Shown here: positions 1 through 64,000 of the stretch, piece after piece
Layout of the letters: each line of letters opens with the position of its first letter
Position numbering within the stretch: position 1 is the stretch's first letter
NCBI GenBank assembly: GCA_965243025.1
Contig: CBDETY010000003.1
Location: 3,008,001-3,072,000, forward strand
DNA from: Candidatus Latescibacterota bacterium
GTDB lineage: Bacteria; Latescibacterota; UBA2968; UBA8231
Length of the DNA stretch: 64,000 nucleotides
Reading direction: 5' to 3'
The notes under the pieces: model-generated
Databases searched by the model: none
Seen by the model: only the letters and a program-made list of their open reading frames with translations
Told to the model about the DNA's origin: nothing
Position numbers and translations under genes: made by a program

Positions 1-57
1 GTGATATTTTGGTGGCCACCGAAAGTATTGTCCCTCTCCTTGGCGGATGCCCCCGCT

Positions 58-738
58 TTAGCTCCAGTTTACGAATACCAGGTCTTCGAGGTCGTCTACG
101 GTGATCTCGATCCCGGTCGGCTCCACCGGTTCAAAGCCCTCATGGTACTCGTCCGGGATTTCGATTCCCCTGCCCACTGAATAGCCCGTCGGGAAGTCAT
201 GCACCCAGTGCGTGTCCTCGCCCGTATGGCCGCCCTCGTAGTAGATGACGTTGTGCCGGGTGGCCCCTCCTATGAATCCGCTTCCGTAATCGAAGTCCAG
301 CGGGACGAACCCCTCTTCCAGGGAAGCAGAGCTGTCCAAAACCACGATATACGCAACCCCCAGGGTGCCCCGGTTGAGCACGTCGTCGGGCGGGGTTGGT
401 AGCGGAAGCTCGAAGGTCATGTCCGCCAGGTTGGGCTCGGTTTCGCCCCAGAGGTAGTTACGGTCCGGGTCCCCGCCTACGGACCACAGGAGCACCACCC
501 GGATACCAGGGGGAAGACCGATGTCGGTGTTGTTCGTGATGATGCCCGTAACCACGAACGGAACCATCATTGTGTCTACCGCAAGTTCCTGTGCCACTGC
601 CTCCGCCAGGCCAGCCACCGGCTCGCTGCGCGTGATACTGCTGCTCACGCGCTTGCCGGCTGGTTCGGCCGGAGATACCGGATCTTCCTTGCTACAGGCC
701 AGCAGGACCCACGGCAGGACATACAGGACGTATCTCAT
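58..738 (-). CDS. Hypothetical lipoprotein
   Basis: 226 aa ORF with signal peptide and lipobox LLAC; no family recognised. Confidence 0.75.
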   Translation of the reverse strand: MRYVLYVLPWVLLACSKEDPVSPAEPAGKRVSSSITRSEPVAGLAEAVAQELAVDTMMVPFVVTGIITNNTDIGLPPGIRVVLLWSVGGDPDRNYLWGETEPNLADMTFELPLPTPPDDVLNRGTLGVAYIVVLDSSASLEEGFVPLDFDYGSGFIGGATRHNVIYYEGGHTGEDTHWVHDFPTGYSVGRGIEIPDEYHEGFEPVEPTGIEITVDDLEDLVFVNWS

Positions 739-1412
739 CTCGATCTTCCTTCATGATTCAATCTCAGGACTCTGGGTCCCTCGATTAACAGACCGGTCGC
801 CTCCCTCCGTGGAAACAGTAGGCGACTCGCCCCGGGGAAAAAAAACCAATATCGCGTTCAGGAGCTTCTTGGAGGAGCAGGGAACCGTGATGATTGAGTC
901 ATCGCCACAATCCATTGGGAGGCCACCCGTAAAGATGCGGCAAGGTGCCTGCTCCCCACAGTTGGACGATTAACTTCAGACCCCAGTTCCCAGCAGCAAG
1001 GAGGGGGATGCGGGGGTCGAGACCTCCGGTGCTTGATCCAGCGTCCCCGGGTGATTTCAGTCCGGACAGGTGTTCAGAAAATGCCCGTCTGAGGTGGCGG
1101 CTGCACTTGCCAGAAAGGCATCATCGCCAAGCGGAACAACGAGGTCGCGGAGGTAATCCCGCCCGTCTTCGGTTGTCCCGTTTCTCGCTGTTCCGCCGTC
1201 GAAGGAACGCGCAGAGAGCGGATACAGCACAGACAGCCCGAACAGCGCGGCCGATCCGGGGTCAGGCTCCAGCTCGTCAAGGTAGGTCTGGGATCCCAGC
1301 CGGAAGTGCGATTCCCACCCGGCCCACCTGTTTGGGCTTTTGTTCCTGAGCCAGGCAGGGCGTCCTGGCCCAGCATCCAGATGAGAACAGCGATGGCGAT
1401 GGCGGATTTCAT

Positions 1413-2333
1413 TTGCGGGTCTTTCTTATGGAACTCGACCTGAACGCCGCCCGCACCGACTTGGATACGGTCCTGGAGGGCCAGAAAAAGCAGCAGTTGC
1501 CGGTGGAAGTGATCGATGAGCTCCTCAACCGCGAGCGCGTCCACCGCTTCGAGCGCCGGGTGGCCACCAACCTGAGACTGTCGGGCATGGCCGCGACCAG
1601 GACCCTGGAAAGCTTCGATTTCCACGCCCAGGCCCAGGTGCCCAAACAGACCATCGACGAGCTCGCCACGCTGCGCTTCCTGCACCAGGGGACCAACGTC
1701 CTGTTCCTCGGACCGCCCGGGGTCGGCAAATCGCACCTGGCTCTCGGCCTGGCCCTCAAGGCCATCGAGCGCGGCCACCGCGTCTATTTCCTGACCCTGC
1801 ACGATCTGGTCACCCGCTCCCGCAGCGCTCGCGAGAAGAACCGGCTGTCCGTCCTGCTCCAGACGCTGACCCGACCCGACCTGCTGGTCCTGGACGAGGT
1901 CGGCTACCTGCCCCTGGAGCGCCAGGACGCCACCTTCCTCTTCGAAGTGGTCAGCAAGCGCTACGAAGCGCTCAAGTCCATCATCCTGACCAGCAACAAG
2001 AGCTATGGCACCTGGAACGAGATCTTTCCCGATCCGGTGCTGGCCACCGCGCTCCTGGACCGCTTGTTACACCACTCCTCCACCATCAACATCCGGGGGG
2101 ACAGCTACCGCCTGCGGCATCGTCGCCAGGCCGGACTCACCACCGGGGATACCCCTCGTCAACCGGAAGGAGAACACATGCGCGGACAGAATCCAGCCGC
2201 GTGGAGTAGAAAAGTGTCCACTCTTAAACCGTTGGAACTGTCAACTTTTAAACCGTTCTTGACAGCGGACGAGGAGATCCTTCATCCCTTGGTGAAATGC
2301 TCACCGATCAGGGCTGAAACATGGATGGCATGA
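1413..2333 (+). CDS. istB: IS21-family IstB helper ATPase (3' end runs through the IS end; istA absent or degraded)
   Basis: Walker A GPPGVGKS, LLVLDEVGYL, IILTSN, ALLDRLLHH, GDSYR motifs. Confidence 0.9.
   Translation: MRVFLMELDLNAARTDLDTVLEGQKKQQLPVEVIDELLNRERVHRFERRVATNLRLSGMAATRTLESFDFHAQAQVPKQTIDELATLRFLHQGTNVLFLGPPGVGKSHLALGLALKAIERGHRVYFLTLHDLVTRSRSAREKNRLSVLLQTLTRPDLLVLDEVGYLPLERQDATFLFEVVSKRYEALKSIILTSNKSYGTWNEIFPDPVLATALLDRLLHHSSTINIRGDSYRLRHRRQAGLTTGDTPRQPEGEHMRGQNPAAWSRKVSTLKPLELSTFKPFLTADEEILHPLVKCSPIRAETWMA
2211..2264. repeat. IS21 right end with tandem sub-terminal repeats
   Basis: tgtccactcttaaaccgtt / tgtcaacttttaaaccgtt followed by terminal ...TTGACA. Confidence 0.75.
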
Positions 2334-2521
2334 CCCCCGCTCCAGGCGAGTAAAACGGCCAGCACAAATAGCGCTCAGCGGTCAAATCCAAAGCGCGGTT
2401 TCTGGAGTACCCATTCCCACACCGCGGGAACCCGAGGATCATCACAAACCGGATGCCACCCGAAACCATAGCGAAAATTAGCCTGTCAAACCTGTTCGCA
2501 AAACGGGGCTTACATCCCCAA

Positions 2522-3562
2522 CTATTCGAAACTATACACAGCCACTGAGTCTCTCCTGCAGACAAGCAACTCTGCATCGGCATTATTCATCACATCTCCA
2601 AGTAAGTACGGCCCAATGCCGTCCTCTCCTGGAACCGAGATAGAACGATCAAACACCAGAGTGTCTTGTCGCCATTCAAAACACCAAGGGCTACGATGGC
2701 CTTGGTACGCGGAACCGCCGACTAACAGCTCTACACGTCCATCTCGATCAACGTCGGCAGCCCCGATCAGGTAGGATCGGGGAGATTCGGCAAACTTCAC
2801 AAGCCGGGAGGATGTGGCTTCCTTGAGCAGCCAGAATTCGCCCCTCATGTCGTGTGACGGCGCGTAGATGGCGACCTCGTCAGCTCCATCGCCGTCAAAG
2901 TCCCTTGCAACAACGCTGAGATCATCTCCGTATCCTCCCCACGATGTGACCGTGCCGGTGATTTCGGTTTCGATCTTGAACAGACCGTGATCGAGGCGGG
3001 TAGTTGCGAATCGGTAACGTCTGAAAATACCAGCTGGACCGGTTTCCAAGGATGAGAGAAAACCAACGAAGAACCGTCGCTCCGCACCTTCCTTCAGGAC
3101 GTCGATGAAGCGAACGGGGAGGGCAAAACCCGTTGGATTATAGTGGGTGATCACCCAGTCAGGAAACCTCATATTGCACCACACCAAATCCCTCCGTTTT
3201 CCCATCCATATACCTCCTGAATCAATGGCCACGTCGTGGACATCGTACAGTTTTTGCGCATTCGTTCGGAGGAGGCGAAATTTGACTCCATCCCAGCTAT
3301 ATGCCAAAGGGTCTCCGCTAAACCCTGCATCCAGGGATTCCCGCCTGCCCCGAATGCAGACCAATTCATCCTTTGGATCCTTATTGATATTGCCGATCTC
3401 GAATATCAGGGTGGCCTTTGAACTTTGTGCATCAGTTCCCTGCGATTGCCCGAGGTCGAGTTTTCCTTGCCAAACCAGGCTGACACTAAGAGGTTCTTCT
3501 GAAATTGCTGCCGTTGCACAAACGAGGGGAATCAACAAACAAACTGAAAAACGCAATAACAT
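2522..3562 (-). CDS. Secreted FG-GAP/VCBS-repeat protein
   Basis: Signal peptide from ATG 3562 (MLLRFSVCLLIPLVC); Ca-binding DFDGDGADE and DVDRDGRVELL motifs. Confidence 0.7.
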   Translation of the reverse strand: MLLRFSVCLLIPLVCATAAISEEPLSVSLVWQGKLDLGQSQGTDAQSSKATLIFEIGNINKDPKDELVCIRGRRESLDAGFSGDPLAYSWDGVKFRLLRTNAQKLYDVHDVAIDSGGIWMGKRRDLVWCNMRFPDWVITHYNPTGFALPVRFIDVLKEGAERRFFVGFLSSLETGPAGIFRRYRFATTRLDHGLFKIETEITGTVTSWGGYGDDLSVVARDFDGDGADEVAIYAPSHDMRGEFWLLKEATSSRLVKFAESPRSYLIGAADVDRDGRVELLVGGSAYQGHRSPWCFEWRQDTLVFDRSISVPGEDGIGPYLLGDVMNNADAELLVCRRDSVAVYSFE

Positions 3563-4165
3563 GGTCTTCCTCACATCTCGAATCGATTGTCCAGTAGAAA
3601 GATGAATCAATGCACGGGAATACTCCGGTGAGGTTCCCCCGATGCCGATCATGCCGTCAACGAGACCGCGAATCTGATTCAGGGTGAATGGCGCAGGGAT
3701 CTTTTCGTTGCATTGCACCCTTGGGAAATCGCCACCGTGGATCGGAAGGCCACCGCACTGATCGAGGGAGGGATCTTAGTCCGGATCGGGTTTCCGGGAG
3801 ATTCCAGGAACGGGTGCGTCGAGGTGCCGTTGGGTGCTGAACATCAGCGGAACGGCGTGATCCGCGCCGAGAATCTGTAAAACTGCCCGAACTTCTGCAA
3901 GGATCGACCTGATGGCTCTGTTTCTCGATGGAAGAGCTTCTCCGACGAGGATATCCCTTCATCGCCTTGGGTTTCCTGCAGGCCGTCGAGGGCAGTCGAT
4001 TCGATCTGTCCCTGGCATGGTCTATCGCGATCCGCCGGCCTGCAAGAAGACAGGCAGACTCCATCTGAAGGATTCCCTGGTTTGTTGCTTGGGGAATCGG
4101 GCAATCAGGCGAAGCCGGGCGCGCGCTTACGGGCGCATATCCGCTTTCAGGTTGCCCCAGGTGGT

Positions 4166-5100
4166 TGGAGTTGACCCGATTTCGTGGACACTTCATTTCT
4201 TGAAGAGAGAAAGGAGGGTGTCCAAACCATGCCGAAATCCCATTCCCCTTACCCGCCGGAATTCCGGCAACAGATGGTGGAGCTGGTACGGGCGGGTCGT
4301 AGCCCGGAGTCGCTGGCCAAGGAATTCGAGCCGTCCGGGCAGACGATCCGCAACTGGGTGATCCAGGCCGATCGCGATGAGGGAGTACGCCGCGACGGGC
4401 CCTCCCGTCCAGAGCAGGAGGAGTTGCGGCGCCTTCGCCGTGAGAACAAGCAGTTGCGTATCGAACGGGAGATCCTGGCAAAAGCCACGGCCTGGTTCGC
4501 TCGCGAGGCCGACTCGGGGTCCGGCCCGTCTACGAGTTCATGAGAGCGCACCAGGCCGACTTTCCGGTGCTGACGATGTGCCGCGTGCTGAAGGTTTCGC
4601 CCAGCGGCTACTACGCATGGTTGAAACGCCCGCCTTCGGGTCGCGCTCGGGCCGATGCCCTGCTCAAGGCGCGCGTCGCGCAGATCCACCAACGCTCCCG
4701 GGGCACCTACGGGGCGCCGAGGATCCGAGCCGAACTGGCCGAGGAGGGCCAAGCCATCGGTCGCAAGCGCATCGCCCGGTTGATGCTCGAGCTCGGAGTG
4801 CGCGGGGTATGCGGCCGCCGCCGCATCTCCACCACCCGTCGCAGCCGGCAGGGCCGGGTCGCCTCCGATCTGGTCAACCGGGTGTTTTGGGCCTCGGGTC
4901 CGAATCAGCTGTGGGTGGCCGACATCACCTACATCCCCACCAGGGCGAAGTTTTTGTACCTGAGCGTGGTCCTGGACGCCTGGAGCCGCCGGGTGGTAGG
5001 CTGGGCCATGGCGACGCATCTGCGTACGCAACTGGTGCTGGACGCCTTGGACATGGCCCTGCACCGGCGCCGTCCAAAGAAAGTCATTCACCACTCCGAT
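4166..5100 (+). mobile_element. IS3-family element, 3'-truncated (orfA 4229-4543; orfB from 4540 cut at HHSD)
   Basis: IRL TGGAGTTGACCCGATTTCGTGGACAC; close paralog of 59116-60375; similarity stops abruptly at 5100. Confidence 0.92.
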
Positions 5101-5434
5101 GGGATATATATACTTAATTCAGCAAGGATATTTTAGTAATCTCCTCCGCGAATTTAAAGATAATATGGTATAACCTAATAGAGCAATTATCAGAGAGAAG
5201 GACATCCAGGTCCTCAAGTGTTTAGCCAGGAGAGGGGAGATGTCGGCGATTCGGGGCGACATATTATTCGTAGTCAGGCAGTCTGTATCCGGCGATAATC
5301 CGGATTCCTCCCGGGTGGCACCGTAGATCGAGAGGCCATCACCGGGATGAGCAGTTTCCGCGTTCTGCCTGGGGCATTTCCCCAGGCTCAGATCTTCCGG
5401 TTTATCGGCATGGAGAGCATCTTCGCCTCTGGGA

Positions 5435-6452
5435 TCAGACAAGCAGGGGGGTTGTCATCCTGCTGGCCTTTCGGAAAGGTTCGCCCTCTCTACACCGATG
5501 ATGAGTGTAGGGAACCGGAGGAACCTCCGTCGCCAGCAGATCCCGATAGGTCAGCCGTTTCCGCCTCATCCGCGCCGTCAAATATTTCATCTTCTCCTCG
5601 GGGTCCAGGTGCCGGATGTTGAATCGGCCTGCGATCTCGTTGAAGTAGCGGGGGTAATACTTCGGAGATGCGTGGCCATAGGTCCCGTAAAGGGATCGCT
5701 TCGCCCAAGCATTGAACGATTCCGCTCCGTTGATATGGGCACTGCCTCGAACGTATTGCCTTTTACCGTGCTTTACGACTTCGTGCCTCTCCGACAATCC
5801 GAAATAGGACGGGAACTCGTCGGTGTAGAGGATCCCCTCTGGGCGTTTGTGTTTCCCTACAATGGGGCGCAAGGTCTTGCGCTTCCTGTCGGGGACCGGC
5901 TCAAGGGCTGCCCTGCGGGTTTCCCGGCAGTAGGCTGCGACCCCGATACTCCTGCTCTTATGCCAGTGGCGGCCGAATTTCTTGTTGCCGTGTCTGTTTT
6001 TATCATTTCCGCCGTAAAAGGCTTCATCCACTTCAACGGCCATGCTGCTGAGGCTTTCCTGTTCTGGCCATCCTTCCCGGATGCGCTGCAGCATGAACAA
6101 GGCGGTTTTATGCGTTACCACGATGTCGGAGGCAAGCTGCTTGGCGCTGATTCCCTGCGACCGGGTATGCAGGTGGGAGGGCGGTTGCCCATTTCTGATA
6201 GGGAAGCGGGGAGTCGGACATCACCCCTCCCTTGCGGACGCTGAAGTGGCTTCGACAGTCGCCGCACCAGTAGGGCATGGGCTTGCGGTTGCGACATTCC
6301 GATATCATCCCGGAACAGCCGCAGTGTGGGCAATATATGGACTCGGGAAGGCCGTCTACCGTCTTCCCCCATCTTTCTTCTTCGAACCATTCTTCTGCCG
6401 TTTTGTTGCCTGGAAATTTTACCGTTAACTGAATACCATTACCGTTCTTCAC
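5435..6452 (-). pseudogene. IS1595-family transposase, frameshifted (6108-6452 Zn-ribbon; 5435-6121 DDE)
   Basis: CPHCG..CGDC zinc ribbon; VEVDEAFYGG, LYTDE, HINGAESF motifs in two frames; probable end GGGATATATATACTTAA at 5101. Confidence 0.85.
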
Positions 6453-7212
6453 TGCCTATAACCTTCGGGCCGTGGAATACCGTACTGAGACCAGCGGCCC
6501 TCATAAAACGATGTGATTCACGCTCCCATGGCGATCCTTTCGGTCAGGGAATGTGAGGGACTGAGAAGCGGCGGTGGGTCCTGCCTGCCTCCGTGTTGAT
6601 GACTATTCAATGTACCTGGGTGGATTAAAAAGGCAAATCGGGCTTGCGGAGAAAGTCGAAAAGGCCCGTAAGGGAGGCGGGAAACTTTGGTGTCTGGAAG
6701 CGGGAGGAGGGGGGAGGCGCAGGAAGGCCCGATTCCAGGAGGGGGTGGAGCCGGCAGTCGGGGGAACGGAGTCGGCGGTGCGATCCCGCCAATCTGTCAA
6801 CAGACCTTCGACGGGGGAAAATACAGGCTTCGGAGGTCGAGAAGGAGGAGAGCCAGGTCTCGGATATCGGGAGGAGACTGGGCCAGGCTTTTTCGAAGGG
6901 CGGAAGCCGGGAGGACGGTTATCGCGGGGTTCTCTGGGAGATTCAGGAACGCCGTGTCGAGGCGGCGCTGCGGTATGATACGACGTAATGACCTTTGCTC
7001 CACGACGGCGGGAGCTTCGCCGAGGAGGAGGACAGGAATCACCCGAGGGGAAGGACTTAAATCAAAGGCCCGCACCAAAGGAAACGGCATGACTTCCCTG
7101 CAGGCTCACAACAAGCTCGCTCCGAGCAGGGGTAAGTGTCAGGGAATTACTTTCCCTGTCCACGTTTGGTCGACAAGTGAGTCTATAACGCTTAACTAAA
7201 GCAGAGGGGAAA

Positions 7213-7236
7213 GTGAGGGGGAAATCCCGCCTCACC
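7213..7236 (-). terminator. Possible intrinsic terminator after the three-gene operon
   Basis: GTGAGG/CCTCAC plus GGGA/TCCC hairpin just after the stop at 7241; only a short T-run follows. Confidence 0.35.
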
Positions 7237-7240
7237 CCCC

Positions 7241-7693
7241 TCATCTAATCACCGCAGGATAAAGGTCTTCTCTGGCTAACTTAGCTAAAGCCTTGCGTAC
7301 TTTCAGATTTCCATGTTTGCCATCATAATAACCGCTAATTACTGCATGAGAAGGATCATTCTGACTTGGCTTGCTGTTGACCGTCAGTTTATATCCCAAC
7401 TCTTCGGGAATCGATTTAATAATTTGGTCAACATTCATCCTGGCAAGCTTTTCTTCAGGGCACAAGGGTAAATTCTTCCTCTTTAATAATTCCCTTGCTT
7501 TGTTTATTGAACAACTAATCTGCATAGAGGAGCCTGTTGAAGGACATAAACATTCAAGCCAGTTTACTGATGCCTCTTTTTCATTCATTTTCCATTTCAA
7601 AGAGAAAGAAAGGCTTGTAGGAAGGTTATTTTTCAATGTGAAATCTCTACAATACCGAAGGACATAATCCTTATGAGGAATTAAGGTAGCCAT
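7241..7693 (-). CDS. Putative ADP-ribosyltransferase/RES-like toxin
   Basis: 150 aa; VLRY ... SVNW ... PSHAVI pattern resembles ART-fold toxins (inference). Confidence 0.5.
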   Translation of the reverse strand: MATLIPHKDYVLRYCRDFTLKNNLPTSLSFSLKWKMNEKEASVNWLECLCPSTGSSMQISCSINKARELLKRKNLPLCPEEKLARMNVDQIIKSIPEELGYKLTVNSKPSQNDPSHAVISGYYDGKHGNLKVRKALAKLAREDLYPAVIR

Positions 7694-8367
7694 TTTTCTC
7701 CTCTACCAATTTTAAAACCAAAATCTTCGGAAATTTGCATAACATCCCTTAGGTGTAATGCGGTGGCTTTCCACCATTCTTGAGAAAGCTCTCTCAATGG
7801 TTGCTTAATCCCCAATTCTCTAAACATGGGTTCCGCTGTTTCCATGACTTTGTCTTTCGCGAATAATCCCTCGATATTCCATTCCCTCCCAAGGTCGGGA
7901 GACAATGCGGCAAATCTAATTTTCCCCTCTGATAAAAACTCCATAGATAAATCTCCCTTTTCCGTCTCCCATGAAGCAGAATAAATACCACTGCCTGCAA
8001 CAATTCCACATTGGGAAATCAAATATCTATTGTGTAGGAAAAACCATCTAAGACAAGACTCAGACTCCTCACTTAAGGGAGGTTCTTCGGGGTCATCCTC
8101 AATCATATCTTTCAACTCCACAATTCTATCCTCGATAGAGTCGCTTTCCTCAATAGCTTCATCTGAAGCTATTTTATACGGAATATTTTGGGATGGTCGT
8201 GGCAAAGGAGGATCAAAACTCATATACACATGCAAATAAGAAGCAAGTTCTGCAAAGAAGTTGTACTGATCGAATTCGGATTGATAAAGTTCTTCTAATG
8301 AGCGTTGTCGTGTAACATTGCTAATTGGATCCAATCTGTTTATTACTCCTGCTTTAGCCAAGGACAT
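7681..8367 (-). CDS. Hypothetical protein, candidate antitoxin/partner
   Basis: 228 aa, overlaps the downstream gene by 13 bp; acidic. Confidence 0.6.
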   Translation of the reverse strand: MSLAKAGVINRLDPISNVTRQRSLEELYQSEFDQYNFFAELASYLHVYMSFDPPLPRPSQNIPYKIASDEAIEESDSIEDRIVELKDMIEDDPEEPPLSEESESCLRWFFLHNRYLISQCGIVAGSGIYSASWETEKGDLSMEFLSEGKIRFAALSPDLGREWNIEGLFAKDKVMETAEPMFRELGIKQPLRELSQEWWKATALHLRDVMQISEDFGFKIGRGEKWLP

Positions 8368-8369
8368 GT

Positions 8370-9032
8370 TTATTCTCCTTCAATTAGATTTTTCAGAGAT
8401 CCCAGTATAGCAGACTGGTGTTTCTCCCAGTCTCTAATGGCATCTTGGTAAGACTGAATATGGGGTAATCTTCCGTGGTGGACATTACATTCTGCGGATA
8501 ATACAGGTCTTTCAGTTTCTTTGTTGCCTTCGCGAGTTATCTGTATAGCTGGCTTTAGCTCTATGCCTCGATAGATATGGGGAAAGCCGGATGGGTAGAT
8601 AAGGTTTGCCTCCATTCCCAATAAATCCATACCTGAAATATGAGAAGAAAATTTTTCAATTATCCATTCCTTAGGATCTGTGACATCGATGTTTATCAAA
8701 CAGTTTAATCCCATATTCCCGTAAGTATTCAAAGAGAATTTTTCCAGATACTTGATAGCAACATCATGGACAAGGAAACTACCTTTTACTTCTCGTGTAG
8801 ATGAAAATTCCTGGGTTACATTCATGGATTCCTTATTAACTCCCCATCGAATTTCATTTTCGAATCCATAGAACGCGGCTTCCAATCCTGAAGTTCCACC
8901 AACTGCTTTCCAACTGCTATCAATAACCCCATTATCCAGCAAAAAATTTGGAGTGAATGTAGCCGGGCTATAGTTGCCCGAAATTACTACGCTTGCCCAT
9001 AAGAGACGGTAGGGTGATTTTTCAGAGGTCAT
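8370..9032 (-). CDS. Hypothetical protein, TIGR04255-like
   Basis: 220 aa; N-terminal SVVISGNYSPATFTPNFL and C-terminal NVH resemble TIGR04255-type proteins; 2 bp from the next gene. Confidence 0.55.
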   Translation of the reverse strand: MTSEKSPYRLLWASVVISGNYSPATFTPNFLLDNGVIDSSWKAVGGTSGLEAAFYGFENEIRWGVNKESMNVTQEFSSTREVKGSFLVHDVAIKYLEKFSLNTYGNMGLNCLINIDVTDPKEWIIEKFSSHISGMDLLGMEANLIYPSGFPHIYRGIELKPAIQITREGNKETERPVLSAECNVHHGRLPHIQSYQDAIRDWEKHQSAILGSLKNLIEGE

Positions 9033-9412
9033 TTAGTGAATTCCTTTGGTGAGAATAAATGTATTTTGTTGCAATTCCGTTACAAACGGTAAACCAAGAA
9101 CTAGAGAGTGAAAAAGAATAGATCGTCCTTTTAGTGTTATACCACGAACCATGCCGAAATATCGGTATCATCCCGAAAATATGTTATCGGTCCCCCGACA
9201 GAGAGTGTATCCCTTTCCCTGAAACGGCGACCCGTTGGTGTGGCTGATGCAGTTCTGCAGTTTGGACGGCCAGATTCTCCGGGGGTCAGGGCTGACAGAA
9301 CTCGATATCTCCACCACGTGGGAAAAAATACCACCCCAACCCTGGGGTCGTCCTATTTGCGCAATGGGTGGATCGATTTCAGGGGCGCACTTCACACTGT
9401 TTCTTTTCGTAG

Positions 9413-12400
9413 TTAGGGTGAAAGGGCTACGTACGAGGGCTTCCTCTTTCCTTCTCCGAAATAGAGTGCCTTAAACCTTTCCATCTGCTTGATCCTATCG
9501 ATGAGTGACCGCTCTTGCCGGGAGTCCGAGACATTCCGGACAAGAAACTTCGCATCTGTATCAGTAGAACGAAGAACGAGATAGTTGGCAATGGCCGAAA
9601 AAACGGAGGTATCGAAGTCTCGCGCTTCCTGGGATGCCAATACTAACGAGATTCCGTACTTGCGGCACTCCTTTGCCATCGTTGGGATTAGTTTTAGTCG
9701 AGCGGCACGATGTGCTTCGTCGAAAACCAATGCATGAGTTATACGCTCTTGGATACCTCTGCGAAACATATCCTTGTACAACCCGTAGAACACCAGAAAG
9801 GCAAACGCCCGCTGCAAGGTTTCGTTTTGCGTCGTGTGAATACGGATTATAGTCGGCAGTTCTCCCTCCCACAGGCTTTCTTGCGACTCAACATCCGTAT
9901 TAAAAAACCCGTAGTCATCCAACTCGCCCAGACGCGCTAGTAACGTACGCAATTCTCGGTTCGGCTTGGGGTCGCCTCGCAGGATCTCCAGGAAACGCCT
10001 GAATTTCGGCTCCCGGATAGCTTCCTCGGAGCCCCACCCTATCTCTTCGAAGCTCTCCTTGATGGTCGTTCGAATTCGATCCTTTTGAATATCTCCCAAT
10101 TCCGGGTAAATGGCAGAGAATATGTCCCGCATTGCGCCTGCAACATCCAAATGCGCCATCCGAGATTCACGATCAATCACCTTCAACGGATTGAATCCCA
10201 GACCATCGAAGTCGACAAAGCGGACTTTTCCGACGGATTCTTGGAGTCTTTCGTCAATGTCCTGATGATAGGAAAAAATGACAGGTCGAATCCCGGTTGA
10301 AACCATCTGCTTGCAAAGGTTTACCAAGCAGGTTGTCTTTCCCATGCCCGGCAATCCTGCAATCAAAAGGTGTGGGTTCCCTTTCACTCCAAGACTCCAA
10401 CAGACCTCGGTGTTGGTTAGGGCCTCTTTCCCCAGATGGACAGCGGGTATTGGCGCGACCTTATCGGAGATAGAGCCATCTTGGTTGTCAACAGATCTCC
10501 CAACATCGTCCTTTTTTGGCATTCCGCCTTCGTTTGGCGCTTTGCTTTTGGCCTGATAGACCGTGTTTTCTTGACCAAAAAACCCGGGGCCAGAACCCTC
10601 TGAACTGAAATCGGAATCGGGCAGAAGACCAGGACCAAACAAGAAAATCTGGGTGTCCCATTCCTCTGGGGAGATTCTGAGCGGACGAATGCCGGCGTAC
10701 TCAGGACAAAACACCCACCCGCGATCTTCTCCCGGAACAGTGGGGACGAAAGCATAGTCTCCTCCTCTTTCAATCATGCGATCAATTTCCGAAACAAGAA
10801 CCGTATATTGTTCCACCGGTAAATAGTGTCTGTGCGCCTTGTCGGCATAGAATCGTAACACTCTACCTAACTTAGCACGGCGGATCGCCCTAAAAGGACC
10901 ACATATGTCCTCATGGCTGTACCAACGGCTCCACCTATTTCGAAGCGTTTGAGTTTGCCGATTGATCTGTTCAAGAATCTCTGGTGATCGTGCGTTACGC
11001 AAATGCCGACGGTACTTCACCTCGACAAATCGAAAACTTAGACCTTTCCTGGGAATCATGGTGACGTGGATTAAGTCCGGACGTGTACCTATTTCGCCTT
11101 CACCTACCTCAGCCAATGGTGGAAGTAACTCCCCAACGTCATCGACCGGGACGACAAACCCCTGCTCAAGCGAAACCCAGCACTCGCTATTGCCCGAGGC
11201 GCCCTGACAATTGGCGTGAGACACCGCCAAGGCAATCAGCTCCGATGTAGCGGGACTGTTGCCCGTTAGACGGATGGCGAGCCGCCCACTAAGCGCTTTC
11301 AGATGCTCCAAAAGGAATTCGGCGTTCCGGCGGCTGTGGCTCAACCCCATCTGGTCAAGGGCACCATCTAACAGATTCCGAACTTCATCCAGATTTGCGG
11401 TCGAAGTTATCAACTGGAGGCAGCCAAGATCCTCGCGCTCCGGGACGCAGTCGATGACATATGCGTCATAAATTTCCCGATTGTCCCGAGGCGAATCGAA
11501 GTATTCGATTCCGGCGTTCCGATCCAACGTTACAACCCAATCACATAGCCGGTGTAATTCCCGGAGGCTGTCGGCCTTCTCCCGGGTAATTTCCGTCTTC
11601 AATACTGGTAGATTCGTTACGGTACCAAGGTGCCGGGAAACCGCGCCATTAATGGCGTTTTGGAGCCGAATGAGCATTTCGGTGTGTGTCCGGCGTGATG
11701 GGTGCTTTTCACCTTCCGTTGCCTGGGGAGTAGCACTGATCCACAAGGGTGAAGGCCGGTTTGAGTAGAATCGTTCGAAGAAGGACATTAAACCGAAGGC
11801 GTAGTACGGTCCGGACCTGCGTGTTTCTTCATTCCCTGCGACAACGTGGGATTGGAAGGTGTCGAAGGCAATGGCGAGGTGCGCGGCCGAATTTGGGTCA
11901 GGCCGTTCCTTCCGAGCCCAACGCAACCGAGGCATGTTGACACCTCCCGGTAGGCTCAAGGATTCCAGCATCCATCGGTCTTCAGCAGAAAGAACACCTG
12001 CCCCGCTACGGCGTTTCTCTCTCGCCTCTGAGATAAATCGTCCCGCGACGCCTCGCTGTTCCTCCGACGGGTAGAGGTCTAAAGAAAATACTGGCGCGGG
12101 AATTGGTCGTTCCTCCGCGTCATCTTCGTCTTCTTGCCGGCGGTGTTCGTGAACGCGCCCTAGAGATCGGGCAACTGTCAACCCGTCTCCGGCACGGAGT
12201 GCATGAATGTGAAGCAACTGAGCAGTATCATGACAATCAAGGTATTTAATGATTTCGTTTCCCAACACCTTCGAACTCTGACTACCCACGGTTGGAGCCG
12301 TGTCATCACCTTCGCCATCCTGCAACGCCCGGGCGAGAATGGCCACCGCGGCCTTTGGTTCCTTGTCAATGTCCGGGACCATTCCCACGGCATGGAAGCC

Positions 12401-13759
12401 GAGGGTATCCGCGAAAACAAATGCGCCATCTGGAGGATTCGGAAGGAAATTCGGGTACATGGCGCCGTCGAGCCCAGCAAACTCGGCACGGATGTCTTTG
12501 GCCTTTTGCTCTAAATCAAAGGCAGCATGGAGAACAAGGTTGTCATATGCAGCTTGCCATGCTACACGCAGCGGATGGGAAGGTAAGACAATTAGACCAA
12601 TGGTTCGTCCGGAAAGGGACTGTATTTCGACCGTATTTACGAGACTGAACCCCGGCTCACCTTCCTCCAATAGCGCCGCCCAAGCCCGCATATACTCCTG
12701 TACTGTGCCAAAGTTCCCACCTGTTTCGTCATACACTTGGCCAACGCCTCCTCCCACACTAAAGCATTCGGCCATTCTACGACTTGCGGAAATAGCCCGC
12801 TTCCAGGCTTCACAATCCCTGCCTTGGAATGGAAGAAACTCCGCTGGGCCAGCGCGGTCTCCAGAGCCTCTTACCTTGACCTTCCACCTGCCCACTTCCC
12901 CCCGTCTACCAATCCACTGCTTTTCCAACTCGGAGATCAACGACGGCTGAAAAACTCGGAAACTCTTTCGTCTTCCCTTCTCTACTGGGGTGCGCAACAG
13001 AACAAAGCCTTTGGAATCGAGAGTCACAGATGGAACTGACGAAATCTTCGAAACGCTTTCCCGGCTTCCTAGTTCCGCAAGTCCTTCACTGAACGTCCGA
13101 ACTTTTGTGCCAACACCCCCGACGGCCTGATCTGGAGGTTCTCCGAAGCGGATAATAAACTCTTCGCTTTCTTGGCTTTCGATCACATCGTTTCCGACCA
13201 CTTCGACAACAATTTTGGCAGATAACAGTGCATCTTCCCCCAAGGAGGAAAAATCATCGTCGCTAAACCGGCATTTCTCCCCTCCTTTTCGTGCCGAGTG
13301 GGGGACATCTCGAACCACAAGTTCTTCGTCCATGTCTGTACGAACCATAACTCGGTATTCCGCGGCATTCTTCTCCAAATTGCCAGGATCGGTTTTCCAT
13401 CTGACCTCCAAAATCGAAAAACGACCAGTCTGATCCATTTCCGGCCTTAGTACAAAAGCAGGGGGCTCGTCCGCTTCCCCTTCCTCAATTAAACCGGACC
13501 ACTTGGCGATTGTTCCATTTCGATTTCTCCAAGACGTAAGTTCAATTCCTTGGATGGATTGCGCTGCGGGTTCAGTTCGAAGAGCCCCGATCCATAGAGC
13601 CTCATTTTTGGAAACATTCTTCAAAGCCATGAGAAGTGGCATTGTATCCACGGAATGAAGAAACCGCTCCAAATCCCCGCTGTTTTGCTCGGAACTCCGA
13701 TCCAGTCTTACCGACTCAATACGCGCTGATGGGGGTAGACTAGCCCCAGCGGTACCTAG
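9413..13759 (-). pseudogene. Large nuclease-ATPase (PD-(D/E)xK + HerA/DUF87; DptH/MAD8-like), 5'-truncated by IS
   Basis: RPDLIHV..FVEVK nuclease motif; GLPGMGKT, LVFDEAH, KECRKYG; the upstream part of the ORF is IS sequence. Confidence 0.75.
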
Positions 13760-15316
13760 CAGGCCGTTGAAAATCCGGGTTATTCCGGAAACCCCGGACG
13801 TCGCGGATGTATGATTTCCTTTCCCAAGAAAATCGGTTATCAGGCTAAACATTCCCATTTATAGAAATGGTCCCGAAAAGGACAGCTCAACAATCGCAAA
13901 TAACCGAAAATTCGACCCAAAAGAGCGTTTGCGCGATCGGCAAAAGTCGAGAAAACCGATGCCAATCCATACAACCCTTTCGGCGTTCCCTTTCCGGTGA
14001 GCTTGCGCATCACCAGCCCGAGATTGAAGGCGCCGCCATGAATACACAGACGCTTGTAGATGTTGGTGTGGCCGCGCAGGTGAGTGCGGCGCATGCCTCC
14101 CGTTTCGTAGGTATGAGCGAAACTGCGCTCCACGTGCTCGGCGCGAAGCCGCTGCAGCCTCTTGCCGCGGTCTCCCCGTATACGCCGACGATTCGCATAC
14201 ACCGCCGTCTTGGCCGGCGCATCCTTCTTCCAGTTGCGCCGACCGCGATCCGGTTCGGCCACGTAGCTGCGGATCTCCGCCGTCCTCAGCATCTTCATCG
14301 TGTCATTGCTGTGATACCCCCGGTCCGCCACCACTTCGCTCAGCCTGATCTGCTCATCGACACCGACCTCTTTCAGGCTGCGGTCCGCCTGCACCAGACT
14401 CCACAGCAGCGACGCGGTATCCCCTTCATCGGCGCCGCACACCTGCAGGGCCACCAGCGCCTGCGTGTCCAGATCGACCGTATGTTCGGCCTTGTGGGCC
14501 ATATGCGTGCGGCCGTCTTTCATCCTGGTTATGCGGGCCTCCCGATCATGGGGATGCGCCCAGTCCCGGTTGGACGCCTTGTTGGCCCGCTTGCGGTCGA
14601 GCCGGGCCACCTCCTGCCGGGTCGGCTCCGGAATGCCTTCGGCCCGGGCCAACCCTTCCAGATACTCGCGGTAGCCCTGGCCCGTATCCCGGCGCACGAT
14701 GCTGCGCATCGCCGCGTTGGCCTCCAGCGTGGTGGCGTCCACCGCCACCGTCTTTCCCTGCAGCAGGTCCCGGTCGGACAACACCTTCAGCACCCAGTCG
14801 AAGACCGCTTCGTGCACCGCTTCGGGCAGGCGCTGACGAATACGCGACAGGCTCGAATGATCCGGGGTGGACTCGGTCAGGGCGTAGCCGAGAAAGCGAC
14901 GCAGAGCCAACGAATCGGCGACCCGCCAGGCAATGGCCCGCTCCGATCCCAGGCCTTCGAAATAGCCGATCATGAGCATGCGGAAATACACCCCGGGAGC
15001 AATACTGGGACGGCCCAACCTCTGGGCGTAATACGGGGCGCACTGCTCTTCTACAAAGGAATCAAACCCATGCTCTTCCAGCAGCCGGTTGAGTTGGGTG
15101 TAAAACGGATGGCTCGGGGTCTCGGGGAGGGTATGGGTCGGCACCCAGATCTCCTGCTGCTGACTTTTCCGACGTTTGCTCATCGACATCACCGGCCTCC
15201 TTGGGGCATCGGCTCGTTTTTCTTGGATCTTTCATAAATCTAGAAAAGGGCGGGTACGACGGGCAATCGTCTGAGGCTATGTTTTTATTAGGAAATAGGA
15301 CTTTTTCAACAGCCTG
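13760..15316 (-). mobile_element. IS1182/IS5-like insertion sequence
   Basis: Terminal IRs CAGGCCGTTGAAAA / CAGGCTGTTGAAAA, each abutting CTAG (13756-59, 15317-20). Confidence 0.88.
13840..15192 (-). CDS. DDE transposase (DUF772 + DDE, IS1182/IS5-like)
   Basis: GRPSIAP, PDHSSLSR, VAVDAT, ADRGY, R..VERSF motifs. Confidence 0.9.
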   Translation of the reverse strand: MMSMSKRRKSQQQEIWVPTHTLPETPSHPFYTQLNRLLEEHGFDSFVEEQCAPYYAQRLGRPSIAPGVYFRMLMIGYFEGLGSERAIAWRVADSLALRRFLGYALTESTPDHSSLSRIRQRLPEAVHEAVFDWVLKVLSDRDLLQGKTVAVDATTLEANAAMRSIVRRDTGQGYREYLEGLARAEGIPEPTRQEVARLDRKRANKASNRDWAHPHDREARITRMKDGRTHMAHKAEHTVDLDTQALVALQVCGADEGDTASLLWSLVQADRSLKEVGVDEQIRLSEVVADRGYHSNDTMKMLRTAEIRSYVAEPDRGRRNWKKDAPAKTAVYANRRRIRGDRGKRLQRLRAEHVERSFAHTYETGGMRRTHLRGHTNIYKRLCIHGGAFNLGLVMRKLTGKGTPKGLYGLASVFSTFADRANALLGRIFGYLRLLSCPFRDHFYKWECLA

Positions 15317-15320
15317 CTAG

Positions 15321-15702
15321 GGGGCTGGATCTGAACAACTTCTATGCCAGACATCAGCAACTCTCTCCGCAGATCGTACAAATGGTCGACCAAGCATTAT
15401 GCAGCGTCGAGTTAGGAGTTGAAATGCTGATCGCTGGCCCTAATGGGGGGAAAACTCATACCATTCATACGGTACTGAATCCTGGAACGATTCACGACAA
15501 TAGTGCAATCGGGCACGGCGCAATAGGGTCCGGCGCGCCACATGCTTTGTATTACCTCATTGAAAATTCATATGCACCGACATTGGCGAAAGAAAAGGTC
15601 ACTGAATTGGTGAAGCAGGCAAAAAAAAGAAGTGAGGTAGCTCCTGGGGTTGGGAAAGAGACAACCATCCTGGTATTACCCAGCGAAGGAGACGAAAAAT
15701 GA
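15321..15702 (+). pseudogene. C-terminal fragment of a proteasome-beta/Ntn-hydrolase-like protein
   Basis: MLIAG..AIGSGAPHA..A....PGVG pattern; the frame is open back to the IS end and the N-terminus is missing. Confidence 0.55.
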
Positions 15703-16266
15703 TTCAAGATACCATGAAGTCGTATAGCATGAAATGGGCTGAGGCGGAACGGGAACTGGCTGTTCGTAGGATCGTTCTCCCTACTTATCCAATCCAGCCC
15801 GAACATCCCGTAATTCAGAAGGAAGAAATCTACCTTCCGCAGATTCCGGATAAGCCATATCCCACTAATCTGCCACGGAATACGTAAGAACGGGGCCTTC
15901 TTGTTTTCCCGTCAGTTTTTGCCACTGTAGCCTCCTTTCTGATCATTCCCCGCACCGCTTGGGCCATTTGTTCGACGGTGTCCTTTATTCCGGGTGTTGT
16001 GAGCCCGGAAAATCCATTTGACCCTGTACAGTGATGGCAATTCCCTGACACTCCCCTACTCGGGGTTTTTGTTGTTTCAGGCCGAGTTTTTCTCCCCCTG
16101 CTTTGCCCTTGTCTCGGGGCTTGGTAGTGAGCCCTTTCTTGAAATCCATATTATCACACCTGACCTCAGCATCTTCGAAGGAGCTTCGACACGAGGTACG
16201 AGGCTCTTGACGTACCGTGGGAATGCGCGTCGACATTAGATTAGAAGGTTGTAGAAAAGGCATTCC

Positions 16267-17721
16267 ATGAACCCGAAATACGCTAACTGGCAGGCTTACC
16301 AGGACGCGGTCGCCGCGGTCTTTAGAGACCTTGGCTGCAAGGCCGAGGTCGACAAGACCGTTCCTAGTGCACGCGGTCCTCAGAAGATCGATGTGTACGT
16401 GACGTTTCAGAAGTTCGGACACGAGTGCAGCTGGGTCATCGAATGCAAGCTGTGGTGTAGCCCTGTTCCCAAGGACGTCATCCATACGCTTTACACCAAG
16501 GTTCAGAACATTGGCGCCGACCGCGGACTGATTTTCAGCGAGAGCGGGTTTCAGTCAGGCGTACATGCTGCAGCCCAACACACCAACATTCTTCTTCAAG
16601 ACTCTCTCGAAGCGTTCATGAATACGGCACAGCTGCACCTAAACCGAATTCCACTTGTCCTCGAAGAATCGGATAAACCGGACGTTCCGCCGATCCACGC
16701 CTTTCCGGGCGGTTTCCAACCGCATCACCTCCTCGTACACGAAGGCCGCGTCTTCGTAGGCAATTGGGGCAAGCCACAGGCTGGAAACATCGCCATCGTC
16801 GATCCCGCCACCCGATCCATCGAGAGCATTATTGAACTCGACAAGTACGAAGCCGGAATCGCAACCGGGGGCGAACCACGCGTCCTACAACATCCTCCCG
16901 GAAAAATGGCGTGCGCTGGCGGCAAGCTCTTCGTCGGGCAGGTATTTTCGGACTTCGTTCTCGTTATCGATATCGAGACCCAATCGATCGTCAAACGAAT
17001 CTCAATCCCCGGTGGCGGAGAGGGTGCGATCGCATCTTCGACCGACGGCCGGCGTATCTACTTTGCGAGCAATCGGGTGAATCGCGCCTTCGTCATCGAT
17101 AGCGCAACCTACGAGTACGAGGCCATCGATTATCCCCCGAGGGGCCGCGGCTGTCTTTGTCTCCTTCCTCACCCAACCGAGCCCTTTCTCTATCTGGGCA
17201 TCCAGAGGGGTGGGAAATTGCTCGGCAAATCCTATCCAGGAAGCAATTGCTTCCTTGCCGTCTACGACTTCGTCCGGCGCCGGTATGTGGGAGATCTCTA
17301 CCTTGCCGAGGTCGAGAACAACCGTAGCGACAACTCGAGCCCAGTCTGCCTTACCTACGACGACGAACAACGATGCCTTTTTATCGGAATGTTTCAGTCC
17401 CTACGAGGTATCTGCCGTGTAGATGAACTCGGACAGCAAACTCTCAACGAGTTCCGTTTCGAGACCAATGCGAGAAACAAGGATTTTGGCTGGGTCGATC
17501 CGCTATCCCAAGCCCTCTTTTTCGACAAGCTCCTATCCGTTAACCGAAACAACCGTGAACTCGTCACACTAGACAAGCGCACGGGATGTATCGAACGCGC
17601 ACAATACCTCGGCGAGGCCCCGAACGGGCCGCATTCAGTCGTTGTCCTCGGTCATCTCGCGATCGTTAGCTATCCCGAGCGAGGAGGTCTCATCTTCCAG
17701 GACTTGGCCGGCGATGGCTGA
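16267..17721 (+). CDS. Mrr-like restriction endonuclease fused to a YncE/YVTN beta-propeller
   Basis: N-terminal KIDVYV..VIECKLW..GFQSG; C-terminal repeats (VIDIET, DGRRIYFA, VIDSAT). Confidence 0.8.
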   Translation: MNPKYANWQAYQDAVAAVFRDLGCKAEVDKTVPSARGPQKIDVYVTFQKFGHECSWVIECKLWCSPVPKDVIHTLYTKVQNIGADRGLIFSESGFQSGVHAAAQHTNILLQDSLEAFMNTAQLHLNRIPLVLEESDKPDVPPIHAFPGGFQPHHLLVHEGRVFVGNWGKPQAGNIAIVDPATRSIESIIELDKYEAGIATGGEPRVLQHPPGKMACAGGKLFVGQVFSDFVLVIDIETQSIVKRISIPGGGEGAIASSTDGRRIYFASNRVNRAFVIDSATYEYEAIDYPPRGRGCLCLLPHPTEPFLYLGIQRGGKLLGKSYPGSNCFLAVYDFVRRRYVGDLYLAEVENNRSDNSSPVCLTYDDEQRCLFIGMFQSLRGICRVDELGQQTLNEFRFETNARNKDFGWVDPLSQALFFDKLLSVNRNNRELVTLDKRTGCIERAQYLGEAPNGPHSVVVLGHLAIVSYPERGGLIFQDLAGDG

Positions 17722-18876
17722 AGGGCACTTCGCCGTCGTTAAGCGAATACGCATAGGCGGGGTTTCGCCGACCGATAACGGTACCATGCACCCAAGTCCG
17801 CGAAATTGGAACCGGAAGGTCAACAGAGACGGCGGTCGGCGAGCGGATTTCCGGGGTCGAAAGCAAAATCGAAGGACCAGGCTGTTGGCGGGCTTGCCAC
17901 GTGGAACCACCCCGACAATGACCCCGCCCGAATAACTAAAGCCCGATCCTCGGACCGACTCCGTACCCCGCTCGAAGCGCTGAGAAGAACCGTCTGGGTG
18001 CTCATCTCCTACATGCTCCGAAGTGCGCTCTTGCCGTCGAGACACACCGCCGCTAGGTCGAAGCTTGGCAGGGGTCGCTTCTGGAATGCGGCCAGTTTGC
18101 GGATTCCCGCCGCAGACCTCGCAGTTCCGGGCAGCCGGCACCTCGACCCGCCGTTTCCGATCATCCAGGTGCACCGATCCCGACTGGCCACCCTCAGGGG
18201 TCCGGTTGGCCTGTGCCCTTTACCCGAGATGGGGAATACTGTGAAATTGTCAGCCAGCCGACATCCTCCAGCTCCCGCTTAAACAGGAAATCTGATGTCG
18301 TTCTCTCGGTTTTTTCTCTTCTCTATGGTTATACCAGATTATTCCTCTAATCGCGCTTCGGATCAGGCCCCCTCCCCCGGTCGTTCTCGCCCCAGCCTGT
18401 CAGCGGGGCTCCTGAATTCTCAGCGCCGGATCAGATGTCCAATTTTGGACGAATCGTGTGGCGGGTGCACTACCTCATCAGATCCCAAACCTTCCTCGGG
18501 ACGACCTGCGCGCCTTTCCCGTAACGGCGCGGCACCGGGTGAAACGGACCGGGCCGAAGACTTGCGGAGCTCCACAACCTCACCTTTTGAAGGTAGCCCC
18601 CGTTCTGTCATGGCGGTGCTTATCCGAAGAACCCATACTTCCTTGTAATCCCACCGAGATTTTCGTACTCTTTCTCTCGCACCCATTTCTTGCGCAGGGT
18701 CCCGCATGTCGGGTTCTCTGCCTAATACAACAGCCAGCAGTCATGGCCAAAGGGTCGCTCCCTGAGGCTTGGCGAATAAGCAGGATCTTCCCGTCTCTCT
18801 GCGCAGGAAGGGTGCTGAACCCGGCTCCAAGGGCCGGAGCACCCTTCATTTCATTTTTCCACACGGAGAATGAAAA

Positions 18877-19845
18877 ATGCGCAACTCCTTGTTTTTTCTC
18901 GCTGTTGCAGTTTTCGTCGTCGCAGATGTCAAGGCATCTCAAAAAGCAGTAGTAGGCGTAACCGAAGTCCAGACAGCTGCTCAAAATATCAGCTGTGCGG
19001 GATGGGCAGCTGTGTATCGGGCAGACTGCAATGCCTACTTGTCCAGCGGGTTTCGTACCATGTTGGAAACGGCGATATTCAAGACTGGCAAGATGGGCGT
19101 GCTGGAGCGTGCCAGAATGGATGTGTATGAAGAGAGAATGTTAGGCCAGACCGGCCTGACAGATGCCGGAGGCCAGGTTGGCGGCACAATGGGAGCAGAT
19201 TACCTGGTGTATGGGTCCATCACCAAGTTCGGAAGCAAGCGCGGCGGGTTCGCCCTGAAGACTGATGACAAAAAGAAGAAAAAGGGCCTTCTTGGGTCAG
19301 GTATCGCCAGCAGCACCGTAACTGTCGAGATGGGCGTAGACATCAAGGTGACCGATGTAGAAACCGGTCAAATCGTTATTGCGGATCATGTTCAAGGGAA
19401 GGTCAAGCAAGGACAGGGCCTGGTCATTGGAGGCATCACATCCGTTGACAAAAGTGCCGATCCATTTGCTGATGTTCAGAGAGTAGTTGCTGCAAAAATC
19501 TCCGAGGCCATCGTAACCTATCGCTTCCCCATCAAGGTGATAAAGGTCCAGAATGACGGTCTCTTGGTGTTGAATTATGGCGAGATCTTTTTCTCGGAAG
19601 GAGACAGGCTCGCCATGTATGAAGTAGGTGAAGCATTTGTCGATCCAGATACTGGAGAAACACTGGGAGCAGAAGAGACTTTATTGGGAACTGCTAAAGT
19701 AGTCGATGTGGACAAGCGGTTTGCGAAGGCCGAGATCACGGGGGAGAAGTTCGATGCTTCGGTTGGGAGCATTATGAAGCGAATATCGAAAAAAGAAGCA
19801 AAGGAGATAAATAAGCGGAAGCGGTCAGGGTCCAAGCTTAATTAG
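18877..19845 (+). CDS. Secreted CsgG/FlgT-like protein
   Basis: Signal peptide; VLER, GADYLVYGSITKF, DVETGQI; C-terminal DPDTGETLG. Confidence 0.8.
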   Translation: MRNSLFFLAVAVFVVADVKASQKAVVGVTEVQTAAQNISCAGWAAVYRADCNAYLSSGFRTMLETAIFKTGKMGVLERARMDVYEERMLGQTGLTDAGGQVGGTMGADYLVYGSITKFGSKRGGFALKTDDKKKKKGLLGSGIASSTVTVEMGVDIKVTDVETGQIVIADHVQGKVKQGQGLVIGGITSVDKSADPFADVQRVVAAKISEAIVTYRFPIKVIKVQNDGLLVLNYGEIFFSEGDRLAMYEVGEAFVDPDTGETLGAEETLLGTAKVVDVDKRFAKAEITGEKFDASVGSIMKRISKKEAKEINKRKRSGSKLN

Positions 19846-20023
19846 GCATGGGAGGCGACAAAGAAGTGCTGGCAATTATTCCCTGACACTCGCCCTTCTG
19901 TTCGGGGATAGGACCTGATTGTGAGCCCGCAGCGAGATCCTGCCGTTACTTGCTGCGGCCCCTGATTGAAGTCGTTCCCCTCGAATCCCCAAAGGATGGA
20001 CTCTTGAGGCAGGGCAGCGCGTA

Positions 20024-20893
20024 ATGACTGTTAATACTCTCAATTTCCATCCGTGGATAGTGCGACGGACCCATCTTTATGAGTACTTCTCCCGTAGTTG
20101 GGGAATGTTTGCAGCTGCAGAGTCGTCAAAGAATTCTGCGACAGCTGCTATGTTGGTGGGATTGAGTTTCGAGTTGGCCCTGAAGACTCTACTTGTCATT
20201 TGCACGCCAAGGACAGAGTTCCCACCGAATACTCACAGAATCTCTGGGTGTTTGGGCGAGATTCCACAATTGAAGAAACTCCTACAAGACCTTTGGGGAG
20301 AGGATCTTGATTTTGTAGTCCAATTTGTGGACGAGGACATAAACAGTTCCCAGATTCGGTACGGTGCTGCCGGAAGCAAGCGAGATAAGGAGACGCGCTT
20401 GGTTGCTGCAACCTTTGCGGAGAAGCCCTCTTACTGGGCTGATTCAGTCAGAGAATTGTATGAAGAACTGATGGGGAGTATTGGTGCAGCCATTTGGGAG
20501 AACTATCCCAAGACGGATAAGAACGGTAAGGAATTCCATAGAAGATTTGAGATCAGTCCGGCTCTTAAGCCGGGCATTGCCGTTCCTCCGGACATGTACC
20601 CAGGAATTGGCCGGGAGGTCTTCGGATATTTTGTGGGGGCAAAGAGGCGTGGCATTGATACAGAATCTGGCGCGATCATTCCTATGGAGGGACGTTCGGA
20701 GGAAGGTGAATTTTGGGTGAGAATTCGTATAGAGAAAGATACTGCTGTGGACCAAAAACTGACGCAGATCAAAGGTAAGGGCCTGCGCCTAGAAGGCCAA
20801 TGCAGGTGGGTAGGGCAACCGGTTGATGGAGTGTCACTTCATGTATTCCAAATGAGATCAATCTTGTCTCAAATTCGAGGGACGGACCCTTGA
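20024..20893 (+). CDS. HEPN-domain protein
   Basis: SFELALKTL ... THRI ... IRY pattern. Confidence 0.6.
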   Translation: MTVNTLNFHPWIVRRTHLYEYFSRSWGMFAAAESSKNSATAAMLVGLSFELALKTLLVICTPRTEFPPNTHRISGCLGEIPQLKKLLQDLWGEDLDFVVQFVDEDINSSQIRYGAAGSKRDKETRLVAATFAEKPSYWADSVRELYEELMGSIGAAIWENYPKTDKNGKEFHRRFEISPALKPGIAVPPDMYPGIGREVFGYFVGAKRRGIDTESGAIIPMEGRSEEGEFWVRIRIEKDTAVDQKLTQIKGKGLRLEGQCRWVGQPVDGVSLHVFQMRSILSQIRGTDP

Positions 20894-21006
20894 AGCATTT
20901 TTGCGCCAGCATGGAGCAAAGTAGCTGTTGCTTTTCGGACGCGGACCTTACCAAGCTGGCAGGCTTCTTTCGATACCTCCGCTGAGGATCGGAGAACGGG
21001 CTATAT

Positions 21007-21075
21007 CCGTGCCCGAACCGCCACCGGTTGGGCGAAGGCGCCTCAGCGCCGAAGCCGGGCACGGACATGTTAGCA
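21007..21075 (-). repeat. attC-like site, branched family (R' end lost)
   Basis: Near-identical to 62419-62488; TGCTAAC-ATGT-CCGTGCCCG...CGGGCACGG on the minus strand. Confidence 0.75.
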
Positions 21076-21127
21076 GCCGGTGCTTTGTTGGTTCGCCTGA
21101 AAAAACCTCTGCATCACTTCCAAACAT

Positions 21128-21418
21128 TCACTCCAATGATCCCTGAACCGTTCGTGGACCTCCAGAATCCAGAGACCTTCGTAATCTTTCAGGTGGCATC
21201 GCGTCAGAATAGGGAACCTTACCCCATCCGAGAGGCAAGTGCAGATCGGTTTCGCCATACATGATGCGAACCGGAAAGGCATTCGGATGCCCCTCTACAC
21301 CAAGATTGTCATTGACGTGGATGTGCCCGACCCAGGGCGCAGCGAAAGCGACTTCTTCGAGATAGTCGTGCCCCAGCGATTGGTCAGCCAGAAACAGGTG
21401 CCCGAGATCAAGAGCCAA
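21128..21418 (-). pseudogene. Sugar-phosphate isomerase/epimerase (TIM barrel) C-terminal fragment
   Basis: LDLGH, HIHVNDN, DLHLPLGWG motifs; frameshifted and truncated. Confidence 0.7.
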
Positions 21419-21674
21419 GCGAACGCTCTTCGAGTCAACGGCATCTACCTGTTGGGACTACATCGCGAATCCCGCTACCGGTGTTTTCGACACCGATCAT
21501 AATTCCGTGGTCTTCTGCATAGGTGGCCAGCTTTTGAAGAGCTTCTACCTCCTGTTTTCGGCTGCGGGAACGTTAACAGAAAGAACGCGCCAAAGTCAAA
21601 AGCAAAACCGCCGGCCGTAGAGGCCGCCAAGAAAATCTTTGAAACGCTTCTTTTGCCTGATGGATTTGTTCTAT

Positions 21675-21748
21675 AGCCAACGAGCTATACGGAGTTATTT
21701 ACCACGACTGAGATATTGTGAGATTTTCCGTATAAGCAAGAGTTACCC
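21675..21748 (+). repeat. attC site
   Basis: AGCCAAC...GCTATACGGA / TCCGTATAAGC...GTTACCC. Confidence 0.7.
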
Positions 21749-21769
21749 TCGCTCCATAAAGAGTTACAA

Positions 21770-22243
21770 ATGGCGACTATTCGAAAAGCTCATCCAGAAG
21801 ATGCGGAGGAAATATCCCGGGTTCATGAAAGTTCGATTAGAACTCATGGCCCACAGAGTTACGCTCCCGAAGTTGTCGAAGGATGGGCCGGTGGCATATC
21901 CCCTGCGCGACATCGTGAGGTGATTTCATCAAGGGAAGGTATGTTTGTAGCTGAAATTGACGGGCGGATCATAGGCTTTGGTAGCGTGATCGTTGCGGAC
22001 GGTGAGATTGGTGCTGTTTATGTCGATCCCGAATTTACCCGACAGGGGGTAGGCCAAGCGATTCTCGAACGTCTGGAAGATGTCGCTCGACAGGCAGGTC
22101 TGACTAACATCAAAGTAGGCTCCTCGCTAGTTGCGCTGAGGTTTTACGAACAGAATGGCTACTCTCAAGCGGAGGCGTTCATTCACACTTCGCAGAGAAC
22201 TGGAGTCGACATTCCCTGTGTGTGGATGTCGAAAGAACTGTAG
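21770..22243 (+). CDS. GNAT acetyltransferase (gene cassette)
   Basis: VYVDPEFTRQGVG, ALRFYEQNGY; flanked by attC sites. Confidence 0.9.
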   Translation: MATIRKAHPEDAEEISRVHESSIRTHGPQSYAPEVVEGWAGGISPARHREVISSREGMFVAEIDGRIIGFGSVIVADGEIGAVYVDPEFTRQGVGQAILERLEDVARQAGLTNIKVGSSLVALRFYEQNGYSQAEAFIHTSQRTGVDIPCVWMSKEL

Positions 22244-22256
22244 TGGAAACGAGCGA

Positions 22257-22369
22257 GGGTAACAAACGGCTGCAATGGACGGCGAACCTGTGGCAATACT
22301 TGGGGGGTTTATGGTAATATTCGGAAGGCCCTTGGCAATTCGTGCCGCCATTGAGCCTTGCCGTTAAAC
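22257..22369 (+). repeat. Canonical attC site
   Basis: GGGTAAC-AAAC-GGCT[G]CAATGG[A]CGGC ... GCCGCCATTGAGCC-TTGCC-GTTAAAC, with two extrahelical bases. Confidence 0.9.
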
Positions 22370-22427
22370 TGCAAGTGAAGACAAAGAAAGTGATGGTGTT
22401 CCCGCCCTTCTTCTGGCTGATTTCTAA

Positions 22428-23404
22428 CCTGAATTATTCATAAAAAAGGCGATGTCCCCTATATAAATGGTTGTTTATCCCTAAGTTAGGGGTAGACCAA
22501 ACAACAAACCATTTGGAGAGGACACCGCGATGGAAAATTGGCATCACACTCTGTCGTTTGCAAGGGTTTCGGGCAAGAAAGTTGAAGCCGATTTCGATGG
22601 GGGCTGTACTACCCACGATGGGGGCCTGCTGCTGCTGAGAAAGGCTGAAGCCCACACCGGCGTCCTTAAGCGTATGGTGGCGGCGTTGCCGGATCGGCGA
22701 CATCCCAGTTACATCGACCATAGCAGCGAGGACCTTCTGCGGCAGTGCGTCTTTCAGATCGCCTGCGGCTATGAAGACGCCAATGACAGCGACGATCTGC
22801 GCTGTGATCCGGGGCTGAAAGCCGCCTGCGAGCGGGCGCCGTTGACGGGTCCGGATCTGGCCAGTCAGCCGACCCTGTCTCGTTTGGAGAACCGAGTCAG
22901 CCGCAGCGATCTCTACCGCCTTGCACGCTCGTTGCTTGACACGTTTATCGCTTCCTACGAGAAGCCGCCGAAGAAGATCATCGTCGACATCGATGACACT
23001 GAGGATATCACCCATGGGGCGCAGCAACTGACGTTGTTCAACGCCTATCATAAAGAATACTGCTACATGCCCGTGCACCTCTACGAAGGGCATTCGGGGC
23101 GCTTGATTACGGCGTTCTGCGCCGGGGTCGTCGCATCAAGGGCGGCGAAGCGGCGGCGATTCTGCGGCGTGTTTTCGCGGCGATTGTCACGGCTTGGCCC
23201 AAGGTGCAGATCACGTTGCGGGGGGACTCTCACTTCAGCACCCCGGAGGTTCACGAGGGGTGCGAAGAGTATGCCCTGACGTTTATCTTGGGCCAGGCAC
23301 CCAACTCCAAGCTGCACGAACTCGGGGCGCCGCTGATGGAGCAGGCGCGGGCGCAGGCGGAAAAGCGCGGCAAAGAGGAATCGGTGCGGCTCTTTACCAG
23401 TTTC
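22428..23404 (+). mobile_element. IS1380-family element, transposase frameshifted and 3'-truncated
   Basis: End CCTGAATTATTCATA; GYEDAND, LASQPTLSRLEN, VDIDDT; LRGDSHF lies in a second frame. Confidence 0.88.
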
Positions 23405-23623
23405 TGGAGTTGACCCGATTTCGTGGACACTTCATTTCTTGAAGAGAGAAAGGAGGGTGTCCAACCATGCCGAAATCCCATTCCCCTTATCCGCCCGAAT
23501 TCCGGCAACAGATGGTGGAGCTGGTACGGGCGGGTCGTAGCCCGGAGTCGCTGGCCAAGGAATTCGAGCCGTCCGGGCAGACGATCCGCAACTGGGTGAT
23601 CGTCCGGAGCAGGAGGAATTGCG
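23405..23623 (+). mobile_element. IS3 remnant (IRL + partial orfA with internal deletion)
   Basis: Matches the 5' ~195 bp of the other IS3 copies, then jumps to cgtccggagcaggaggaattgcg. Confidence 0.88.
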
Positions 23624-23629
23624 CGCACC

Positions 23630-24660
23630 CCCTCACTGGACTGGCTGGAAGGGTGGCTGGGGGACTTCAAGGGGGCCGTGATTCTGGTATCTCACGACCG
23701 TCATTTTCTGGATCGGGTGGTGAACCGGGTGGTGGAGATCGAGAATTACCGGTTGCAAAACTACCAAGGCGGGTTCGTAGAATTCGTGCGAAAAAAACAG
23801 GTCCGGATCAGGCAGTTGGAACGACAGTTCCAACATGAAGAAGAGAGTTATTGGCGTACGAGGCGGAAGCAATTCGCGACCGGAAAGAGGCGGCCAAGAA
23901 TCCGAGAAAGGCACTCAAGCGCCGGCTGCCCAATATCGGGAAAAAGATTGCTCCCCGAAGAGTGGACAAAATTGTTACGGCCCTTTACGGCGGCGTCCCC
24001 GTGGCAGATGAACTGTGCGAGGTGAAGCAGATCTCCAAGGTCTACGGAGGGCAAGTGCTGTTTCAGGATCTGGATTTCAAGATTTGTCGGGGGGATCGAT
24101 TAGCGGTGGTAGGGCGCAATGGTTGCGAAAAAACGACGCTGCTGAAGGTGCTGGGGGAAGATGTCCCTCCTGATGCGGGGCAGGTAGTGTGGAAGTATGG
24201 GAATGCGTATGCAAATTTAAACGACGTGCTCCAGGGGCTGGATCCGGACGATACGGTGACCCATAGAGTGAATACTGCTGGGCTGGCAAATGATGCGCCT
24301 CGAAGACAGGTGAACAGGTTTCTGCAGTTGTTGCAGTTTGCGGAGATGGATCTGAACCAGCGGATCGGAACGCTCTCGGGAGGACAGAAAGCACGGGTAG
24401 CCCTAGCTCTGTCCCTGCTTTCAGGAGCGTCGGTTGTGCTCCTGGATGAGCCGACAAATCACCTGGACATCGTGTGTACGCAAGTGATGGAACGAGCGCT
24501 GATCGACTTTCCTGGGGCGATTCGTGGTGGTGAGCCACGACCGATTTTTCATCGACAAGGCCGCCAACCGCCTGCTTGTGTTTGCCGGCGATGGAAAGGT
24601 GTCAATCCGCAACGGAAACTGGACGATCTGGCAGGCGAGCCGAATGCAGGGAAAAAGGAA
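23630..24660 (+). pseudogene. ABC-F ATPase remnant, several frameshifts
   Basis: LVSHDRHFLD, degraded Walker A GRNGCEKT, LSGGQK, LLDEPTNHLD. Confidence 0.85.
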
Positions 24661-24870
24661 ATGACTCGGACAGGAAGTGATGTTCTCGAGAGGGGGGCTT
24701 TCGCGCCCTATCTTCGGTTAACCGTGCCCGTACACACTGGCACTTGGTATCTTGAGTTCCTAAACATTCAAGAGGCTTTACCGAACCATCGCGACCTTTG
24801 AGGCCACCCGATTTTTAACGGACGGTTTTTCGTATGGACCCTGCATTGAACCCGTGTATGGAGGCATCAG

Positions 24871-25683
24871 ATGCCTACACGCCACATTGAGGCAATCACG
24901 ATCAACCAGGACACACCCTGTTTTGTTGAGCTTTTGCTGAGATCGCTGTACGCGACACATAGGGATCTTGAGGGAATCCGCCTGACGATTCTGGACAACA
25001 ATTCAACCGACAAGATGCAGCATTTGACGGCTTTCGCTGAGGATAAGAAGATCCCAATCGTACAAACAAAGTGGGACCGCAACACCCCTGGCAACAATCA
25101 CGGTGAGAATCTCCGCGATTTTGTTCTTTCCTACCCGGACTGTGATTATTTCCTCTTTTTGGACGCCGATATTGTTTTTGTCCAGGATGAGACTGTGACA
25201 ACGATGGCAAATGAGTTAGCCGAGACGGGAGACGATGTGTGGGCTATTCAGGCGAGATTCACAGAAGACGGAGAGACTGAAGTGCCGTGGGGTTCTCTTG
25301 ACGAGGGTGGCGCAAGAAAATTCATCAACATCATGATGGAGGACGATATTGAAGACGTTCAACCCGGGAAGGCTCTTGAGCACCTTCCCATGCCCGCCGT
25401 TCTCGGTGACCGTATCCACCCGTCGTGCTGTCTAATCAAGAACACAGAAGCCTTCTTGCTGACCGCTCGGGAGATTGGGTTTTCATGTGTCGACTTCGAG
25501 GCAAGCGGAGGAGGAAAAGTGTACGACACGATGGGACTGGCGACCCAGGTTATGAAGACTCATGGGCTGCGCTTTATCCTCTCCTCCAAGATGGTGAAGC
25601 ACTTTTGGGGCGTCGCACGTAAGCAGCGCATCGCGGATAAGGATGCGGCGTGTGAGAGGCTGCTTTTGGAGTATCGAACATGA
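24871..25683 (+). CDS. Glycosyltransferase family 2-like protein
   Basis: ILDNNSTD and YFLFLDADIVF (DxD). Confidence 0.75.
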   Translation: MPTRHIEAITINQDTPCFVELLLRSLYATHRDLEGIRLTILDNNSTDKMQHLTAFAEDKKIPIVQTKWDRNTPGNNHGENLRDFVLSYPDCDYFLFLDADIVFVQDETVTTMANELAETGDDVWAIQARFTEDGETEVPWGSLDEGGARKFINIMMEDDIEDVQPGKALEHLPMPAVLGDRIHPSCCLIKNTEAFLLTAREIGFSCVDFEASGGGKVYDTMGLATQVMKTHGLRFILSSKMVKHFWGVARKQRIADKDAACERLLLEYRT

Positions 25684-26196
25684 GGGACGCTGACTCGCAT
25701 TCGGGGATAGTACCTCTGAGTCGGTAAAAGTGGGTATTTCTGGGCTGAGATGTAATACAGCATGGAACATAACACGCCCGACTTGGGCTAAGCCCAATTT
25801 AGGGTATTGGGGATTGGCAAGACACCATGAAGCAGATCAGAATCGGCCTTATAGGAGTGGGACGTTTCTGTTCTGATTACCACCTTCCGAATCTCCTCCA
25901 TCGGGGGGACGTGGAGATAACAGCAGTCTGTGACATCTCACAGGATCGGTTGGACAACCTGCCCCGGAGCTTGAGCGCAAGCCGGACCAGTTTAGATTAC
26001 CGCGACGTGCTCGACTCTGATCTCTTGGACGGTGTCGTCGTCAGCACTCCAAATCAATACCACTTTGAACAATGCAAGCTGGCGTTGGAACGGCATATCC
26101 CCGTTCTCGTGGACAAGCCAACGACAGTAACAGTGGCACAGGCCGAAGGATTGACCGCTCTCAGCCAGTCACAAAAATGTCTCTTCATGGAGCTAC

Positions 26197-27456
26197 TGAG
26201 GTTACCCCGATTTCACGGACAGTTTTCCGTTTGGATTTATACCCCTTGATAAATGATACCTCTCGTAGTTGATGGGAGATCGTTGTCCCAGGGCCGAGTG
26301 CCGCCGATGGGGGTTGTACCAGCCTTCCAGGTATTCGAAAACCGTACGCTGGGCTTGCGACTGGGTAGCAAACCGATGACGATCCAGCAGCTCCCTTTCC
26401 AAGGTGGCGAAAAAGCTTTCGCACAGAGCATTGTCGAAGCAGTCACCGACCGATCCCATCGACGGACGTACCCCGGCCTGGCGACAGCGCTTCCCGAAGG
26501 CCAGGGCCGTATACTGACTGCCGTGGTCGGAGTGGTGAATCACTTTCTTGGGACGGCGCCGGTGCAGGGCCATGTCAAGGGCGTCCAGCACCAACTGCGT
26601 ACGCATATGGTTCGCCATGGCCCAGCCCACCACTCGGCGGCTCCAGGCGTCCATGACCACGCTCAGATACAAAAACCCCGACCTCGTGGGAATGTAGGTG
26701 AGATCGGCAACCCACAGGCGATTCGGGCCGGAGACCGAAAACACCCGCTTGACCAGGTCGGAGGCGACCCGGCCCTGCCGGCCGCGACGGGTGGTGGAGA
26801 GGCGGCGGCGGGCGCATACCCCGCGCACCCCGAGCTCAAGCATCAATCGGGCGATGCGCTTGCGACCGATGGCTTGGCCCTCCTCGGCCAGTTCGGCCCG
26901 GATCCTCGGCGCTCCATAAGTGCCCCGGGAGTGTTGGTGGATCTGCTCGACACGTGCCTTGAGCACGGCATCGGCCCGGGCGCGACCCGAAGGCGGGCGT
27001 TTCAACCAGGCGTAGTAGCCGCTGGGGGAGACCTTCAGCACGCGGCACATCGTCAGCACCGGAAAGTCGGCCTGGTGCGCTCTCATGAACTCGTAGACGG
27101 GCCGGACTCCGAGTCGGCCTCGCGAGCGAACCAGGCCGTGGCTTTTGCCAGGATCTCCCGTTCGATACGCAGTTGCTTGTTCTCACGGCGAAGGCGCCGC
27201 AATTCCTCCTGCTCCGGACGGGAGGGGCCGTCGCGGCGCACCCCCTCATCGCGTTCGGCCTGGATCACCCAGTTGCGGATCGTCTGCCCGGACGGCTCGA
27301 ATTCCTTGGCCAGCGACTCCGGACTACGACCCGCCCGTACCAGTTCCACCATCTGTTGCCGGAATTCGGGCGGATAAGGGGAATGGGATTTCGGCATGGT
27401 TGGACACCCTCCTTTCTTTCAAGAAATGAAGTGTCCACGAAATCGGGTCAACTCCA
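26197..27456 (-). mobile_element. Complete IS3-family element (orfA 27083-27397, orfB 26202-27086)
   Basis: TG..CA imperfect IRs, 3-bp TSD TAC, DDE motifs WVADLTY/HHSDHGSQY/ESFF. Confidence 0.95.
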
Positions 27457-27563
27457 TACCTTCAAAAGGTGTGGAAATAGAGAAAAGGCGACCCTAACCT
27501 TCCATTAGACAGTTTCCACAAACCGCCCGGTAGCCAGCCGGGCAACGGAAGGAGAGAGTCGCC

Positions 27564-28823
27564 ATGAGAGAATCTACCCTCGAATCTGTAGCCCCGTCCA
27601 TGCCCACGTTCGCCACGTTGGAAAGCTGGGCCCGATCCTCGATCCAGGATTTGTTGCAGCGGGTTCTGGAGGAGGAGGTGACGGAGTTTCTGGGACGGAC
27701 GCGCTACCAGCGACGGACCGCCGTAGACGCCACCCCCGGCTCCCGCAACGGACACGGCAAACCGCGACAGGTGTCGCTGATGTCGGGCACCATCCAGGTG
27801 AGACGGCCGCGCGTTCGGGGACTGGAAGAGCGCTTTGAGAGTCGAATTCTGCCGCTGTTCCTGCGCCGCACCCACGAGGTGACCCGGATGCTGCCCGAGC
27901 TTTACCTGCACGGGCTGTCTCAGGGGGACTTCGAACTGGCTTTGCGGGGGCTTTTGGGCAACGGCGCTCCCCTGTCGGCTTCGTCCATTGGCCGCCTGCG
28001 GGCGCAGTGGGAGGAGGAGCTGGAGACCTGGCGGGAGCGCCGTCTCGACGACCGCGAGCTGGTGTATGCATGGGCGGATGGCATCTACGTCAAGGCCGGG
28101 CTGGAGAAGGACAAGGCGGCTCTGCTGGTCGTCATCGGCGCCATGAGCGACGGTCGCAAGGAGGTACTGGCCGTGTGGCCCGGCTACCGCGAGTCGACGG
28201 CGTCCTGGCTGAAGGTCCTGCGCGACCTGCGCGATCGGGGTCTGCGGGCCCCGCGGCTGTTGATGGCCGACGGGGGTCTGCCTATCTGGAGCGCCACCGA
28301 GCAGGTGTGGCCGCAGGCGTCGCATCAGCGCTGCTGGAATCACAAGATCCTCAACGTGCTCGATGACCTGCCGAAAAAGGTTCAGGGAAAAGCGCGGGCG
28401 TTGTTGACGCAGATCCCTTCGGCGGAGACGCGCCAAGAGGCGCAGAAACGACGGGCAACCTTTGCCCGCCGCTACCGCGACCGGTATCCGCAGGCGGTAG
28501 CCACCCTCGAACGCGACTGGGAGCGCATGGTCACCTTCTACGAGTTTCCCAGGGAGCACTGGAAGCACCTGCGCACAACCAATCCGGTCGAGAGCCCCTT
28601 TGCTTCGGTGCGTCTGCGCACCAACGCCGGCAAGCGCTACAAGCGGGTTCAGGGAGCGACCGCTCTGATTTGGCGCGTGTTGATGGTGGCAGAAAAACGC
28701 TTTCGAAAACTCAATGCGCCCGAATTACTGCCCCTCGTCTACGCCGGACAACAATACCAGGATGGGAAGCCCATCAAGAACGAAAAGACATCCACCAGGA
28801 GAAGGTTGAAACGGGCCGCCTGA
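27564..28823 (+). CDS. IS256 (mutator) transposase
   Basis: RNG, WADGIY, MADG, QRCWNH, RTTNPVES motifs. Confidence 0.95.
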   Translation: MRESTLESVAPSMPTFATLESWARSSIQDLLQRVLEEEVTEFLGRTRYQRRTAVDATPGSRNGHGKPRQVSLMSGTIQVRRPRVRGLEERFESRILPLFLRRTHEVTRMLPELYLHGLSQGDFELALRGLLGNGAPLSASSIGRLRAQWEEELETWRERRLDDRELVYAWADGIYVKAGLEKDKAALLVVIGAMSDGRKEVLAVWPGYRESTASWLKVLRDLRDRGLRAPRLLMADGGLPIWSATEQVWPQASHQRCWNHKILNVLDDLPKKVQGKARALLTQIPSAETRQEAQKRRATFARRYRDRYPQAVATLERDWERMVTFYEFPREHWKHLRTTNPVESPFASVRLRTNAGKRYKRVQGATALIWRVLMVAEKRFRKLNAPELLPLVYAGQQYQDGKPIKNEKTSTRRRLKRAA

Positions 28824-29637
28824 TCTCATTTACACACCTTTTGACGTGACCTCCTCTTCATGACAGCTTTTACCCGGCGTTTCATGGGGAGCACAGAGCA
28901 TGTCCGCGGTCAGTTGGCCCCTGGTCTCGATGATATTCAGTTCGTAACGGCGGTTCAGCGCAGAGCCGGCGGCAATCTGGCAGACGGAGGTATGTTGCAT
29001 ACGCGGACGGTACACATCCTTGATGTGCTGCCTTGGCTCGTTGGACAGGATATCGTTGCCGTCTCCGGGACAGTCGACTATGAAGAGGCAGGGGGAGTCG
29101 AGGAATTCGTCGACGTGCGGCTTGATTTTTCCGGCGGATTGTGCGGGCACCTGCTGTGTATCAGGAACTGTGACGAATACGGGGATGAGGTCACGGTTTA
29201 CAGCTCACGGAAGAGTTTCCGCCTTGAACGCGACCTTCTTTTCACAATGGCCCAGCACTCTGGATGGAAAACTGTCGAAAATCTCTCTCACCAAGGATCG
29301 TCGACGGAGTACTTTGTGGATGCAATCCAGGGGAAGAAGGTCGTCGAGGGAGGTCCCCGGGTGGATTCGCACAGCCTCGACGGTCTGCAGTCTCTACGAG
29401 TCGTCGAGGCGATTCACGAGGCAGGAAAGACCGGCAGGCCGGTTGCCGTACCCCCAGTCGGGTAATTCGCAACCACTCCAACTCCGGTCCGTCGGTTACA
29501 GGGCAGCGGTCTCCGGTTCCATCTGCGGCAACAGGGCCGCGAAAAGCCGGGTGGGGGCTGGCAGCCATTCGACAACCCGGTTTGGGGGGCACTGAGACGT
29601 TTGGCGCCTGCGCAATTTAGTTCGATGCACAACTTTT

Positions 29638-30546
29638 ATGGATCTGGATAGTCGTCTCAAGCAGCTTCAAACTATCTGGCCTGAGGTCAGGTGGGTCGAT
29701 GCTTGCCTCATCGAATGCGACCATGACGTTGTTATCCTCGACAACGCACTGGTATTTCGTTTCTCGTCCCACAAAGTAACCCATGAGCCCCTGGACCGGG
29801 AGATTCGCTTCCTCGGAAGTCTCAGGGGACGCGCAGATCTCCTCGTTCCTGACTACACATACGTAGACAAGCTTTTCAGGGTTGCGGGTTACAAGCTTTT
29901 GCCCGGTGAACCTCTAACGCTTGAAAAGTGGACGAATATGACTCAGGAACAAATACGAGAGATCGCGGTAGGCGTAGCTGGGGTACTTGACGAAGTCCAC
30001 CGTTTTCCAATAGACGAAGCTTTGGCACTAGGGTTGCCGAAGGAGAGGAATCTCGTTGAAGAATTTGGCTTGATTCGTCATTCCTATTCCCAGATGGTCC
30101 GAAGGGGGGACCTGAACAAGGCGGAGAAGGGTTATTGCGATGACGCTCTTACGCAGCTGACGTCGTTTCTTTCTTCTTTGGAAGGCAGCCCCATGAAGGT
30201 CATTCACGCTGACATTGAATTTGACCATATCCTATGCCATGGGACCAAGTTCGGTGGAGTAATCGATTTTGGCGACGTGGCAGTTGGGGACCCGGCGTTC
30301 GACTTTGGGTTTTTTTGGGAGCGGGGGGAAACCTTCGTTGACGAAGTCTTGGGAAGCTATTCCCAGGCCTCCGATGATCTCAAGCGACGAAGCCGCTATT
30401 GGTGGTTTGGGATGGCCATCCAGTCCATGGCGCAGGCAGCAGAAGAAGAGAATGAAGGGGACTGGAAGCGAGCATATCGACTATTTCCACAAGACATCGC
30501 TCAACCTGAGCGGCGATTTGGTCCTTGGCGCCCGCCCAAGCCATGA
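29638..30546 (+). CDS. Aminoglycoside/macrolide phosphotransferase-family kinase
   Basis: HADIEFDHIL and VIDFGD..GDPAFD; the HxDxxxxH form is as in APH(2'')/Mph. Confidence 0.85.
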   Translation: MDLDSRLKQLQTIWPEVRWVDACLIECDHDVVILDNALVFRFSSHKVTHEPLDREIRFLGSLRGRADLLVPDYTYVDKLFRVAGYKLLPGEPLTLEKWTNMTQEQIREIAVGVAGVLDEVHRFPIDEALALGLPKERNLVEEFGLIRHSYSQMVRRGDLNKAEKGYCDDALTQLTSFLSSLEGSPMKVIHADIEFDHILCHGTKFGGVIDFGDVAVGDPAFDFGFFWERGETFVDEVLGSYSQASDDLKRRSRYWWFGMAIQSMAQAAEEENEGDWKRAYRLFPQDIAQPERRFGPWRPPKP

Positions 30547-30632
30547 ACCAGCGCCTGTAACGCCCGTAGTTTCGAGCCATTTCCCTTCTGGATAACCGGT
30601 TCCCCGTTCGGACATCGGCGGCGAAATGGGAC

Positions 30633-30654
30633 TGAGGTTACCCCGATTTCACGG
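30633..30654 (-). repeat. Solo IS3 right inverted repeat
   Basis: TGAGGTTACCCCGATTTCACGG identical to 26197-26218, with no adjoining IS body. Confidence 0.85.
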
Positions 30655-30666
30655 GAAAAACGCGAC

Positions 30667-33144
30667 TTAATCCTGTTTGAATAAGTAGATCAGATCCTTC
30701 CGTAGGGACTGTCGACCGTAGTAGACCACGGTGACCACCGCGATGAACAGGATTGTGAAGATCCCGCCCCCGTAATGCAACCATCCGATATCGGCACTAT
30801 ATGCGAAGTCGGACCTCAACCACTGGATGACAAGCAGGGCTAACGGGCTGCCTATCAGAGTTCCGTAGAAAACGGGCTTGGTGTACGTAAGGGCTAACTG
30901 CAGAACTATCACGCGATTGGATGCACCAAGTACCCTTCGTACACCTATCTCCTTACGCCGCCGCTCTATTAAATACGAGAGAAGACCGTAGAATCCTATC
31001 CACGCAATCATGGTTGCCAAAACCGCCAACCAGGCACAGAGCTTTGCGAAACGTTCGGTGGCCCGATACTGCTCCGCAATCATGTCGCTCAGGAAAACAT
31101 AGCGGAAAGGTCTTTCAGGAAGGACTTCCTCCCAGATCGTTTTGAGATGATCGATGGCGGACGGGAGAGCATCGCCAGTGAGGCGAACAGCAAGGGTGTT
31201 CCACAGTGACTCTCTCATAGCCATTACAACGGGCCCGATACCTGTGTGAAGGCTCCTGTTATGGAAATCCCGGACTACACCGATAACCAATCCACTCCGG
31301 TTCCCAAGCGATACCTGTTCCCCAATGGCCGTCTCTCCACCAAGAATCTCTGCCGCAGTCTTGTTGACAATGAAGGCTGCTGTCCTGTCTGTCGACATAT
31401 TGTTGCGGAAATTCCTTCCCTCGACCAGTGGAATTTGGTAGGTGTTAAGAAAATCCTCGTCAACCCCCAGGAATTTCACCCGTATCCCATCCGGATTCAG
31501 GACTGAGCGCAGGAATTCTGTCGGACCTCCCAGACCTGTCTGCGTATGCACCGCACTTGTTGCGACGACGGAAGGAAGATCCAGGAACAATCTCTTGATG
31601 TTGCGGTAATTTTGGACCATTGCGTCGCCGTGAGAACCTGCACCACGGCCATCTTCGAATAGTGGGAGCAAAACCACGTTGTCCTCTTCATAACCAAGGT
31701 CCACATTCTTCACGAAGTCTACCTGCGTTGACATCGCCCCCGCCACGATCACGAGCACAACCGACGCAGCAAACTGAAATGTCAATACTGCGGCGCGAAG
31801 ATACTCTTTCCGCGAACCATGCAAGTGGTTCCCACGTAACGCTTCATTCGGCCCAAGTCGGGACAGGAGTACCGATGGATAAACCCCGCTAAGAACGCCG
31901 AGACAGAGCGCGGCGACACATAGCCGAGGCATAGTCGTCAATACAGTTCCTAGAGAAACCTCGAACTCGCTACCAATCAGTTCCGCGAAGACAGAAGAGA
32001 GCAACTTTGCAGCAGGAACGGATACAGCAAGCGCGATGAATGCGAGAATAACTGATTCAATTGTGAACTGTATGAAGACCTGCCACTTGCCAGCTCCAAT
32101 CGTCCTACGAAGCCCCACTTCAGGTGTACGTGATACACTGCGGGCAATCGCCAGATTCGCGAAATTAGCCGAGGCGATGAGCATTACCATCATCACAACG
32201 ATGATGGCTGCGTAGATTACACGGATATCAGGCCCGGTCGAAGCTTCCTCCCACACCAGGCTCGTACCATAATCCATTGTCCCGTACAGGTGGATTCGAG
32301 TTAAATTTTGCAGTCGATAAGCGTCTGTCTCAGTAGTTTCAGGGCCAAGATGGCTTGCCATTAATGCATTTAGTTCTTCTTCTACAGCACTCTCATCCCC
32401 CTGCCCAATTTTTAACCAGGTTTGCACGGGAATCCATGAGAGGTGATCGCTCCAGTCTTCCCATGCGTGGTAGGCTGTCCCGGAATCCGGGATGGTCGAG
32501 GAGAGAGCATCGAATTGCATGGTCGATTGCGTTGGCAAGCTGGCGAGAATACCGGTCACCATGTACTCCCCACCGAACCAAACATGCTCAAGATTGACCA
32601 ACTTACCGATAGGATCCTCCTCTCCGAACAGCCTCGACGCCAGATCTCTGGTGACAACAAGAGACCAAGGATGTCGAAGGACTCCCGACATCTCTCCCTC
32701 CTGAAGCGGGAAGTCAAACACTTCAAGGAAGTTTTCATCGACGACCCAATGGTCTACCGACAGTGTTTCGTTGCCGCGGCGTATCCAACGAGGTCCCATC
32801 CCAGTACCGTCCCACACTCGCGTTGCAGCCTGCACTTCAGGAATGCTTCCTTGCGCTGCTTCCGCCAAAGCACCGGATACGCCCGTGCTGACATTGGCTG
32901 CTCCCCCAGATTGGGATACTCGGAGAACACGGTGAATTCGTTGAAAGTCGGTGTGTTGGGAATTGAACTGTGTTTCGTAATCCACGTACGTAATTACGAG
33001 CGAGGCAAGTACCAAGCTTGCCGAAAGTCCACACACATTGATCGCCGATTGCCCCTTCTGCGCAAGTGCAATCCGAACCGCGATTTTTACGTAGTTGGCA
33101 AGGAGGCTCAAAATTGTTCTCTCAGTTGAACGGAACCAATGCAC
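30667..33144 (-). CDS. MacB/FtsX-type duplicated ABC permease (true start probably ~33105)
   Basis: NYVKIA.R, R..EVGLR..IGA, DLGY, GVVRDFH, EIGVRRVLGAS. Confidence 0.9.
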   Translation of the reverse strand: MHWFRSTERTILSLLANYVKIAVRIALAQKGQSAINVCGLSASLVLASLVITYVDYETQFNSQHTDFQRIHRVLRVSQSGGAANVSTGVSGALAEAAQGSIPEVQAATRVWDGTGMGPRWIRRGNETLSVDHWVVDENFLEVFDFPLQEGEMSGVLRHPWSLVVTRDLASRLFGEEDPIGKLVNLEHVWFGGEYMVTGILASLPTQSTMQFDALSSTIPDSGTAYHAWEDWSDHLSWIPVQTWLKIGQGDESAVEEELNALMASHLGPETTETDAYRLQNLTRIHLYGTMDYGTSLVWEEASTGPDIRVIYAAIIVVMMVMLIASANFANLAIARSVSRTPEVGLRRTIGAGKWQVFIQFTIESVILAFIALAVSVPAAKLLSSVFAELIGSEFEVSLGTVLTTMPRLCVAALCLGVLSGVYPSVLLSRLGPNEALRGNHLHGSRKEYLRAAVLTFQFAASVVLVIVAGAMSTQVDFVKNVDLGYEEDNVVLLPLFEDGRGAGSHGDAMVQNYRNIKRLFLDLPSVVATSAVHTQTGLGGPTEFLRSVLNPDGIRVKFLGVDEDFLNTYQIPLVEGRNFRNNMSTDRTAAFIVNKTAAEILGGETAIGEQVSLGNRSGLVIGVVRDFHNRSLHTGIGPVVMAMRESLWNTLAVRLTGDALPSAIDHLKTIWEEVLPERPFRYVFLSDMIAEQYRATERFAKLCAWLAVLATMIAWIGFYGLLSYLIERRRKEIGVRRVLGASNRVIVLQLALTYTKPVFYGTLIGSPLALLVIQWLRSDFAYSADIGWLHYGGGIFTILFIAVVTVVYYGRQSLRKDLIYLFKQD

Positions 33145-33462
33145 AGGTAAAGCCTGGCCGTAGAGAATTCATGCAAGTCGGCACCGGAAATCGAAGATCG
33201 GGCTAATGCGTCACAACCGCAAAGAGGTACCCCGGATATCCGAAATGGACGGCTTGCAGAGCCCGGGGATCAGGCACTGAAGGGGGGCTTTCGGATCCTT
33301 TATAATGCCGAGGACGAGGCCGCCTGAAAATCTCCGAATCCGGGTAACTGCCACGGGGAGCCGTCTCAGCACGAAAGTCGTCCGTTCGGCTTGGCAACCG
33401 CCCCCGTTCTGGCCCCCGGTTTTTTTCACTGCCTCAGGTATCCTTGCCATGATCTGATCAAC

Positions 33463-34813
33463 TCAGAAGCGCAGCGAGAACACCGTCCGCTCCCCCGGTC
33501 GCGTGCGCACCGAGATGGAGCCGCGGTGGAGCCTCATGATCTGGCGGCACAGGCTCAGTCCGATGCCGGAGCCGTTCTGCTTGGTCGTGAAGAAGGGGAT
33601 GAAGAGCTTGCCGAGGGCCTCCTCGACGATCCCCGGCCCGTTGTCGGCGACCTCGACGACCACCTTCCCACGCACCAGGTGAGCGCTCAGGTCGACGCGC
33701 CCCCCGTCCCCGCTCTCTGTGGCTTCGCGGGCATTGCTCAGCAGGTTGATGAGGACCTGCTCGACCTGGCCGGGATCCGCCGTGAGCTCGAGGCCGGGGG
33801 GATCGACCCGGGTGTGCAGCTCGACACCCGACTCCGCGAACTGCGGCCCCAGCAGCTGCTCGACGCGGGCGAAAAGCCCGGCCACCGGCACGATCTCGAA
33901 CGAAGGCGCCGGCACCCGGGTGAGCCCGCGGTAGGTCTCGACGAACTGCAACAGGCCCTCGCTACGCCGCTGAATCGTGCCGACCGCGGTGCGGATGTCT
34001 TCGGCGGTCTCGCCATCAGGGCCCCCCTCCTTCAGCATGCCGTCGGCGGTGGCGGCCAGCGAGGCGATCGGGGTGATGGAGTTCATGATCTCGTGGGTGA
34101 GAACGCGGATCAGGTTGTGCCAGGCCTCCGTCTCCTTCTCGTCGAGGTCGGGACCGATGTCCTGGAGCGCCACCAGGGTGTGCTCGCGGTCCCCGGTGCG
34201 GAACACCGAGGCGTGCAGGGCGAGCTGGGTCTCCCCGAAGCGCACCAGGTCGCGGCCCCGGGGACCCAGGTTCTTCAGGGTGGCGGCAAGGCCGGGACTG
34301 ACGCGTGCGAGAGCGGCGATTTCGCCCAACCGGGGCACCCCCAGAAGGCGCTTGGCGGCGTTGTTGATCAGCGACACCCTGCCGTTTCCGTCGAACACGA
34401 GCAGGCCGACGCCGATGTGCTGCACCACGGTCTGCAGGTAGCGTGCCTGTTCCTCCTTTTCGGCCCGCGCCAGGCGGAAGGCGTCGAGCACCTCGTTGAA
34501 CGCCGTCTTCAGCTCGTCGAAGGAGGAGCCGAGACCCCCGGCGCCGAGGGTCTGCGAGAAGTCGGCGTAGCGGATGGCGGCGAGGAAGCGGGCCAGCTCG
34601 CGGTTGGTGCGGTCGACGAAACGGACGAGGCCGAAGACCTGGTAGAGGAGGAGGCCGGTGGCGGTTACGGCAGGGTAGCTCCATCCTTCAGCCGTCATGT
34701 GGAACAGCAGCCAAAGGGTGACGCCCAGAAGGAGGACGCGTAGGAGGATTCGGGCGCGGAAGGTGCGGCAGCCTTGAACCAGGCTGCTCGGGAGACTCGT
34801 CAGCTTCCGGGCC

Positions 34814-34824
<11 letters not shown>
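33463..34824 (-). CDS. Sensor histidine kinase (NtrY-like)
   Basis: HEIMNS, QVLINLLSNA, DNGPG, PFFTTK, GSGIGL. Confidence 0.95.
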
Positions 34825-36190
<1,366 letters not shown>

Positions 36191-36544
36191 GGAAGAGGGG
36201 TCCCGGGAAATTCGCTCAGTCGCTCAGGCGGGCCGGGCCGCTGGTTTCGGCGAATCGGCTTTGATGGGGCCGCCGGGGAGTACCGCCTCCCGGGACGGCC
36301 CCGGCCATCCGGCACCGGGAAGGTATCGGGGCAAAAAGTTCAGGTATGGATTCGAGACACCGCACTTCAGCATGCGGGCCAGGGCGCTTCCGGCTGCGGC
36401 CGTGGAAGTGCCCCCGAACGGAGGCCAGGCTTGGAAATGCGGAAATTCCAGCGCTCGAGCCGGGAGGCTTTGAAATTGACGAGCCCGGGGGTCGCGCAGC
36501 GGCCACTTGCAAGGGCTGGAAGCATGCCCTGACAGGGTTCCGGG

Positions 36545-36582
36545 TGTACGCCAGCGGACACCCGGTGTATCGCCAGCGGACG
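36545..36582. promoter_or_regulatory. Putative tandem enhancer (UAS) for the sigma54 activator
   Basis: TGTACG-CCAG-CGGACA and TGTATCG-CCAG-CGGACG, ~70-105 bp upstream of a -24/-12-like box. Confidence 0.55.
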
Positions 36583-36649
36583 GCCAGGGGCCTCCCCTCC
36601 GTCGGGACGATTCGTTTCATCCCGTTGTTTTCCAGAAGGTTAGGTGACA

Positions 36650-36665
36650 TAGCACGCATCTTGCT
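36650..36665 (+). promoter_or_regulatory. Sigma54 -24/-12-like promoter with one -24 mismatch
   Basis: TAGCACGCATCTTGCT versus consensus TGGCACGNNNNTTGCW. Confidence 0.55.
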
Positions 36666-36798
36666 TCGGCGGAATCAAGGACTGCGTCAAGATACAGGTG
36701 AAAATATCATGCCTGCGAATATCCGGATCTTCCCCAAGAGCAGGGTCGAGCCTGCCGAATCCGACCCCGGCAGCACCCGCCATGGGGGCGGCCTCGGC

Positions 36799-38061
36799 AT
36801 GGACCGCAGACTCGAGAAGCGGCGCTTCACCCCGCGGCGGGTCGCCCTGGGCGCCGCGGTCCTGCTGCTGGCCGGTCTGTGCGGTTACGCCCTGCTCGCC
36901 GATTTCGGGGTGCGCAGGCTGAACGTCGAGCGCGAAAGGCTGACCCTGTCGGCGGTCGAGCTCGGCCCGTTCCTGGAGTACATCCCGGTGCGGGGCACGG
37001 TGGCGCCGCTGCGCACCGTGTACCTCGACGCCCTGGAGAGCGGCCAGGTGGTGCAGGTGTTCGCCGAGGAGGGGACCGGGGTTGCCGTGGGAGACCCGCT
37101 GCTGCGCCTCGCCAACCCCGACCTCGAGCTGACCATCCTGCAGCAGGAGGCCGGGCTGGAGCGCAGCAGGGAGGAGCTGCTCAACGGCCGGCTGACCATG
37201 GAGCAGAATCTGCTGGCCTCGCGCAAGGCGCTGATGGAGATCGAGTACCGGCTCGCCGTCGACAAGCGCAACTTCGAGCGTTACCGGGACCTGCCGGCGG
37301 AGGATCTGGCCGCCATCATGTCACGCCAGGAGTACGAGCGCCTGCGCGACGAGTATGAATACAGCGCCCGCCGCATGGCGCTGACCCGCGAGACCCTCAC
37401 CCAGGACTCGCTGCTGGCGGCGAGCAGGGTGGCGCAGCTGGTCTCGGCGGTGGAGCGCACCGGGCGCGATCTCGCGATCGTCCGGCGGCGGCTGGACAAC
37501 CTGACGGTGCGAGCCCCGGTGGCCGGGCAGCTGACCTCGCTGGACGCCGAGGTCGGAGAGAGCAAGGGCGCGGGAGCGCGGCTTGGACAGATCGACATGA
37601 CCGAGGGCTTCAAGGTGCGGGCAACCATCGACGAGCATTACATCGGCCGCGTCGGCCGCGGGCAGCGGGGCAGCTTCGACAGCGGCGAACAGCCGTACGG
37701 CCTTGTTGTCAGCAAGGTCTACCCCGAGGTCAGGGAGGGGGGTTTCGAGGTCGACCTCCTGTTCGACGGGGAAGCGCCCGGGGGGATACGCCGGGGCCAG
37801 AGCCTGCTCGTCCGCCTGGAGCTGGGCAACCTCGAGGAGGCGGTGCAGGTGGCGCGCGGCGGGTTCTACCAGTCGACCGGGGGCCACTGGGCCTACGTGC
37901 TCGACGCATCCGGCGATCGGGCGGCGCGGCGCTCCATCAGGCTCGGGCGCCAGAACCCCCGGGTCTACGAGGTGCTGGAGGGACTCGAGCCTGGGGAGCG
38001 GGTAATCACCTCGAGCTACGAGAGCTTCGGGGAAAACATCGACGTGCTGGTGATGCGGTAA
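36799..38061 (+). CDS. HlyD/efflux RND periplasmic adaptor
   Basis: MDRRLEK + TM segment; V.EG..V..GDPL, VRAPVAG, LEGLEPGERVITS. Confidence 0.9.
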   Translation: MDRRLEKRRFTPRRVALGAAVLLLAGLCGYALLADFGVRRLNVERERLTLSAVELGPFLEYIPVRGTVAPLRTVYLDALESGQVVQVFAEEGTGVAVGDPLLRLANPDLELTILQQEAGLERSREELLNGRLTMEQNLLASRKALMEIEYRLAVDKRNFERYRDLPAEDLAAIMSRQEYERLRDEYEYSARRMALTRETLTQDSLLAASRVAQLVSAVERTGRDLAIVRRRLDNLTVRAPVAGQLTSLDAEVGESKGAGARLGQIDMTEGFKVRATIDEHYIGRVGRGQRGSFDSGEQPYGLVVSKVYPEVREGGFEVDLLFDGEAPGGIRRGQSLLVRLELGNLEEAVQVARGGFYQSTGGHWAYVLDASGDRAARRSIRLGRQNPRVYEVLEGLEPGERVITSSYESFGENIDVLVMR

Positions 38062-38087
38062 GCGCGCACGGAAGGAGAAGAGGAAAG

Positions 38088-38813
38088 ATGACCGAACACG
38101 CGGCGCACACCGGAAACGGCAAGGCAACGCTGATCCGCACCGTGGGGCTGCGCAAGGTCTACACCACCGAGGAGGTGGAGACGACCGCCCTCGACAACGT
38201 CAACCTCGAGATCGCCGACGGGGAGTTCGCCGCCGTCATGGGGCCGTCCGGCTGCGGCAAGTCGACGCTGCTCAACCTGCTCGGCCTGCTCGACAACCCG
38301 ACCGGGGGGGAGTACTGGCTGCTGGAGGAAGAGGTCTCGACCTACTCCGAGCGCCTGCGGGCCAACCTTCGCAAGGGGACCATCGGCTTCGTCTTCCAGT
38401 CCTACAACCTGATCAACGAGCTGACCGTCCACGAGAACGTCGAGCTGCCCCTGCTCTACATGGGCCTGCCGGGCCGGGAGCGCCGGGAGCGGGTGAGGTC
38501 CATCCTCGACCGGATGCAGATCACCCACCGCGGCAAGCACTTTCCGCAGCAGCTGTCAGGCGGCCAGCAGCAGCGCGTGGCGGTGGCGAGGGCGCTGGTC
38601 TCGGAGCCGAAACTGGTGCTCGCCGACGAGCCGACGGGCAACCTCGACTCGCGCCACGGAGACGAGGTCATGGAGATGCTCACCGAGATGAACCGGAACG
38701 GCACCACGGTGGTGATGGTGACGCACTCGCCGGCCTACGCCGACTTCGCCCACCGGGTCATCCACCTGTTCGACGGCAGGATCGTGACCGAGAACATCGC
38801 CGGGGAGCGCTGA
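38088..38813 (+). CDS. ABC ATP-binding protein (LolD/MacB type)
   Basis: [26 protein letters not shown]. Confidence 0.95.
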
Positions 38814-38845
38814 AGGGGACCGGGGGAACTGCAAGGAACGGGACC

Positions 38846-41224
38846 ATGTGGAAGAGCAACCTGACCATTGCCCTGCGCGTGCTGGGGCGAAACAAGGCGA
38901 TCTCGCTGATCAACGTCGTCGGACTGTCCGCCGCCCTGGCGGTGGTGGTGCTGTGTCTGCTGTTCGTGCGGCACGAGACCTCCTACGACTCATGGCACGA
39001 AAAAAGGGACCGAATATTCGTCATCTATCGTGAACTGATAGAGCCAAAACCCGGTTCCGACTTCAATCGTTCCACGATGACAGGTTACAGTCTGCGCGAG
39101 GACGTGCGCACTAAAGTCACCGGCATCCGCGAATCGGTTTCCGTGAGGTCGGGATACGGGCAAGTCTCGTATGGCGATGCAAACTTTGGTGAGCCCTTCC
39201 TCGCTGTCGATCCGGCCTTTCTCACCATGTTCACCTTGCCGCTGGCTGCGGGCGATGCGGCGACCGCCCTCGACGATCCGCAGAGCGTTGTGCTCGCCCA
39301 CGAGACCGCGCGGAAGTACTTCGGCCCCGAGGTGCCAGCCTACGCCATGGTGGGCGAGCGCATCCGGCTGCACACCGTCGAGTGGGACTACTCGACCTCG
39401 CCACCGAAGGAGACGCCCATCGAGGTGGACCGTACCGTCACAGGAGTGCTGGCACCCCTGCCGGGGCTTTCCATTCTGTGGCTAGACGTACTCGTGCCCT
39501 CAGTAACGGCCAAGGCTTTGAAATTAAGGGGCGTGTCCGGGCTTTTTGTTGAACTCGAAGAGGGCGTAGAGCCTGCCGAAGTGGAAACCCGGCTGGAGCC
39601 CCTGATCGTGCGGGACCGATTGAAGTTGCAACCTTTTGCGGGCGCTCACCTGGGACCTGGTATAACGGGACCCGCCAGCTTTGGTGTTGGCACGGTCGAG
39701 CATGTCTATCTGCTGGCGGGGCTGGCCGCGGTCGTGCTGCTGATCGCTGCCATCAATTTCGTCAACCTCGCCATGAGCCGCGCCATGACGCGAACCTTGG
39801 AAGTCGGGGTGCGCAAGGCGATCGGCGCGACACGCCACCAGCTTTCCAACCAGTTCCTCGCCGAAGCAATCGTGGTAAGCCTGATCGCCATCGTCGTTGG
39901 CATGGGCCTCGCCGAAGTGGCGCTGCCGACGTTCAACGCGGTCGTGCATCAGCAGCTGGAGATCGAGTGGTTTTCAGTCGAGACGGGGACAGGTGCCTTG
40001 ACCCTGGCCTTGGTGGTCGGCGTTCTCTCGGGTTTGTATCCGGCCCACGTCATCGCGCGGCTCCATCCCGTTCGGGCACTTGCCCGGAAGACGCCTCAGC
40101 CCGGTCGCGGTCTGCTCGGTCGCGGTCTGATTGTCGTGCAGTTTGCTCTGTCGGCCGTCCTCGTCGTCGTGACGATCACCATGGAGCGACAGCTCGCCTT
40201 CATGCAAACCAAGGATTTGGGCTTCGACGGCGACCGGGTCGTGCTGGCTGGAGGCGGTCTCAATGCTTTGCAGATTGAGCGCCTCGCTCACGTGATCAAT
40301 TCTCGTCCGGGACTTGTACAAGGAGTCGCAGGTGCCTCGGCAGCACCTGGCTCTGGCGGCCTTCGCCCCAAACCACTCCAGTCCGGTGAGAAAGTGCTCC
40401 GCGCCAAGCCCTTCTACGTAAGTCCAAACTTCCTGGGGGTTATGGGTATCGAGTTGCTCTCTGGTCAGGGCTTCGACTCTAATCTTCCGCACGGTGTCCT
40501 GCTCAACGAGACCGCCGCGCGCTTCTTCGGCACCGAAGACCTGATCGGCCGCACCTTGACGGCTTCCCAGGGTGATGACGAACCGATGACGGTAATCGGC
40601 ATAGTCGAGGATTTCCACTTCGAGGACATGCGCCATTCCATAGGGCCAGCCTTCCTGACAACGCTTATGCGGGGCGATTGGTTCTTTCACAACACCTTGC
40701 TCCGCCTCGACCGCGCCGATCTGCCCGCGGCGGTCGAAGAGGTAAAGGCGCTGTGGAAGCGGGCTCTGCCGGATTACGAATTACACGGCGTGCGCTTCCT
40801 CGACGAGTCCTTTGCAGAGGAATACCGGGAGGAACGGCGCGTCGGGACTGTCATGAAGTGGATGAGCGCAATCGCCCTGGCCATCTCCTGCATGGGACTC
40901 GTCGGGCTCGCCGCCCTCGCCGCGGCGCGGCGCACCCGGGAAATCGGCATCCGCAAGGTCCTCGGGGCTACCACCGGCAGCGTGCTGATGATGATGTCGC
41001 GCGAGTTCGGGTGGCTCGTGGTGGCCGCCAACGCCATCGCCTGGCCCGTCGCCTTCTTCGTCCTCGACCGCTGGCTCGCCTTCTACGCCTACCGCATCGA
41101 CCAGAGTCCGGGGTGGTTCGTTCTGGCCGGCGCCGGTGTCCTCGCGGTCGCCCTGGCCACTGTCAGCGGGCAGACTTGGCTGGCGGCGCGAACCAACCCG
41201 GCGGATGCATTGAGATACGAGTAG
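38846..41224 (+). CDS. MacB/FtsX-type ABC permease
   Basis: [30 protein letters not shown]. Confidence 0.93.
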   Translation: MWKSNLTIALRVLGRNKAISLINVVGLSAALAVVVLCLLFVRHETSYDSWHEKRDRIFVIYRELIEPKPGSDFNRSTMTGYSLREDVRTKVTGIRESVSVRSGYGQVSYGDANFGEPFLAVDPAFLTMFTLPLAAGDAATALDDPQSVVLAHETARKYFGPEVPAYAMVGERIRLHTVEWDYSTSPPKETPIEVDRTVTGVLAPLPGLSILWLDVLVPSVTAKALKLRGVSGLFVELEEGVEPAEVETRLEPLIVRDRLKLQPFAGAHLGPGITGPASFGVGTVEHVYLLAGLAAVVLLIAAINFVNLAMSRAMTRTLEVGVRKAIGATRHQLSNQFLAEAIVVSLIAIVVGMGLAEVALPTFNAVVHQQLEIEWFSVETGTGALTLALVVGVLSGLYPAHVIARLHPVRALARKTPQPGRGLLGRGLIVVQFALSAVLVVVTITMERQLAFMQTKDLGFDGDRVVLAGGGLNALQIERLAHVINSRPGLVQGVAGASAAPGSGGLRPKPLQSGEKVLRAKPFYVSPNFLGVMGIELLSGQGFDSNLPHGVLLNETAARFFGTEDLIGRTLTASQGDDEPMTVIGIVEDFHFEDMRHSIGPAFLTTLMRGDWFFHNTLLRLDRADLPAAVEEVKALWKRALPDYELHGVRFLDESFAEEYREERRVGTVMKWMSAIALAISCMGLVGLAALAAARRTREIGIRKVLGATTGSVLMMMSREFGWLVVAANAIAWPVAFFVLDRWLAFYAYRIDQSPGWFVLAGAGVLAVALATVSGQTWLAARTNPADALRYE

Positions 41225-41315
41225 GAGAAGGGATCGAACGAGAACTTCGTCAGGGAGCGCTGGAGCCGGGAGAGGCGGGGTCCCAGGAGGCCCGGGAAAC
41301 TAAAAGGAGCAAACC

Positions 41316-43727
41316 ATGTGGAAGAGCAACCTGATCATTGCCCTGCGCGTGCTGGGACGCAACAAGGGGATCTCGCTGATCAACGCCGTCGGACTGTCCG
41401 CGGCCTTGGCGGTGGTGGTGCTGTGTCTGCTGTTCGTGCGGCACGAGACCTCCTACGACTCATGGCACGAAAAGGGGGACCGGATCTTTCTGATTTATTC
41501 TGAATCCCAACGGCATAACTACAAGATGACATACCTGCGTTCCGAGCTGCGCGATGCGGTGCGCACGACCGTAGCCGGCATCCGCGAATCGGTCCACATG
41601 CACCTTGTTGAGGGCAAGGTCTCCTACGGCGAGTCGAGCTTCGAGGGGCGTTTTCTGGCTGTCGATCCGGCCTTCCTCACCCTGTTCACCCTTCCGCTGG
41701 CCGCCGGTGACCCGTCAACCGCCCTCGACGAGCCTCACAGTGTCGTCCTCGCCCACGGGACGGCGCGGAAGTACTTCGGCTCCGATATCCCAGTTCACGC
41801 CATGCTGGGAGAACGTATTCGGCTGAACCATGTCGAGCGCGACAGGTTTGGTGCACCCAAGGAGACCATAGGGGTTGAGCGCATCATCACCGGAGTGCTT
41901 GCTCCCCTGCCCGGGCCTTCCATACTGCATTTGGAGGTGATCGTTCCCGAAAAAACCGCCGAAGAACTTCGTTTCCTCGGTGCACCGGGACTGTTTATCG
42001 AGCTGGAAGGGGGCGTGAATCCGGCTGAGTTTGAAACGCGGCTGGCGCAACTGGGCACCCAGTACGGTCTCGGGGACAGGAAGGCCTCACTTAAACTGGT
42101 ACCCTTCAAGGACGCTCACTTCGGGCCGGAAATCCTTGGACCAGCCGCCGTGGGCCGCGGCAAGATCGAGCACTGCTTTCTGCTGGCCGGGCTGGCCGCT
42201 GTCGTGCTCCTGATCGCCGCCATCAACTTCGTCAACCTCGCCCTTGGCCGAGGCATGTCCCGCACTCTCGAGGTCGGCCTGCGCAAGGCGATCGGGGCCA
42301 CTCGACCCCAGCTCTCCAACCAGTTCCTTGCCGAAGCCATCGTCGTCAGTCTGATCGCCGTTGCCGGTGGCATGGCCCTGGCTGAATTGCTCCTTCCGTC
42401 CTTCAACCAAGTCGTACATCGACAGCTCGAACTTGAGTGGCTGTCCCTCGAGACCGGGACAGCCGCCCTGACCCTGGCCTTGTTAGTCGGCTTACTCTCC
42501 GGCTTGTACCCCGCCCTGGTCATCGCCCGCCTGCACCCGGTTCAGGCTCTCTCCAGAAAGGGCCCACAGCTTGGCCGCGGCCTTGTCGGCCGCGGTCTGA
42601 TCCTTCTGCAATTCGCCCTGTCGACCTTCCTCGTCGTCGTGACGATCACCATGGAGCGACAACTGGACTTCATGCTCACCAAGGACTTGGGTTTCGACCG
42701 CGACCGGGTGGTTAGGACAAGGGTCTTCGGCGATGTCGACGTTTTGCAGATCGAGCGGCTCGCCGGCGAAATCGACTCCCGACCGGGACTGGTCAAGGGA
42801 GTGGCCGGGGCCGAAACACCACCTGGCGCTGGTGGGTCGAACCTCACACAACTCCAGCTTGGCGAGAAATCCATCCTTGCCAAGCCCTTTCAGGTAGGTC
42901 CGGGTTTCCTGCAAGTCATGGGGATCGATCTCATCTCAGGCCGGGACTTCGCCCAGAACAACGAGCCGGGTCAGCGGCAAGGCATCCTCATCAACGAGAC
43001 CGCCGCCCGCCTCCTGGGACCCGAAAACCCGGTCGGCCGCTTTCTGACGTTTCCCGATTACGGTAATGAATCGATGCCGGTGATCGGCATTGTCGAGGAC
43101 TTCCACTACGAGGACTTCCGCTATGCAGTGGGGCCGGTCTTCCTGACCACGTCCTATTTAGTGCGCGGGTTTCGTAGAATGGACGAGTACGAAAGCATTG
43201 TGTTCCGGCTCGACCACCGCGACCTGCCCACGTCGGTCGAGGAGGTGAAGGCGCTGTGGAAGCGGGTTCTGCCCGAGCAGGAATTACAAGGGGTGAGTTT
43301 CCTCAACAATAATTTTTATTGGGCACATGAGACCGAGCGTCGCGTCGGGACTGTCATGAAGTGGATGAGCGCGATCGCCCTGATCATCTCCTGCATGGGC
43401 CTCGTTGGGCTCGCCGCCCTCGCCGCCGCACGGCGCACCCGGGAAATCGGCATCCGCAAGGTCCTCGGGGCCACCACCGGTAGCGTAATGATGATGATGT
43501 CGCGCGAGTTCGGGTGGCTCGTGATTGCCGCAAACGCCATCGCCTGGCCCGTCGCCTCCTTGGTCCTCGACCGCTGGCTCGCCTTCTACGCCTACCGCAT
43601 CGACCAGAGCCCGGCCTGGTTCGCGTTGGCCGGCGCCGGCGTCCTCGCCGTCGCCCTGGCCGCTGTCAGCGGGCAGACTTGGCTGGCGGCGCGGACCAAC
43701 CCGGCCGACGCCCTCAGGTACGAGTAG
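41316..43727 (+). CDS. MacB/FtsX-type ABC permease, close paralog of 38846-41224
   Basis: Same motifs; near-identical 5' and 3' DNA. Confidence 0.93.
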
Positions 43728-43869
43728 TGATCCTTACCGTGAGCTGGTTCTGGAAGAAGCGAGAAGGCGGCGAAAGCCTCGTTGGCGAAGCGGTCCACCG
43801 GGGCGATACGGGGGACCCTGACCCCCGCAAGGACCCTGCACACGCAGTAACCACCGAAAGGAAACCGCC

Positions 43870-44544
43870 GTGATCGAGATGCGCGACATCGAGAAATACC
43901 ACCGGTCCGGCTCCTTCAAGACCTACGTGCTGCGACACGTGAACCTCGAGGTCGAGGCGGGGGAGTTCCTGTCGATCATGGGGCCGAGCGGCGCCGGCAA
44001 GTCGACGCTGCTGCACATCATGGGCATGCTCGACGAGCCGACTGCCGGCGAGTACCGGTTTCTCGGCAAGCAGGTGAGCGGACTGAGCGAGAAAGAGCGC
44101 ACCGAGGTGCACCGGCGGCACATCGGCTTCGTCTTCCAGGCCTACCACCTGATCGACGAGCAGACGGTGTACGAAAACCTGGAGATGCCCCTGCTCTACC
44201 AGCAGGTGAAGAGGTCCGAGCGCAGGGCGCGCGTGAGCGAGTTGCTCGACCGCTTCCAGATGGTCGTCAAGAAAGACCTGTTCCCGCACCAGCTCTCCGG
44301 CGGCGAGCAGCAGCGCGTCGGCGTCGCCCGCGCCCTGATCGGACGACCGGCGCTGATCCTCGCCGACGAGCCCACGGGCAACCTCAACTCCATGCAGGGG
44401 GAAGAGGTGATGGCCATGCTGCGGGAGCTGAACGACGAGGGCACGACGATCGTTCAGGTGACGCACTCGGAGAAGAACGCCGGCTACGGCAGCCGGGTGG
44501 CGCATCTGTTGGACGGCAGGATAGAGCTCGAGGGAAAGTGCTGA
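43870..44544 (+). CDS. ABC ATP-binding protein
   Basis: [25 protein letters not shown]. Confidence 0.95.
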
Positions 44545-44546
44545 CC

Positions 44547-46958
44547 ATGCTGCGCAACTACCTCCTGATTACCCTGCGCAACCTCCGCCGGCAGAAACTG
44601 TATGCAACGGTCAATACAGCGGGCCTGGCAATCGGCATGGCGGGTTTCGCGCTCATCCTGTTCTTCGTCCGCCACGAATTCGGCTACGACCGGTTTCACC
44701 ACGGAGCGGAGCGCATTTTCCGCGTCGTCGTGGAGATGCGCTCGGAAAGTTTTGACGGAAAGGCACCGATCGCCCCAGCCGCCCTGGCGGCCGCCCTTCG
44801 CGAGCAGGTCCCCGAGGTTGAAGCGGTCAGCCGGGTGTGGCAACCCTTGTTCGTGGGGGGAGTCAAGCCGGTAGTGCGGGTCGGCAACGACGTCTATTTC
44901 GATGATCGATTCTTCTGGGCGGACCCGGAGCTATTCGACGTGTTGAGTTTCGAGTTCGTGCACGGCGACCCCAGGACGGCGCTTGCCGACCCCAAGGCGG
45001 TCGTGCTCTCGGAGAGCACTGCAGAGCGGTATTTCGGCGACCTGGACCCCATAGGCCGGCCGCTCAACGAGGGAGAGCATGTGGTTCGCGCCGTCGTGCG
45101 CGATTTCCCGACCAATTCCCACCTCAGGTTCGACCTGCTGGCCGCCGCTTCAGGGACTGGTGTGGACCAGTTCCCTCTGGAAAAGAGATGGTACGACCAC
45201 AGCTATCCGACCTACTTGCGTGTCAGAATGGGAGCTGACGGGGAACGGATTGTCGAGCAGATGAACGCCATCGTTCAAGGACAGATGGGTGAGCTTTACA
45301 GGCAGATGAACCATGACGTCAGCTACGGATTGCAGCCCATCGTCGACGTGCACCTGCATTCCGATTTTTACGCCAACATCGGCAGCACGAGCGGCGACAT
45401 AGCCCATATCTACGCTTACAGCGCGGTTGCCGTGTTCCTGTTGCTTCTGGCGATCATCAATTTCACCAATCTCGCGACAGCACAATCCTCGGAGCGCGTG
45501 CTGGAGGTTGGCGTGCGCAAAGCGGTGGGAGCATACCGCGGCCAGCTCGTCCGTCAGTTCATCGGGGAAGCGATCATTCTGAGCTTCGCTTCGCTGGGTG
45601 TTGCGCTGTTCATCATGAAGATGGTGACGCCGTGGTTCAACGAGCTGACGGGAATGAAACTTGCGCTGAACCTGCCGGAGAACCCGCAGATTCTGTTGGC
45701 GATGTCCGGAATGGCGCTCGTTACGGGGCTCTGCGCCGGCTTCTACCCCGCCCTGCAGATGTCCGCCTTCACCCCGGTCCGGGCACTCAAGCGGATGATC
45801 GACCGGTCCGGCCGGTCGGTCGGACTGCGAAGCATCCTCGTAGTGACTCAGTTCACCGTTTCCATCGGCTTGCTGGCGGCGACCCTCATCGTCGGCGAGC
45901 AGCTCGCCTTCCTGCGCTCGAAATCCCTCGGTTTCGACAAGGACCACCTGATCGTCTTCACCACCCGTTCAGATGCAATCCGGCGGCAGTTCGAGCCTGT
46001 GCGCCAGGACCTCCTGGCGAGCCCACTCGTCACGGCCGTCGGACGCTGTTCGCAGGAACCGGGCTACGTGATCAACAAGTCCGACCTCAAAACGACGGGG
46101 CCGGATTCGGAGACGTTGCAGGTCACGATGCTCTGGGTGGACTACGACTTCGTCGATGCCATGGGCATGCGGGTGCTCGAAGGCCGTTCCTTCTCCAGAG
46201 ATCACGCCGACGACCCGAAGCACGCTTTACTGGCCAACGAATCGATGGCCCGTCTTCTCGGCCCTGAGTCCGCAGTCGGGGCCCGACTGGAAAGTCAAGG
46301 TGATGCAGGTGCGGCGACGGTCGTCGGGGTCGTAGCCGACTTCCACTTCGGTTCCCTGCACCAACCGATCGAGCCCCTGGTGATCGCCATGCCGGAAAAC
46401 GCAGTGAACGGCAGCTTCAGCCCTGCCTATGCGGTATTGCGCCTGGCCCCGGGAAACCCGCGACAGGGGATTGAGTTCATCCGTAAGACCCTGCGATCGC
46501 ACAACGATCCCTTCCCCTTCGACTACCACTTCGTCGACGAGCGGCTCGACGCCCTGTATGACTCGGAGGAACGCCTGGGCCGCATCTTCGCCGTTTTCTC
46601 CGGACTCGCCGTGTTCCTCGCCTGCCTGGGCCTCTTCGGTCTGACGGCTTTCACGGTGCAGAAGCGCACCAGGGAGATAGGCATCCGCAAGGTGTTGGGT
46701 GCGACCAGCCTGTCCGTGGTCGTTCTGCTTTCGAGAGATTTCACCCGCCTGATCCTGCTGGCCAACCTGATTGCATGGCCCATCGTCTTCTTTGCCGCCG
46801 ACCGCTGGCTGCAGGGTTTTGCCTATCGCATCGATCCGGGATTGGGGTTGTTCGTTGCAGGTGGTCTCGTGGCGCTTGCGACCGCCTGGCTCACCGCCTC
46901 GTATCACACGCTCAGAGCAGCGCAAGCCAATCCGGTGAATGCCCTTCGTTCCGAGTAA
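44547..46958 (+). CDS. MacB/FtsX-type ABC permease
   Basis: [37 protein letters not shown]. Confidence 0.93.
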
Positions 46959-46981
46959 TTCTTCAGGCAAAGGAGATAGCC

Positions 46982-49354
46982 ATGCTCATCAACTACCTGA
47001 ACATCGCCGTCCGCCACCTGAACCGGCACCGGCTCTACGCTCTGACCAACATCTGCGGTCTGGCCGTTGGAGTCGCCGGCTGCCTGCTGATGGCGGCCTG
47101 GGTCCTCGGCCAACTCCGGACCGACCGGTTTCACGAGCACGGAGACCGCATTTACCGCATCTACACCCAAGGGGAAGGAACCGTCCGCCTTTCCGTTCCC
47201 GCCGCCCTGGGGGCCAGCCTCAAGGGCCAAGCTGACGTCGAAGGCGTGGTGCGCATGCTGAAAGTGGACAACCCGGTTCCGCTCGTCAGCCACGGAGACC
47301 GGCGTTTCTACGAGAGAGCCTTCTGGTTCGCCGACCCGGAAGTTCTGACGGTCTTCACTTTTCCCCTTGTGGCGGGCGACGCCGCCACCGCCCTCGGGGA
47401 ACCCTTCACCGTCCTCCTGACCGAGTCCGCGGCCCGCAGGCTGTTCGGCGACGCCGACCCCATGGGGCGGGTCATCCGCTTCAGGGACCACCTCGACCTG
47501 AGAGTGACCGGGATTCTGCGCGACCTGCCCGAACAATCACACCTGCGGTTCGAGTTCCTTGCCTCCTTCGCCACGGTAGAGCGCTGGCTGGGGTCAGCGG
47601 CCGTGAACGATTGGCGCCGCAACATGAACGCCACCTACATCCTTCTGCGTCCCGGCGTGGAAAAGGAGACCTTGAGCCCCATTTTCGACGGGCTCCGGGA
47701 AAAGCACCTCGGGTCCGAGGACAGCCGCCACTGGGAGCTGCAGCCCCTCCACCGGATACACCTCCATTCGCGGGGGGACCTGGGCATCACGGGAGGAGGA
47801 GACGTCCGCGAGGTGATCATCCTGGGGACGGTCGCCCTGCTGGTACTCCTCGTATCCTGCCTCAACTATGCCAACTTGGGAACCGCCCTAGCCTTGCGGC
47901 GGGTGCGCGAGATCGGACTGAGGCTGTCGATGGGGGCCGGCCGAAGCCAGCTCGCACGGCAGTTCCTGATCGAGTCGGCCCTTGTGACCGCATTGGCCTT
48001 CGCCGGCGCCCTGGCCCTGGCGGACACCCTGGCTCCACACTTGGCGCGACTGGGAGGGATGGAGATCGGCTTGGCCTGGTCCGATCCGATGATTCCGGTC
48101 CTGATGGCGTCGGTATTTCTGCTGGTCGTGGTCCTGTCGGGAGGCTACCCCGCCTTCCGCCTTTCCCGGATCGCACCGGTGCGGGCCCTGGAAGGCAGTG
48201 TTGCCGGCGGTGGCCGGAACGCCCGCCGAGCCATGGTGACGGCGCAGTTCATCGTCTCCGTGGGGTTGCTCTCCGCCACCGCGATTGCCTGGCAGCAGCT
48301 CAATTTCATCAAGAACACCGAACTCGGAATCGAGACCGAGCAGCTCCTTGTGGTGCCGATCCGCAACCCGCAGATGCGGAGCGACCAGCAGGCGGTCAAG
48401 GCGCGGTTGGGCGAGTTGCCGGAAATCACCTCGGTGAGCGCGGCAGCTCTGTTGCCGGCAGGGCCCCTGGGAAGGAGCACCCTCCTGCCGACTCGCCCCG
48501 GAGCGGATCCCGTGAGCGCCGACCTGCTGTGGGTCGACCCCGGGGTTGCGGAAACCCTCGGAATGAACCTTGTAGCGGGAGAGGGATTCACCGAGAGCAT
48601 GGAGCCGCGCAACGGTTATTTCATCCTCTCCATGGCCGCGGTGCGGGCCCTGGGGTGGGAGTCCGCTGATTCGGCGATTGGCCGAACCTTGGAGCTCGAA
48701 CAGGCCGGGGGAACGGGCGTTTCACCCAGGGGCACCATCACCGGAGTGATCGAGGATTTTCACTCCGGGACACTGCGGCGCGGTATCCAACCGGTCGTCA
48801 TGCAGTTGTGGCCATGGCACAACTACCTGCTCGTTCGCTTCCGCCTCCATTCCCTGCAGCAGGTGGTGCACCAGGTAAAGGCCTTGATGGCCGAACTCGA
48901 TCCCGTCCATCCCTTCGAGTACTCCCTCCTCGACGACCGCTTCGCCGCTTTGTACCGGAAGGATGAAAGATTGGGGTCGCTGTTCGCGGGCTTCGGCGGT
49001 CTGTCCCTTCTCATCGCCTGGGTAGGGATGTTCGGTCTCGCTTCCCTCGCCGCGGAGCGTCGGCGCATGGAGTTCGGGGTGCGCAGGGTACTGGGCGCTA
49101 CCGGTGCGGAGATCGGCCGGCTCCTCGCCGGAGACCTTACCCGCCTTGTGCTAGCGGCAGGGTTCCTCGCCTGCCCGATCGCCTACTTTGGCATGGGTGC
49201 GTGGATGGAGCAGTTCAGCGAGCGCGCCGAAGTCGGTGCCGGTCCGTTCCTCGCGGCAGTTGCGGCCGCGTTGGTCGCCGCTTGGGTAAGCGTCGGTTAC
49301 CATGCCGTCAGGACGAGCCGGATCGATCCAGTAGAAGCTCTGCGCTGTGAGTAA
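46982..49354 (+). CDS. MacB/FtsX-type ABC permease
   Basis: AAGGAG RBS then MLINYL; EIGLR..MGA; ALRCE. Confidence 0.92.
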   Translation: MLINYLNIAVRHLNRHRLYALTNICGLAVGVAGCLLMAAWVLGQLRTDRFHEHGDRIYRIYTQGEGTVRLSVPAALGASLKGQADVEGVVRMLKVDNPVPLVSHGDRRFYERAFWFADPEVLTVFTFPLVAGDAATALGEPFTVLLTESAARRLFGDADPMGRVIRFRDHLDLRVTGILRDLPEQSHLRFEFLASFATVERWLGSAAVNDWRRNMNATYILLRPGVEKETLSPIFDGLREKHLGSEDSRHWELQPLHRIHLHSRGDLGITGGGDVREVIILGTVALLVLLVSCLNYANLGTALALRRVREIGLRLSMGAGRSQLARQFLIESALVTALAFAGALALADTLAPHLARLGGMEIGLAWSDPMIPVLMASVFLLVVVLSGGYPAFRLSRIAPVRALEGSVAGGGRNARRAMVTAQFIVSVGLLSATAIAWQQLNFIKNTELGIETEQLLVVPIRNPQMRSDQQAVKARLGELPEITSVSAAALLPAGPLGRSTLLPTRPGADPVSADLLWVDPGVAETLGMNLVAGEGFTESMEPRNGYFILSMAAVRALGWESADSAIGRTLELEQAGGTGVSPRGTITGVIEDFHSGTLRRGIQPVVMQLWPWHNYLLVRFRLHSLQQVVHQVKALMAELDPVHPFEYSLLDDRFAALYRKDERLGSLFAGFGGLSLLIAWVGMFGLASLAAERRRMEFGVRRVLGATGAEIGRLLAGDLTRLVLAAGFLACPIAYFGMGAWMEQFSERAEVGAGPFLAAVAAALVAAWVSVGYHAVRTSRIDPVEALRCE

Positions 49355-49391
49355 CCAGACTCAATCACACCATAGACGTAGGAGATTGAAG

Positions 49392-50040
49392 ATGCTGCGA
49401 ATTAATCTGCTCGTTGCCCTCCGCACCCTGCTGCGGCACAAGAGAAAGTATCATCAACCTGTTCCGGGCTGAGCATCGGAGTCGCCTGCTGCACGCTGGT
49501 CTACCTGTACGTCGATCACGAGTTGCGCCACGACGCCGTTCAACGAGAAGGGTGAACGGATCTACAGGCTTCTGCTCGAAGACGGAGCGAAGGGATAACC
49601 GAAAAAATTATCTTTAAATGGAACAAGGTTTGTCGGCGGGGCACCGACGAAAAAACAGCCCACCCGGAAGAAACTTGGTGATGGAATCCCAAGGGGGATC
49701 ATTCCTTCCTCTGTCCCGGTGGCCTTCCGACCCCGGGTGCCAGTTTGTCCTGCTTCTGGTGTCATCCGCAAGGTCCTCGGGCAACCACCGGCAGCGTGTT
49801 GATGATGATGTTGCGCAAGTTCGGATGGCTCGTGGTGCCCCCGCCAACGCCATCGCTTGGCCCGTCGCATTCTTCGTCCTCACCGCTGGCTCGCCTTCTA
49901 CGCCTACCGCATCGATCAAAGCCCGGAATGGTTCGCGCCGGCCGGCGTCGGGGTCCTCGCAGTCGCCCTGGCCGCTGTCACCGGGCAGACCTGGCTGGCG
50001 GCGCGGACCAACCCGGCAGACGCTCTCAGGTACGAGTGGT
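49392..50040 (+). pseudogene. Permease remnants (5' fragment ~49392-49580; 3' fragment ~49763-50037)
   Basis: MLRINLLVALRTLLRHK start; the 3' piece matches the ends of the 38846/41316 genes with indels. Confidence 0.8.
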
Positions 50041-50706
50041 GCTCAGGATCATGATCTGGTATTCTTCAAAGAAGGGAGGCTTGCGAAAGCCTCCCGTTCC
50101 CATCTGATCTACTGGTGCCAGAAAAGCAGCGATGGGGGGCGGGAATCTTTCGTGGGATGGCAGCTTGTAGCCAACCGGTTCCTGAAAAACGAGGACGGCA
50201 TGGACTTGGAGAACACGGGGGCATCACTCGGTCATGGGACAATTCCTTCGGGTTTTGGAGCAAAGGGGGTTTGCCCCGATCTCACATGGGAAGACCTGCA
50301 CAGTTGTCATTCGGAGGACCGGAACTGTCAGGCTGAAGGGGGGAGATGAAACGGCAAGATTGCCCCGAACTCCCGTTACTCCTTCACATGGGAAGAAGTG
50401 GCGCAAGAATAGGCCCCTGAGGACGGGAAATCCGCAGCCTGCACGCGATTTCGTCCAGTCCTAACCAATTGCGGAACTTCCAGGAGCAGATGATTCAGAT
50501 AGATTTCCTGCTTCAGGAGCTGCATGGGCAAGGTCGGCTGGCACCGCTCTCATCGAGGGCGACGAAGCGAGCATTCGGAAGCTACTTGGCGAGTTGGCCG
50601 GGCAGGAGGGATCGTCAAATTAGGAACTCCCTATGTTCTCTTAAGGCGACATGAAGGACTTGATCGGTAAGGGCTCCTTGGCACAGGCGTGAGGTTCAGA
50701 GAATCA

Positions 50707-51054
50707 ATGGTCGTCAACTCCGCGACAGTAATTCCGATTCAATTCCAAGGTCTTCGGATTTTTGACTATACTGCAGGAGGGAATACCAGTTCTTCACTTG
50801 CCAGAATCGTAGTTCCTCCTGGTGGGAGCCATCGGAAGGCGAAGTCGGAGCGTTCGGATAAATACTACTATGTTCTGCAAGGAGAAGTACTCTTCGAAGT
50901 AGAGGGGGATAATTATCGACTCGAAGACGCAGACTTTTGTCTCATAGAGCAAGGTAAGAGCTTTTCGTACGAGAATCAGACAGAAGAAGAGGCGATTTTG
51001 CTGCTCCTTCACACCCCAAGTTTCAACTTGGATTCAGAGACCTTTTTAGATTGA
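50707..51054 (+). CDS. Cupin-domain protein (probable cassette)
   Basis: VPPGG, YYYVLQGEV, SYEN; followed by an attC-like site. Confidence 0.85.
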   Translation: MVVNSATVIPIQFQGLRIFDYTAGGNTSSSLARIVVPPGGSHRKAKSERSDKYYYVLQGEVLFEVEGDNYRLEDADFCLIEQGKSFSYENQTEEEAILLLLHTPSFNLDSETFLD

Positions 51055-51095
51055 GCAAGTCTACGTTGAGGAACAAGAAGGGGGTGCAAAACGCG

Positions 51096-51187
51096 GCATA
51101 ACACGAACGGAAGGGGTTCCGGCGCCTTTTTGCCTCTGCAGGAAAAACGTGCCTGCGACAGGTTAGCAGCCCGGGGGACCGTTATAG
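51096..51187 (+). repeat. attC-like site (degenerate)
   Basis: GCATAAC ... GTTATAG; partial match to the branched family. Confidence 0.6.
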
Positions 51188-51200
51188 GAAATGCCAACTA

Positions 51201-52368
51201 GTGTTGTGTCGCAGAGATTCGCTCACAAAGTCTCTTGATTTTCGCGAGGATGGAATCGGCCGTAGCCGTCCAGACGAAAGGGCGTGCGTTGGCGTTCCAT
51301 TTGGCGGTGTAGCGTTCGATCCGCTCGATGAGCTCTGATACCTTACGGAACGAGTCCCGGCGAAGAGCTTGGCGGGTAATGACGCTGAACCAGATCTCGA
51401 CTTGGTTGAGCCACGAAGCATACGTGGGGGTGTAGTGAACGTGAAATCGAGGACGCCGTGCCAGCCATCGCTTGACCTTGGCATGCTTATGCGTGGCTTA
51501 GTTGTCGACGACCAGATGAATATCGAGGTCAGCCGGGACGTTGGCTTCAATGTGGCGCAGGAACTGGAGGAACTCCTGGTGACGATGACGAGACTTGCAC
51601 TGGGTCATCACGGCGCCGGTGGCGATGTCCAGTGCGGCGAACAGGGTGGTGGTGCCATGCCGCTTGTAGTCGTGCGTTACCCCTTCCACGTATCCCAGTC
51701 CCAGGGGCAGCATGGGCTGACTTCGTTCCAACGCCTGGATCTGGCTCTTCTCGTCCACGCGCAGCACCATGGCGTGCTCGGGGGGATTCAGGTATAAGCC
51801 GACGATATCCCGTACTTTGTCGACAAAGAAAGGATCGGTGGAAAGCTTGAAGTGCTTGTGTCGGTGGGGCTGCAAACCATACGTGCGCCAAATGCGATGA
51901 ACGCCATCCTTGGTCAGGCCGGTTTCCTCGCCCATGGAGCGCAGCGACCACTGGGTTTGGTCTTTGGGCTGGGTCTTCAGGGTCTTGTATACCACCTCGG
52001 CTACCTGCTCGTCCGTGATCGATCGCGGCGCCCCTGAGCGCAGCTCATCATACAAGCCTTGGAGCCCGTTTTCGAGAAAGCGCCGGCGCCACTTGCCGAC
52101 CGTAGCACGCGTCACACCCACCGCGGCCGCGACGGCTTCATTGGGCCAGCCTTCGGCGGCCAGCAGTATAATCTCGGCTCGCCGCACCAACCCGTGGGGA
52201 AGGCTCCGTGATTTGGCCATCGATTCCAATCGTTCCCGGTCCGACGGACTCAGCTCTAACGGCGTTAATGGACGCCCCGTCACCATAGGTCTCTCCTTTC
52301 AGAAAAGGGGATAAGAGAAACCTACGGCACCTTCAATTGTTTGTACAGTTATTTAGACGACAGGGCAC
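51201..52368 (-). mobile_element. IS630-family element; transposase inactivated by an in-frame TAA (51498-51500)
   Basis: CTAG at both ends (TA duplication); IRs GTGTTGTGTCG/GTGCCCTGTCG; VDN*ATHK..ASWLNQVE continues in frame. Confidence 0.92.
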
Positions 52369-52419
52369 TAGAGGGATTGTGCGGAATGACTTGGGATTCA
52401 GGAAGGCTGCGGAGGCGGA

Positions 52420-52500
52420 CGGTGACATCGCAGCCCCGCGGGCGCCTTGGCCTTTGGCAACTAGCGGGACGGGTTCGCACACTGAGTAAAAACGTTATAA
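52420..52500 (+). repeat. attC-like site, branched family
   Basis: gggcgccttggcctttggcaac..gggttcgc..AAACGTTATAA matches the reverse complement of 61535-61624. Confidence 0.7.
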
Positions 52501-52549
52501 GGGAATGCTAGCCAAGAGACTTGGGCTGTTCATATGGAGGTACTGAGAT

Positions 52550-53269
52550 ATGGGTTTGCCGAACATGGTTGTGATTGGATTTGGGCGGATGGGCCGCAAG
52601 TTTGCGGAGATCTTCTCTGAGCGTTTCCAAGTGCATGTGATTTCCTCCCGAAATGTATCAGACACGGTAGCTGAAATTGGCTGCGATCAAGCAAATAGTT
52701 TTTCGCAGGCGGTCTCTGATGCGGAGTACCTATTTCTCGCTGTGCCAATCCATGCCTTGGACGAAGTTATCGAACAGGTCAATTCGTACGTTCGGCCGGA
52801 TGCGGTCGCATTTGATATGTGCTCAGCACGCGTCGTGGCTGGCAAAAAGATGGACAAACTATGTTGCAACTGGTTCGGGATACATGCGGGAGGTGTATTT
52901 GGCGATGCGGATTCCAGGATCATTGAGTTCCTTGCGGAGAAGGGATATCGATATCGGCCGATGAGGGCGGATGAACACGACAGAAGAAATGTCATCAATG
53001 CACTCGCCCATTTCATCGGCATGACCTTGGACGATTTCCTGTCAGAAAAGGAAAAGGAGGCATTTGGACCAGCGGGCCGGAATCTGGTCGACCTAATTGA
53101 CCATTTGCGCGCCAACGCGCCTGTTACGTATTGGGAGAGTCAGGTCTGCAATCCCTACGCCAGTGAACAAAGAGCCAAACTCGTTGGTGCTTTCGAGGAA
53201 TACTCGGTCCGACTTTCACGCGGAGATTTTCCTTTCTTTCCGAGTCTATCCGGGATGTCTTGGGAATAG
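52550..53269 (+). CDS. Prephenate dehydrogenase-like Rossmann protein (cassette)
   Basis: IGFGRMG, FLAVP, FDMCS, DEHD..HF. Confidence 0.8.
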   Translation: MGLPNMVVIGFGRMGRKFAEIFSERFQVHVISSRNVSDTVAEIGCDQANSFSQAVSDAEYLFLAVPIHALDEVIEQVNSYVRPDAVAFDMCSARVVAGKKMDKLCCNWFGIHAGGVFGDADSRIIEFLAEKGYRYRPMRADEHDRRNVINALAHFIGMTLDDFLSEKEKEAFGPAGRNLVDLIDHLRANAPVTYWESQVCNPYASEQRAKLVGAFEEYSVRLSRGDFPFFPSLSGMSWE

Positions 53270-53292
53270 TCCGAAAAAGTGAGGCGGCAATC

Positions 53293-53383
53293 CTATAACA
53301 GGACGAGTCGCGCCGTTGCGTCGATTGGCGCCTCGGCCCTCAGGATACTGCCGTGCAGGTCCACAACCCCTGAAACCTTAAGT
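53293..53383 (+). repeat. attC-like site (degenerate; R' reads CTT)
   Basis: CTATAAC...ggcgcctcggccctcagg...GAAACCTTAAGT. Confidence 0.5.
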
Positions 53384-53443
53384 GAAATTGGGGCATGACG
53401 GAAGTATCCATGACCCAATCCATGACATTTGGGAGGAATCAAG

Positions 53444-53539
53444 TCATAGCGGGCAGCGTTTAGCGTTCGCGCGCCTTTTTGGCAGCTTTGTTTTTGGGCA
53501 ACCCGGAACGCGGGTTCGACAATCCGGGAATCGCTAGAC
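53444..53539 (+). repeat. attC-like site (degenerate)
   Basis: Family core ggcaacccg..cgggttcg; ends TCATAGC / GCTAGAC. Confidence 0.5.
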
Positions 53540-53568
53540 GACACCCAATTTGAAAGGTCATCTGATCG

Positions 53569-54195
53569 ATGCAGTTTTCCGATATCCTGATCGCTTCGTA
53601 TGAAAATCACGCGTTGGAACGTGAATCGAGTACTTCCAATTCATTCAAGGAGCTAGAAAGGCACGAGTTCCAAAAGTATCTGAAAATCGAGAGACGAAGC
53701 ACTATCCTTGAGCTTGGTTGTGGACCTGGTCACGATGCACGTTCCTTTATGGAACAGGGCTTCCAAATTCTTGCTGTCGACATTGCTCCGAGGATGGTCA
53801 AATTGGCGAAACAAAAAGGGGTCAACGCCAGAATTTTGGATTGCTATGATCTCGATCAGATGGTCGAAACATTTGACGCCATTTATTCGATGAATTGCCT
53901 TCTTCACATACCGAATAATGATATACTTCACATACTCGACTTGATCTCGGCTCGCCTCAATGAAGGCGGCTTTTTGTATCTCGGTTTATGGGGAGGCGAA
54001 GACTTTGAGGGAATCTGGGAGGAGGATCGATTTGAGCCGAAACGGTTTTTCTCTTTTCGGAAGACAGAGACTCTTTTGGAGCTCGTACATCAGTCATTTG
54101 AAGTCCAGTATTATCGAAAAATAGAGGCTCGGAAGGGTATGTTCTTCAATTCACTGATTAGCCGCAAGCGTTATCCCGAAGTGGGCGTTCTTTAA
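53569..54195 (+). CDS. Class I SAM-dependent methyltransferase (cassette)
   Basis: ILELGCGPG, AVDIA, FDAI, LNEGG. Confidence 0.9.
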   Translation: MQFSDILIASYENHALERESSTSNSFKELERHEFQKYLKIERRSTILELGCGPGHDARSFMEQGFQILAVDIAPRMVKLAKQKGVNARILDCYDLDQMVETFDAIYSMNCLLHIPNNDILHILDLISARLNEGGFLYLGLWGGEDFEGIWEEDRFEPKRFFSFRKTETLLELVHQSFEVQYYRKIEARKGMFFNSLISRKRYPEVGVL

Positions 54196-54644
54196 CCTGT
54201 TTCTGGGGCGAAGGCTCAATCAGGTTATCGGTACGGAACCGCAGCCGGAAACCAGTGCCGCGGCTAGGAAAGGTGAAGATAACAGGATATCCAAGAGCTG
54301 AAGATCGGGAAGGGATCTGAGCGCAGGGGCGGTGTTGACCGATCCGAAGTGATTGGTCCGAGGAACTGGAAGCCTAGCTTCTCCCGCTCAATCCGGACAG
54401 CACCATCGAAGAAATTGCTGAGGAAATCAACAAGCGCAGACTTCTGGGAAAGTTCTTGGAGATAGCGGAGAAAAGACCCAGACCAGTGGGAGTGAGCCCA
54501 CAAACTGAAGGAACAGCTACCGGACAGCAATCATCACCATCGAGGAGATCGCGAAGATCCGCCGCAGGCTTCACAAAAGGGCGCGTATTGAGCGCGACAG
54601 GGAGGACAGCGGTAGGGGCAGAAGGACAGCCGCCACTCAGGGGG

Positions 54645-54775
54645 CCAAGGTCTCGCACGTGACCATCGCCAAGGTCCTGGACCGGCATATGGTCACCTAC
54701 CAGCGGACCCGCACCTCGAAGTAGTCGAAGGATCTGGATTTCTCTTCAAAAAAAACGCATCAACCGCCTCTACCG
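54645..54775 (+). mobile_element. Internal fragment of the IS630 at 57870-59025, inverted
   Basis: ~130 bp similar to the reverse complement of ~58427-58558. Confidence 0.8.
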
Positions 54776-54928
54776 GGGGGCGTGCCCGATGCAGATTGCT
54801 TGACTGGTCAGCAGGAATCCTGTGATATTGCCAGCCACCCGACATTCCCGATTTTCCAGCCCTTCGCGAAACAGCGCTATCGTTTCATATGCCTTGTTTT
54901 GAACATTTCACATGCTCGAAGGTCCTTC

Positions 54929-55022
54929 ACGTAACGTCTCACCGATTGCCGAACTCGCCGAAGACGATCCCAAAGGCCAAAGGTCGGCGCCGCCAGCCGT
55001 AGCGGAAAACGAGTTGTAATGG
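54929..55022 (-). repeat. attC-like site, branched family
   Basis: taacgtctcaccgatt.ccgaactcgccgaag shared with 63311-63406; ~12 bp after the stop at 55034. Confidence 0.75.
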
Positions 55023-55033
55023 GACGTGCAGAT

Positions 55034-55732
55034 TCATTGTCGTCCCGTGGACGTCCCAATAAGAAAATCCGAGGCGGCAAGCCACTGCTCTGCGACTGTA
55101 CGAAGGTCGCCTCCTGGTATCGCGACCCTCGCTGGAATCTCCTGGAGCACCGCGCGCAGCTCTCCACCCCGCTGACGAAGCAAACTCATATCGGTTTGCC
55201 CCCGTAGCACAGATTTTACTTCCGAGTACGCAAAGTGCATCGCCGTGCCTATGCGGTGTTCTAAGGACCAGTCCATTTCATTCTCTCGACGAAGCCGAGA
55301 AACCAGTAGTCTTTCTGGAGGATACTCCCCAACCGACAGGTATCCTGGTTTGCATTCTGCCAGCGTGCCAAATCTGGCAACGTCCTCACCACGCTCGAAC
55401 GGGCAAAGATCCATGAGGTTCAGATCCACTTTGTGAAACACTGACTCGTTACGAAGAACCGTTCCAAGCATGCATGCCGACGTCGCGGTGGACATGAGCA
55501 TCCCGTGGTAGCGAAAAGGACGATAAGAGTTCAACGCACCCACCACATTCCAGCAGCAGCCAGGAAATCCAGAGACTACGAGAAGAAGGTCGATGTCCGA
55601 CCAACGATCCTCTTCGCCCCTAGCCTCCGAACCGAACGTGTAGCAACGCTCAACGACTGGAAGGGTCCCAAGGAAATCACACAGGTCCTTCGCCAGTGTC
55701 CGCCTTGCAGCCATTCCAGGTTGAGTCAACAT
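55034..55732 (-). CDS. Pol-beta-fold nucleotidyltransferase, ANT(6)/Lnu-like (cassette)
   Basis: FGSEARG..DRWSDIDL..KVDL. Confidence 0.8.
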   Translation of the reverse strand: MLTQPGMAARRTLAKDLCDFLGTLPVVERCYTFGSEARGEEDRWSDIDLLLVVSGFPGCCWNVVGALNSYRPFRYHGMLMSTATSACMLGTVLRNESVFHKVDLNLMDLCPFERGEDVARFGTLAECKPGYLSVGEYPPERLLVSRLRRENEMDWSLEHRIGTAMHFAYSEVKSVLRGQTDMSLLRQRGGELRAVLQEIPARVAIPGGDLRTVAEQWLAASDFLIGTSTGRQ

Positions 55733-55777
55733 CCCGTTCCTTTGGGGGAATCTTGATCTTACACCCTACCTACATTG

Positions 55778-55861
55778 CTCAAACGTTTCGCCGTGCCCGA
55801 ACCGCGAATGCGGTTGCCCGAAGGCGCGCCTGCGCCAAAGCCGGGCACGGACGTGTTAGGC
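55778..55861 (-). repeat. attC-like site, branched family
   Basis: GCCTAAC-ACGT-CCGTGCCCG...CGGGCACGG-CGAAAC-GTTTGAG; 6 bp after the stop. Confidence 0.85.
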
Positions 55862-55867
55862 GAAGAC

Positions 55868-56668
55868 TTACACTTCAGCCAGAATTACCATTCCCACAGG
55901 AAGTCGAGGCACGTCACCCTCACTGTCGACATTATCCCAACCAGCCAATTCTTCAAGTCGGCGAATGACAAATCCCGCATCAGCGATGGCGTTAACGACC
56001 TCCGCGAGGGGATGAAAGAATTCGACAATTTCTCGCTCCCCTTTCCAGCCACCGTGTTTGTCAGCGAGTGGAGTGCCGTCGAAACGGTAATACCCAGGTG
56101 ACGTGTTGAAGTAATCTCGTTCGACCGAAAAGACGCCATCCCTCTCCGACAAGCATTCCAAGACTGGATTGCCGTGGGTTAATACCAATCGTCCCGTTGG
56201 CTTGAGGACCCTGTGCCAATTGCGACAACACAAGAATAGATCCTCGAACCAGCAGATGTACGTTGCAACGACGATATCCAGGCTACCGTCAGGTATCGGC
56301 AACAAAGTCTGAGCATCGGCTTCGACAAATGTGACATTCGATCCGATCTTGGCCGCATTTTCCTTTGCAATGCGGATCGCTACTGGGCTGATGTCGCAGG
56401 CCGTAACGTGGGCACCGAGATTCCCCCAGGAGAAAGCCTGTTTCGCATCTCCCGCGCAACAGGTATCTAGCAGGTGCGCCCCGGAAACGTCACCAGCCAA
56501 TTGGACTACTGCTGCGTCGAGGGTGACTGCCCCCTCAGCATAGTGCTTATGGAAGTTCGGCACCTCTTTGAGGTTGAAATCCATGTAGGCTTCTTGGTAT
56601 TCGTCCCAAGCTTCTCTCAGCATCTTGTTATGGATGGCTTGTTTATCTGGCTGGTTCATATTTGACAT
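55868..56668 (-). CDS. Class I SAM-dependent methyltransferase (cassette)
   Basis: LLDTCCAG, VTACDIS, EADAQ, RVLKPTG. Confidence 0.88.
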   Translation of the reverse strand: MSNMNQPDKQAIHNKMLREAWDEYQEAYMDFNLKEVPNFHKHYAEGAVTLDAAVVQLAGDVSGAHLLDTCCAGDAKQAFSWGNLGAHVTACDISPVAIRIAKENAAKIGSNVTFVEADAQTLLPIPDGSLDIVVATYICWFEDLFLCCRNWHRVLKPTGRLVLTHGNPVLECLSERDGVFSVERDYFNTSPGYYRFDGTPLADKHGGWKGEREIVEFFHPLAEVVNAIADAGFVIRRLEELAGWDNVDSEGDVPRLPVGMVILAEV

Positions 56669-56695
56669 TTCCCCACAACCGGAAATCGAGTTTTC

Positions 56696-56754
56696 GCCTA
56701 ACGGACAAGGGCTTGCGATGGGCGGACCCGCGTGTGCGCGGTGTATAGTTGAGA
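56696..56754 (-). repeat. attC-like site (short, eroded)
   Basis: TCTCAAC ... GTTAGGC on the minus strand. Confidence 0.6.
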
Positions 56755-56794
56755 AGGGTCCTCAAGCCCGGAGTTGGTGGCCGTGCTCCCCTCC

Positions 56795-57271
56795 CTACTC
56801 CCGCTCCACGAAATATTTCTTAAATCCGTGACTCGTCCCATCTTGCATTCCAAGGCGTTTGTAGAATCCCACCTGATCTTCGTTTGGACCGCTGAGTAAC
56901 TGTAACTTGTAGCAGCCCTTCTCTTCGGCAAGGTTAATCGCAAATGTCATCAGTTTTTTCCCAAATCCTTTGCCTCTTTGTTCGCGTGCAACAACGACGT
57001 TCTCGATGATAGCCCAAGGGCGCCCTTCGTAAGTAAAATTCGGAACGATTGCCATTATGAGAGTGGCCACTATTTCCTTATCCGACTCGCCCACAACAAT
57101 GAAAATGTTGCCGTAGTCAGACATCTCATCGAAGATCCGAATTGACTCTTCGAGTCCGAGAGTCTTGGCCGAAAGACTATGGGGGCGGCTCGTGATCTGA
57201 GGAAAGAGATTTAGCAGCGATTCGACGTCTAACCTGGTCGCAACTCGGCAAGAAATGTCTGAATGATTCAT
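56795..57271 (-). CDS. GNAT acetyltransferase (cassette)
   Basis: IENVVV...QRGKGFG, GCYK, FYKRLG. Confidence 0.92.
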   Translation of the reverse strand: MNHSDISCRVATRLDVESLLNLFPQITSRPHSLSAKTLGLEESIRIFDEMSDYGNIFIVVGESDKEIVATLIMAIVPNFTYEGRPWAIIENVVVAREQRGKGFGKKLMTFAINLAEEKGCYKLQLLSGPNEDQVGFYKRLGMQDGTSHGFKKYFVERE

Positions 57272-57300
57272 CCGGTGGCCTTTCTCGACTTCGGCATGGC

Positions 57301-57368
57301 CATTAACGTTTTACCGGTTGCGGAAGCCCAAGGTGCGCCAGCACCGCAGCGCAAACGTGTTGTTAGAC
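57301..57368 (-). repeat. attC-like site
   Basis: GTCTAAC ... AAACGTTAATG; shares gccgcagcgcaaac-type core with 57705-57796. Confidence 0.75.
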
Positions 57369-57376
57369 GCTGCTTC

Positions 57377-57694
57377 TCACAGCTCTACTTCCTCGCAAGC
57401 CCACTCCTGCTCAAATGTCATTAACTCATTCCAACGTTCAAGAATGGGTTCATATTGGCGATACCAGTCAGCGTAATCCTCCGAATTCGTCGTCTCCTCC
57501 CAAGTGTGACGACTCGACCAATACTGCAACGCGAGATAAAATCGAGTATCAGCGATGCGAAGCAGACCGAGCCGCAGACAACCTGGGAGTTTCTTGAAGT
57601 GTGGAACGATCTCCCCACTGACAAGACTTTCAAGCTCCCCTTGCTCCGCACCATCTCGCAATGACCACCGCTTAAACGTTATGAAGTTTGACAT
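57377..57694 (-). CDS. Dimeric alpha-beta barrel / ABM-like small protein (cassette)
   Basis: 105 aa; KLPGC..Y....YWSS pattern. Confidence 0.65.
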   Translation of the reverse strand: MSNFITFKRWSLRDGAEQGELESLVSGEIVPHFKKLPGCLRLGLLRIADTRFYLALQYWSSRHTWEETTNSEDYADWYRQYEPILERWNELMTFEQEWACEEVEL

Positions 57695-57704
57695 ATGAAA
57701 TTTT

Positions 57705-57796
57705 GTTTAACGTTCCGGGCGGCCTGCGAACCCGCGCAGCGGGTTGCCGGAGGCCAAGGCGCGATCAGCGCCGCAGCGCAAACCGCGGCGTTACCC
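57705..57796 (-). repeat. attC-like site, branched family
   Basis: GGGTAAC ... GGAACGTTAAAC; aacccgc/gcgggtt hairpin. Confidence 0.82.
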
Positions 57797-57869
57797 GATG
57801 TATCAAACCACTGGACGCACCTGCGCTACTTCACTCACTCTTGAGGAACGGCACGAATTGCATCATCTA

Positions 57870-59025
57870 GTGCTCTGTTAAAGAGTCGGCATTGAATTTT
57901 GGACCTTCACCAACTTGGCATCGTCCCGGTTTCGATGTCGCCATACGAGGTATTCCTGCATGCGTTGGCCGACGTCTCGATGGTCCCTTGGGTCGCTGTT
58001 CTTGATGACGAAGTAATGGGCCGCCGTCAGATGGCATTCGAGACGATTCATCCAGGAGGCGTTGGTCGCGGTGAAGACCAAAAAGACCTGATTTCGCTGA
58101 CACCATCGCCGGATCTTGTCGGTCGTGTGCGTCGACAGGTTGTCGAGGACGAGGTAGATGCGTTTGGCTTTGCGGTAGCGGCGCCGGATGGCCTTCAGGA
58201 AGGTGAGCACCACCGAGGCGTGCTTCTTCGGCTTGTGATGCATCCACAGGTGATCCTCGTGGACGTTGTAGGCGCCGAAGAAGTAGCTGACGCCGGCGTG
58301 CCGGGAGTAGGTGGCCCGGTGCCGCACCGGGTGTTTCTGCGGCGCCCACGAAGAGCCGGCATGGGGCTTGATCTGCACCGGCCCCATCTCGTCGAAGCAG
58401 ACTACGACCGCGTCCTTCGGCGGGCGCCGGTAGAGGCGGTCGATGCGTTTTTTTTCGAGGAGAAATCCGGATCCTTCGACTCCTTCCAGGTGCGGGTCCG
58501 CTGGTAGGTGATCTTATGCCGGTCCAGGACCTTGGCGATGGTCACGTGCGAGACCTTGGGGATCATCTGGCGCCCCACCAGACAGTCGGTCAGCTTGCGC
58601 AGCGACCAGTGATTGAAGGGTTCGCCGAAAGCTCGAGGGGGCATCTTGGCGATCTCCACCACCACGGACTCGTCTTCGGGCGTCAGCGTCGGGGGGCGCC
58701 CCGGATGGGCTCGGGTGCGCAGCGAGGCCAGCCCTTCCTCGTTGTATTGCCGCAGCAGTTGGCGCACGTATTCTTCGTGCAGATGCAGGGTCGACGACAG
58801 TTCCTGGACCCGCATACCCTGGGCACTGAGGGAGATCAACTGCCCTCGGCGCATCTGCACGGCATGGCGCGGCCGCTTCAGCCATCGGCTCAGTTCCCTG
58901 GATTCGGCCGCATTCGGTGTTCGAGCATGGAGACACATGGCAGGACCTCCCCGTAAGAATCGACGTATGTCCCCATGATACCAAGGCTTACGAGAAAGTA
59001 CAAGCCCCAATCCTTAACGGAGCAC
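57870..59025 (-). mobile_element. IS630-family element (orfs 58402-59010 and 57878-58387, joined by a probable frameshift at A8, 58448-55)
   Basis: IRs GTGCTCTGTTAAAGA/GTGCTCCGTTAAGGA, CTAG at both ends; LDNLSTH, ASWMNRLE. Confidence 0.93.
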
Positions 59026-59115
59026 TAGCTGGCGCGACAATGGCGATAAATCGACACCAGACTTCGGATCAATCACTGCAATCGTGTAATCAACTGTGGT
59101 ATCAGGGTAAACCTG

Positions 59116-60375
59116 TGGAGTTGACCCGATTTCGTGGACACTTCATTTCTTGAAAGAAAGGAGGGTGTCCAACCATGCCGAAATCCCATTCCCCTTATCC
59201 GCCCGAATTCCGGCAACAGATGGTGGAACTGGTACGGGCGGGTCGTAGTCCGGAGTCGCTGGCCAAGGAATTCGAGCCGTCCGGGCAGACGATCCGCAAC
59301 TGGGTGATCCAGGCCGAACGCGATGAGGGGGTGCGCCGCGACGGCCCCTCCCGTCCGGAGCAGGAGGAATTGCGGCGCCTTCGCCGTGAGAACAAGCAAC
59401 TGCGTATCGAACGGGAGATCCTGGCAAAAGCCACGGCCTGGTTCGCTCGCGAGGCCGACTCGGAGTCCGGCCCGTCTACGAGTTCATGAGAGCGCACCAG
59501 GCCGACTTTCCGGTGCTGACGATGTGCCGCGTGCTGAAGGTCTCCCCCAGCGGCTACTACGCCTGGTTGAAACGCCCGCCTTCGGGTCGCGCCCGGGCCG
59601 ATGCCGTGCTCAAGGCACGTGTCGAGCAGATCCACCAACACTCCCGGGGCACTTATGGAGCGCCGAGGATCCGGGCCGAACTGGCCGAGGAGGGCCAAGC
59701 CATCGGTCGCAAGCGCATCGCCCGATTGATGCTTGAGCTCGGGGTGCGCGGGGTATGCGCCCGCCGCCGCCTCTCCACCACCCGTCGCGGCCGGCAGGGC
59801 CGGGTCGCCTCCGACCTGGTCAAGCGGGTGTTTTCGGTCTCCGGCCCGAATCGCCTGTGGGTTGCCGATCTCACCTACATTCCCACGAGGTCGGGGTTTT
59901 TGTATCTGAGCGTGGTCATGGACGCCTGGAGCCGCCGAGTGGTGGGCTGGGCCATGGCGAACCATATGCGTACGCAGTTGGTGCTGGACGCCCTTGACAT
60001 GGCCCTGCACCGGCGCCGTCCCAAGAAAGTGATTCACCACTCCGACCACGGCAGTCAGTATACGGCCCTGGCCTTCGGGAAGCGCTGTCGCCAGGCCGGG
60101 GTACGTCCGTCGATGGGATCGGTCGGTGACTGCTTCGACAATGCTCTGTGCGAAAGCTTTTTCGCCACCTTGGAAAGGGAGCTGCTGGATCGTCATCGGT
60201 TTGCTACCCAGTCGCAAGCCCAGCGTACGGTTTTCGAATACCTGGAAGGCTGGTACAACCCCCATCGGCGGCACTCGGCCCTGGGACAACGATCTCCCAT
60301 CAACTACGAGAGGTATCATTTATCAAGGGGTATAAATCCAAACGGAAAACTGTCCGTGAAATCGGGGTAACCTCA
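59116..60375 (+). mobile_element. Complete IS3-family element (orfA 59175-59489, orfB 59486-60370)
   Basis: 4-bp TSD CCTG; ORF translations identical to 26197-27456. Confidence 0.95.
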
Positions 60376-60631
60376 CCTGAACAATCTTGTAGTCGATGGA
60401 AGGGTTCGGCTCCACAACGCGGACTGAATACTTAGCACCCAACTCAGGAACATGCACGTGGCGCAATTGTTTCAAAGCGTCTTCGACCCTTCGAACCGAA
60501 GACGAGTCACCTTGAACGACCAGCGTTAGTGGCTCTTCGGCGGGTTCGTCGCAGCTAGCCTCCAGGAGTGCCCCTACTCCTGAACAGATAATCCAGAGTC
60601 GTCGTCGCATCATGTTCTGATCTCGCATTTC

Positions 60632-60720
60632 GGGTAACGTCCGACAATTCCCGACAGCCCGAAGGGCTGTGCCGAAGGACGAGCGGCGAATGGCGCGCCG
60701 TGGGAATTGCTTTGATATAT
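60632..60720 (-). repeat. attC-like site with non-canonical R'' (ATATATC)
   Basis: caattccc/gggaattg stem, CAGCCC-GAA-GGGCTG hairpin, R' GTTACCC. Confidence 0.75.
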
Positions 60721-60791
60721 GACGTGTACTCTCAGAGGCAATGGGGTCCTGTTGGTGCACAATTTGTAAGATATCTTCGTTGAAACGCGAG

Positions 60792-61505
60792 CTACTCCGG
60801 CAGTCTTCCAGCTAACCATTCAATGGCGTTGAGGGTCCATGTCTCGTTTGACGCGCCCGCGAACAGATCTGTGCGGGAGTCGTCGAGGCTGGAAATGTGG
60901 CCCCCCGAGGTCATGACAACGGCCTTGCCCGCGATCGCCCCGGGCGGTTCTATTGCTGCGGCAAAATCGCCGACATTAGGGTCTTCACTACGGCCCAGGA
61001 CTGTGACGGAAGAACCCCGTCCCAAGGTCATTGAGCAGGATGTCCGGATCTGTAAGCCGTGGGGACAATTTTGCGAAATCGGATGGGAAGGGACCAGCAC
61101 TATTCGTGGCGTTCTAACCCACTCCTCATGGAATGTTACGGGCAAGTCCAACGTGCGAGCGACTTGATTCTGCGGTTCAACGAACCCCTTGTGATTGGCC
61201 ATGAGGAATAGACCACCACCGCGCGTAAAGAAATCGGTGATGGCGGCCAATTCGCCGTCCGAGAACGGAATACTTTTTCTTCTCCCCGAGATCACCAGGA
61301 CTCCGGCCTCGCGTAGGGAAGCCGCTTCGAGATCCGTAGGATCCATAGTGTAGCCACGGGCAGTGAGAGCGGAGGCAAGTCCAACCAACCGCTGTCCTCG
61401 CCAAGCGTCCCCTCGGGGCGGTTCACTATAGTTTTCAGGTTCCGTACCTTGATGTCGAATAACCTGATGACTTTTCGAATCGAAAGCCACTTTTACCATA
61501 ACCAT
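60792..61505 (-). CDS. Class I glutamine-amidotransferase-like fold (DUF4350/GldG-like) protein (cassette)
   Basis: FD..H, FSDGELAAITDFFTRGGGLFL, HPI, NAIEWL. Confidence 0.7.
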   Translation of the reverse strand: MVMVKVAFDSKSHQVIRHQGTEPENYSEPPRGDAWRGQRLVGLASALTARGYTMDPTDLEAASLREAGVLVISGRRKSIPFSDGELAAITDFFTRGGGLFLMANHKGFVEPQNQVARTLDLPVTFHEEWVRTPRIVLVPSHPISQNCPHGLQIRTSCSMTLGRGSSVTVLGRSEDPNVGDFAAAIEPPGAIAGKAVVMTSGGHISSLDDSRTDLFAGASNETWTLNAIEWLAGRLPE

Positions 61506-61534
61506 GGTACTATTCCAGTCACCTTATCCATGTC

Positions 61535-61624
61535 ATATATCGCTTTCCGGTTGCCGAACCCGCGAAGCGGGTTGCCGAAGGCCAAGGCGCCCGAGGGCGG
61601 GGCAGCGGCCACAGGTTGTTACCG
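61535..61624 (-). repeat. attC-like site with non-canonical R' (GATATAT)
   Basis: CGGTAAC...; aacccgc-GAA-gcgggtt and gcc-GAA-ggc hairpins. Confidence 0.8.
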
Positions 61625-61640
61625 GATGTGAGATCTCAAC

Positions 61641-62384
61641 CTACCCGAACCCGTTGGTCCGTATCCATTCGATTGACGACGAGATGCCCTCGTCAAGAGT
61701 TTCCAAGCACCACACAGCTTCCGGCGCATACTCCAGAAGAGCACTACACACCTCACCAATAGGGATAGTCCCTTGATCAAGAGCGAGGTGCTCGTCGGGC
61801 TCTCCGTGATTGTTGTGCATGTGAACCCACCCGATTCTGGGTCCAAGTCGTTCGACCCACGCTATCGGAGTCTCACGAGAGTTGCAATGGCAGTCCCCAA
61901 TATCGAGGCATACGTCCACTCGAGGATCATTGATTGCGTCGATCACTTCAGCTAGCAGGACGGCATCCCATCCGAGCATGTTCTCAACATGGTAGCGAAC
62001 AGAGGGTTCCTTGCACTCAAGGAAGTCATGCCAGAACGCCACACATCGAGACAACCAATTCTGCGGGGCGCTGGTGCCTGGGACGTATCCGTGGTGTAGG
62101 ATGATGTCGAAGCAATCTAGTTCACGGGCGAAGCGGCACGCCAGTTCGAATCGATGCCGGGTCACCTCCCGGATCATGGGATCATAGCTTCCAGCGCACA
62201 GATCCCCGAAAGGTCCGTGGAGTGAACGTAGCTGAAGATCATCCAGAGGTCTTTGTAATGCTGCCACCCTCTCTGGCTCGAGGAAAGACTGGATCTCGAT
62301 CCCATATCCATGTTGACGACAGACAGCGGCGTACTGGAGATCATCGACCGCAACCATAATGCGATGGGGTTTGTAACTCGTCAT
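61641..62384 (-). CDS. Sugar-phosphate isomerase/epimerase (AP endonuclease 2 fold) (cassette)
   Basis: SLHGPF, VENM, CLDIGD, HMHNN, DEHL, CLET; start at MTSYK after the attC. Confidence 0.88.
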   Translation of the reverse strand: MTSYKPHRIMVAVDDLQYAAVCRQHGYGIEIQSFLEPERVAALQRPLDDLQLRSLHGPFGDLCAGSYDPMIREVTRHRFELACRFARELDCFDIILHHGYVPGTSAPQNWLSRCVAFWHDFLECKEPSVRYHVENMLGWDAVLLAEVIDAINDPRVDVCLDIGDCHCNSRETPIAWVERLGPRIGWVHMHNNHGEPDEHLALDQGTIPIGEVCSALLEYAPEAVWCLETLDEGISSSIEWIRTNGFG

Positions 62385-62404
62385 CACTTCGCAAATCTCC
62401 TTTC

Positions 62405-62488
62405 CGGTAACGTTCTCGCCGTGCCAGAACCGCGAAGGGGTTGGGCGAAGGCACCTCAGCGCCGAAGCCGGGCACGGACGTGTTATAT
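62405..62488 (-). repeat. attC-like site, branched family
   Basis: ATATAAC-ACGT-CCGTGCC...GGCACGG-CGAGAAC-GTTACCG. Confidence 0.85.
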
Positions 62489-62514
62489 GCAGTGCCGCAA
62501 GCGCTGACAACACT

Positions 62515-63255
62515 TCACGGACCCTGTGCCTGGTAGACCCCAATTATTCGGTCAATACTCTTGGTATGAAGGCGCTCATGCCATACCAGGCGACGCAAAA
62601 CCTTCCCCACAGACCAGCCGCCGTGAGCATCTAAGAGATGAATTCGCGAAAGGTCTTGTTCTGCCTTCAACTTCTGTAATGCCTCGATTGTCACGTTTCG
62701 ATGTTTTAATAAGTTATGCTGCCACGGACCCTTACTGTCAGCGGGCGAAACGGTAGGACGGATACCAATGTTTGGCAAGTAATAGTGAGTTTCTACGTTT
62801 GCGATGTGCACAAGAATCTGTCGGATTGTTCGCCAGTTCGCCCAAGTTGAAAAACGGCGATAGGGCGGATTCCAATCTAAGGCGTTGTCCGACAACTCAG
62901 CGACCTGCCTCAGAAGGTCTGTGCGTGTGGCATGAAGTAAATCGATTGTCTCATCAATCAATGAAGGTGTTACCGGCTGGTAATCCCAGTCGAACAGTAT
63001 CTCGTTTCCGCTGACCTGTTCGGCAACCTCCACTTTGGGTAGCTCTAACCCCACTCGGCACGGCACGCCACACCTTTCGCGAAACCGAATGTACTCCAGC
63101 AGTCTGTCGGGGACCTTTGCAAGGACTTCGTTTTCGGTCTCTCTCCATGTAGCAAAGCCGAGATAAGATGGAATCCAGGCATGGTATCCCGCTTCCCCAT
63201 CTTCGTCGAAAGCTCTGTGGAGGTAAACTTTTGAACTCGCTCTCGGCTCAAGCAC
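62515..63255 (-). CDS. HicB-like N-terminal domain + DinB-family protein (cassette)
   Basis: AW.P...G..T..ET; TIRQILVHIANVE.HY; WSVGKVLRRLVWHERLH. Confidence 0.8.
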   Translation of the reverse strand: MLEPRASSKVYLHRAFDEDGEAGYHAWIPSYLGFATWRETENEVLAKVPDRLLEYIRFRERCGVPCRVGLELPKVEVAEQVSGNEILFDWDYQPVTPSLIDETIDLLHATRTDLLRQVAELSDNALDWNPPYRRFSTWANWRTIRQILVHIANVETHYYLPNIGIRPTVSPADSKGPWQHNLLKHRNVTIEALQKLKAEQDLSRIHLLDAHGGWSVGKVLRRLVWHERLHTKSIDRIIGVYQAQGP

Positions 63256-63310
63256 TCTGATCCTGGACCTTTCTGTGCCTCATTGCATGTCCTCTCTCAG
63301 TCCGCATTGC

Positions 63311-63406
63311 ATATAACGTCTCACCGATTACCGAACTCGCCGAAGGCGAGTTGCCGACAGGCCAAGGTTGGAGAAGCCAGCCGCAGCGGTAAACGAGTGG
63401 TTAGTG
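63311..63406 (-). repeat. attC-like site, branched family
   Basis: CACTAAC...GAGACGTTATAT; CTCGCC-GAA-GGCGAG hairpin. Confidence 0.85.
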
Positions 63407-63469
63407 GATGTGCGATTCTCTCCAAGAACAGCCGGTATGAGGAGAAAAACTCTCAGTCTCTCAGGACAC

Positions 63470-63910
63470 TCAGACAGACGAACGAACAGGTCTTGATGCC
63501 CAGCCTAGGGTTCCAACGCCACCGATGGTTGCCGCGGTTCCAACCACCATCCCCACGATGGTCCCTCCGCCGCATTCCTCGACGCCCAACTCCATTAGTC
63601 TCCAATACTGGTAGAGAGTCCCGACGAAGACCGGAAGCATCCCGATTGCGATTGCTGTCAACCGCTGCCCCACACTGAACTCCTTCAGAAAGCGCCTACC
63701 CAAATTGTACCATACAAAAAGCGTCCCGGCACCGAAGATCGCGAAGACAGCTAGCATTACCAGTCCGAATGGAACTCCCTCGACCGGATTGTTGAGAAGG
63801 GCGTAAAAGACGCCTATGAACAGCGCCATCATGCTGACCGCAGTGGCCAGGAGCGCGACCCCAGCCCCCCCGGGACTACCAAGCAGATCAAGAAAGCGTC
63901 GAATACTCAT
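63470..63910 (-). CDS. Hypothetical membrane protein, ~4 TM (cassette)
   Basis: Four hydrophobic segments; GAGGTG RBS; lies between attC sites. Confidence 0.75.
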   Translation of the reverse strand: MSIRRFLDLLGSPGGAGVALLATAVSMMALFIGVFYALLNNPVEGVPFGLVMLAVFAIFGAGTLFVWYNLGRRFLKEFSVGQRLTAIAIGMLPVFVGTLYQYWRLMELGVEECGGGTIVGMVVGTAATIGGVGTLGWASRPVRSSV

Positions 63911-63957
63911 TCCGCATCCACCTCAAGGCTCAAGGTTCCCTAATTCTATCGCATTTC

Positions 63958-64000
63958 CACTAACGTTTTGACAGGACTCCGAACCGGCGTCAGCCGGTTG
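63958..64000 (-). repeat. attC-like site (partial, runs off the window)
   Basis: cactaacgttttg...ccgaaccggc..gccggttg. Confidence 0.7.

Follow-up and report, generated by a model that had tools for sequence, protein, structure and literature searches.

The window analysed here is a 64,000-nucleotide stretch of the 6.8 Mb genome of a Candidatus Latescibacterota bacterium. Positions 54926–64000 contained nine co-oriented cassette genes on the minus strand, with ten folded repeats of 78–106 nt between them. An earlier note on this DNA had read the region as an integron-type cassette array, in which co-oriented single genes are parted by attC-like sites. This reading held: all nine ORFs were recovered on the minus strand, and all ten repeat elements were present between them. 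Two insertion sequences within one cassette, between 57803 and 60629, had been overlooked. A covariance model (R1) built from 20 sites matched eight of the ten elements at 57–80 bits (54926, 55775, 57298, 57702, 60629, 61532, 62402 and 63308); all eight are among the training sites, so these matches follow by construction. Searches of Rfam, which holds no attC family, gave no matches. The features are as follows (window coordinates).

54926..55029, + (folding strand): attC-like site, last of the array; R1 68.5 bits (training row), fold
55034..55732, −: cassette ORF, 232 aa, nucleotidyltransferase domain (PF01909, 26.9 bits)
55775..55868, +: attC-like site, subtype A; R1 57.6 bits, fold −27.4 kcal/mol
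55868..56668, −: cassette ORF, 266 aa, SAM methyltransferase (PF08241, 66 bits)
56696..56790, +: divergent attC-like site that falls outside the sequence family, without an R1 match even at E ≤ 5; read from the sequence, it keeps the family architecture (AAC/GTT ends, 7-bp L stem, longer 5′ arm spacer)
56795..57271, −: cassette ORF, 158 aa, GNAT acetyltransferase (PF00583, 61.9 bits); DNA 94% identical in G031, whose genome belongs to a different family
57298..57375, +: attC-like site, short form; R1 60.3 bits
57377..57694, −: cassette ORF, 105 aa, ABM monooxygenase-like (PF03992, 25 bits)
57702..57803, +: attC-like site of the cassette that holds both insertion sequences; R1 75.6 bits
57867..59029, −: IS630-like insertion sequence, its transposase split into ORFs 57878–58387 and 58402–59010 (PF13358, PF13565); multi-copy in G000, G004 and G013
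59116..60376, −: second multi-copy element, 374-aa ORF (59195–60319) without a Pfam family; seven more copies in G000 at 100% identity
60323..60613, −: cassette ORF, 96 aa, no assigned function; the cassette is uninterrupted in the G004 array, where its three flanks are contiguous (G004:C1:2052290–2052782, 86–93%)
60629..60727, +: attC-like site; R1 66.3 bits
60792..61505, −: cassette ORF, 237 aa, sub-threshold DUF4350 likeness only (23.5 bits, cut-off 30.4)
61532..61631, +: attC-like site, TATC replacing TAAC in the sequence; R1 69.6 bits
61641..62384, −: cassette ORF, 247 aa, xylose-isomerase-like TIM barrel (PF01261, 85.8 bits); DNA 84% identical in the G012 array
62402..62495, +: attC-like site, subtype A; R1 72.3 bits
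62515..63255, −: cassette ORF, 246 aa, DinB_2 (PF12867, 34.9 bits)
63308..63413, +: attC-like site; R1 80.2 bits
63470..63910, −: cassette ORF, 146 aa, no family matched
63958..64000, +: divergent attC-like site of which the window retains only the 5′ part (from sequence); the full form is also a divergent member without an R1 match

As the earlier note had anticipated, the array continues past 64000, with two further cassettes followed by an attI-like site 1.4 kb right of the window. Where an attI and an integrase had been expected, the attI-like site was found together with a decayed recombinase gene. The array is "integrase-less" in having no working integrase, a label that needs qualifying because a decayed gene fragment persists. 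The 11 sites span C3:3062926 to 3072736, with no IntI present and a largest gap of 2.8 kb, which is due to the two insertion sequences. The array therefore falls under the definition of a CALIN (at least two attC sites less than 4 kb apart, no nearby IntI). Its G+C content was 55.9%, compared with 65.4% for the genome. A second array, 20 kb long and 1.05 Mb distant, has the same kind of end, next to an internally deleted recombinase copy. The array is a genuine mobile gene-cassette array and a degenerate member of an integron-like class, and the window probably holds the distal nine-cassette portion of an 11-cassette array on a decayed chromosomal integron-like platform.

The attI-like site is an inverted repeat beside a TAAC junction. 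It was conserved in eight platforms of six genomes, and the cassette side of the junction was variable in sequence; it corresponds to the attI between integrase gene and first cassette, its function being putative. Strain differences also break at this junction, as seen for G002, which was joined to the third cassette in contigs of runs X9 and X10 and to the fourth in contigs of run X11. The breakpoints lay at the junction motif or at most 4 nt from it, in short contigs that break at repeats and carry 7–19 unmatched letters at the joints. Three cassettes of the array have homologues in genomes of other genera, in other contexts; the remaining cassettes had none in 24 relatives, including those of the same genus.

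Recombinase remnants and intact relatives

A decayed tyrosine recombinase gene fragment adjoins the attI-like site. Here, a 391-bp stretch right of the window (C3:3073384–3073765) aligned at 74% identity with the terminal part of the second array and the 5′ end of its recombinase remnant. With the intact protein of relative G002 as the query, tblastn hits in the genome were limited to the two remnants and one Xer-like gene; the separate Xer-like gene of the genome lies at 6.50 Mb. The remnant of the second array scored 103.7 bits on TIGR02249 (cut-off 265), covered only model positions 238–315 and had its second catalytic R replaced by K. No TIGR02249 match above the cut-off was found genome-wide.

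The intact G002 recombinase (293 aa) also stayed below this cut-off (223.6 bits), with TIGR02249 as its best-scoring NCBIfam family. Its best solved relative was VchIntIA (2A3V, 158 bits), matched in two segments; 18 of its residues stand opposite 60 of the VchIntIA chain (residues 179–238). An alignment (A3) with six canonical IntI of relatives had gaps at the IntI-specific insertion, approximately 42 residues. The SAM-like N-terminal domain (PF13495) and the catalytic domain are shared with VchIntIA/IntI4 (2A3V) and canonical IntI (TIGR02249). An integrase in the sense of IntegronFinder combines PF00589 with the IntI-specific additional domain; the approximately 42 residues are absent from the remnants and from the intact relatives. 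Right of the window, where the earlier note had suggested looking for a tyrosine recombinase with the IntI insertion, lies a remnant of a recombinase type that lacks the insertion. A partner recombinase without the IntI-specific domain is the key oddity of the locus and was missed by the earlier note. The recombinases described here resemble Xer/XerA recombinases acting at dif in length class and in lacking the additional domain, and score 175–235 bits on Xer and XerA models, but they head cassette arrays and are not solitary. The additional domain has been reported as necessary for IntI activity (title of Messier and Roy 2001, cited in PMC9668308), and recombinases without it near attC sites were examined by Cury et al. 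2016 and judged not to be IntI (PMC4889954).

In a careful tree, the array-linked clade fell within a 36-row insertion-less group (support 70/95), separate from IntI. Canonical IntI nested inside the insertion-less family, beside insertion-less Bacteroidota and Ignavibacteriota rows (84/80). Secondary loss would make the array-linked recombinase a descendant of canonical IntI minus the additional domain, and the system a degenerate offshoot rather than a lineage that is separate or older. An AU test did not reject a tree holding the array-linked clade together with canonical IntI (lnL 8.2 lower, p 0.354), and both the best-scoring family and the best solved relative are of the IntI kind. We nevertheless consider such a loss unlikely, given the tree placement, the closer identity to the wide insertion-less family (43–60%) than to the six canonical IntI (37–42%; 34–37% by tblastn), and the arrays with the same site ends borne by insertion-less members of several phyla.

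Fold of the sites and a possible mechanism

On the folding strand, a site combines an R box, in which TAAC pairs with GTTA, with a spacer of 4 nt on one side only, an L stem of 9–11 bp and a branched tip. Pairing exceeded chance, with 87.3% of 1376 cells paired compared with 32–52% when partners were slid. Compensatory changes were found in 15 of 20 pairs overall. In the L stem, nine of ten pairs had changed on both sides (82.9% of cells paired), as had four of five in the inner hairpin; the L-pair count comes from an alignment fitted to the model, and a MAFFT-based count gave the same picture.

As in attC sites, the R″ and R′ boxes pair through their conserved AAC and GTT (the three pairs were standard in 65, 59 and 67 of the 71 sites), and the L″ and L′ boxes pair as structure rather than as sequence. 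The unpaired spacers of similar length on both attC arms were lacking: of the 71 sites, 67 had a 5′-arm spacer of 4 nt, and 69 had a 3′-arm spacer of 0 nt. Across phyla, the R box and spacer kept their sequence, which is not so in canonical attC. The R box, spacer, L box and branched tip are shared with VCR and other large attC sites, as presumably is recognition by structure. VCR is described as having three extrahelical bases on the R″–L″ arm and five spacer bases per arm (PMC2727003), compared with 4 and 0 nt here, where the R′–L′ arm was the longer in 67 of 71 sites.

The earlier note had reported that the L-box extrahelical bases were missing. The usual two or three, as seen in folds of canonical G021 sites, appear to be largely absent. 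"No extrahelical base" is nevertheless too strong for this lineage, because the 3′ arm of the L stem measured 12–13 nt against 10–11 nt in the covariance-model alignment (1–2 extra bases in most sites) and the folds had one bulged base near the base of the L stem, next to the spacer; folds of Desulfitobacterium and Paenibacillus sites had no such bulge. Minimum-energy DNA folds placed a multi-branch tip on the outer stem in most sites, in agreement with the proposed branched fold instead of one long hairpin. The branched tip was rejected as a novel trait, as complex, branched variable terminal structures are already described for large attC sites such as VCR (Bouvier 2009, PMC2727003). The sites do form a class of their own, with no R1 matches beside canonical IntI, but the tip is not what sets them apart.

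The explanation that we regard, as a whole, as the probable one is insertion and excision by an insertion-less recombinase at folded sites. In each cassette, a single gene without an apparent promoter would precede a folded recombination site whose L stem is kept by compensatory changes, and the array would start at a conserved double-strand attI-like site with the remnant of its cognate recombinase beside it. In relatives with an intact gene, the enzyme may insert and excise cassettes at GTTA junctions via the folded sites, in an IntI-like manner, and may recognise the correct strand by the lopsided spacer instead of extrahelical L-box bases. Both copies of the gene in this genome appear to be dead; the array would therefore be frozen and in the course of colonisation by insertion sequences.

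The same elements could instead be used by Xer-like action on double-strand core sites at the conserved junctions, with the hairpins serving another purpose, for example transcription termination or cruciform-assisted synapsis. Recombination of folded single strands has been ascribed to the innovation of the I2 helix (PMC7790495), so an enzyme without it may work differently. The conserved sequence of R box and spacer, the plain inverted repeat of the attI-like site and the 212–235 bits of the protein on the XerA-type model NF040815 are also consistent with Xer-like action. However, the compensatory changes in the L-stem and inner-hairpin pairs point to selection for intrastrand pairing, and the conserved asymmetry of the arms counts against an Xer-like reading because it matters only when the site is folded. 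We judge this alternative quite unlikely.

Distribution of the site family

In the whole genome, all 27 R1 matches at E ≤ 0.1 were on the + strand: nine in this array, 13 in the second array, three at 5.716 Mb and two as single sites. Half of the 52 nhmmer hits had E < 0.01, and these 26 were all on the + strand in the same places as the R1 matches. Across the loci of this genome and its relatives, 51 of 71 R1 matches were non-training rows and so support the family independently of the model's construction. In this genome, the covariance-model scan that the earlier note had proposed returned matches that were clustered, one-stranded and tied to arrays.

Among the relatives, the site family occurred beside nine of ten insertion-less recombinase loci and none of six canonical IntI loci. 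With filters off, R1 found no site in the 80 kb of DNA surrounding four canonical IntI genes from relatives, a canonical attC array included. Each of 10 of the 11 relatives with an insertion-less gene had 10–81 R1 matches, compared with none in all five relatives with canonical IntI alone, counts that are not independent because the relatives are kin. Eighty loci of the recombinase family from other phyla, among them Bacillota and archaea, gave 113 R1 hits, 112 downstream of the gene (305 kb searched) and one upstream (539 kb searched). Of the 44 wide-family loci whose downstream DNA measured 1.5 kb or more, 29 had one or more hits and 15 had none. Among four R1-negative loci put through a repeat search, one carried a clear array with the same end motifs, one a weaker example, and two no array. 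The repeat family accompanies the insertion-less recombinase, not canonical IntI, and the sites and decayed recombinase described here belong to a widespread integron-like family without the presumed defining IntI domain.

The array could also be an ordinary CALIN, built by a canonical integrase that was then lost, with the sites as a lineage-specific attC and the adjoining remnant incidental. The attC-like architecture agrees with this, 7 of 41 related genomes have canonical IntI above the TIGR02249 cut-off, and lineage-specific attC families and an excess of CALIN over complete integrons are described (PMC8352920, PMC4889954). We find it highly unlikely, since both arrays end at insertion-less-type remnants in the classical divergent position, the relatives with canonical IntI alone lack R1 matches, the G021 canonical IntI array has other sites (two 3′-arm bulges, no R1 hit), and the R1 sites of other phyla nearly all follow directly after an insertion-less recombinase. 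That the elements are REP- or MITE-like dispersed repeats, or terminators lying between genes by chance, is hardly credible and already contradicted: although they are G+C-rich intergenic palindromes, the genome-wide scatter named beforehand as counter-evidence was not seen, the few matches being on one strand and counted as array-confined, the same site family adjoins one recombinase family across phyla, and cassette-sized presence/absence differences end at sites.

Relation to known integrons and implications

Sedentary chromosomal integrons and CALIN (Cury et al. 2016, PMC4889954) share with this system co-oriented single-gene cassettes, folded sites with AAC/GTT ends, a homogeneous site family per lineage, cassette content that varies among relatives, an attI beside a divergently read recombinase gene, and integrase gene decay. 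They differ in the IntI-specific domain, and the sites described here in the one-sided spacer and near-continuous L stem. For archaeal integrons, integrase and cassettes are described as sharing one reading direction, with attI immediately downstream of intI (PMC9668308). Arrays of the wide family likewise lie downstream of the recombinase gene and are co-oriented with it, but the archaeal enzymes reportedly possess the additional domain, and the clade of this genome has the classical divergent layout. We found no description of this integron-like class in the literature searched.

Integron integrases are defined and sought by the additional domain, and arrays without such a neighbouring gene are filed as orphan clusters. 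As the cognate recombinase described here lacks this domain, the standard definition would label every such array a CALIN. More tentatively, we propose that a second broad integron lineage without the I2/additional domain, its strand marked by the lopsided spacer, may extend through Bacillota, Nitrospirota, Gemmatimonadota, Ignavibacteriota and several archaeal phyla. If so, many arrays filed as CALIN would be complete platforms, including those in Gram-positive bacteria, a group described as nearly devoid of integrons (bioRxiv 10.1101/2022.02.28.482270). If the recombinase family is the working integrase of its arrays, the current definition overlooks a whole branch, and cassette capture would be taxonomically wider. 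The family would also offer a second, sequence-conserved site design for comparison with canonical attC, and testable natural intermediates for the origin of folded single-strand recombination from Xer-like enzymes. If the nesting of IntI holds, cassette arrays and folded-site recombination would be older than the domain taken as the founding innovation of integrons.

Cassettes and sites of the window array

The long ORFs in window 54926-64000 all lay on the minus strand. The ten elements reported to separate them in the earlier note were borne out, at the positions it gave, by the sequence and the ORF map. Overall, its observation of a cassette array was confirmed and its interpretation was supported in part. 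The G+C content of the array was 55.9%, against 65.4% for the genome.

Cassette ORFs and inserted elements of the window array
ORF 1 of 9, minus strand, nucleotidyltransferase-domain protein
ORF 2 of 9, minus strand, SAM methyltransferase
ORF 3 of 9, minus strand, GNAT acetyltransferase
ORF 4 of 9, minus strand, ABM-like protein
ORF 5 of 9, minus strand, 96 aa, without family
ORF 6 of 9, minus strand, 237 aa, likeness to DUF4350 below threshold only
ORF 7 of 9, minus strand, xylose-isomerase-like TIM barrel
ORF 8 of 9, minus strand, DinB_2 protein
ORF 9 of 9, minus strand, 146 aa, without family
57867-59029, IS630-like element, with more copies in the present genome and in the related genomes G004 and G013
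59116-60376, second multi-copy element (1.26 kb), 374-aa ORF without a Pfam family match

A multi-gene cassette between the sites at 57702 and 60629 was ruled out, since the interval contains the two inserted elements. Seven extra copies of the element at 59116-60376, all 100% identical, occurred in the genome, one of them at window 26197-27456 and the other six elsewhere on the chromosome; the window also held a 93% partial copy at 4166-5099 and a 97% fragment at 23405-23601. Presumably the element represents an insertion-sequence family that is undescribed or poorly modelled. The three pieces flanking both insertions were contiguous in G004 (86-93% identity), so the underlying unit is an ordinary single-gene cassette with the 96-aa ORF. 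An IS630-like fragment was also present at window 51501-52286.

A nhmmer profile from nine elements, run against the 6.8 Mb genome, gave 52 matches at E<10 and 26 at E<0.01, and all 26 were on the plus strand. A covariance model, R1, was built with a hand-drawn structure from 20 sites of the present genome (alignment A2); these were taken from the better nhmmer matches, and weaker ones, including that at 56696, were excluded. At E<=0.1, R1 found 27 matches in the genome, on the plus strand in every case; the training rows match by construction, the remaining matches do not. Nine matches fell in the window array, 13 in the second array (C3:4101433-4119354, contig coordinates) and three at 5.716 Mb, and two were single sites. 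REP- or MITE-like dispersal over the genome, the alternative against which the earlier note had set its reading, was looked for and does not hold: the 27 matches lay on one strand and mostly in arrays.

Two of the ten elements, at 56696 and 63958, were outside the sequence family but retained the layout. The former had no R1 match even at E<=5 with filters off; the latter was divergent and truncated by the window end. An Rfam gathering scan of the window gave 0 matches, which is uninformative because Rfam has no attC family. A detector demanding exact TAAC/GTTA motifs and a perfect run of 8 bp missed all ten sites of the window and was dropped; its totals (114 matches, against 16 in reversed sequence) were set aside because it was too strict.

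Sites of the family, or resembling it, were also seen away from the main array.

Sites outside the two main arrays
window 20988-21082, plus strand, lone site 34 kb left of the array, R1 49.7 bits (training row)
C3:3086698-3086800 (L005:14698-14800), lone site distant from both platforms
C3:5715863-5716796 (locus L006), three-site mini-array distant from both platforms
window 52413-52503, minus strand, weak site of the same family, R1 E 0.037
window 53286-53386, minus strand, weak site of the same family, R1 E 0.0041
window 53444-53542, minus strand, weak site of the same family, R1 E 0.46
window 22250-22375, the "canonical attC" of the earlier note, 3' of a plus-strand GNAT gene (about 21772-22245)

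The three weak sites flanked two plus-strand genes (52550-53269 and 53569-54195), whose products were a NAD-binding oxidoreductase-like protein and a methyltransferase. The opposite orientation of the sites around 52413-54195 indicates a short array converging tail to tail on the main array. From its sequence, the element at 22250-22375 reads as an attC-like site of a different type, with extra bases on the gene-side arm. No recombinase remnant was found by tblastn near the L006 mini-array or the C3:3086698 site.

Array head, recombinase and possible cassette movement

Right of 64000, the 63958 site was completed and followed by a GNAT cassette, then by a strong site at C3:3072638 and then by a GDSL-lipase cassette. 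A 391-bp stretch (C3:3073384-3073765) then showed 74% identity to the right end of the second array. Within it were an attI-like region and the start (~130 bp) of a tyrosine recombinase gene that was interrupted by stops. The array had been expected to run past 64000 towards attI and an integrase; further cassettes and the attI-like region were indeed found there, but the gene only as a decayed fragment. The window locus is a dead, IS-ridden copy. In the second array, the recombinase gene was reduced to an internally deleted ORF of 193 aa, in which K replaced the second catalytic R, and matched the integron integrase model TIGR02249 at positions 238-315 only (103.7 bits, cut-off 265). A tblastn search with an intact relative revealed no further copy in the genome, the sole extra match being a Xer-like gene at 6.50 Mb. 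Since marker genes put genome completeness at 96%, a copy may lie in unassembled DNA. The region from the first cassette to the gene was conserved in eight platforms from six genomes. Its attI-like part had an inverted repeat adjoining the TAAC junction and variable sequence beyond the junction.

Canonical IntI scored over the TIGR02249 cut-off in 7 of 41 related genomes. At least 11 of the 41 carried a gene matching TIGR02249 at about 1-180 and 235-315, with some 14 codons between. The intact representative, from the related genome G002, has 293 aa with SAM-like and catalytic domains. Its best NCBIfam family was TIGR02249 (223.6 bits, under the cut-off), and a XerA-type model scored 212 bits. 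The best solved relative was VchIntIA; the alignment fell into two parts, between which 18 residues of the G002 protein stood in place of VchIntIA residues 179-238. The same gaps, also seen in Xer, appeared in an alignment with six canonical IntI of relatives. We take the absent stretch of VchIntIA (2A3V) to comprise the I2 helix and residues binding the extrahelical bases.

Cassette content differed between relatives. Six of the nine window cassettes had no DNA match (E<=1e-10) in 24 relatives, including two of the same genus; the other three had homologues elsewhere.

Window cassettes with homologues
96-aa ORF cassette, homologue in the G004 array
TIM-barrel cassette, homologue in the G012 array (84%)
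GNAT gene, homologue in G031, a member of another family (94%)

Two of the homology blocks stopped <=2 nt from the TAAC of the adjacent site. In the G002 array, which has the intact gene, contigs of two runs from two studies fused the attI junction to the third cassette, bypassing 1468 nt and leaving 19 letters unmatched where the two parts met. In a third run, attI was joined to the fourth cassette (1861 nt skipped, 7 unmatched letters). The junction motifs of this array lie at 11594, 13044 and 13452, the last being a GAT variant. Runs with shares of 0.06-0.14 (five) and 0.00 (four) were left out, depth figures were not used, and uncovered parts were not interpreted. Since the run evidence consists of short contigs, not reads, it points to strain differences rather than ongoing events.

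Structure of the sites

For the structure, 71 sites from the present genome and nine relatives' loci were fitted to R1, 51 of them non-training sites. In the proposed structure 87.3% of 1376 cells were paired, against 32-52% with partners slid by 1-3 columns. Both-sided changes occurred in 15 of 20 pairs, including 9 of 10 L-stem pairs and 4 of 5 pairs of one inner hairpin. With a MAFFT alignment, which is not fitted to the model, 82.9% were paired, against 30-45% when slid. RNAalifold on that alignment gave merely 4 pairs, because MAFFT had misaligned the inner hairpins, and was replaced by the hand-drawn structure checked with pair counts.

The R box was conserved as sequence, with TAACG paired with TGTTA. 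The spacer on the folding strand was one-sided: of the 71 sites, 67 had a 4-nt spacer in the 5' arm and 69 had 0 nt in the 3' arm. The two sides of the L stem comprised 10-11 nt (5') and 12-13 nt (3'), and as a whole the 5' arm exceeded the 3' arm in length in 67 of 71 sites. Folds showed a single bulged base beside the spacer, followed by a continuous 9-bp stem. When sites adjoining canonical IntI in the related genome G021 were read in the equivalent orientation to their genes, their folds had a nearly symmetric spacer, and the 3' arm carried two or three single bulges, as in the classical attC picture. The earlier note's statement that L-box extrahelical bases are missing was broadly right, yet the folds show one bulge and the 3' L arm has 12-13 nt. 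The branched tip it described is real in folds but not new, having been described for large attC sites (PMC2727003).

At several junctions TATC (GAT on the gene strand) replaced the TAAC (GTT) of the family: L005:1384-1400, L001 about 1010-1030, window 61537-61540, L004:18496 and L015:13452. Among these are the attI junctions of both platforms of the present genome and of the related genome G001, each adjoining a dead recombinase gene. The variant might be carried along with the first bases of a cassette or mark inactive junctions.

Sites and recombinase in relatives and other phyla

The site family adjoined the insertion-less recombinase, which lacks the additional IntI-specific domain, in 9 of 10 relatives' loci, against 0 of 6 canonical IntI loci. 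In five of the relatives' loci and both platforms of the present genome, the array lay upstream of the gene, divergent from it, and ended there. No R1 match was found in 80 kb around four canonical IntI genes. Among 11 relatives carrying the insertion-less gene, 10 had 10-81 R1 matches genome-wide, G013 (84% complete) being the exception; five relatives with canonical IntI alone had none. These genomes are kin, and the association counts are not independent. One relative, G023, had canonical IntI on another contig and a 30 kb array of the present site family (G023:C2:5228-35564), with 46 R1 matches genome-wide. Beside this array, a recombinase fragment (G023:C2:37267-37707) matched TIGR02249 positions 1-148 only, on the strand opposite to the usual layout.

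A pattern scan of one genome per species gave 578 candidate stretches, of which 567 were confirmed as recombinase relatives. The best 80 of the 567 (43-60% identity) were analysed as wide-family loci. These came from Bacillota (Paenibacillus, Cohnella, Desulfitobacterium, Halanaerobiales and others), Nitrospirota, Gemmatimonadota, Bacteroidota, Ignavibacteriota, Krumholzibacteria and several archaeal phyla. R1, trained solely on sites of the present genome, gave 113 matches in the 80 loci at E<=1: 112 downstream of the gene (305 kb searched) and one upstream (539 kb searched). The strand was opposite to the recombinase gene in 106 of the 113. At least one match occurred in 29 of 44 loci with >=1.5 kb downstream, and two or more in 23. 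Repeat finding in three of these loci revealed 6-9 units, spaced 0.4-3.6 kb apart, whose end motifs were the same. Among four loci without R1 matches, two had arrays with the same ends (one clear, one weaker) and two had none.

The genes in these arrays were cassette-like (APH, GNAT, methyltransferase, nitrilase-type, acyltransferase and unknowns). IS91-type elements were rejected as an explanation of the wide family, because ten downstream genes belonged to cassette-like families or to none and a transposase was absent. One Desulfitobacterium and one Paenibacillus site folded with a bulge on the 5' arm only and an unbulged 3' arm. The Paenibacillus site also had a branched tip, and its first hairpin resembled that of the present sites. 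Gene and cassettes were co-directed in the other phyla and divergent in the present clade; in both layouts the gene was at the array head. Locus L030 (Dehalococcoidia) had one minus-strand and then six plus-strand sites at 5115-10364, the sole wide-family locus with a strand change, which suggests an inversion inside the array.

Cury 2016 found 50 recombinases without the IntI domain in the vicinity of attC sites. Four of them fell between IntI and Xer, with <3 sites each, and recombinases without the domain were concluded not to be IntI. Its Supplementary Figures S1 and S5 show domain-less recombinases near attC and may include members of the present family. The IntegronFinder 2.0 paper lists one complete integron and a few CALIN for Firmicutes. 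According to Ghaly 2022, the additional domain is present in archaeal IntI and CALIN make up most archaeal integrons. A full-text literature search of partial coverage gave no account linking cassette arrays to an integrase that lacks the additional domain.

An IQ-TREE analysis of 81 rows (LG+G4) was run with one Xer outgroup on a long branch; the bootstrap was unsettled. The trees omit 12 of the 80 wide-family loci, in which the match did not cover residues 30-283 or a stop was present. The six canonical IntI formed one clade (100/100) nested in the insertion-less family, beside Bacteroidota and Ignavibacteriota rows (84/80). The array-linked clade of the present lineage (100/100) was placed elsewhere in the tree with weak support, and its joining with IntI was not rejected by the AU test (p 0.354). 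A quick tree with this clade far from IntI was discarded, as its log-likelihood was 43.6 units below that of a constrained tree.

Together these loci define a coherent class, represented in many phyla, in which an IntI-like recombinase devoid of the additional domain is combined with an attI-like site and with attC-like sites whose spacer is one-sided and whose extrahelical bases are few or absent. By analogy, we infer that the insertion-less enzymes would recombine folded sites. The additional domain may either have been gained once, within a family that already bore arrays, or have been lost in the present lineage.

Follow-up and report, generated by a model that had tools for sequence, protein, structure and literature searches.

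The distal part of an integron-type cassette array in a Latescibacterota genome, with long attC arms and a candidate recombinase that lacks the IntI-specific insertion

The window analysed here is a stretch of 64,000 nucleotides from a Candidatus Latescibacterota bacterium (assembly GCA_965243025.1, contig CBDETY010000003.1, positions 3,008,001 to 3,072,000). The region described below makes up the distal portion of a gene-cassette array of integron type, the coding (top) strand of which is the minus strand of the window (Table 1). The attC sites, searched with nhmmer using a detector trained on the host genome's own sites, span window position 54929 to C3:3072729, where the array ends beyond the window, giving at least 11 sites in the array. 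Two of its cassettes need comment. The unusual R' of attC3 arises because the following cassette, c4, supplied the AT. Specifically, c4 carries a variant triplet on both ends (G|AT at its start, ATC in its R''), and since position 2 is thereby altered on both sides, pairing there is retained. The small gene of cassette c5, an uninterrupted homologue of which is present in L070, is split by two insertion sequences, and the IS3-family element has an identical copy at C3:6585826-6587092. As these two elements interrupt the array, it is probably frozen. No tyrosine recombinase of the two searched families was found near the array, the only three matches in the genome being located at 4.12, 5.01 and 6.50 Mb, more than 1 Mb away, and the integron integrase model TIGR02249 has no match above its cut-off in the host genome. 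Given the lack of a nearby integrase, the array would be classed as a CALIN, the term for clusters of attC sites that have no integron integrase (Cury et al. 2016, PMC4889954).

Table 1. Cassettes, attC sites, pairing arms and inserted elements of the array, in window coordinates unless another source is given.
Feature	Position	Strand	Content or remark
attC0, 3' part (site of c0)	63958..64000	-	R' G at 63964; R'' C at window-equivalent 64040 (L004:40)
Cassette c0	starts outside window, L004:647	-	own R'' flank matched 17/18
Cassette c1	63317..63963	-	146-aa ORF 63470-63910, without Pfam family
c1 arms	start 63948-63964, R'' 63400-63416	-	15/17 pair
attC1 (R'' to R')	63311..63406	-	nhmmer E 3e-13
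Cassette c2	62411..63316	-	DinB_2 ORF 62515-63255
c2 arms	63304-63317 + 62482-62495	-	13/14, mismatch at position 11
attC2	62405..62488	-	nhmmer
Cassette c3	61541..62410	-	xylose-isomerase-like TIM barrel, ORF 61641-62393
c3 arms	62395-62411 + 61618-61634	-	14/17: 9 matches, 3-nt internal mismatch, 5 matches
attC3	61535..61624	-	R' is GAT, not GTT
Cassette c4	60638..61540	-	237-aa ORF 60792-61505
c4 arms	61527-61541 + 60714-60728	-	13/15
attC4	60632..60720	-	R'' ends ATC; nhmmer
Cassette c5	57711..60637	-	one small signal-peptide-like gene split by two insertion sequences
c5 arms	60627-60638 + 57790-57801	-	10/12
IS3-family element inside c5	59114..60380	+	HTH_Tnp_1 and rve ORFs
IS630-like element inside c5	57866..59029	-	HTH and DDE_3, broken frame
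attC5	57705..57796	-	nhmmer
Cassette c6	57307..57710	-	ABM-domain ORF 57377-57694; only the R box matches (6/7), without extension
attC6	57301..57368	-	shortened, 68 nt
Cassette c7	56702..57306	-	GNAT ORF 56795-57271
c7 arms	57294-57307 + 56773-56786	-	11/14; 3 differences, each A against G
attC7	56696..56779	-	degenerate; no nhmmer match
Cassette c8	55784..56701	-	methyltransferase ORF 55868-56668
c8 arms	56689-56702 + 55855-55868	-	13/14, mismatch at position 11
attC8	55778..55861	-	nhmmer
Cassette c9	54935..55783	-	nucleotidyltransferase ORF 55034-55732; start and own R'' without match
attC9, last array site	54929..55019	-	nhmmer

A sequence-only reading of this DNA had proposed that the start of each cassette is complementary to its own downstream R''. 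All six of the R'/R'' pairs that it quoted are present, some of them longer than it gave (62411/61618 with 14/17 and 61541/60714 with 13/15 matches), and in 8 of the 10 cassettes the opening bases match, over a length of 12-18 nt, the reverse complement of the R'' flank of that same cassette. No permuted pairing equals this. When summed over positions 4-20 the 10 cognate pairs exhibit 95 matches as compared to a permuted mean of 56.4, with 0 of 200,000 permutations as high, and for positions 14-20 alone 20 of 200,000 permutations reach the observed number; these figures are conservative, since the test ran with one R'' two bases off. It is also the case, as the same reading held, that the two ends of one physical site do not match each other (R'' and R' share a mean of 5.67 of 17 bases relative to 5.21 at random and 9.5 for cognate ends). 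When each cassette was circularised at G|TT and its bottom strand was folded with DNA parameters, the start of lowest energy out of 10 donors was the cognate one for 7/10 cassettes (ranks 1,1,1,2,1,1,8,1,1,6), with a mean gain over non-cognate starts of 5.8 kcal/mol. Finally, the cassettes with ORFs at 55034 and 56795 had been set apart as unmatched, which was seen as consistent with decay at the distal end. This is correct for the former (c9), but the latter (c7) does pair with an R'' at window 56773; distal decay concerns c9 and the cassette with the ORF at 57377 (c6), which had gone unlisted.

A search for the same genes with the same boundaries but other neighbours was successful. Specifically, homologues of c3 in three other genomes (L041, L042 and L043) start exactly at GTT behind unrelated upstream sites and end at the G of the next R' ahead of unrelated downstream cassettes, and homologues of c7 in 2 to 4 other genomes (92-95% identical in another family of the same class) also start exactly at GTT after unrelated upstream sites. 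Homologous cassettes thus share their G|TT ends beside different neighbours. PMC2674596 describes an integron cassette as a circle opened at G|TT, the unit beginning with the first T of one R' and ending with the G of the following one, and this definition of the mobile unit fits both the cognate pairing and the homologue boundaries. The earlier suggestion that the units excise as circles by crossover at G|TT and were shuffled is supported by these boundaries as regards the circles, while as regards shuffling only independent insertion is shown. Each cassette would have come in as a circle opened between the G and the TT of its own attC, such that the bases after G|TT and the R'' flank at the cassette's end would be parts of one site, and the start and R'' arms would pair only in the excised, folded form. 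The presence of 12-18-bp inverted repeats near both unit ends also raises the idea that the units are small transposon-like elements with terminal inverted repeats, which is extremely unlikely given that the right-hand repeat is not terminal. Past it lies a conserved hairpin of ~75 nt that moves along with the unit in homologues, the unit ending at the G of the next GTT. There is furthermore no target-site duplication seen, and the units are arranged head to tail in arrays beside a recombinase gene and attI.

The length of the pairing arm was assessed in 80 cassettes, 19 from the host genome and 61 from 17 loci of relatives, a set whose members are not independent as some are homologous to one another. 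Cognate pairs exceed permuted pairs at positions 4-7 (z 14.9), 8-10 (z 7.1) and 12-17 (z 12.3), with no excess at positions 18-24 (z 1.5), and 41/80 cognate pairs form a bottom-strand stem of at least 13 as compared to 8.7% of permuted pairs. Together with the permutations in the window, this upholds the claim that pairing extends past the 7-bp R box and indicates that the R arm, which reaches roughly position 15-17, is about 13-17 bp, not 7, with the consensus CAC-N-TC + RYYYAAC ... GTTRRRY + GA-N-ATG. We also tested whether the matches are simply a consensus common to all array sites, or chance. There is indeed conservation at positions 1-4, 8 and 12, and non-cognate pairs match at 86-99% at positions 1-4 and 8; however, matches at the variable positions 5-7 and 13-17 are confined to cognate pairs (70-75% versus 28-30% at positions 5-7) and 0 of 20,000 permutations are as high, so that this explanation was rejected and retains practically no credence.

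Within the long arm, position 11 is an A in 73/80 cassette starts and a G in 64/80 reverse-complemented R'' flanks, and the A/G combination occurs jointly in 59/80 cassettes. On the bottom strand this combination is a G.T wobble, and on the top strand it is an A.C mismatch. A general bottom-strand wobble bias in the arms was rejected, as there are 28 bottom-type and 32 top-type transitions outside position 11, and any strand-marking role thus depends on this one position. Also set aside was an ATG at positions 11-13 as the start of a leader peptide, since A11 occurs in 73/80 cassettes but T12 in 54/80 and G13 in 44/80; the frames opened by this ATG in the window have, by eye, mostly 2-19 codons. 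The strand on which the wobble falls further bears on whether the long complementary ends act in RNA, as a 5'-3' panhandle, terminator or stabiliser unrelated to DNA recombination. Cassette arrays are read through from one side and the arms border the coding region on the transcribed strand, as such a role would have it, but it is on this transcribed (top) strand that position 11 is mismatched. The bottom strand moreover folds better than the top in 10/10 circularised cassettes of the window, by 0.3-6.6 kcal/mol, and the arms directly adjoin the AAC/GTT crossover triplets where homology between genomes breaks, which makes a role in RNA very unlikely.

Regarding the fold of the site, 56-63 of 64 aligned attC sites possess the AAC/GTT pairs. 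Using a structure written by hand for these 64 sites, the helices are backed by covariation, with 85.8% of cells paired relative to 70.4% in shuffled sites and both-side changes in 20/26 pairs. For 17 mixed attCs aligned with MAFFT, RNAalifold predicted no pairs. Minimum-energy folding of 96 sites mostly left 1-2 nt unpaired on the L''-R'' arm, with 4-5 unpaired on the R'-L' arm, and any equivalence of these bases to the canonical extrahelical G and T of the L'' arm would be tentative. A scan for AAC...GTT with constrained folding yielded 14-30 matches per strand in any 13-20 kb and is useless as an attC detector.

Pairing of a cassette start with its own R'' is the ordinary, long-known footprint of cassette insertion, and pairing over the R box is textbook. 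What goes beyond the textbook is the long arm with its fixed non-pair and a different recombinase. In 8/8 loci the long-arm attC type follows a tyrosine recombinase of ~300-320 residues that lacks the IntI-specific insertion near patch III (group A), with the array placed divergently to one side of the recombinase gene. The distance to the first detected site is 0.7-1.4 kb in 7 loci and 5.2 kb in the eighth, and sites detected within 10 kb are on one side only in 7/8 loci, the G056 locus having an extra attC on the far side of the gene. Between the gene and the array is a conserved block of ~330 bp that stops exactly at CAG|TTA or CAG|ATA in 8/8 loci and is directly followed by unrelated first cassettes. 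Judged by its sequence, this block ending at G|TT is the putative attI of the short recombinase, and a copy of it in the host genome lies outside the window at L006:2192. The host-genome recombinase gene (C3:4120324-4120905), located beside a second array, is internally deleted with ~105 codons lost, so excised circles are not expected.

The best NCBIfam match of the short recombinase is the integron integrase model at 240.9 bits, below the cut-off of 265, and this match is in two stretches that skip model positions 179-237. The protein has 35% identity to a classical IntI from the same class, the gaps falling at the IntI insertion, and its best solved relative is VchIntIA (2a3v), residues 176-237 of which stand opposite only 20 query residues. 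It resembles the Xer recombinases (XerC/XerD/XerA, with dif-type sites) in length and in the lack of this insertion, matches the archaeal XerA model at 215 bits, and many of its relatives are named XerD in public databases. Xer and Cre usually have arms of 11-13 bp per monomer. Unlike Xer, however, the protein scores higher with the integron integrase model than with XerC (184 bits) or XerD (178 bits), and it adjoins cassette arrays in which the sites fold into hairpins bearing AAC/GTT.

The more distantly related short-family members (52-62% identity; L088-L093 and L108) are located upstream of cassettes in the same orientation, which is a likeness to the 'inverted integrase' group where the integrase is co-oriented with the cassettes (PMC4889954). 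At L108, on a Desulfitobacterium chromosome, 11 attCs come after a recombinase of 52% identity, with long arms and A/G at position 11 in 10/10 cassettes, and L109 and L106 each have one cassette with these same two features. The trio of predicted short recombinase, long arms and fixed wobble recurs across phyla, in Desulfitobacterium. The published inverted-integrase group, in contrast, reportedly consists of classical IntI proteins that have the insertion.

When surveying 132 genomes of the class, we found this attC type in 86 and the short recombinase (E <= 1e-40) in 25; their co-occurrence is loose. A classical IntI is present in 12/132 genomes, 8 of which do not have this attC type, and the long-arm type was not found in five 13-20-kb flanks of classical intI genes. 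In the classical control, which is one array (L031) of 7 cassettes with attCs of ~120 nt, all 7 cassettes match over the R box and 0/7 have A/G at position 11, although one pairs well past the R box too. These classical loci are relevant to an alternative that we regard as unlikely, namely that the array is the remnant of a classical integron once served by a now lost classical IntI, with the short recombinase being a passenger mobile element that inserts at attI or attC. Some short-family members are multi-copy, with 6 copies in G061 and 7 matches in G062, and in the latter genome two identical copies, directly behind one complete and one partial classical intI-type match, look like a mobile element targeting integrons. 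Likewise, in G023 at least 28 such sites occur together with a classical IntI and no short recombinase at E <= 1e-40, and most array-bearing genomes have neither enzyme. A passenger is, however, at odds with the one-sided, divergent sites of 7/8 group A loci and with the attI block ending at G|TT in all eight. On the non-array side of the group A recombinase 0/12 ORFs are transposases, and the flanking genes (two PhyH) are common to the host genome and G002 of the same genus. Five of the 7 group A genomes have one match at 1e-40, the second match in G020 and G012 being a truncated copy or distant paralogue, and the classical intI flanks that were examined bear another attC type.

We consider it likely that this is an integron-type array of circle-inserted, long-arm cassettes with a related recombinase lacking the IntI-specific insertion as its cognate enzyme. 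Specifically, comparison of the loci suggests that the cognate enzyme is most likely not a classical IntI but the related ~300-320-residue tyrosine recombinase. This enzyme would cut and join these sites, the long arm would constitute its full binding arm, and the position-11 wobble would mark the bottom strand for it. Such arrays share with sedentary chromosomal integrons (e.g. the Vibrio cholerae array with VchIntIA) one-gene co-oriented cassettes, imperfect hairpin sites with AAC/GTT that are similar within a genome, crossover at G|TT giving hybrid array sites, and a recombinase gene divergent from attI. They differ in the absence of the ~35-residue IntI-specific insertion, in an R arm of 13-17 bp with a fixed G.T/A.C position in place of the classical 7-bp R box (PMC5027507), and in a central unpaired region that is asymmetric in predicted folds, with 4-5 nt on the R'-L' arm versus 1-2 on the other. 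The window array is like a CALIN in its number of sites and the lack of a nearby integrase, but differs in that its genome has, at another place, a broken candidate cognate platform of non-classical type, so that a separate system may be concealed by the CALIN label.

More tentatively, we think it quite possible that there is a second, widespread kind of integron whose integrase either lost or from the outset lacked the domain that is considered essential for reading folded attC sites. Cassettes of this kind would bring a full-length 13-17-bp recombinase arm, with a single invariant G.T wobble telling the enzyme the strand and the arm, and its arrays would be filed by standard integron finders as integrase-less clusters. 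This would account in part for why such clusters are unexpectedly abundant, and would bear on the origin of integrons from Xer-like systems. In practice, a single protein domain together with a 7-bp box defines an integron. If a relative without that domain runs its own arrays, then integrons as now known are too narrowly circumscribed, a system that has gone unrecognised may underlie many integrase-less clusters, and the rule that the extra domain is needed for folded sites would need revision. The fixed wobble would also offer a simple testable handle on how a recombinase chooses one strand of a hairpin.

The minus strand of the window carries one-gene units arranged head to tail, with hairpin sites of 68-96 nt between them, each reading with an AAC-ending box first and GTT last. 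The cassettes encode two GNAT acetyltransferases, a DinB-like protein, a TIM-barrel enzyme, a methyltransferase, a nucleotidyltransferase, an ABM-domain protein and two products that reach Pfam's cut-off for no family, a gene set typical of chromosomal integrons. One cassette, c5, is interrupted by two insertion sequences, and its gene has an unbroken homologue in another genome. A profile made from these sites and run on the genome gave 39 matches at E <= 1, showing that the array extends beyond the window and that the same contig (C3) holds a lone site, a second array and a small third one. Coordinates of these and other features are collected in the table.

Features of the arrays and their surroundings (C3, contig containing the window; L004-L006, extracted loci of the same genome)
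Feature	Location	Strand
Window array	window 54929-64000, extending to C3:3072729	minus
IS3-family element inside c5	window 59114-60380	
IS630-like element inside c5	window 57866-59029	
attC-like trio	window 52436-52499, 53294-53381, 53465-53536	plus
IS630-like fragment	window 54645-54776	plus
Further IS630-like ORF	window 51498-52286	minus
Distant attC-like match	window 21002-21073	minus
G+C-rich segment	window 34001-50000	
Interval before lone site	L004:730-14700 = C3:3072730-3086700	
Lone site	C3:3086704-3086791	
Second array; third array	C3:4100868-4119347; 5716348-5716789	
Distant start/R'' match in second array	L005, C3:4103855-4109405	
Variant triplet sites	window 61535-61541, 60714-60720; L004:723-729; L006:1341-1347, 2186-2192; C3:4118005	
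c2-gene homologue (L045)	G073:C1:3509488-3510277	
Recombinase/intI pairs, G062	C1:2493564-2495712 and C1:2158606-2160397	

With numbering from the G of GTT (position 1), each cassette's first 24 bases were set against the 24 bases ending at its own R'', reverse-complemented. All six start/R'' pairs quoted by the sequence-only reading are present, some of them longer than given there. Overall, 8 of 10 cassettes, including one that starts just beyond the window, have cognate arms of 12-18 positions. The earlier statement that the 55034 and 56795 cassettes do not match holds for the former and fails for the latter, which matches once its R'' is placed at 56773, while in the 57377 cassette the match is confined to the R box. 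When partners were permuted, the observed sum over positions 4-20 was reached in none of 200,000 permutations and that over positions 14-20 alone in 20 of 200,000, with one R'' placed two bases off in both tests. Within one physical site, the two ends pair no better than random pairs, as had been claimed. When cassettes were circularised in silico and their bottom strand folded, the cognate start ranked first among 10 donors in 7 of 10 cassettes, with a mean gain of 5.8 kcal/mol, and the bottom-strand fold was stabler than the top in all ten by 0.3-6.6 kcal/mol.

For a larger sample, sites were located in 18 further 20-kb stretches from 17 relatives and all neighbouring site pairs 150-3000 nt apart were taken, yielding 80 cassettes, 19 of them from the window's genome, with no other exclusions. 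Cognate pairing exceeds permuted pairing at positions 4-7, 8-10 and 12-17 and falls to background from 18 on, bearing out the proposal that it extends beyond the 7-bp R box; note that the z-scores overstate independence because there are homologues among the 80 cassettes and the detector was trained on the window's genome. Position 11 is the exception: 73 of 80 starts have A there, and 64 of 80 R'' flanks, once reverse-complemented, have G (both together in 59), so that the two sides agree in just 10% of cassettes. On the bottom strand, once folded, this combination gives a G.T wobble; on the top strand it is an A.C mismatch. A second, optional mismatch, A versus T, is found at position 10 in 19 of 80. 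General selection on the bottom strand across the arms was also considered and rejected, since transitions outside position 11 are unbiased by strand (28 versus 32). We hypothesize that the wobble could serve as a mark of strand or arm, and that the long arm might, by analogy, represent a full recombinase arm as in Xer or Cre, where it measures 11-13 bp. PMC5027507 assigns the R box a length of 7 nt and lists three unpaired features as the sole distinguishers of the strands. A search of open-access papers and preprints found no report of a fixed wobble, and the term 'wobble' was not found in PMC11641012.

A DNA search for single-cassette homologues in 132 genomes of the class showed the same genes with the same boundaries beside other neighbours. 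Specifically, the TIM-barrel cassette (c3) has three homologues at 84-87% identity, which come from other genera and from another family. Each begins precisely at GTT, preceded by an unrelated upstream site, and retains its own attC; past the next G come unrelated cassettes. For the GNAT cassette at 56795 both ends are conserved in two homologues (L046 and L048), only the first of which keeps the GTT start, and this start alone is common to three more (L049, L050 and L051). This was the check proposed with the original observation; the homologues support units bounded at G|TT and, together with the pairing, the proposed origin of the pattern from a circle opened at that point. The observation stands and its mechanism gains support. 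Its 7-bp part was already known, since the standard definition (PMC2674596) has a cassette start at the first T of R' and end at the next G, attC being taken as in the circular form. Separately, in a homologue of the c2 gene (L045) similarity continues for a few bases past an R''-like box that ends CAC, not AAC. This homologue lacks both a following attC and a GTT start, and represents a decayed cassette or a non-cassette relative.

The crossover triplet itself varies, with starts at G|AT and R'' boxes ending ATC recurring in this genome. In c4 (a 237-aa ORF) and in the second array's first cassette the triplet is changed on both sides, so the position-2 pair is retained; one other cassette has the change on the start side only, and the first cassette of a same-genus locus (L086) also starts with the variant. 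In the second array the start at 4109405 matches the R'' flank at 4103855 over ~20 nt with several sites in between, and two cassettes, starting near 4115761 and 4107380, are homologous to each other; this array has been rearranged or duplicated. Beyond the window array's last regular site lie ~14 kb before the lone site, whose R' is CTT. Past the other end, three attC-like matches on the plus strand, with plus-strand ORFs between them (dehydrogenase-like, methyltransferase), look like a short, perhaps inverted, array segment that converges on the main one. Immediately beyond the last attC is a 132-nt fragment that shares 94% identity with a portion of the IS630-like element; this and a further IS630-like ORF may be marks of IS-mediated rearrangement at the array's end. 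Elsewhere in the window are an attC-like match (E 2.4e-5) distant from any array and a segment with G+C of 0.62-0.70 versus 0.51-0.60 in its surroundings.

The window's genome contains no integron integrase above the NCBIfam cut-off. Beside the second array there is a 193-residue frame, both ends of which match tyrosine recombinase, with ~105 central codons gone. Its intact orthologue in a relative (G056) has 322 residues, with catalytic motifs seen by eye in alignments. The top-scoring model for this protein is integron-integrase, although the score is under the cut-off and the alignment falls into two stretches, with the IntI-specific region skipped. Aligned with a same-class classical IntI it shows 35% identity, with gaps at that region, and in its best solved relative, VchIntIA, chain residues 176-237 face 20 query residues. 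A tree of 34 sequences groups the nine classical IntI in one clade (100/99), around which the short recombinases lie without resolved order, the lone Xer outgroup being on a long branch.

Close forms of this short recombinase (65-80% identity) have a long-armed attC array on one side, in divergent orientation, in 8 of 8 loci; in G056 one more site lies beyond the gene, on the far side. The ~330 bp from gene to array are conserved over the eight loci, and conservation ends exactly at CAG|TTA (six loci) or CAG|ATA (two), followed by eight different first cassettes. A block that ends in this way has the appearance of an attI site. The flank away from the array has ordinary genes and no transposase among 12 ORFs, and two PhyH genes there recur in a same-genus genome. 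In more distant members (52-62% identity) the gene is upstream of an array of this kind and co-oriented with it. The short recombinase is found in only 25 of 132 genomes at E <= 1e-40, most site-bearing genomes being without it at that threshold, and one genome (G023) combines many long-armed sites with a classical IntI alone. Some genes of the short family exist in multiple copies. In G062 a 314-residue short-type recombinase has at least three identical copies, two of them directly downstream of classical intI-type matches (one complete, one partial), and may be a mobile element with integrons as its target.

Of the 132 genomes, 12 have a classical IntI and 86 have matches to a covariance model of the long-armed site. 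This model has no match in 8 of the 12 classical-IntI genomes, nor in any of five regions flanking classical intI genes. One such flank (L031) has sites of ~120 nt, and its seven cassettes match at 4, 3, 4, 4, 4, 4 and 2 of 4 R-box positions. Arm extension there is weak (mean 3.6 of 9 versus 2.2 non-cognate, with one cassette pairing far out), and A/G at position 11 is found in 0 of 7.

The recombinase family is large: of 8000 proteins scored, at least 7894 reach E <= 1e-20, under names that include XerD, tyrosine recombinase and 'integron integrase'. From a scan of one genome per species the best 80 loci were taken, 11 of which matched the covariance model at E <= 1. A Desulfitobacterium sp. 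chromosome has 11 co-oriented sites behind the recombinase, and in each of the 10 cassettes there the arm match reaches position 14-19 and position 11 is A/G. Both features are also seen in one cassette each from a Nitrospirae and a Clostridia assembly; one 2.3-kb interval of another locus (L107) does not show this combination. What is new here, the long arm with its fixed wobble and its association with an integrase relative that lacks the hallmark domain, is well supported by sequence comparison, and we infer that this short recombinase would be active in recombining long-armed sites.

Follow-up and report, generated by a model that had tools for sequence, protein, structure and literature searches.

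A co-varying GAT/ATC core in an attC class from cassette arrays of Latescibacterota

Sedentary chromosomal integrons, whose recombination sites are organized as R''-L''...L'-R' with a crossover at G|TT, offer the closest comparison for the locus described here. To our knowledge, AAC/GTT is taught as the sole sequence common to all attC sites, and cassette-finding tools and primers lean on it. The arrays considered here resemble these integrons in having one co-oriented ORF per cassette and a foldable imperfect repeat, in cassette-specific complementarity between R'' and R', and in a crossover between base 1 and base 2 of the core, as read from a comparison of contexts. They likewise end at an attI-like site by a divergent tyrosine recombinase gene. 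They differ in the GAT/ATC core treated below and in a recombinase without the additional domain of IntI.

Tolerance of GAT as such is already published. In the portions of Frumerie et al. 2010 (PMC2811028) available to us, the second core position is described as ‘quite tolerant’ in class 1 mutagenesis, only the first core base must match between partners, GAT is cited as a preferred secondary site, and with IntI1 a T2 to A2 change combined with the complementary change raised recombination. The attC(aadA7)/attI1 GAT sites in those portions carry the same base at the same position, with the partner changed too, as here; however, they are laboratory mutants of a class 1 site used with a canonical IntI, whereas the class described below is natural, spans genera and accompanies another recombinase clade. 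GAT is also taken as the target triplet in secondary and attG sites (GNT/GWT), but these are double-stranded genomic attI-like partners, whereas here GAT lies in a folded attC and is matched by an ATC in R''. The IntI1 data may not transfer to a recombinase in which the additional domain is missing. The literature searched, which includes the available portions of PMC2811028, PMC4889954, PMC12901181, PMC8352920, PMC5027507 and PMC2426708, describes no natural attC class with a GAT/ATC core, and census supplementary tables may hold examples; the natural class is thus new within that literature.

Cassette X and the array that carries it

The window, meaning the whole stretch of 64,000 nucleotides that was analysed, maps to C3:3008001-3072000 of the genome of a Candidatus Latescibacterota bacterium (G000 below; assembly GCA_965243025.1), and coordinates without a prefix are window positions. 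A sequence-only reading had pointed to a cassette, here cassette X, in which GAT/ATC stands in place of GTT/AAC, and both 10-mers are present exactly as it claimed. On the plus strand, positions 60714-60723 read GATATATGAC and positions 61532-61541 read GTCATATATC, its exact reverse complement and hence a match to the GATATATGAC pattern on the minus strand. The two bracket the ORF at 60792-61505 just where the integron R boxes belong, and A/T replaces the middle T/A of GTT/AAC; A60715 is the middle base of GAT and T61540 the middle base of ATC. Alignment of neighbouring sites places the boxes of X in register with GTTATATGC (62483-62491) and GCATATAAC (63305-63313), the difference between these columns being the middle base of the conserved triplet. 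The 10-mer count is by itself unremarkable (3 matches with at most one mismatch, 1.22 expected, and at least 3 in 14 of 100 shuffles), and the weight rests on position and on co-variation in related cassettes.

The ORFs, an attI-like site and an integrase remnant lie on strands that identify the minus strand as the cassette top strand, which gives 60638-61540 as the extent of cassette X and makes the left site, 60638-60723, its own attC. The sequence-only reading took the plus strand as top and wrongly assigned the right-hand site to X, an error that its description of the boxes survives because they are mutual reverse complements. The features are as follows.

54925..64000, continuing to C3:3073398 past the window end, minus strand: cassette array with X (profile matches, junction)
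60638..61540, minus strand: cassette X, 903 nt (box alignment, NYN-cassette boundaries, end of the X1 contig alignment)
60638..60723, minus strand: own attC of X (nhmmer E=2.5e-14, folds; subclass GAATTGCT.TG.TAT.TGA)
60714..60723, minus strand: R'' box of X, top strand GTCATATATC, core ATC and not AAC
60792..61505, minus strand: ORF of cassette X, 237 aa, with weak sub-cut-off matches to DUF4350 and ABC_transp_aux
61532..61541, minus strand: R' box at the start of X, top strand G|ATATATGAC, 10/10 complementary to 60714-60723
61541..61627, minus strand: attC of the upstream cassette, with canonical R'' GTTACCGG on the plus strand at 61618-61625
61641-62543, minus strand: ORF of the upstream cassette, xylose-isomerase-like TIM barrel (protein family match)

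On the bottom (plus) strand, cassette X runs from C60638 to T61540; its top strand starts ATATATGACATGG and ends at the G of the R' box, while G61541 is part of the upstream cassette and 61540-61532 part of X. These limits are inferred from the box alignment and from the boundaries shown by four copies of a same-class cassette encoding an NYN domain (see below). The attC of X is a foldable imperfect inverted repeat, in which the L-box stem CAATTCCC (60645-60652) pairs with GGGAATTG (60702-60709), with spacers of 6 and 4 nt and a variable loop; in place of the conserved AAC/GTT triplets it carries ATC and GAT.

Four minus-strand ORFs of the window (60792-61505, 61641-62543, 62515-63255 and 63470-63910) are each followed by an attC, so that every cassette has one co-oriented ORF with the attC at its 3' end, and the stretches between ORFs each contain a hairpin site about 90 nt long, reading ...AAC on the left and GTT... 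on the right of the plus strand. An nhmmer profile built from seven gap sites of this genome found matches in four places: C3:3060-3073 kb, a second array at C3:4100-4119 kb, and two small groups. The last cassette of the X array meets the attI-like site and integrase remnant at C3:3073398, past which lie the conserved sequence C|TGATT.CA.CCGAAC....GGTT.GG.TAATG and then, on the plus strand, what is left of a tyrosine recombinase gene. The second array also ends at an attI-like region, beside a 193-aa internally deleted recombinase gene, and the same region adjoins a homologous recombinase gene in six related genomes.

Eight homologous attI-like sites beside integrase genes could be aligned, with conservation starting at the C of the core and a different cassette side in each, and the region contains a palindrome CCGAAC...GTTCGG (C3:3073398-3073440; L062-L091). 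The motif CGAAC....GGTT.G..TAAT has 41 occurrences, spread over 22 of 76 genomes (reversed control, 0), with up to five copies in some genomes and most copies lacking a recombinase gene within 1.5 kb. Eleven of the 41 places were left out of the junction reading. The attI-like junctions read number 32, most of them with no adjacent integrase whatsoever; six read ...CATATAT|C, the non-cassette side starting exactly after the core. We claim no enrichment of ATC at these junctions (6/32 vs 6/93 in arrays, p = 0.075, with non-independent loci). A scenario in which arrays are capped by insertion of a GAT cassette at attI, with decay of the integrase to follow, looked attractive at ten loci and was rejected with 32 junctions: the integrase is readable in one frame at 0/6 ATC and 4/19 AAC junctions (p = 0.54).

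Three IS3-family copies (orfA/orfB) are present in the window, at 59116-60375, 4166-5400 and 23405-24700. One of them interrupts the cassette directly downstream of X, whose boxes, GTTACCCGA at both ends, still match over 2.8 kb.

The 5-mer GCTTT abuts both variant boxes of X (60709-60713 and 61542-61546) and resembles a target-site duplication. This arrangement, GCTTT|GATATATGAC ... GTCATATATC|GCTTT, is what a transposable element with 10-bp terminal inverted repeats and a 5-bp duplication inside an attC would leave directly beside both 10-mers, yet we consider such an element highly improbable. Once the segment is excised, two attC bodies remain that are each one R box short, and other cassettes with the same boxes differ in their flanks (TGCT|...|TGATT and CTGT|...|GTCTT). 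The ORF of X lacks a transposase signature and matches no transposase family, and no copies of the 828-bp segment were seen outside attC arrays. Moreover, the NYN copies also share the attC body, so that the mobile unit is a cassette and not the segment between the repeats. As GCTTT is absent at other GAT cassettes, we take its presence on both sides of X to be chance.

Sequencing or assembly error at 60715 and 61540 would mimic a variant core, and we give it practically no weight. The sequence-only reading proposed confirming both bases in reads; on contigs, both stand in one independent assembly and one of them in a second. A 6791-nt contig from run X12, a separate assembly that may derive from the source sample, shows 0 differences over 60560-61700 and so agrees at both bases, and a contig from run X1, of another study, agrees at 60714-60723. 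Position 61540 is covered by X12 only, and neither box is covered in runs X2 and X3. Besides X, these boxes are found at other places in this genome and in at least 11 further genomes.

GAT/ATC as an attC class and its co-variation

The same 10-mer pair is not confined to X. As the sequence-only reading suggested looking for, further GAT/ATC pairs exist in the same genome: GATATATGAC/GTCATATATC also brackets the attI-proximal cassette, 11 kb from X (C3:3072723-3072732 and 3073389-3073398), and GATATTTGAC/GTCATATATC bracket the first cassette of the second array (C3:4119341 and 4120183). The left box has an AAC core at 71 and an ATC core at 5 of 93 sites from seven genomes, and for the right box the counts are 77 GTT and 6 GAT; ATC and GAT are the commonest non-canonical cores, every other variant occurring at most three times.

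The attC of X has the body type GAATTGCT.T|G.TAT.TGA. A search with the pattern GAATTGCTNTGWTATNTGA returned 16 matches in 76 genomes of the order (14 GAT, 2 GTT), and in 168 genomes of the phylum the subclass has 19 matches (17 GAT, 2 GTT), spread over 12 genomes, 8 genera and 2 families; the reversed pattern gave 0 matches. Two distinct attC body types carry GAT, ending ...AATTGCTGT| and ...AAAACGTGCT|. Judged by these counts, GAT/ATC is the usual state of the whole subclass and not a private compensatory mutation of X. The earlier proposal that a compensatory change arose in X therefore fails, since the same triplets are usual in an attC subclass of two bacterial families. For X itself, no homologue or second copy was found in 75 related genomes of the order.

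Pairing between the two ends of a cassette is widespread in these arrays. Among 79 pairs of neighbouring attC sites, 38 are complementary at 9-10 of 10 positions, the remainder including degenerate sites and places at which a site probably escaped detection. When the comparison ignores the middle core base, 45 of the 79 are recognisable pairs, comprising 41 GTT/AAC, 1 GAT/ATC (X), 1 one-sided and 2 other pairs. Within the subclass, a partner box (at most one mismatch, within 1.5 kb) was found for 9 of 14 GAT sites, and all nine partners end in ATC; since one mismatch was allowed, an AAC partner would have been detected. Both GTT sites of the subclass have AAC partners. The other 5 GAT sites have no partner at this threshold in the available 1.5 kb, one of them having a two-mismatch candidate that also ends in ATC. 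Other box positions co-vary too, for example positions 6 and 10 (GATATCTGAA with TTCAGATATC), as well as in GATATATGAT with ATCATATATC.

Pooling distinct cassettes gives 8 that are variant at both ends, 0 with a variant R'' alone, 1 with GAT in its start box alone and 42 that are canonical at both ends (Fisher p=1.4e-8, which overstates the case because the genomes are related). One uncompensated cassette lies in the second array (C3:4117237/4117978; GTTACATGAA vs GATATATGAA), with a start of G|ATATATGAA and an R'' of ...CATGTAAC. The earlier statement that both triplets changed so that pairing is kept is borne out: the triplets are complementary, they lie in boxes that pair in the circular cassette, and their relatives strictly co-vary.

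Two readings would explain this complementarity without the core being in use. In the first, neutral decay of a dead array produced two independent point mutations that are complementary by chance, in keeping with an integrase that is dead in this genome and with degenerate boxes (e.g., GTA, GTC and TAG) in the same arrays. We regard this as very unlikely, because the identical 10-mer pair is found at other cassettes of this genome and of G012, G010 and G049, because GAT (6/93) and ATC (5/93) lead the non-canonical cores while the others reach at most 3, because GAT partners co-vary in 9/9 cases, and because a roughly 98% identical copy of X in the X1 contig keeps the R'' box.

In the second, complementarity is kept by descent of one attC module or by templated copying (quasipalindrome correction), and GAT is neutral baggage. 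Imperfect palindromes are hot spots for templated mutation, and a change from ATATAA to ATATAT makes an imperfect palindrome perfect; furthermore, all GAT boxes have the GATAT context and most sit on one attC body type. However, GAT occurs on two body types, the class persists in 8 genera of two families, there is independent co-variation at other box positions, and the NYN member was mobilised at least three times, which a non-functional core would forbid. Descent or copying thus seems unlikely to us as the full account. We hold it probable, with good confidence, that X is a genuine integron-type cassette of a conserved attC class with R boxes ...ATATC/GATAT... in place of ...AAC/GTT....

Mobility of the class and its recombinase

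Evidence of mobility comes from the NYN-domain cassette with a GAT core, which occurs, at 99% identity or more between copies, in four contexts: at attI-like sites in G012 and G010, and behind attC bodies in G012:C10 and G011, these two bodies differing from each other. Between G012 and G011 the identity is 99.3% over 696 nt, and the four-way alignment contains only a few scattered differences. The shared block extends from the C of the left box to ...GTCATATAT|C, after which the four contexts diverge. The left neighbours of the three copies that retain their attC are all different, one of them being of the ATC type. The mobile unit thus includes the attC body and ends exactly at the core, and these four copies place the limiting crossover of the class between the first two bases of R'. 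The G011 copy has lost its own attC body by deletion: at L032:2836-2865, its GTCATATAT leads through 9 nt into the R' box of the next cassette, so that two cassettes are fused.

By these alignments, the NYN cassette has been placed as a discrete unit in at least three further contexts in two genera. Comparative evidence thus shows a GAT class that is conserved and co-varying, with one member moved as a unit with its crossover at the core. Since a GAT-core cassette moved among four contexts, a recombinase accepting GAT has acted on the class, which upholds the earlier proposal of a GAT-tolerant recombinase at the level of the class; in the genome of X itself, that proposal finds no intact integrase to attach to.

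For X, the X1 contig (893 nt, depth 5.4, from a different study) covers 60638-61504 with 16 substitutions and one 3-nt deletion (about 98% identity), and has no change in 60714-60723. Its alignment ends exactly at 60638 and is followed by 26 more, unmatched letters. This end point, in a single 5.4x contig, gives a thin hint that X itself has been mobile.

No match above the TIGR02249 cut-off (265 bits) was found in the genome of X, the best reaching 95.3 bits and being partial. One integrase copy has an internal deletion (C3:4120324-4120905; L001:1174-1755), and the other consists of fragments at about C3:3073630-3073800. With both copies wrecked and no working integrase, X is now frozen in its own genome. 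An intact relative in G011 (293 aa, L021:1198-2076) has integron integrase as its best family, in two stretches and at 223.6 bits against the cut-off of 265. Alignment with canonical IntI from its own bacterial family shows 41 residues to be missing where those proteins carry the additional domain. Among solved structures VchIntIA (2a3v) comes closest to it, the match once more being split in two, with about 42 residues missing (query 187-206 against chain 178-239). Neither the genome of X nor the G011 relative thus has an IntI with the additional domain at TIGR02249 >265 bits, and across the genomes with the short recombinase (G000 and G010-G015) no TIGR02249 match exceeds the cut-off.

Three intact copies of the recombinase from three genera have a dN/dS of 0.07-0.12, so the short form is maintained. 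Judged by these profile and structure matches, the recombinase beside the arrays is not a canonical IntI and is closest to integron integrases. A search for relatives with the integrase alignment across genome contigs returned one locus, from Bacteroidetes, at 41% identity. Surveys that select integrases by the additional domain, as in the available portions of PMC2426708, would miss this clade, and its arrays would be filed as integrase-less.

Predicted folds and a pairing constraint on the core

RNAalifold on seven sites recovered the inner stem only, and nhmmer with constrained single-sequence folds was used instead. In the predicted in situ fold of the X attC, the L stem has 8 pairs (z = -3.14) and no bulge. 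The circular form is predicted to have a continuous 14-pair R stem (-27.8 kcal/mol, vs -22.7 in situ); this bottom-strand fold, with T61540 joined to C60638, includes the variant T-A pair.

We propose that in the excised single-stranded circle, ATATATGAC would meet the terminal G and pair with the cassette's own R'' GTCATATATC, the middle core base forming a T-A pair in place of an A-T pair. The array recombinase would then require that the middle position be paired and not that it be a particular base, and R''-R' pairing would be what selection maintains. A crossover between the first and second base (G|AT) would leave both variant bases on the cassette side of the cut, so that they would travel with the cassette and be inherited together. 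The earlier idea of selection on the folded circular site thus keeps its complementary pairing and gains co-variation across the class, and the selection step itself stays an inferred one; what falls away is the notion of a change private to X.

Within the array, the situation is predicted to be different. In the attCs flanking X, a variant half-core stands opposite a canonical one, giving an A.A or T.T mismatch, and the R boxes of both sites are unpaired in the predicted folds. GAT cassettes may therefore excise poorly from the array.

Extrahelical bases are expected on the arm opposite the cleaved AAC of the bottom strand, according to the available portions of Nivina 2016 (PMC5027507). In constrained DNA folds of 71 sites (from C3, including window 54925-64000, and from L030-L037), 61 instead have more unpaired bases on the arm of the cleaved AAC, typically 4 vs 1. 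The aadA1 attC of plasmid R100, folded in the same way, has the opposite asymmetry. It is the sole canonical control, because the attC profile had no match in the 20-kb flanks of three canonical IntI genes of the family or in one 2-kb flank at a contig end. The predicted surplus on the cleaved arm is only a lead.

Taken together, these features might mark a separate integron lineage, a reading we offer tentatively and consider doubtful: its recombinase would derive from, or be sister to, IntI, lack the additional domain and be under strong purifying selection, its attC sites would carry their unpaired bases on the cleaved arm, and the middle core position would be read only as a base pair. If this is true, GTT and GAT classes can therefore coexist in the same arrays, and a GAT cassette among GTT cassettes could be of a ‘sticky’ type, with good insertion and poor excision. 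The natural class fits the IntI1 picture, in which the position must pair and its identity is free. A mobile ATC/GAT class in nature would mean that what constrains the middle position, in one lineage or more, is its pairing and not the identity of the base. IntI1 mutagenesis predicted such a pairing constraint, and the GAT class supplies natural substrates for testing it.

Two minor observations are added. The attC at L036:18722-18859 (G015) is a perfect palindrome from AAC to GTT, with 19 outer-stem pairs and no unpaired base; the profile matches it on both strands, and it thus lacks structural strand asymmetry. Elsewhere in the window (36800-50100) lie several diverged tandem copies of a gene pair at a repeat spacing of about 2.5 kb and 60-92% DNA identity; they have no relation to the array and resemble paralogous genes for transporters or permeases.
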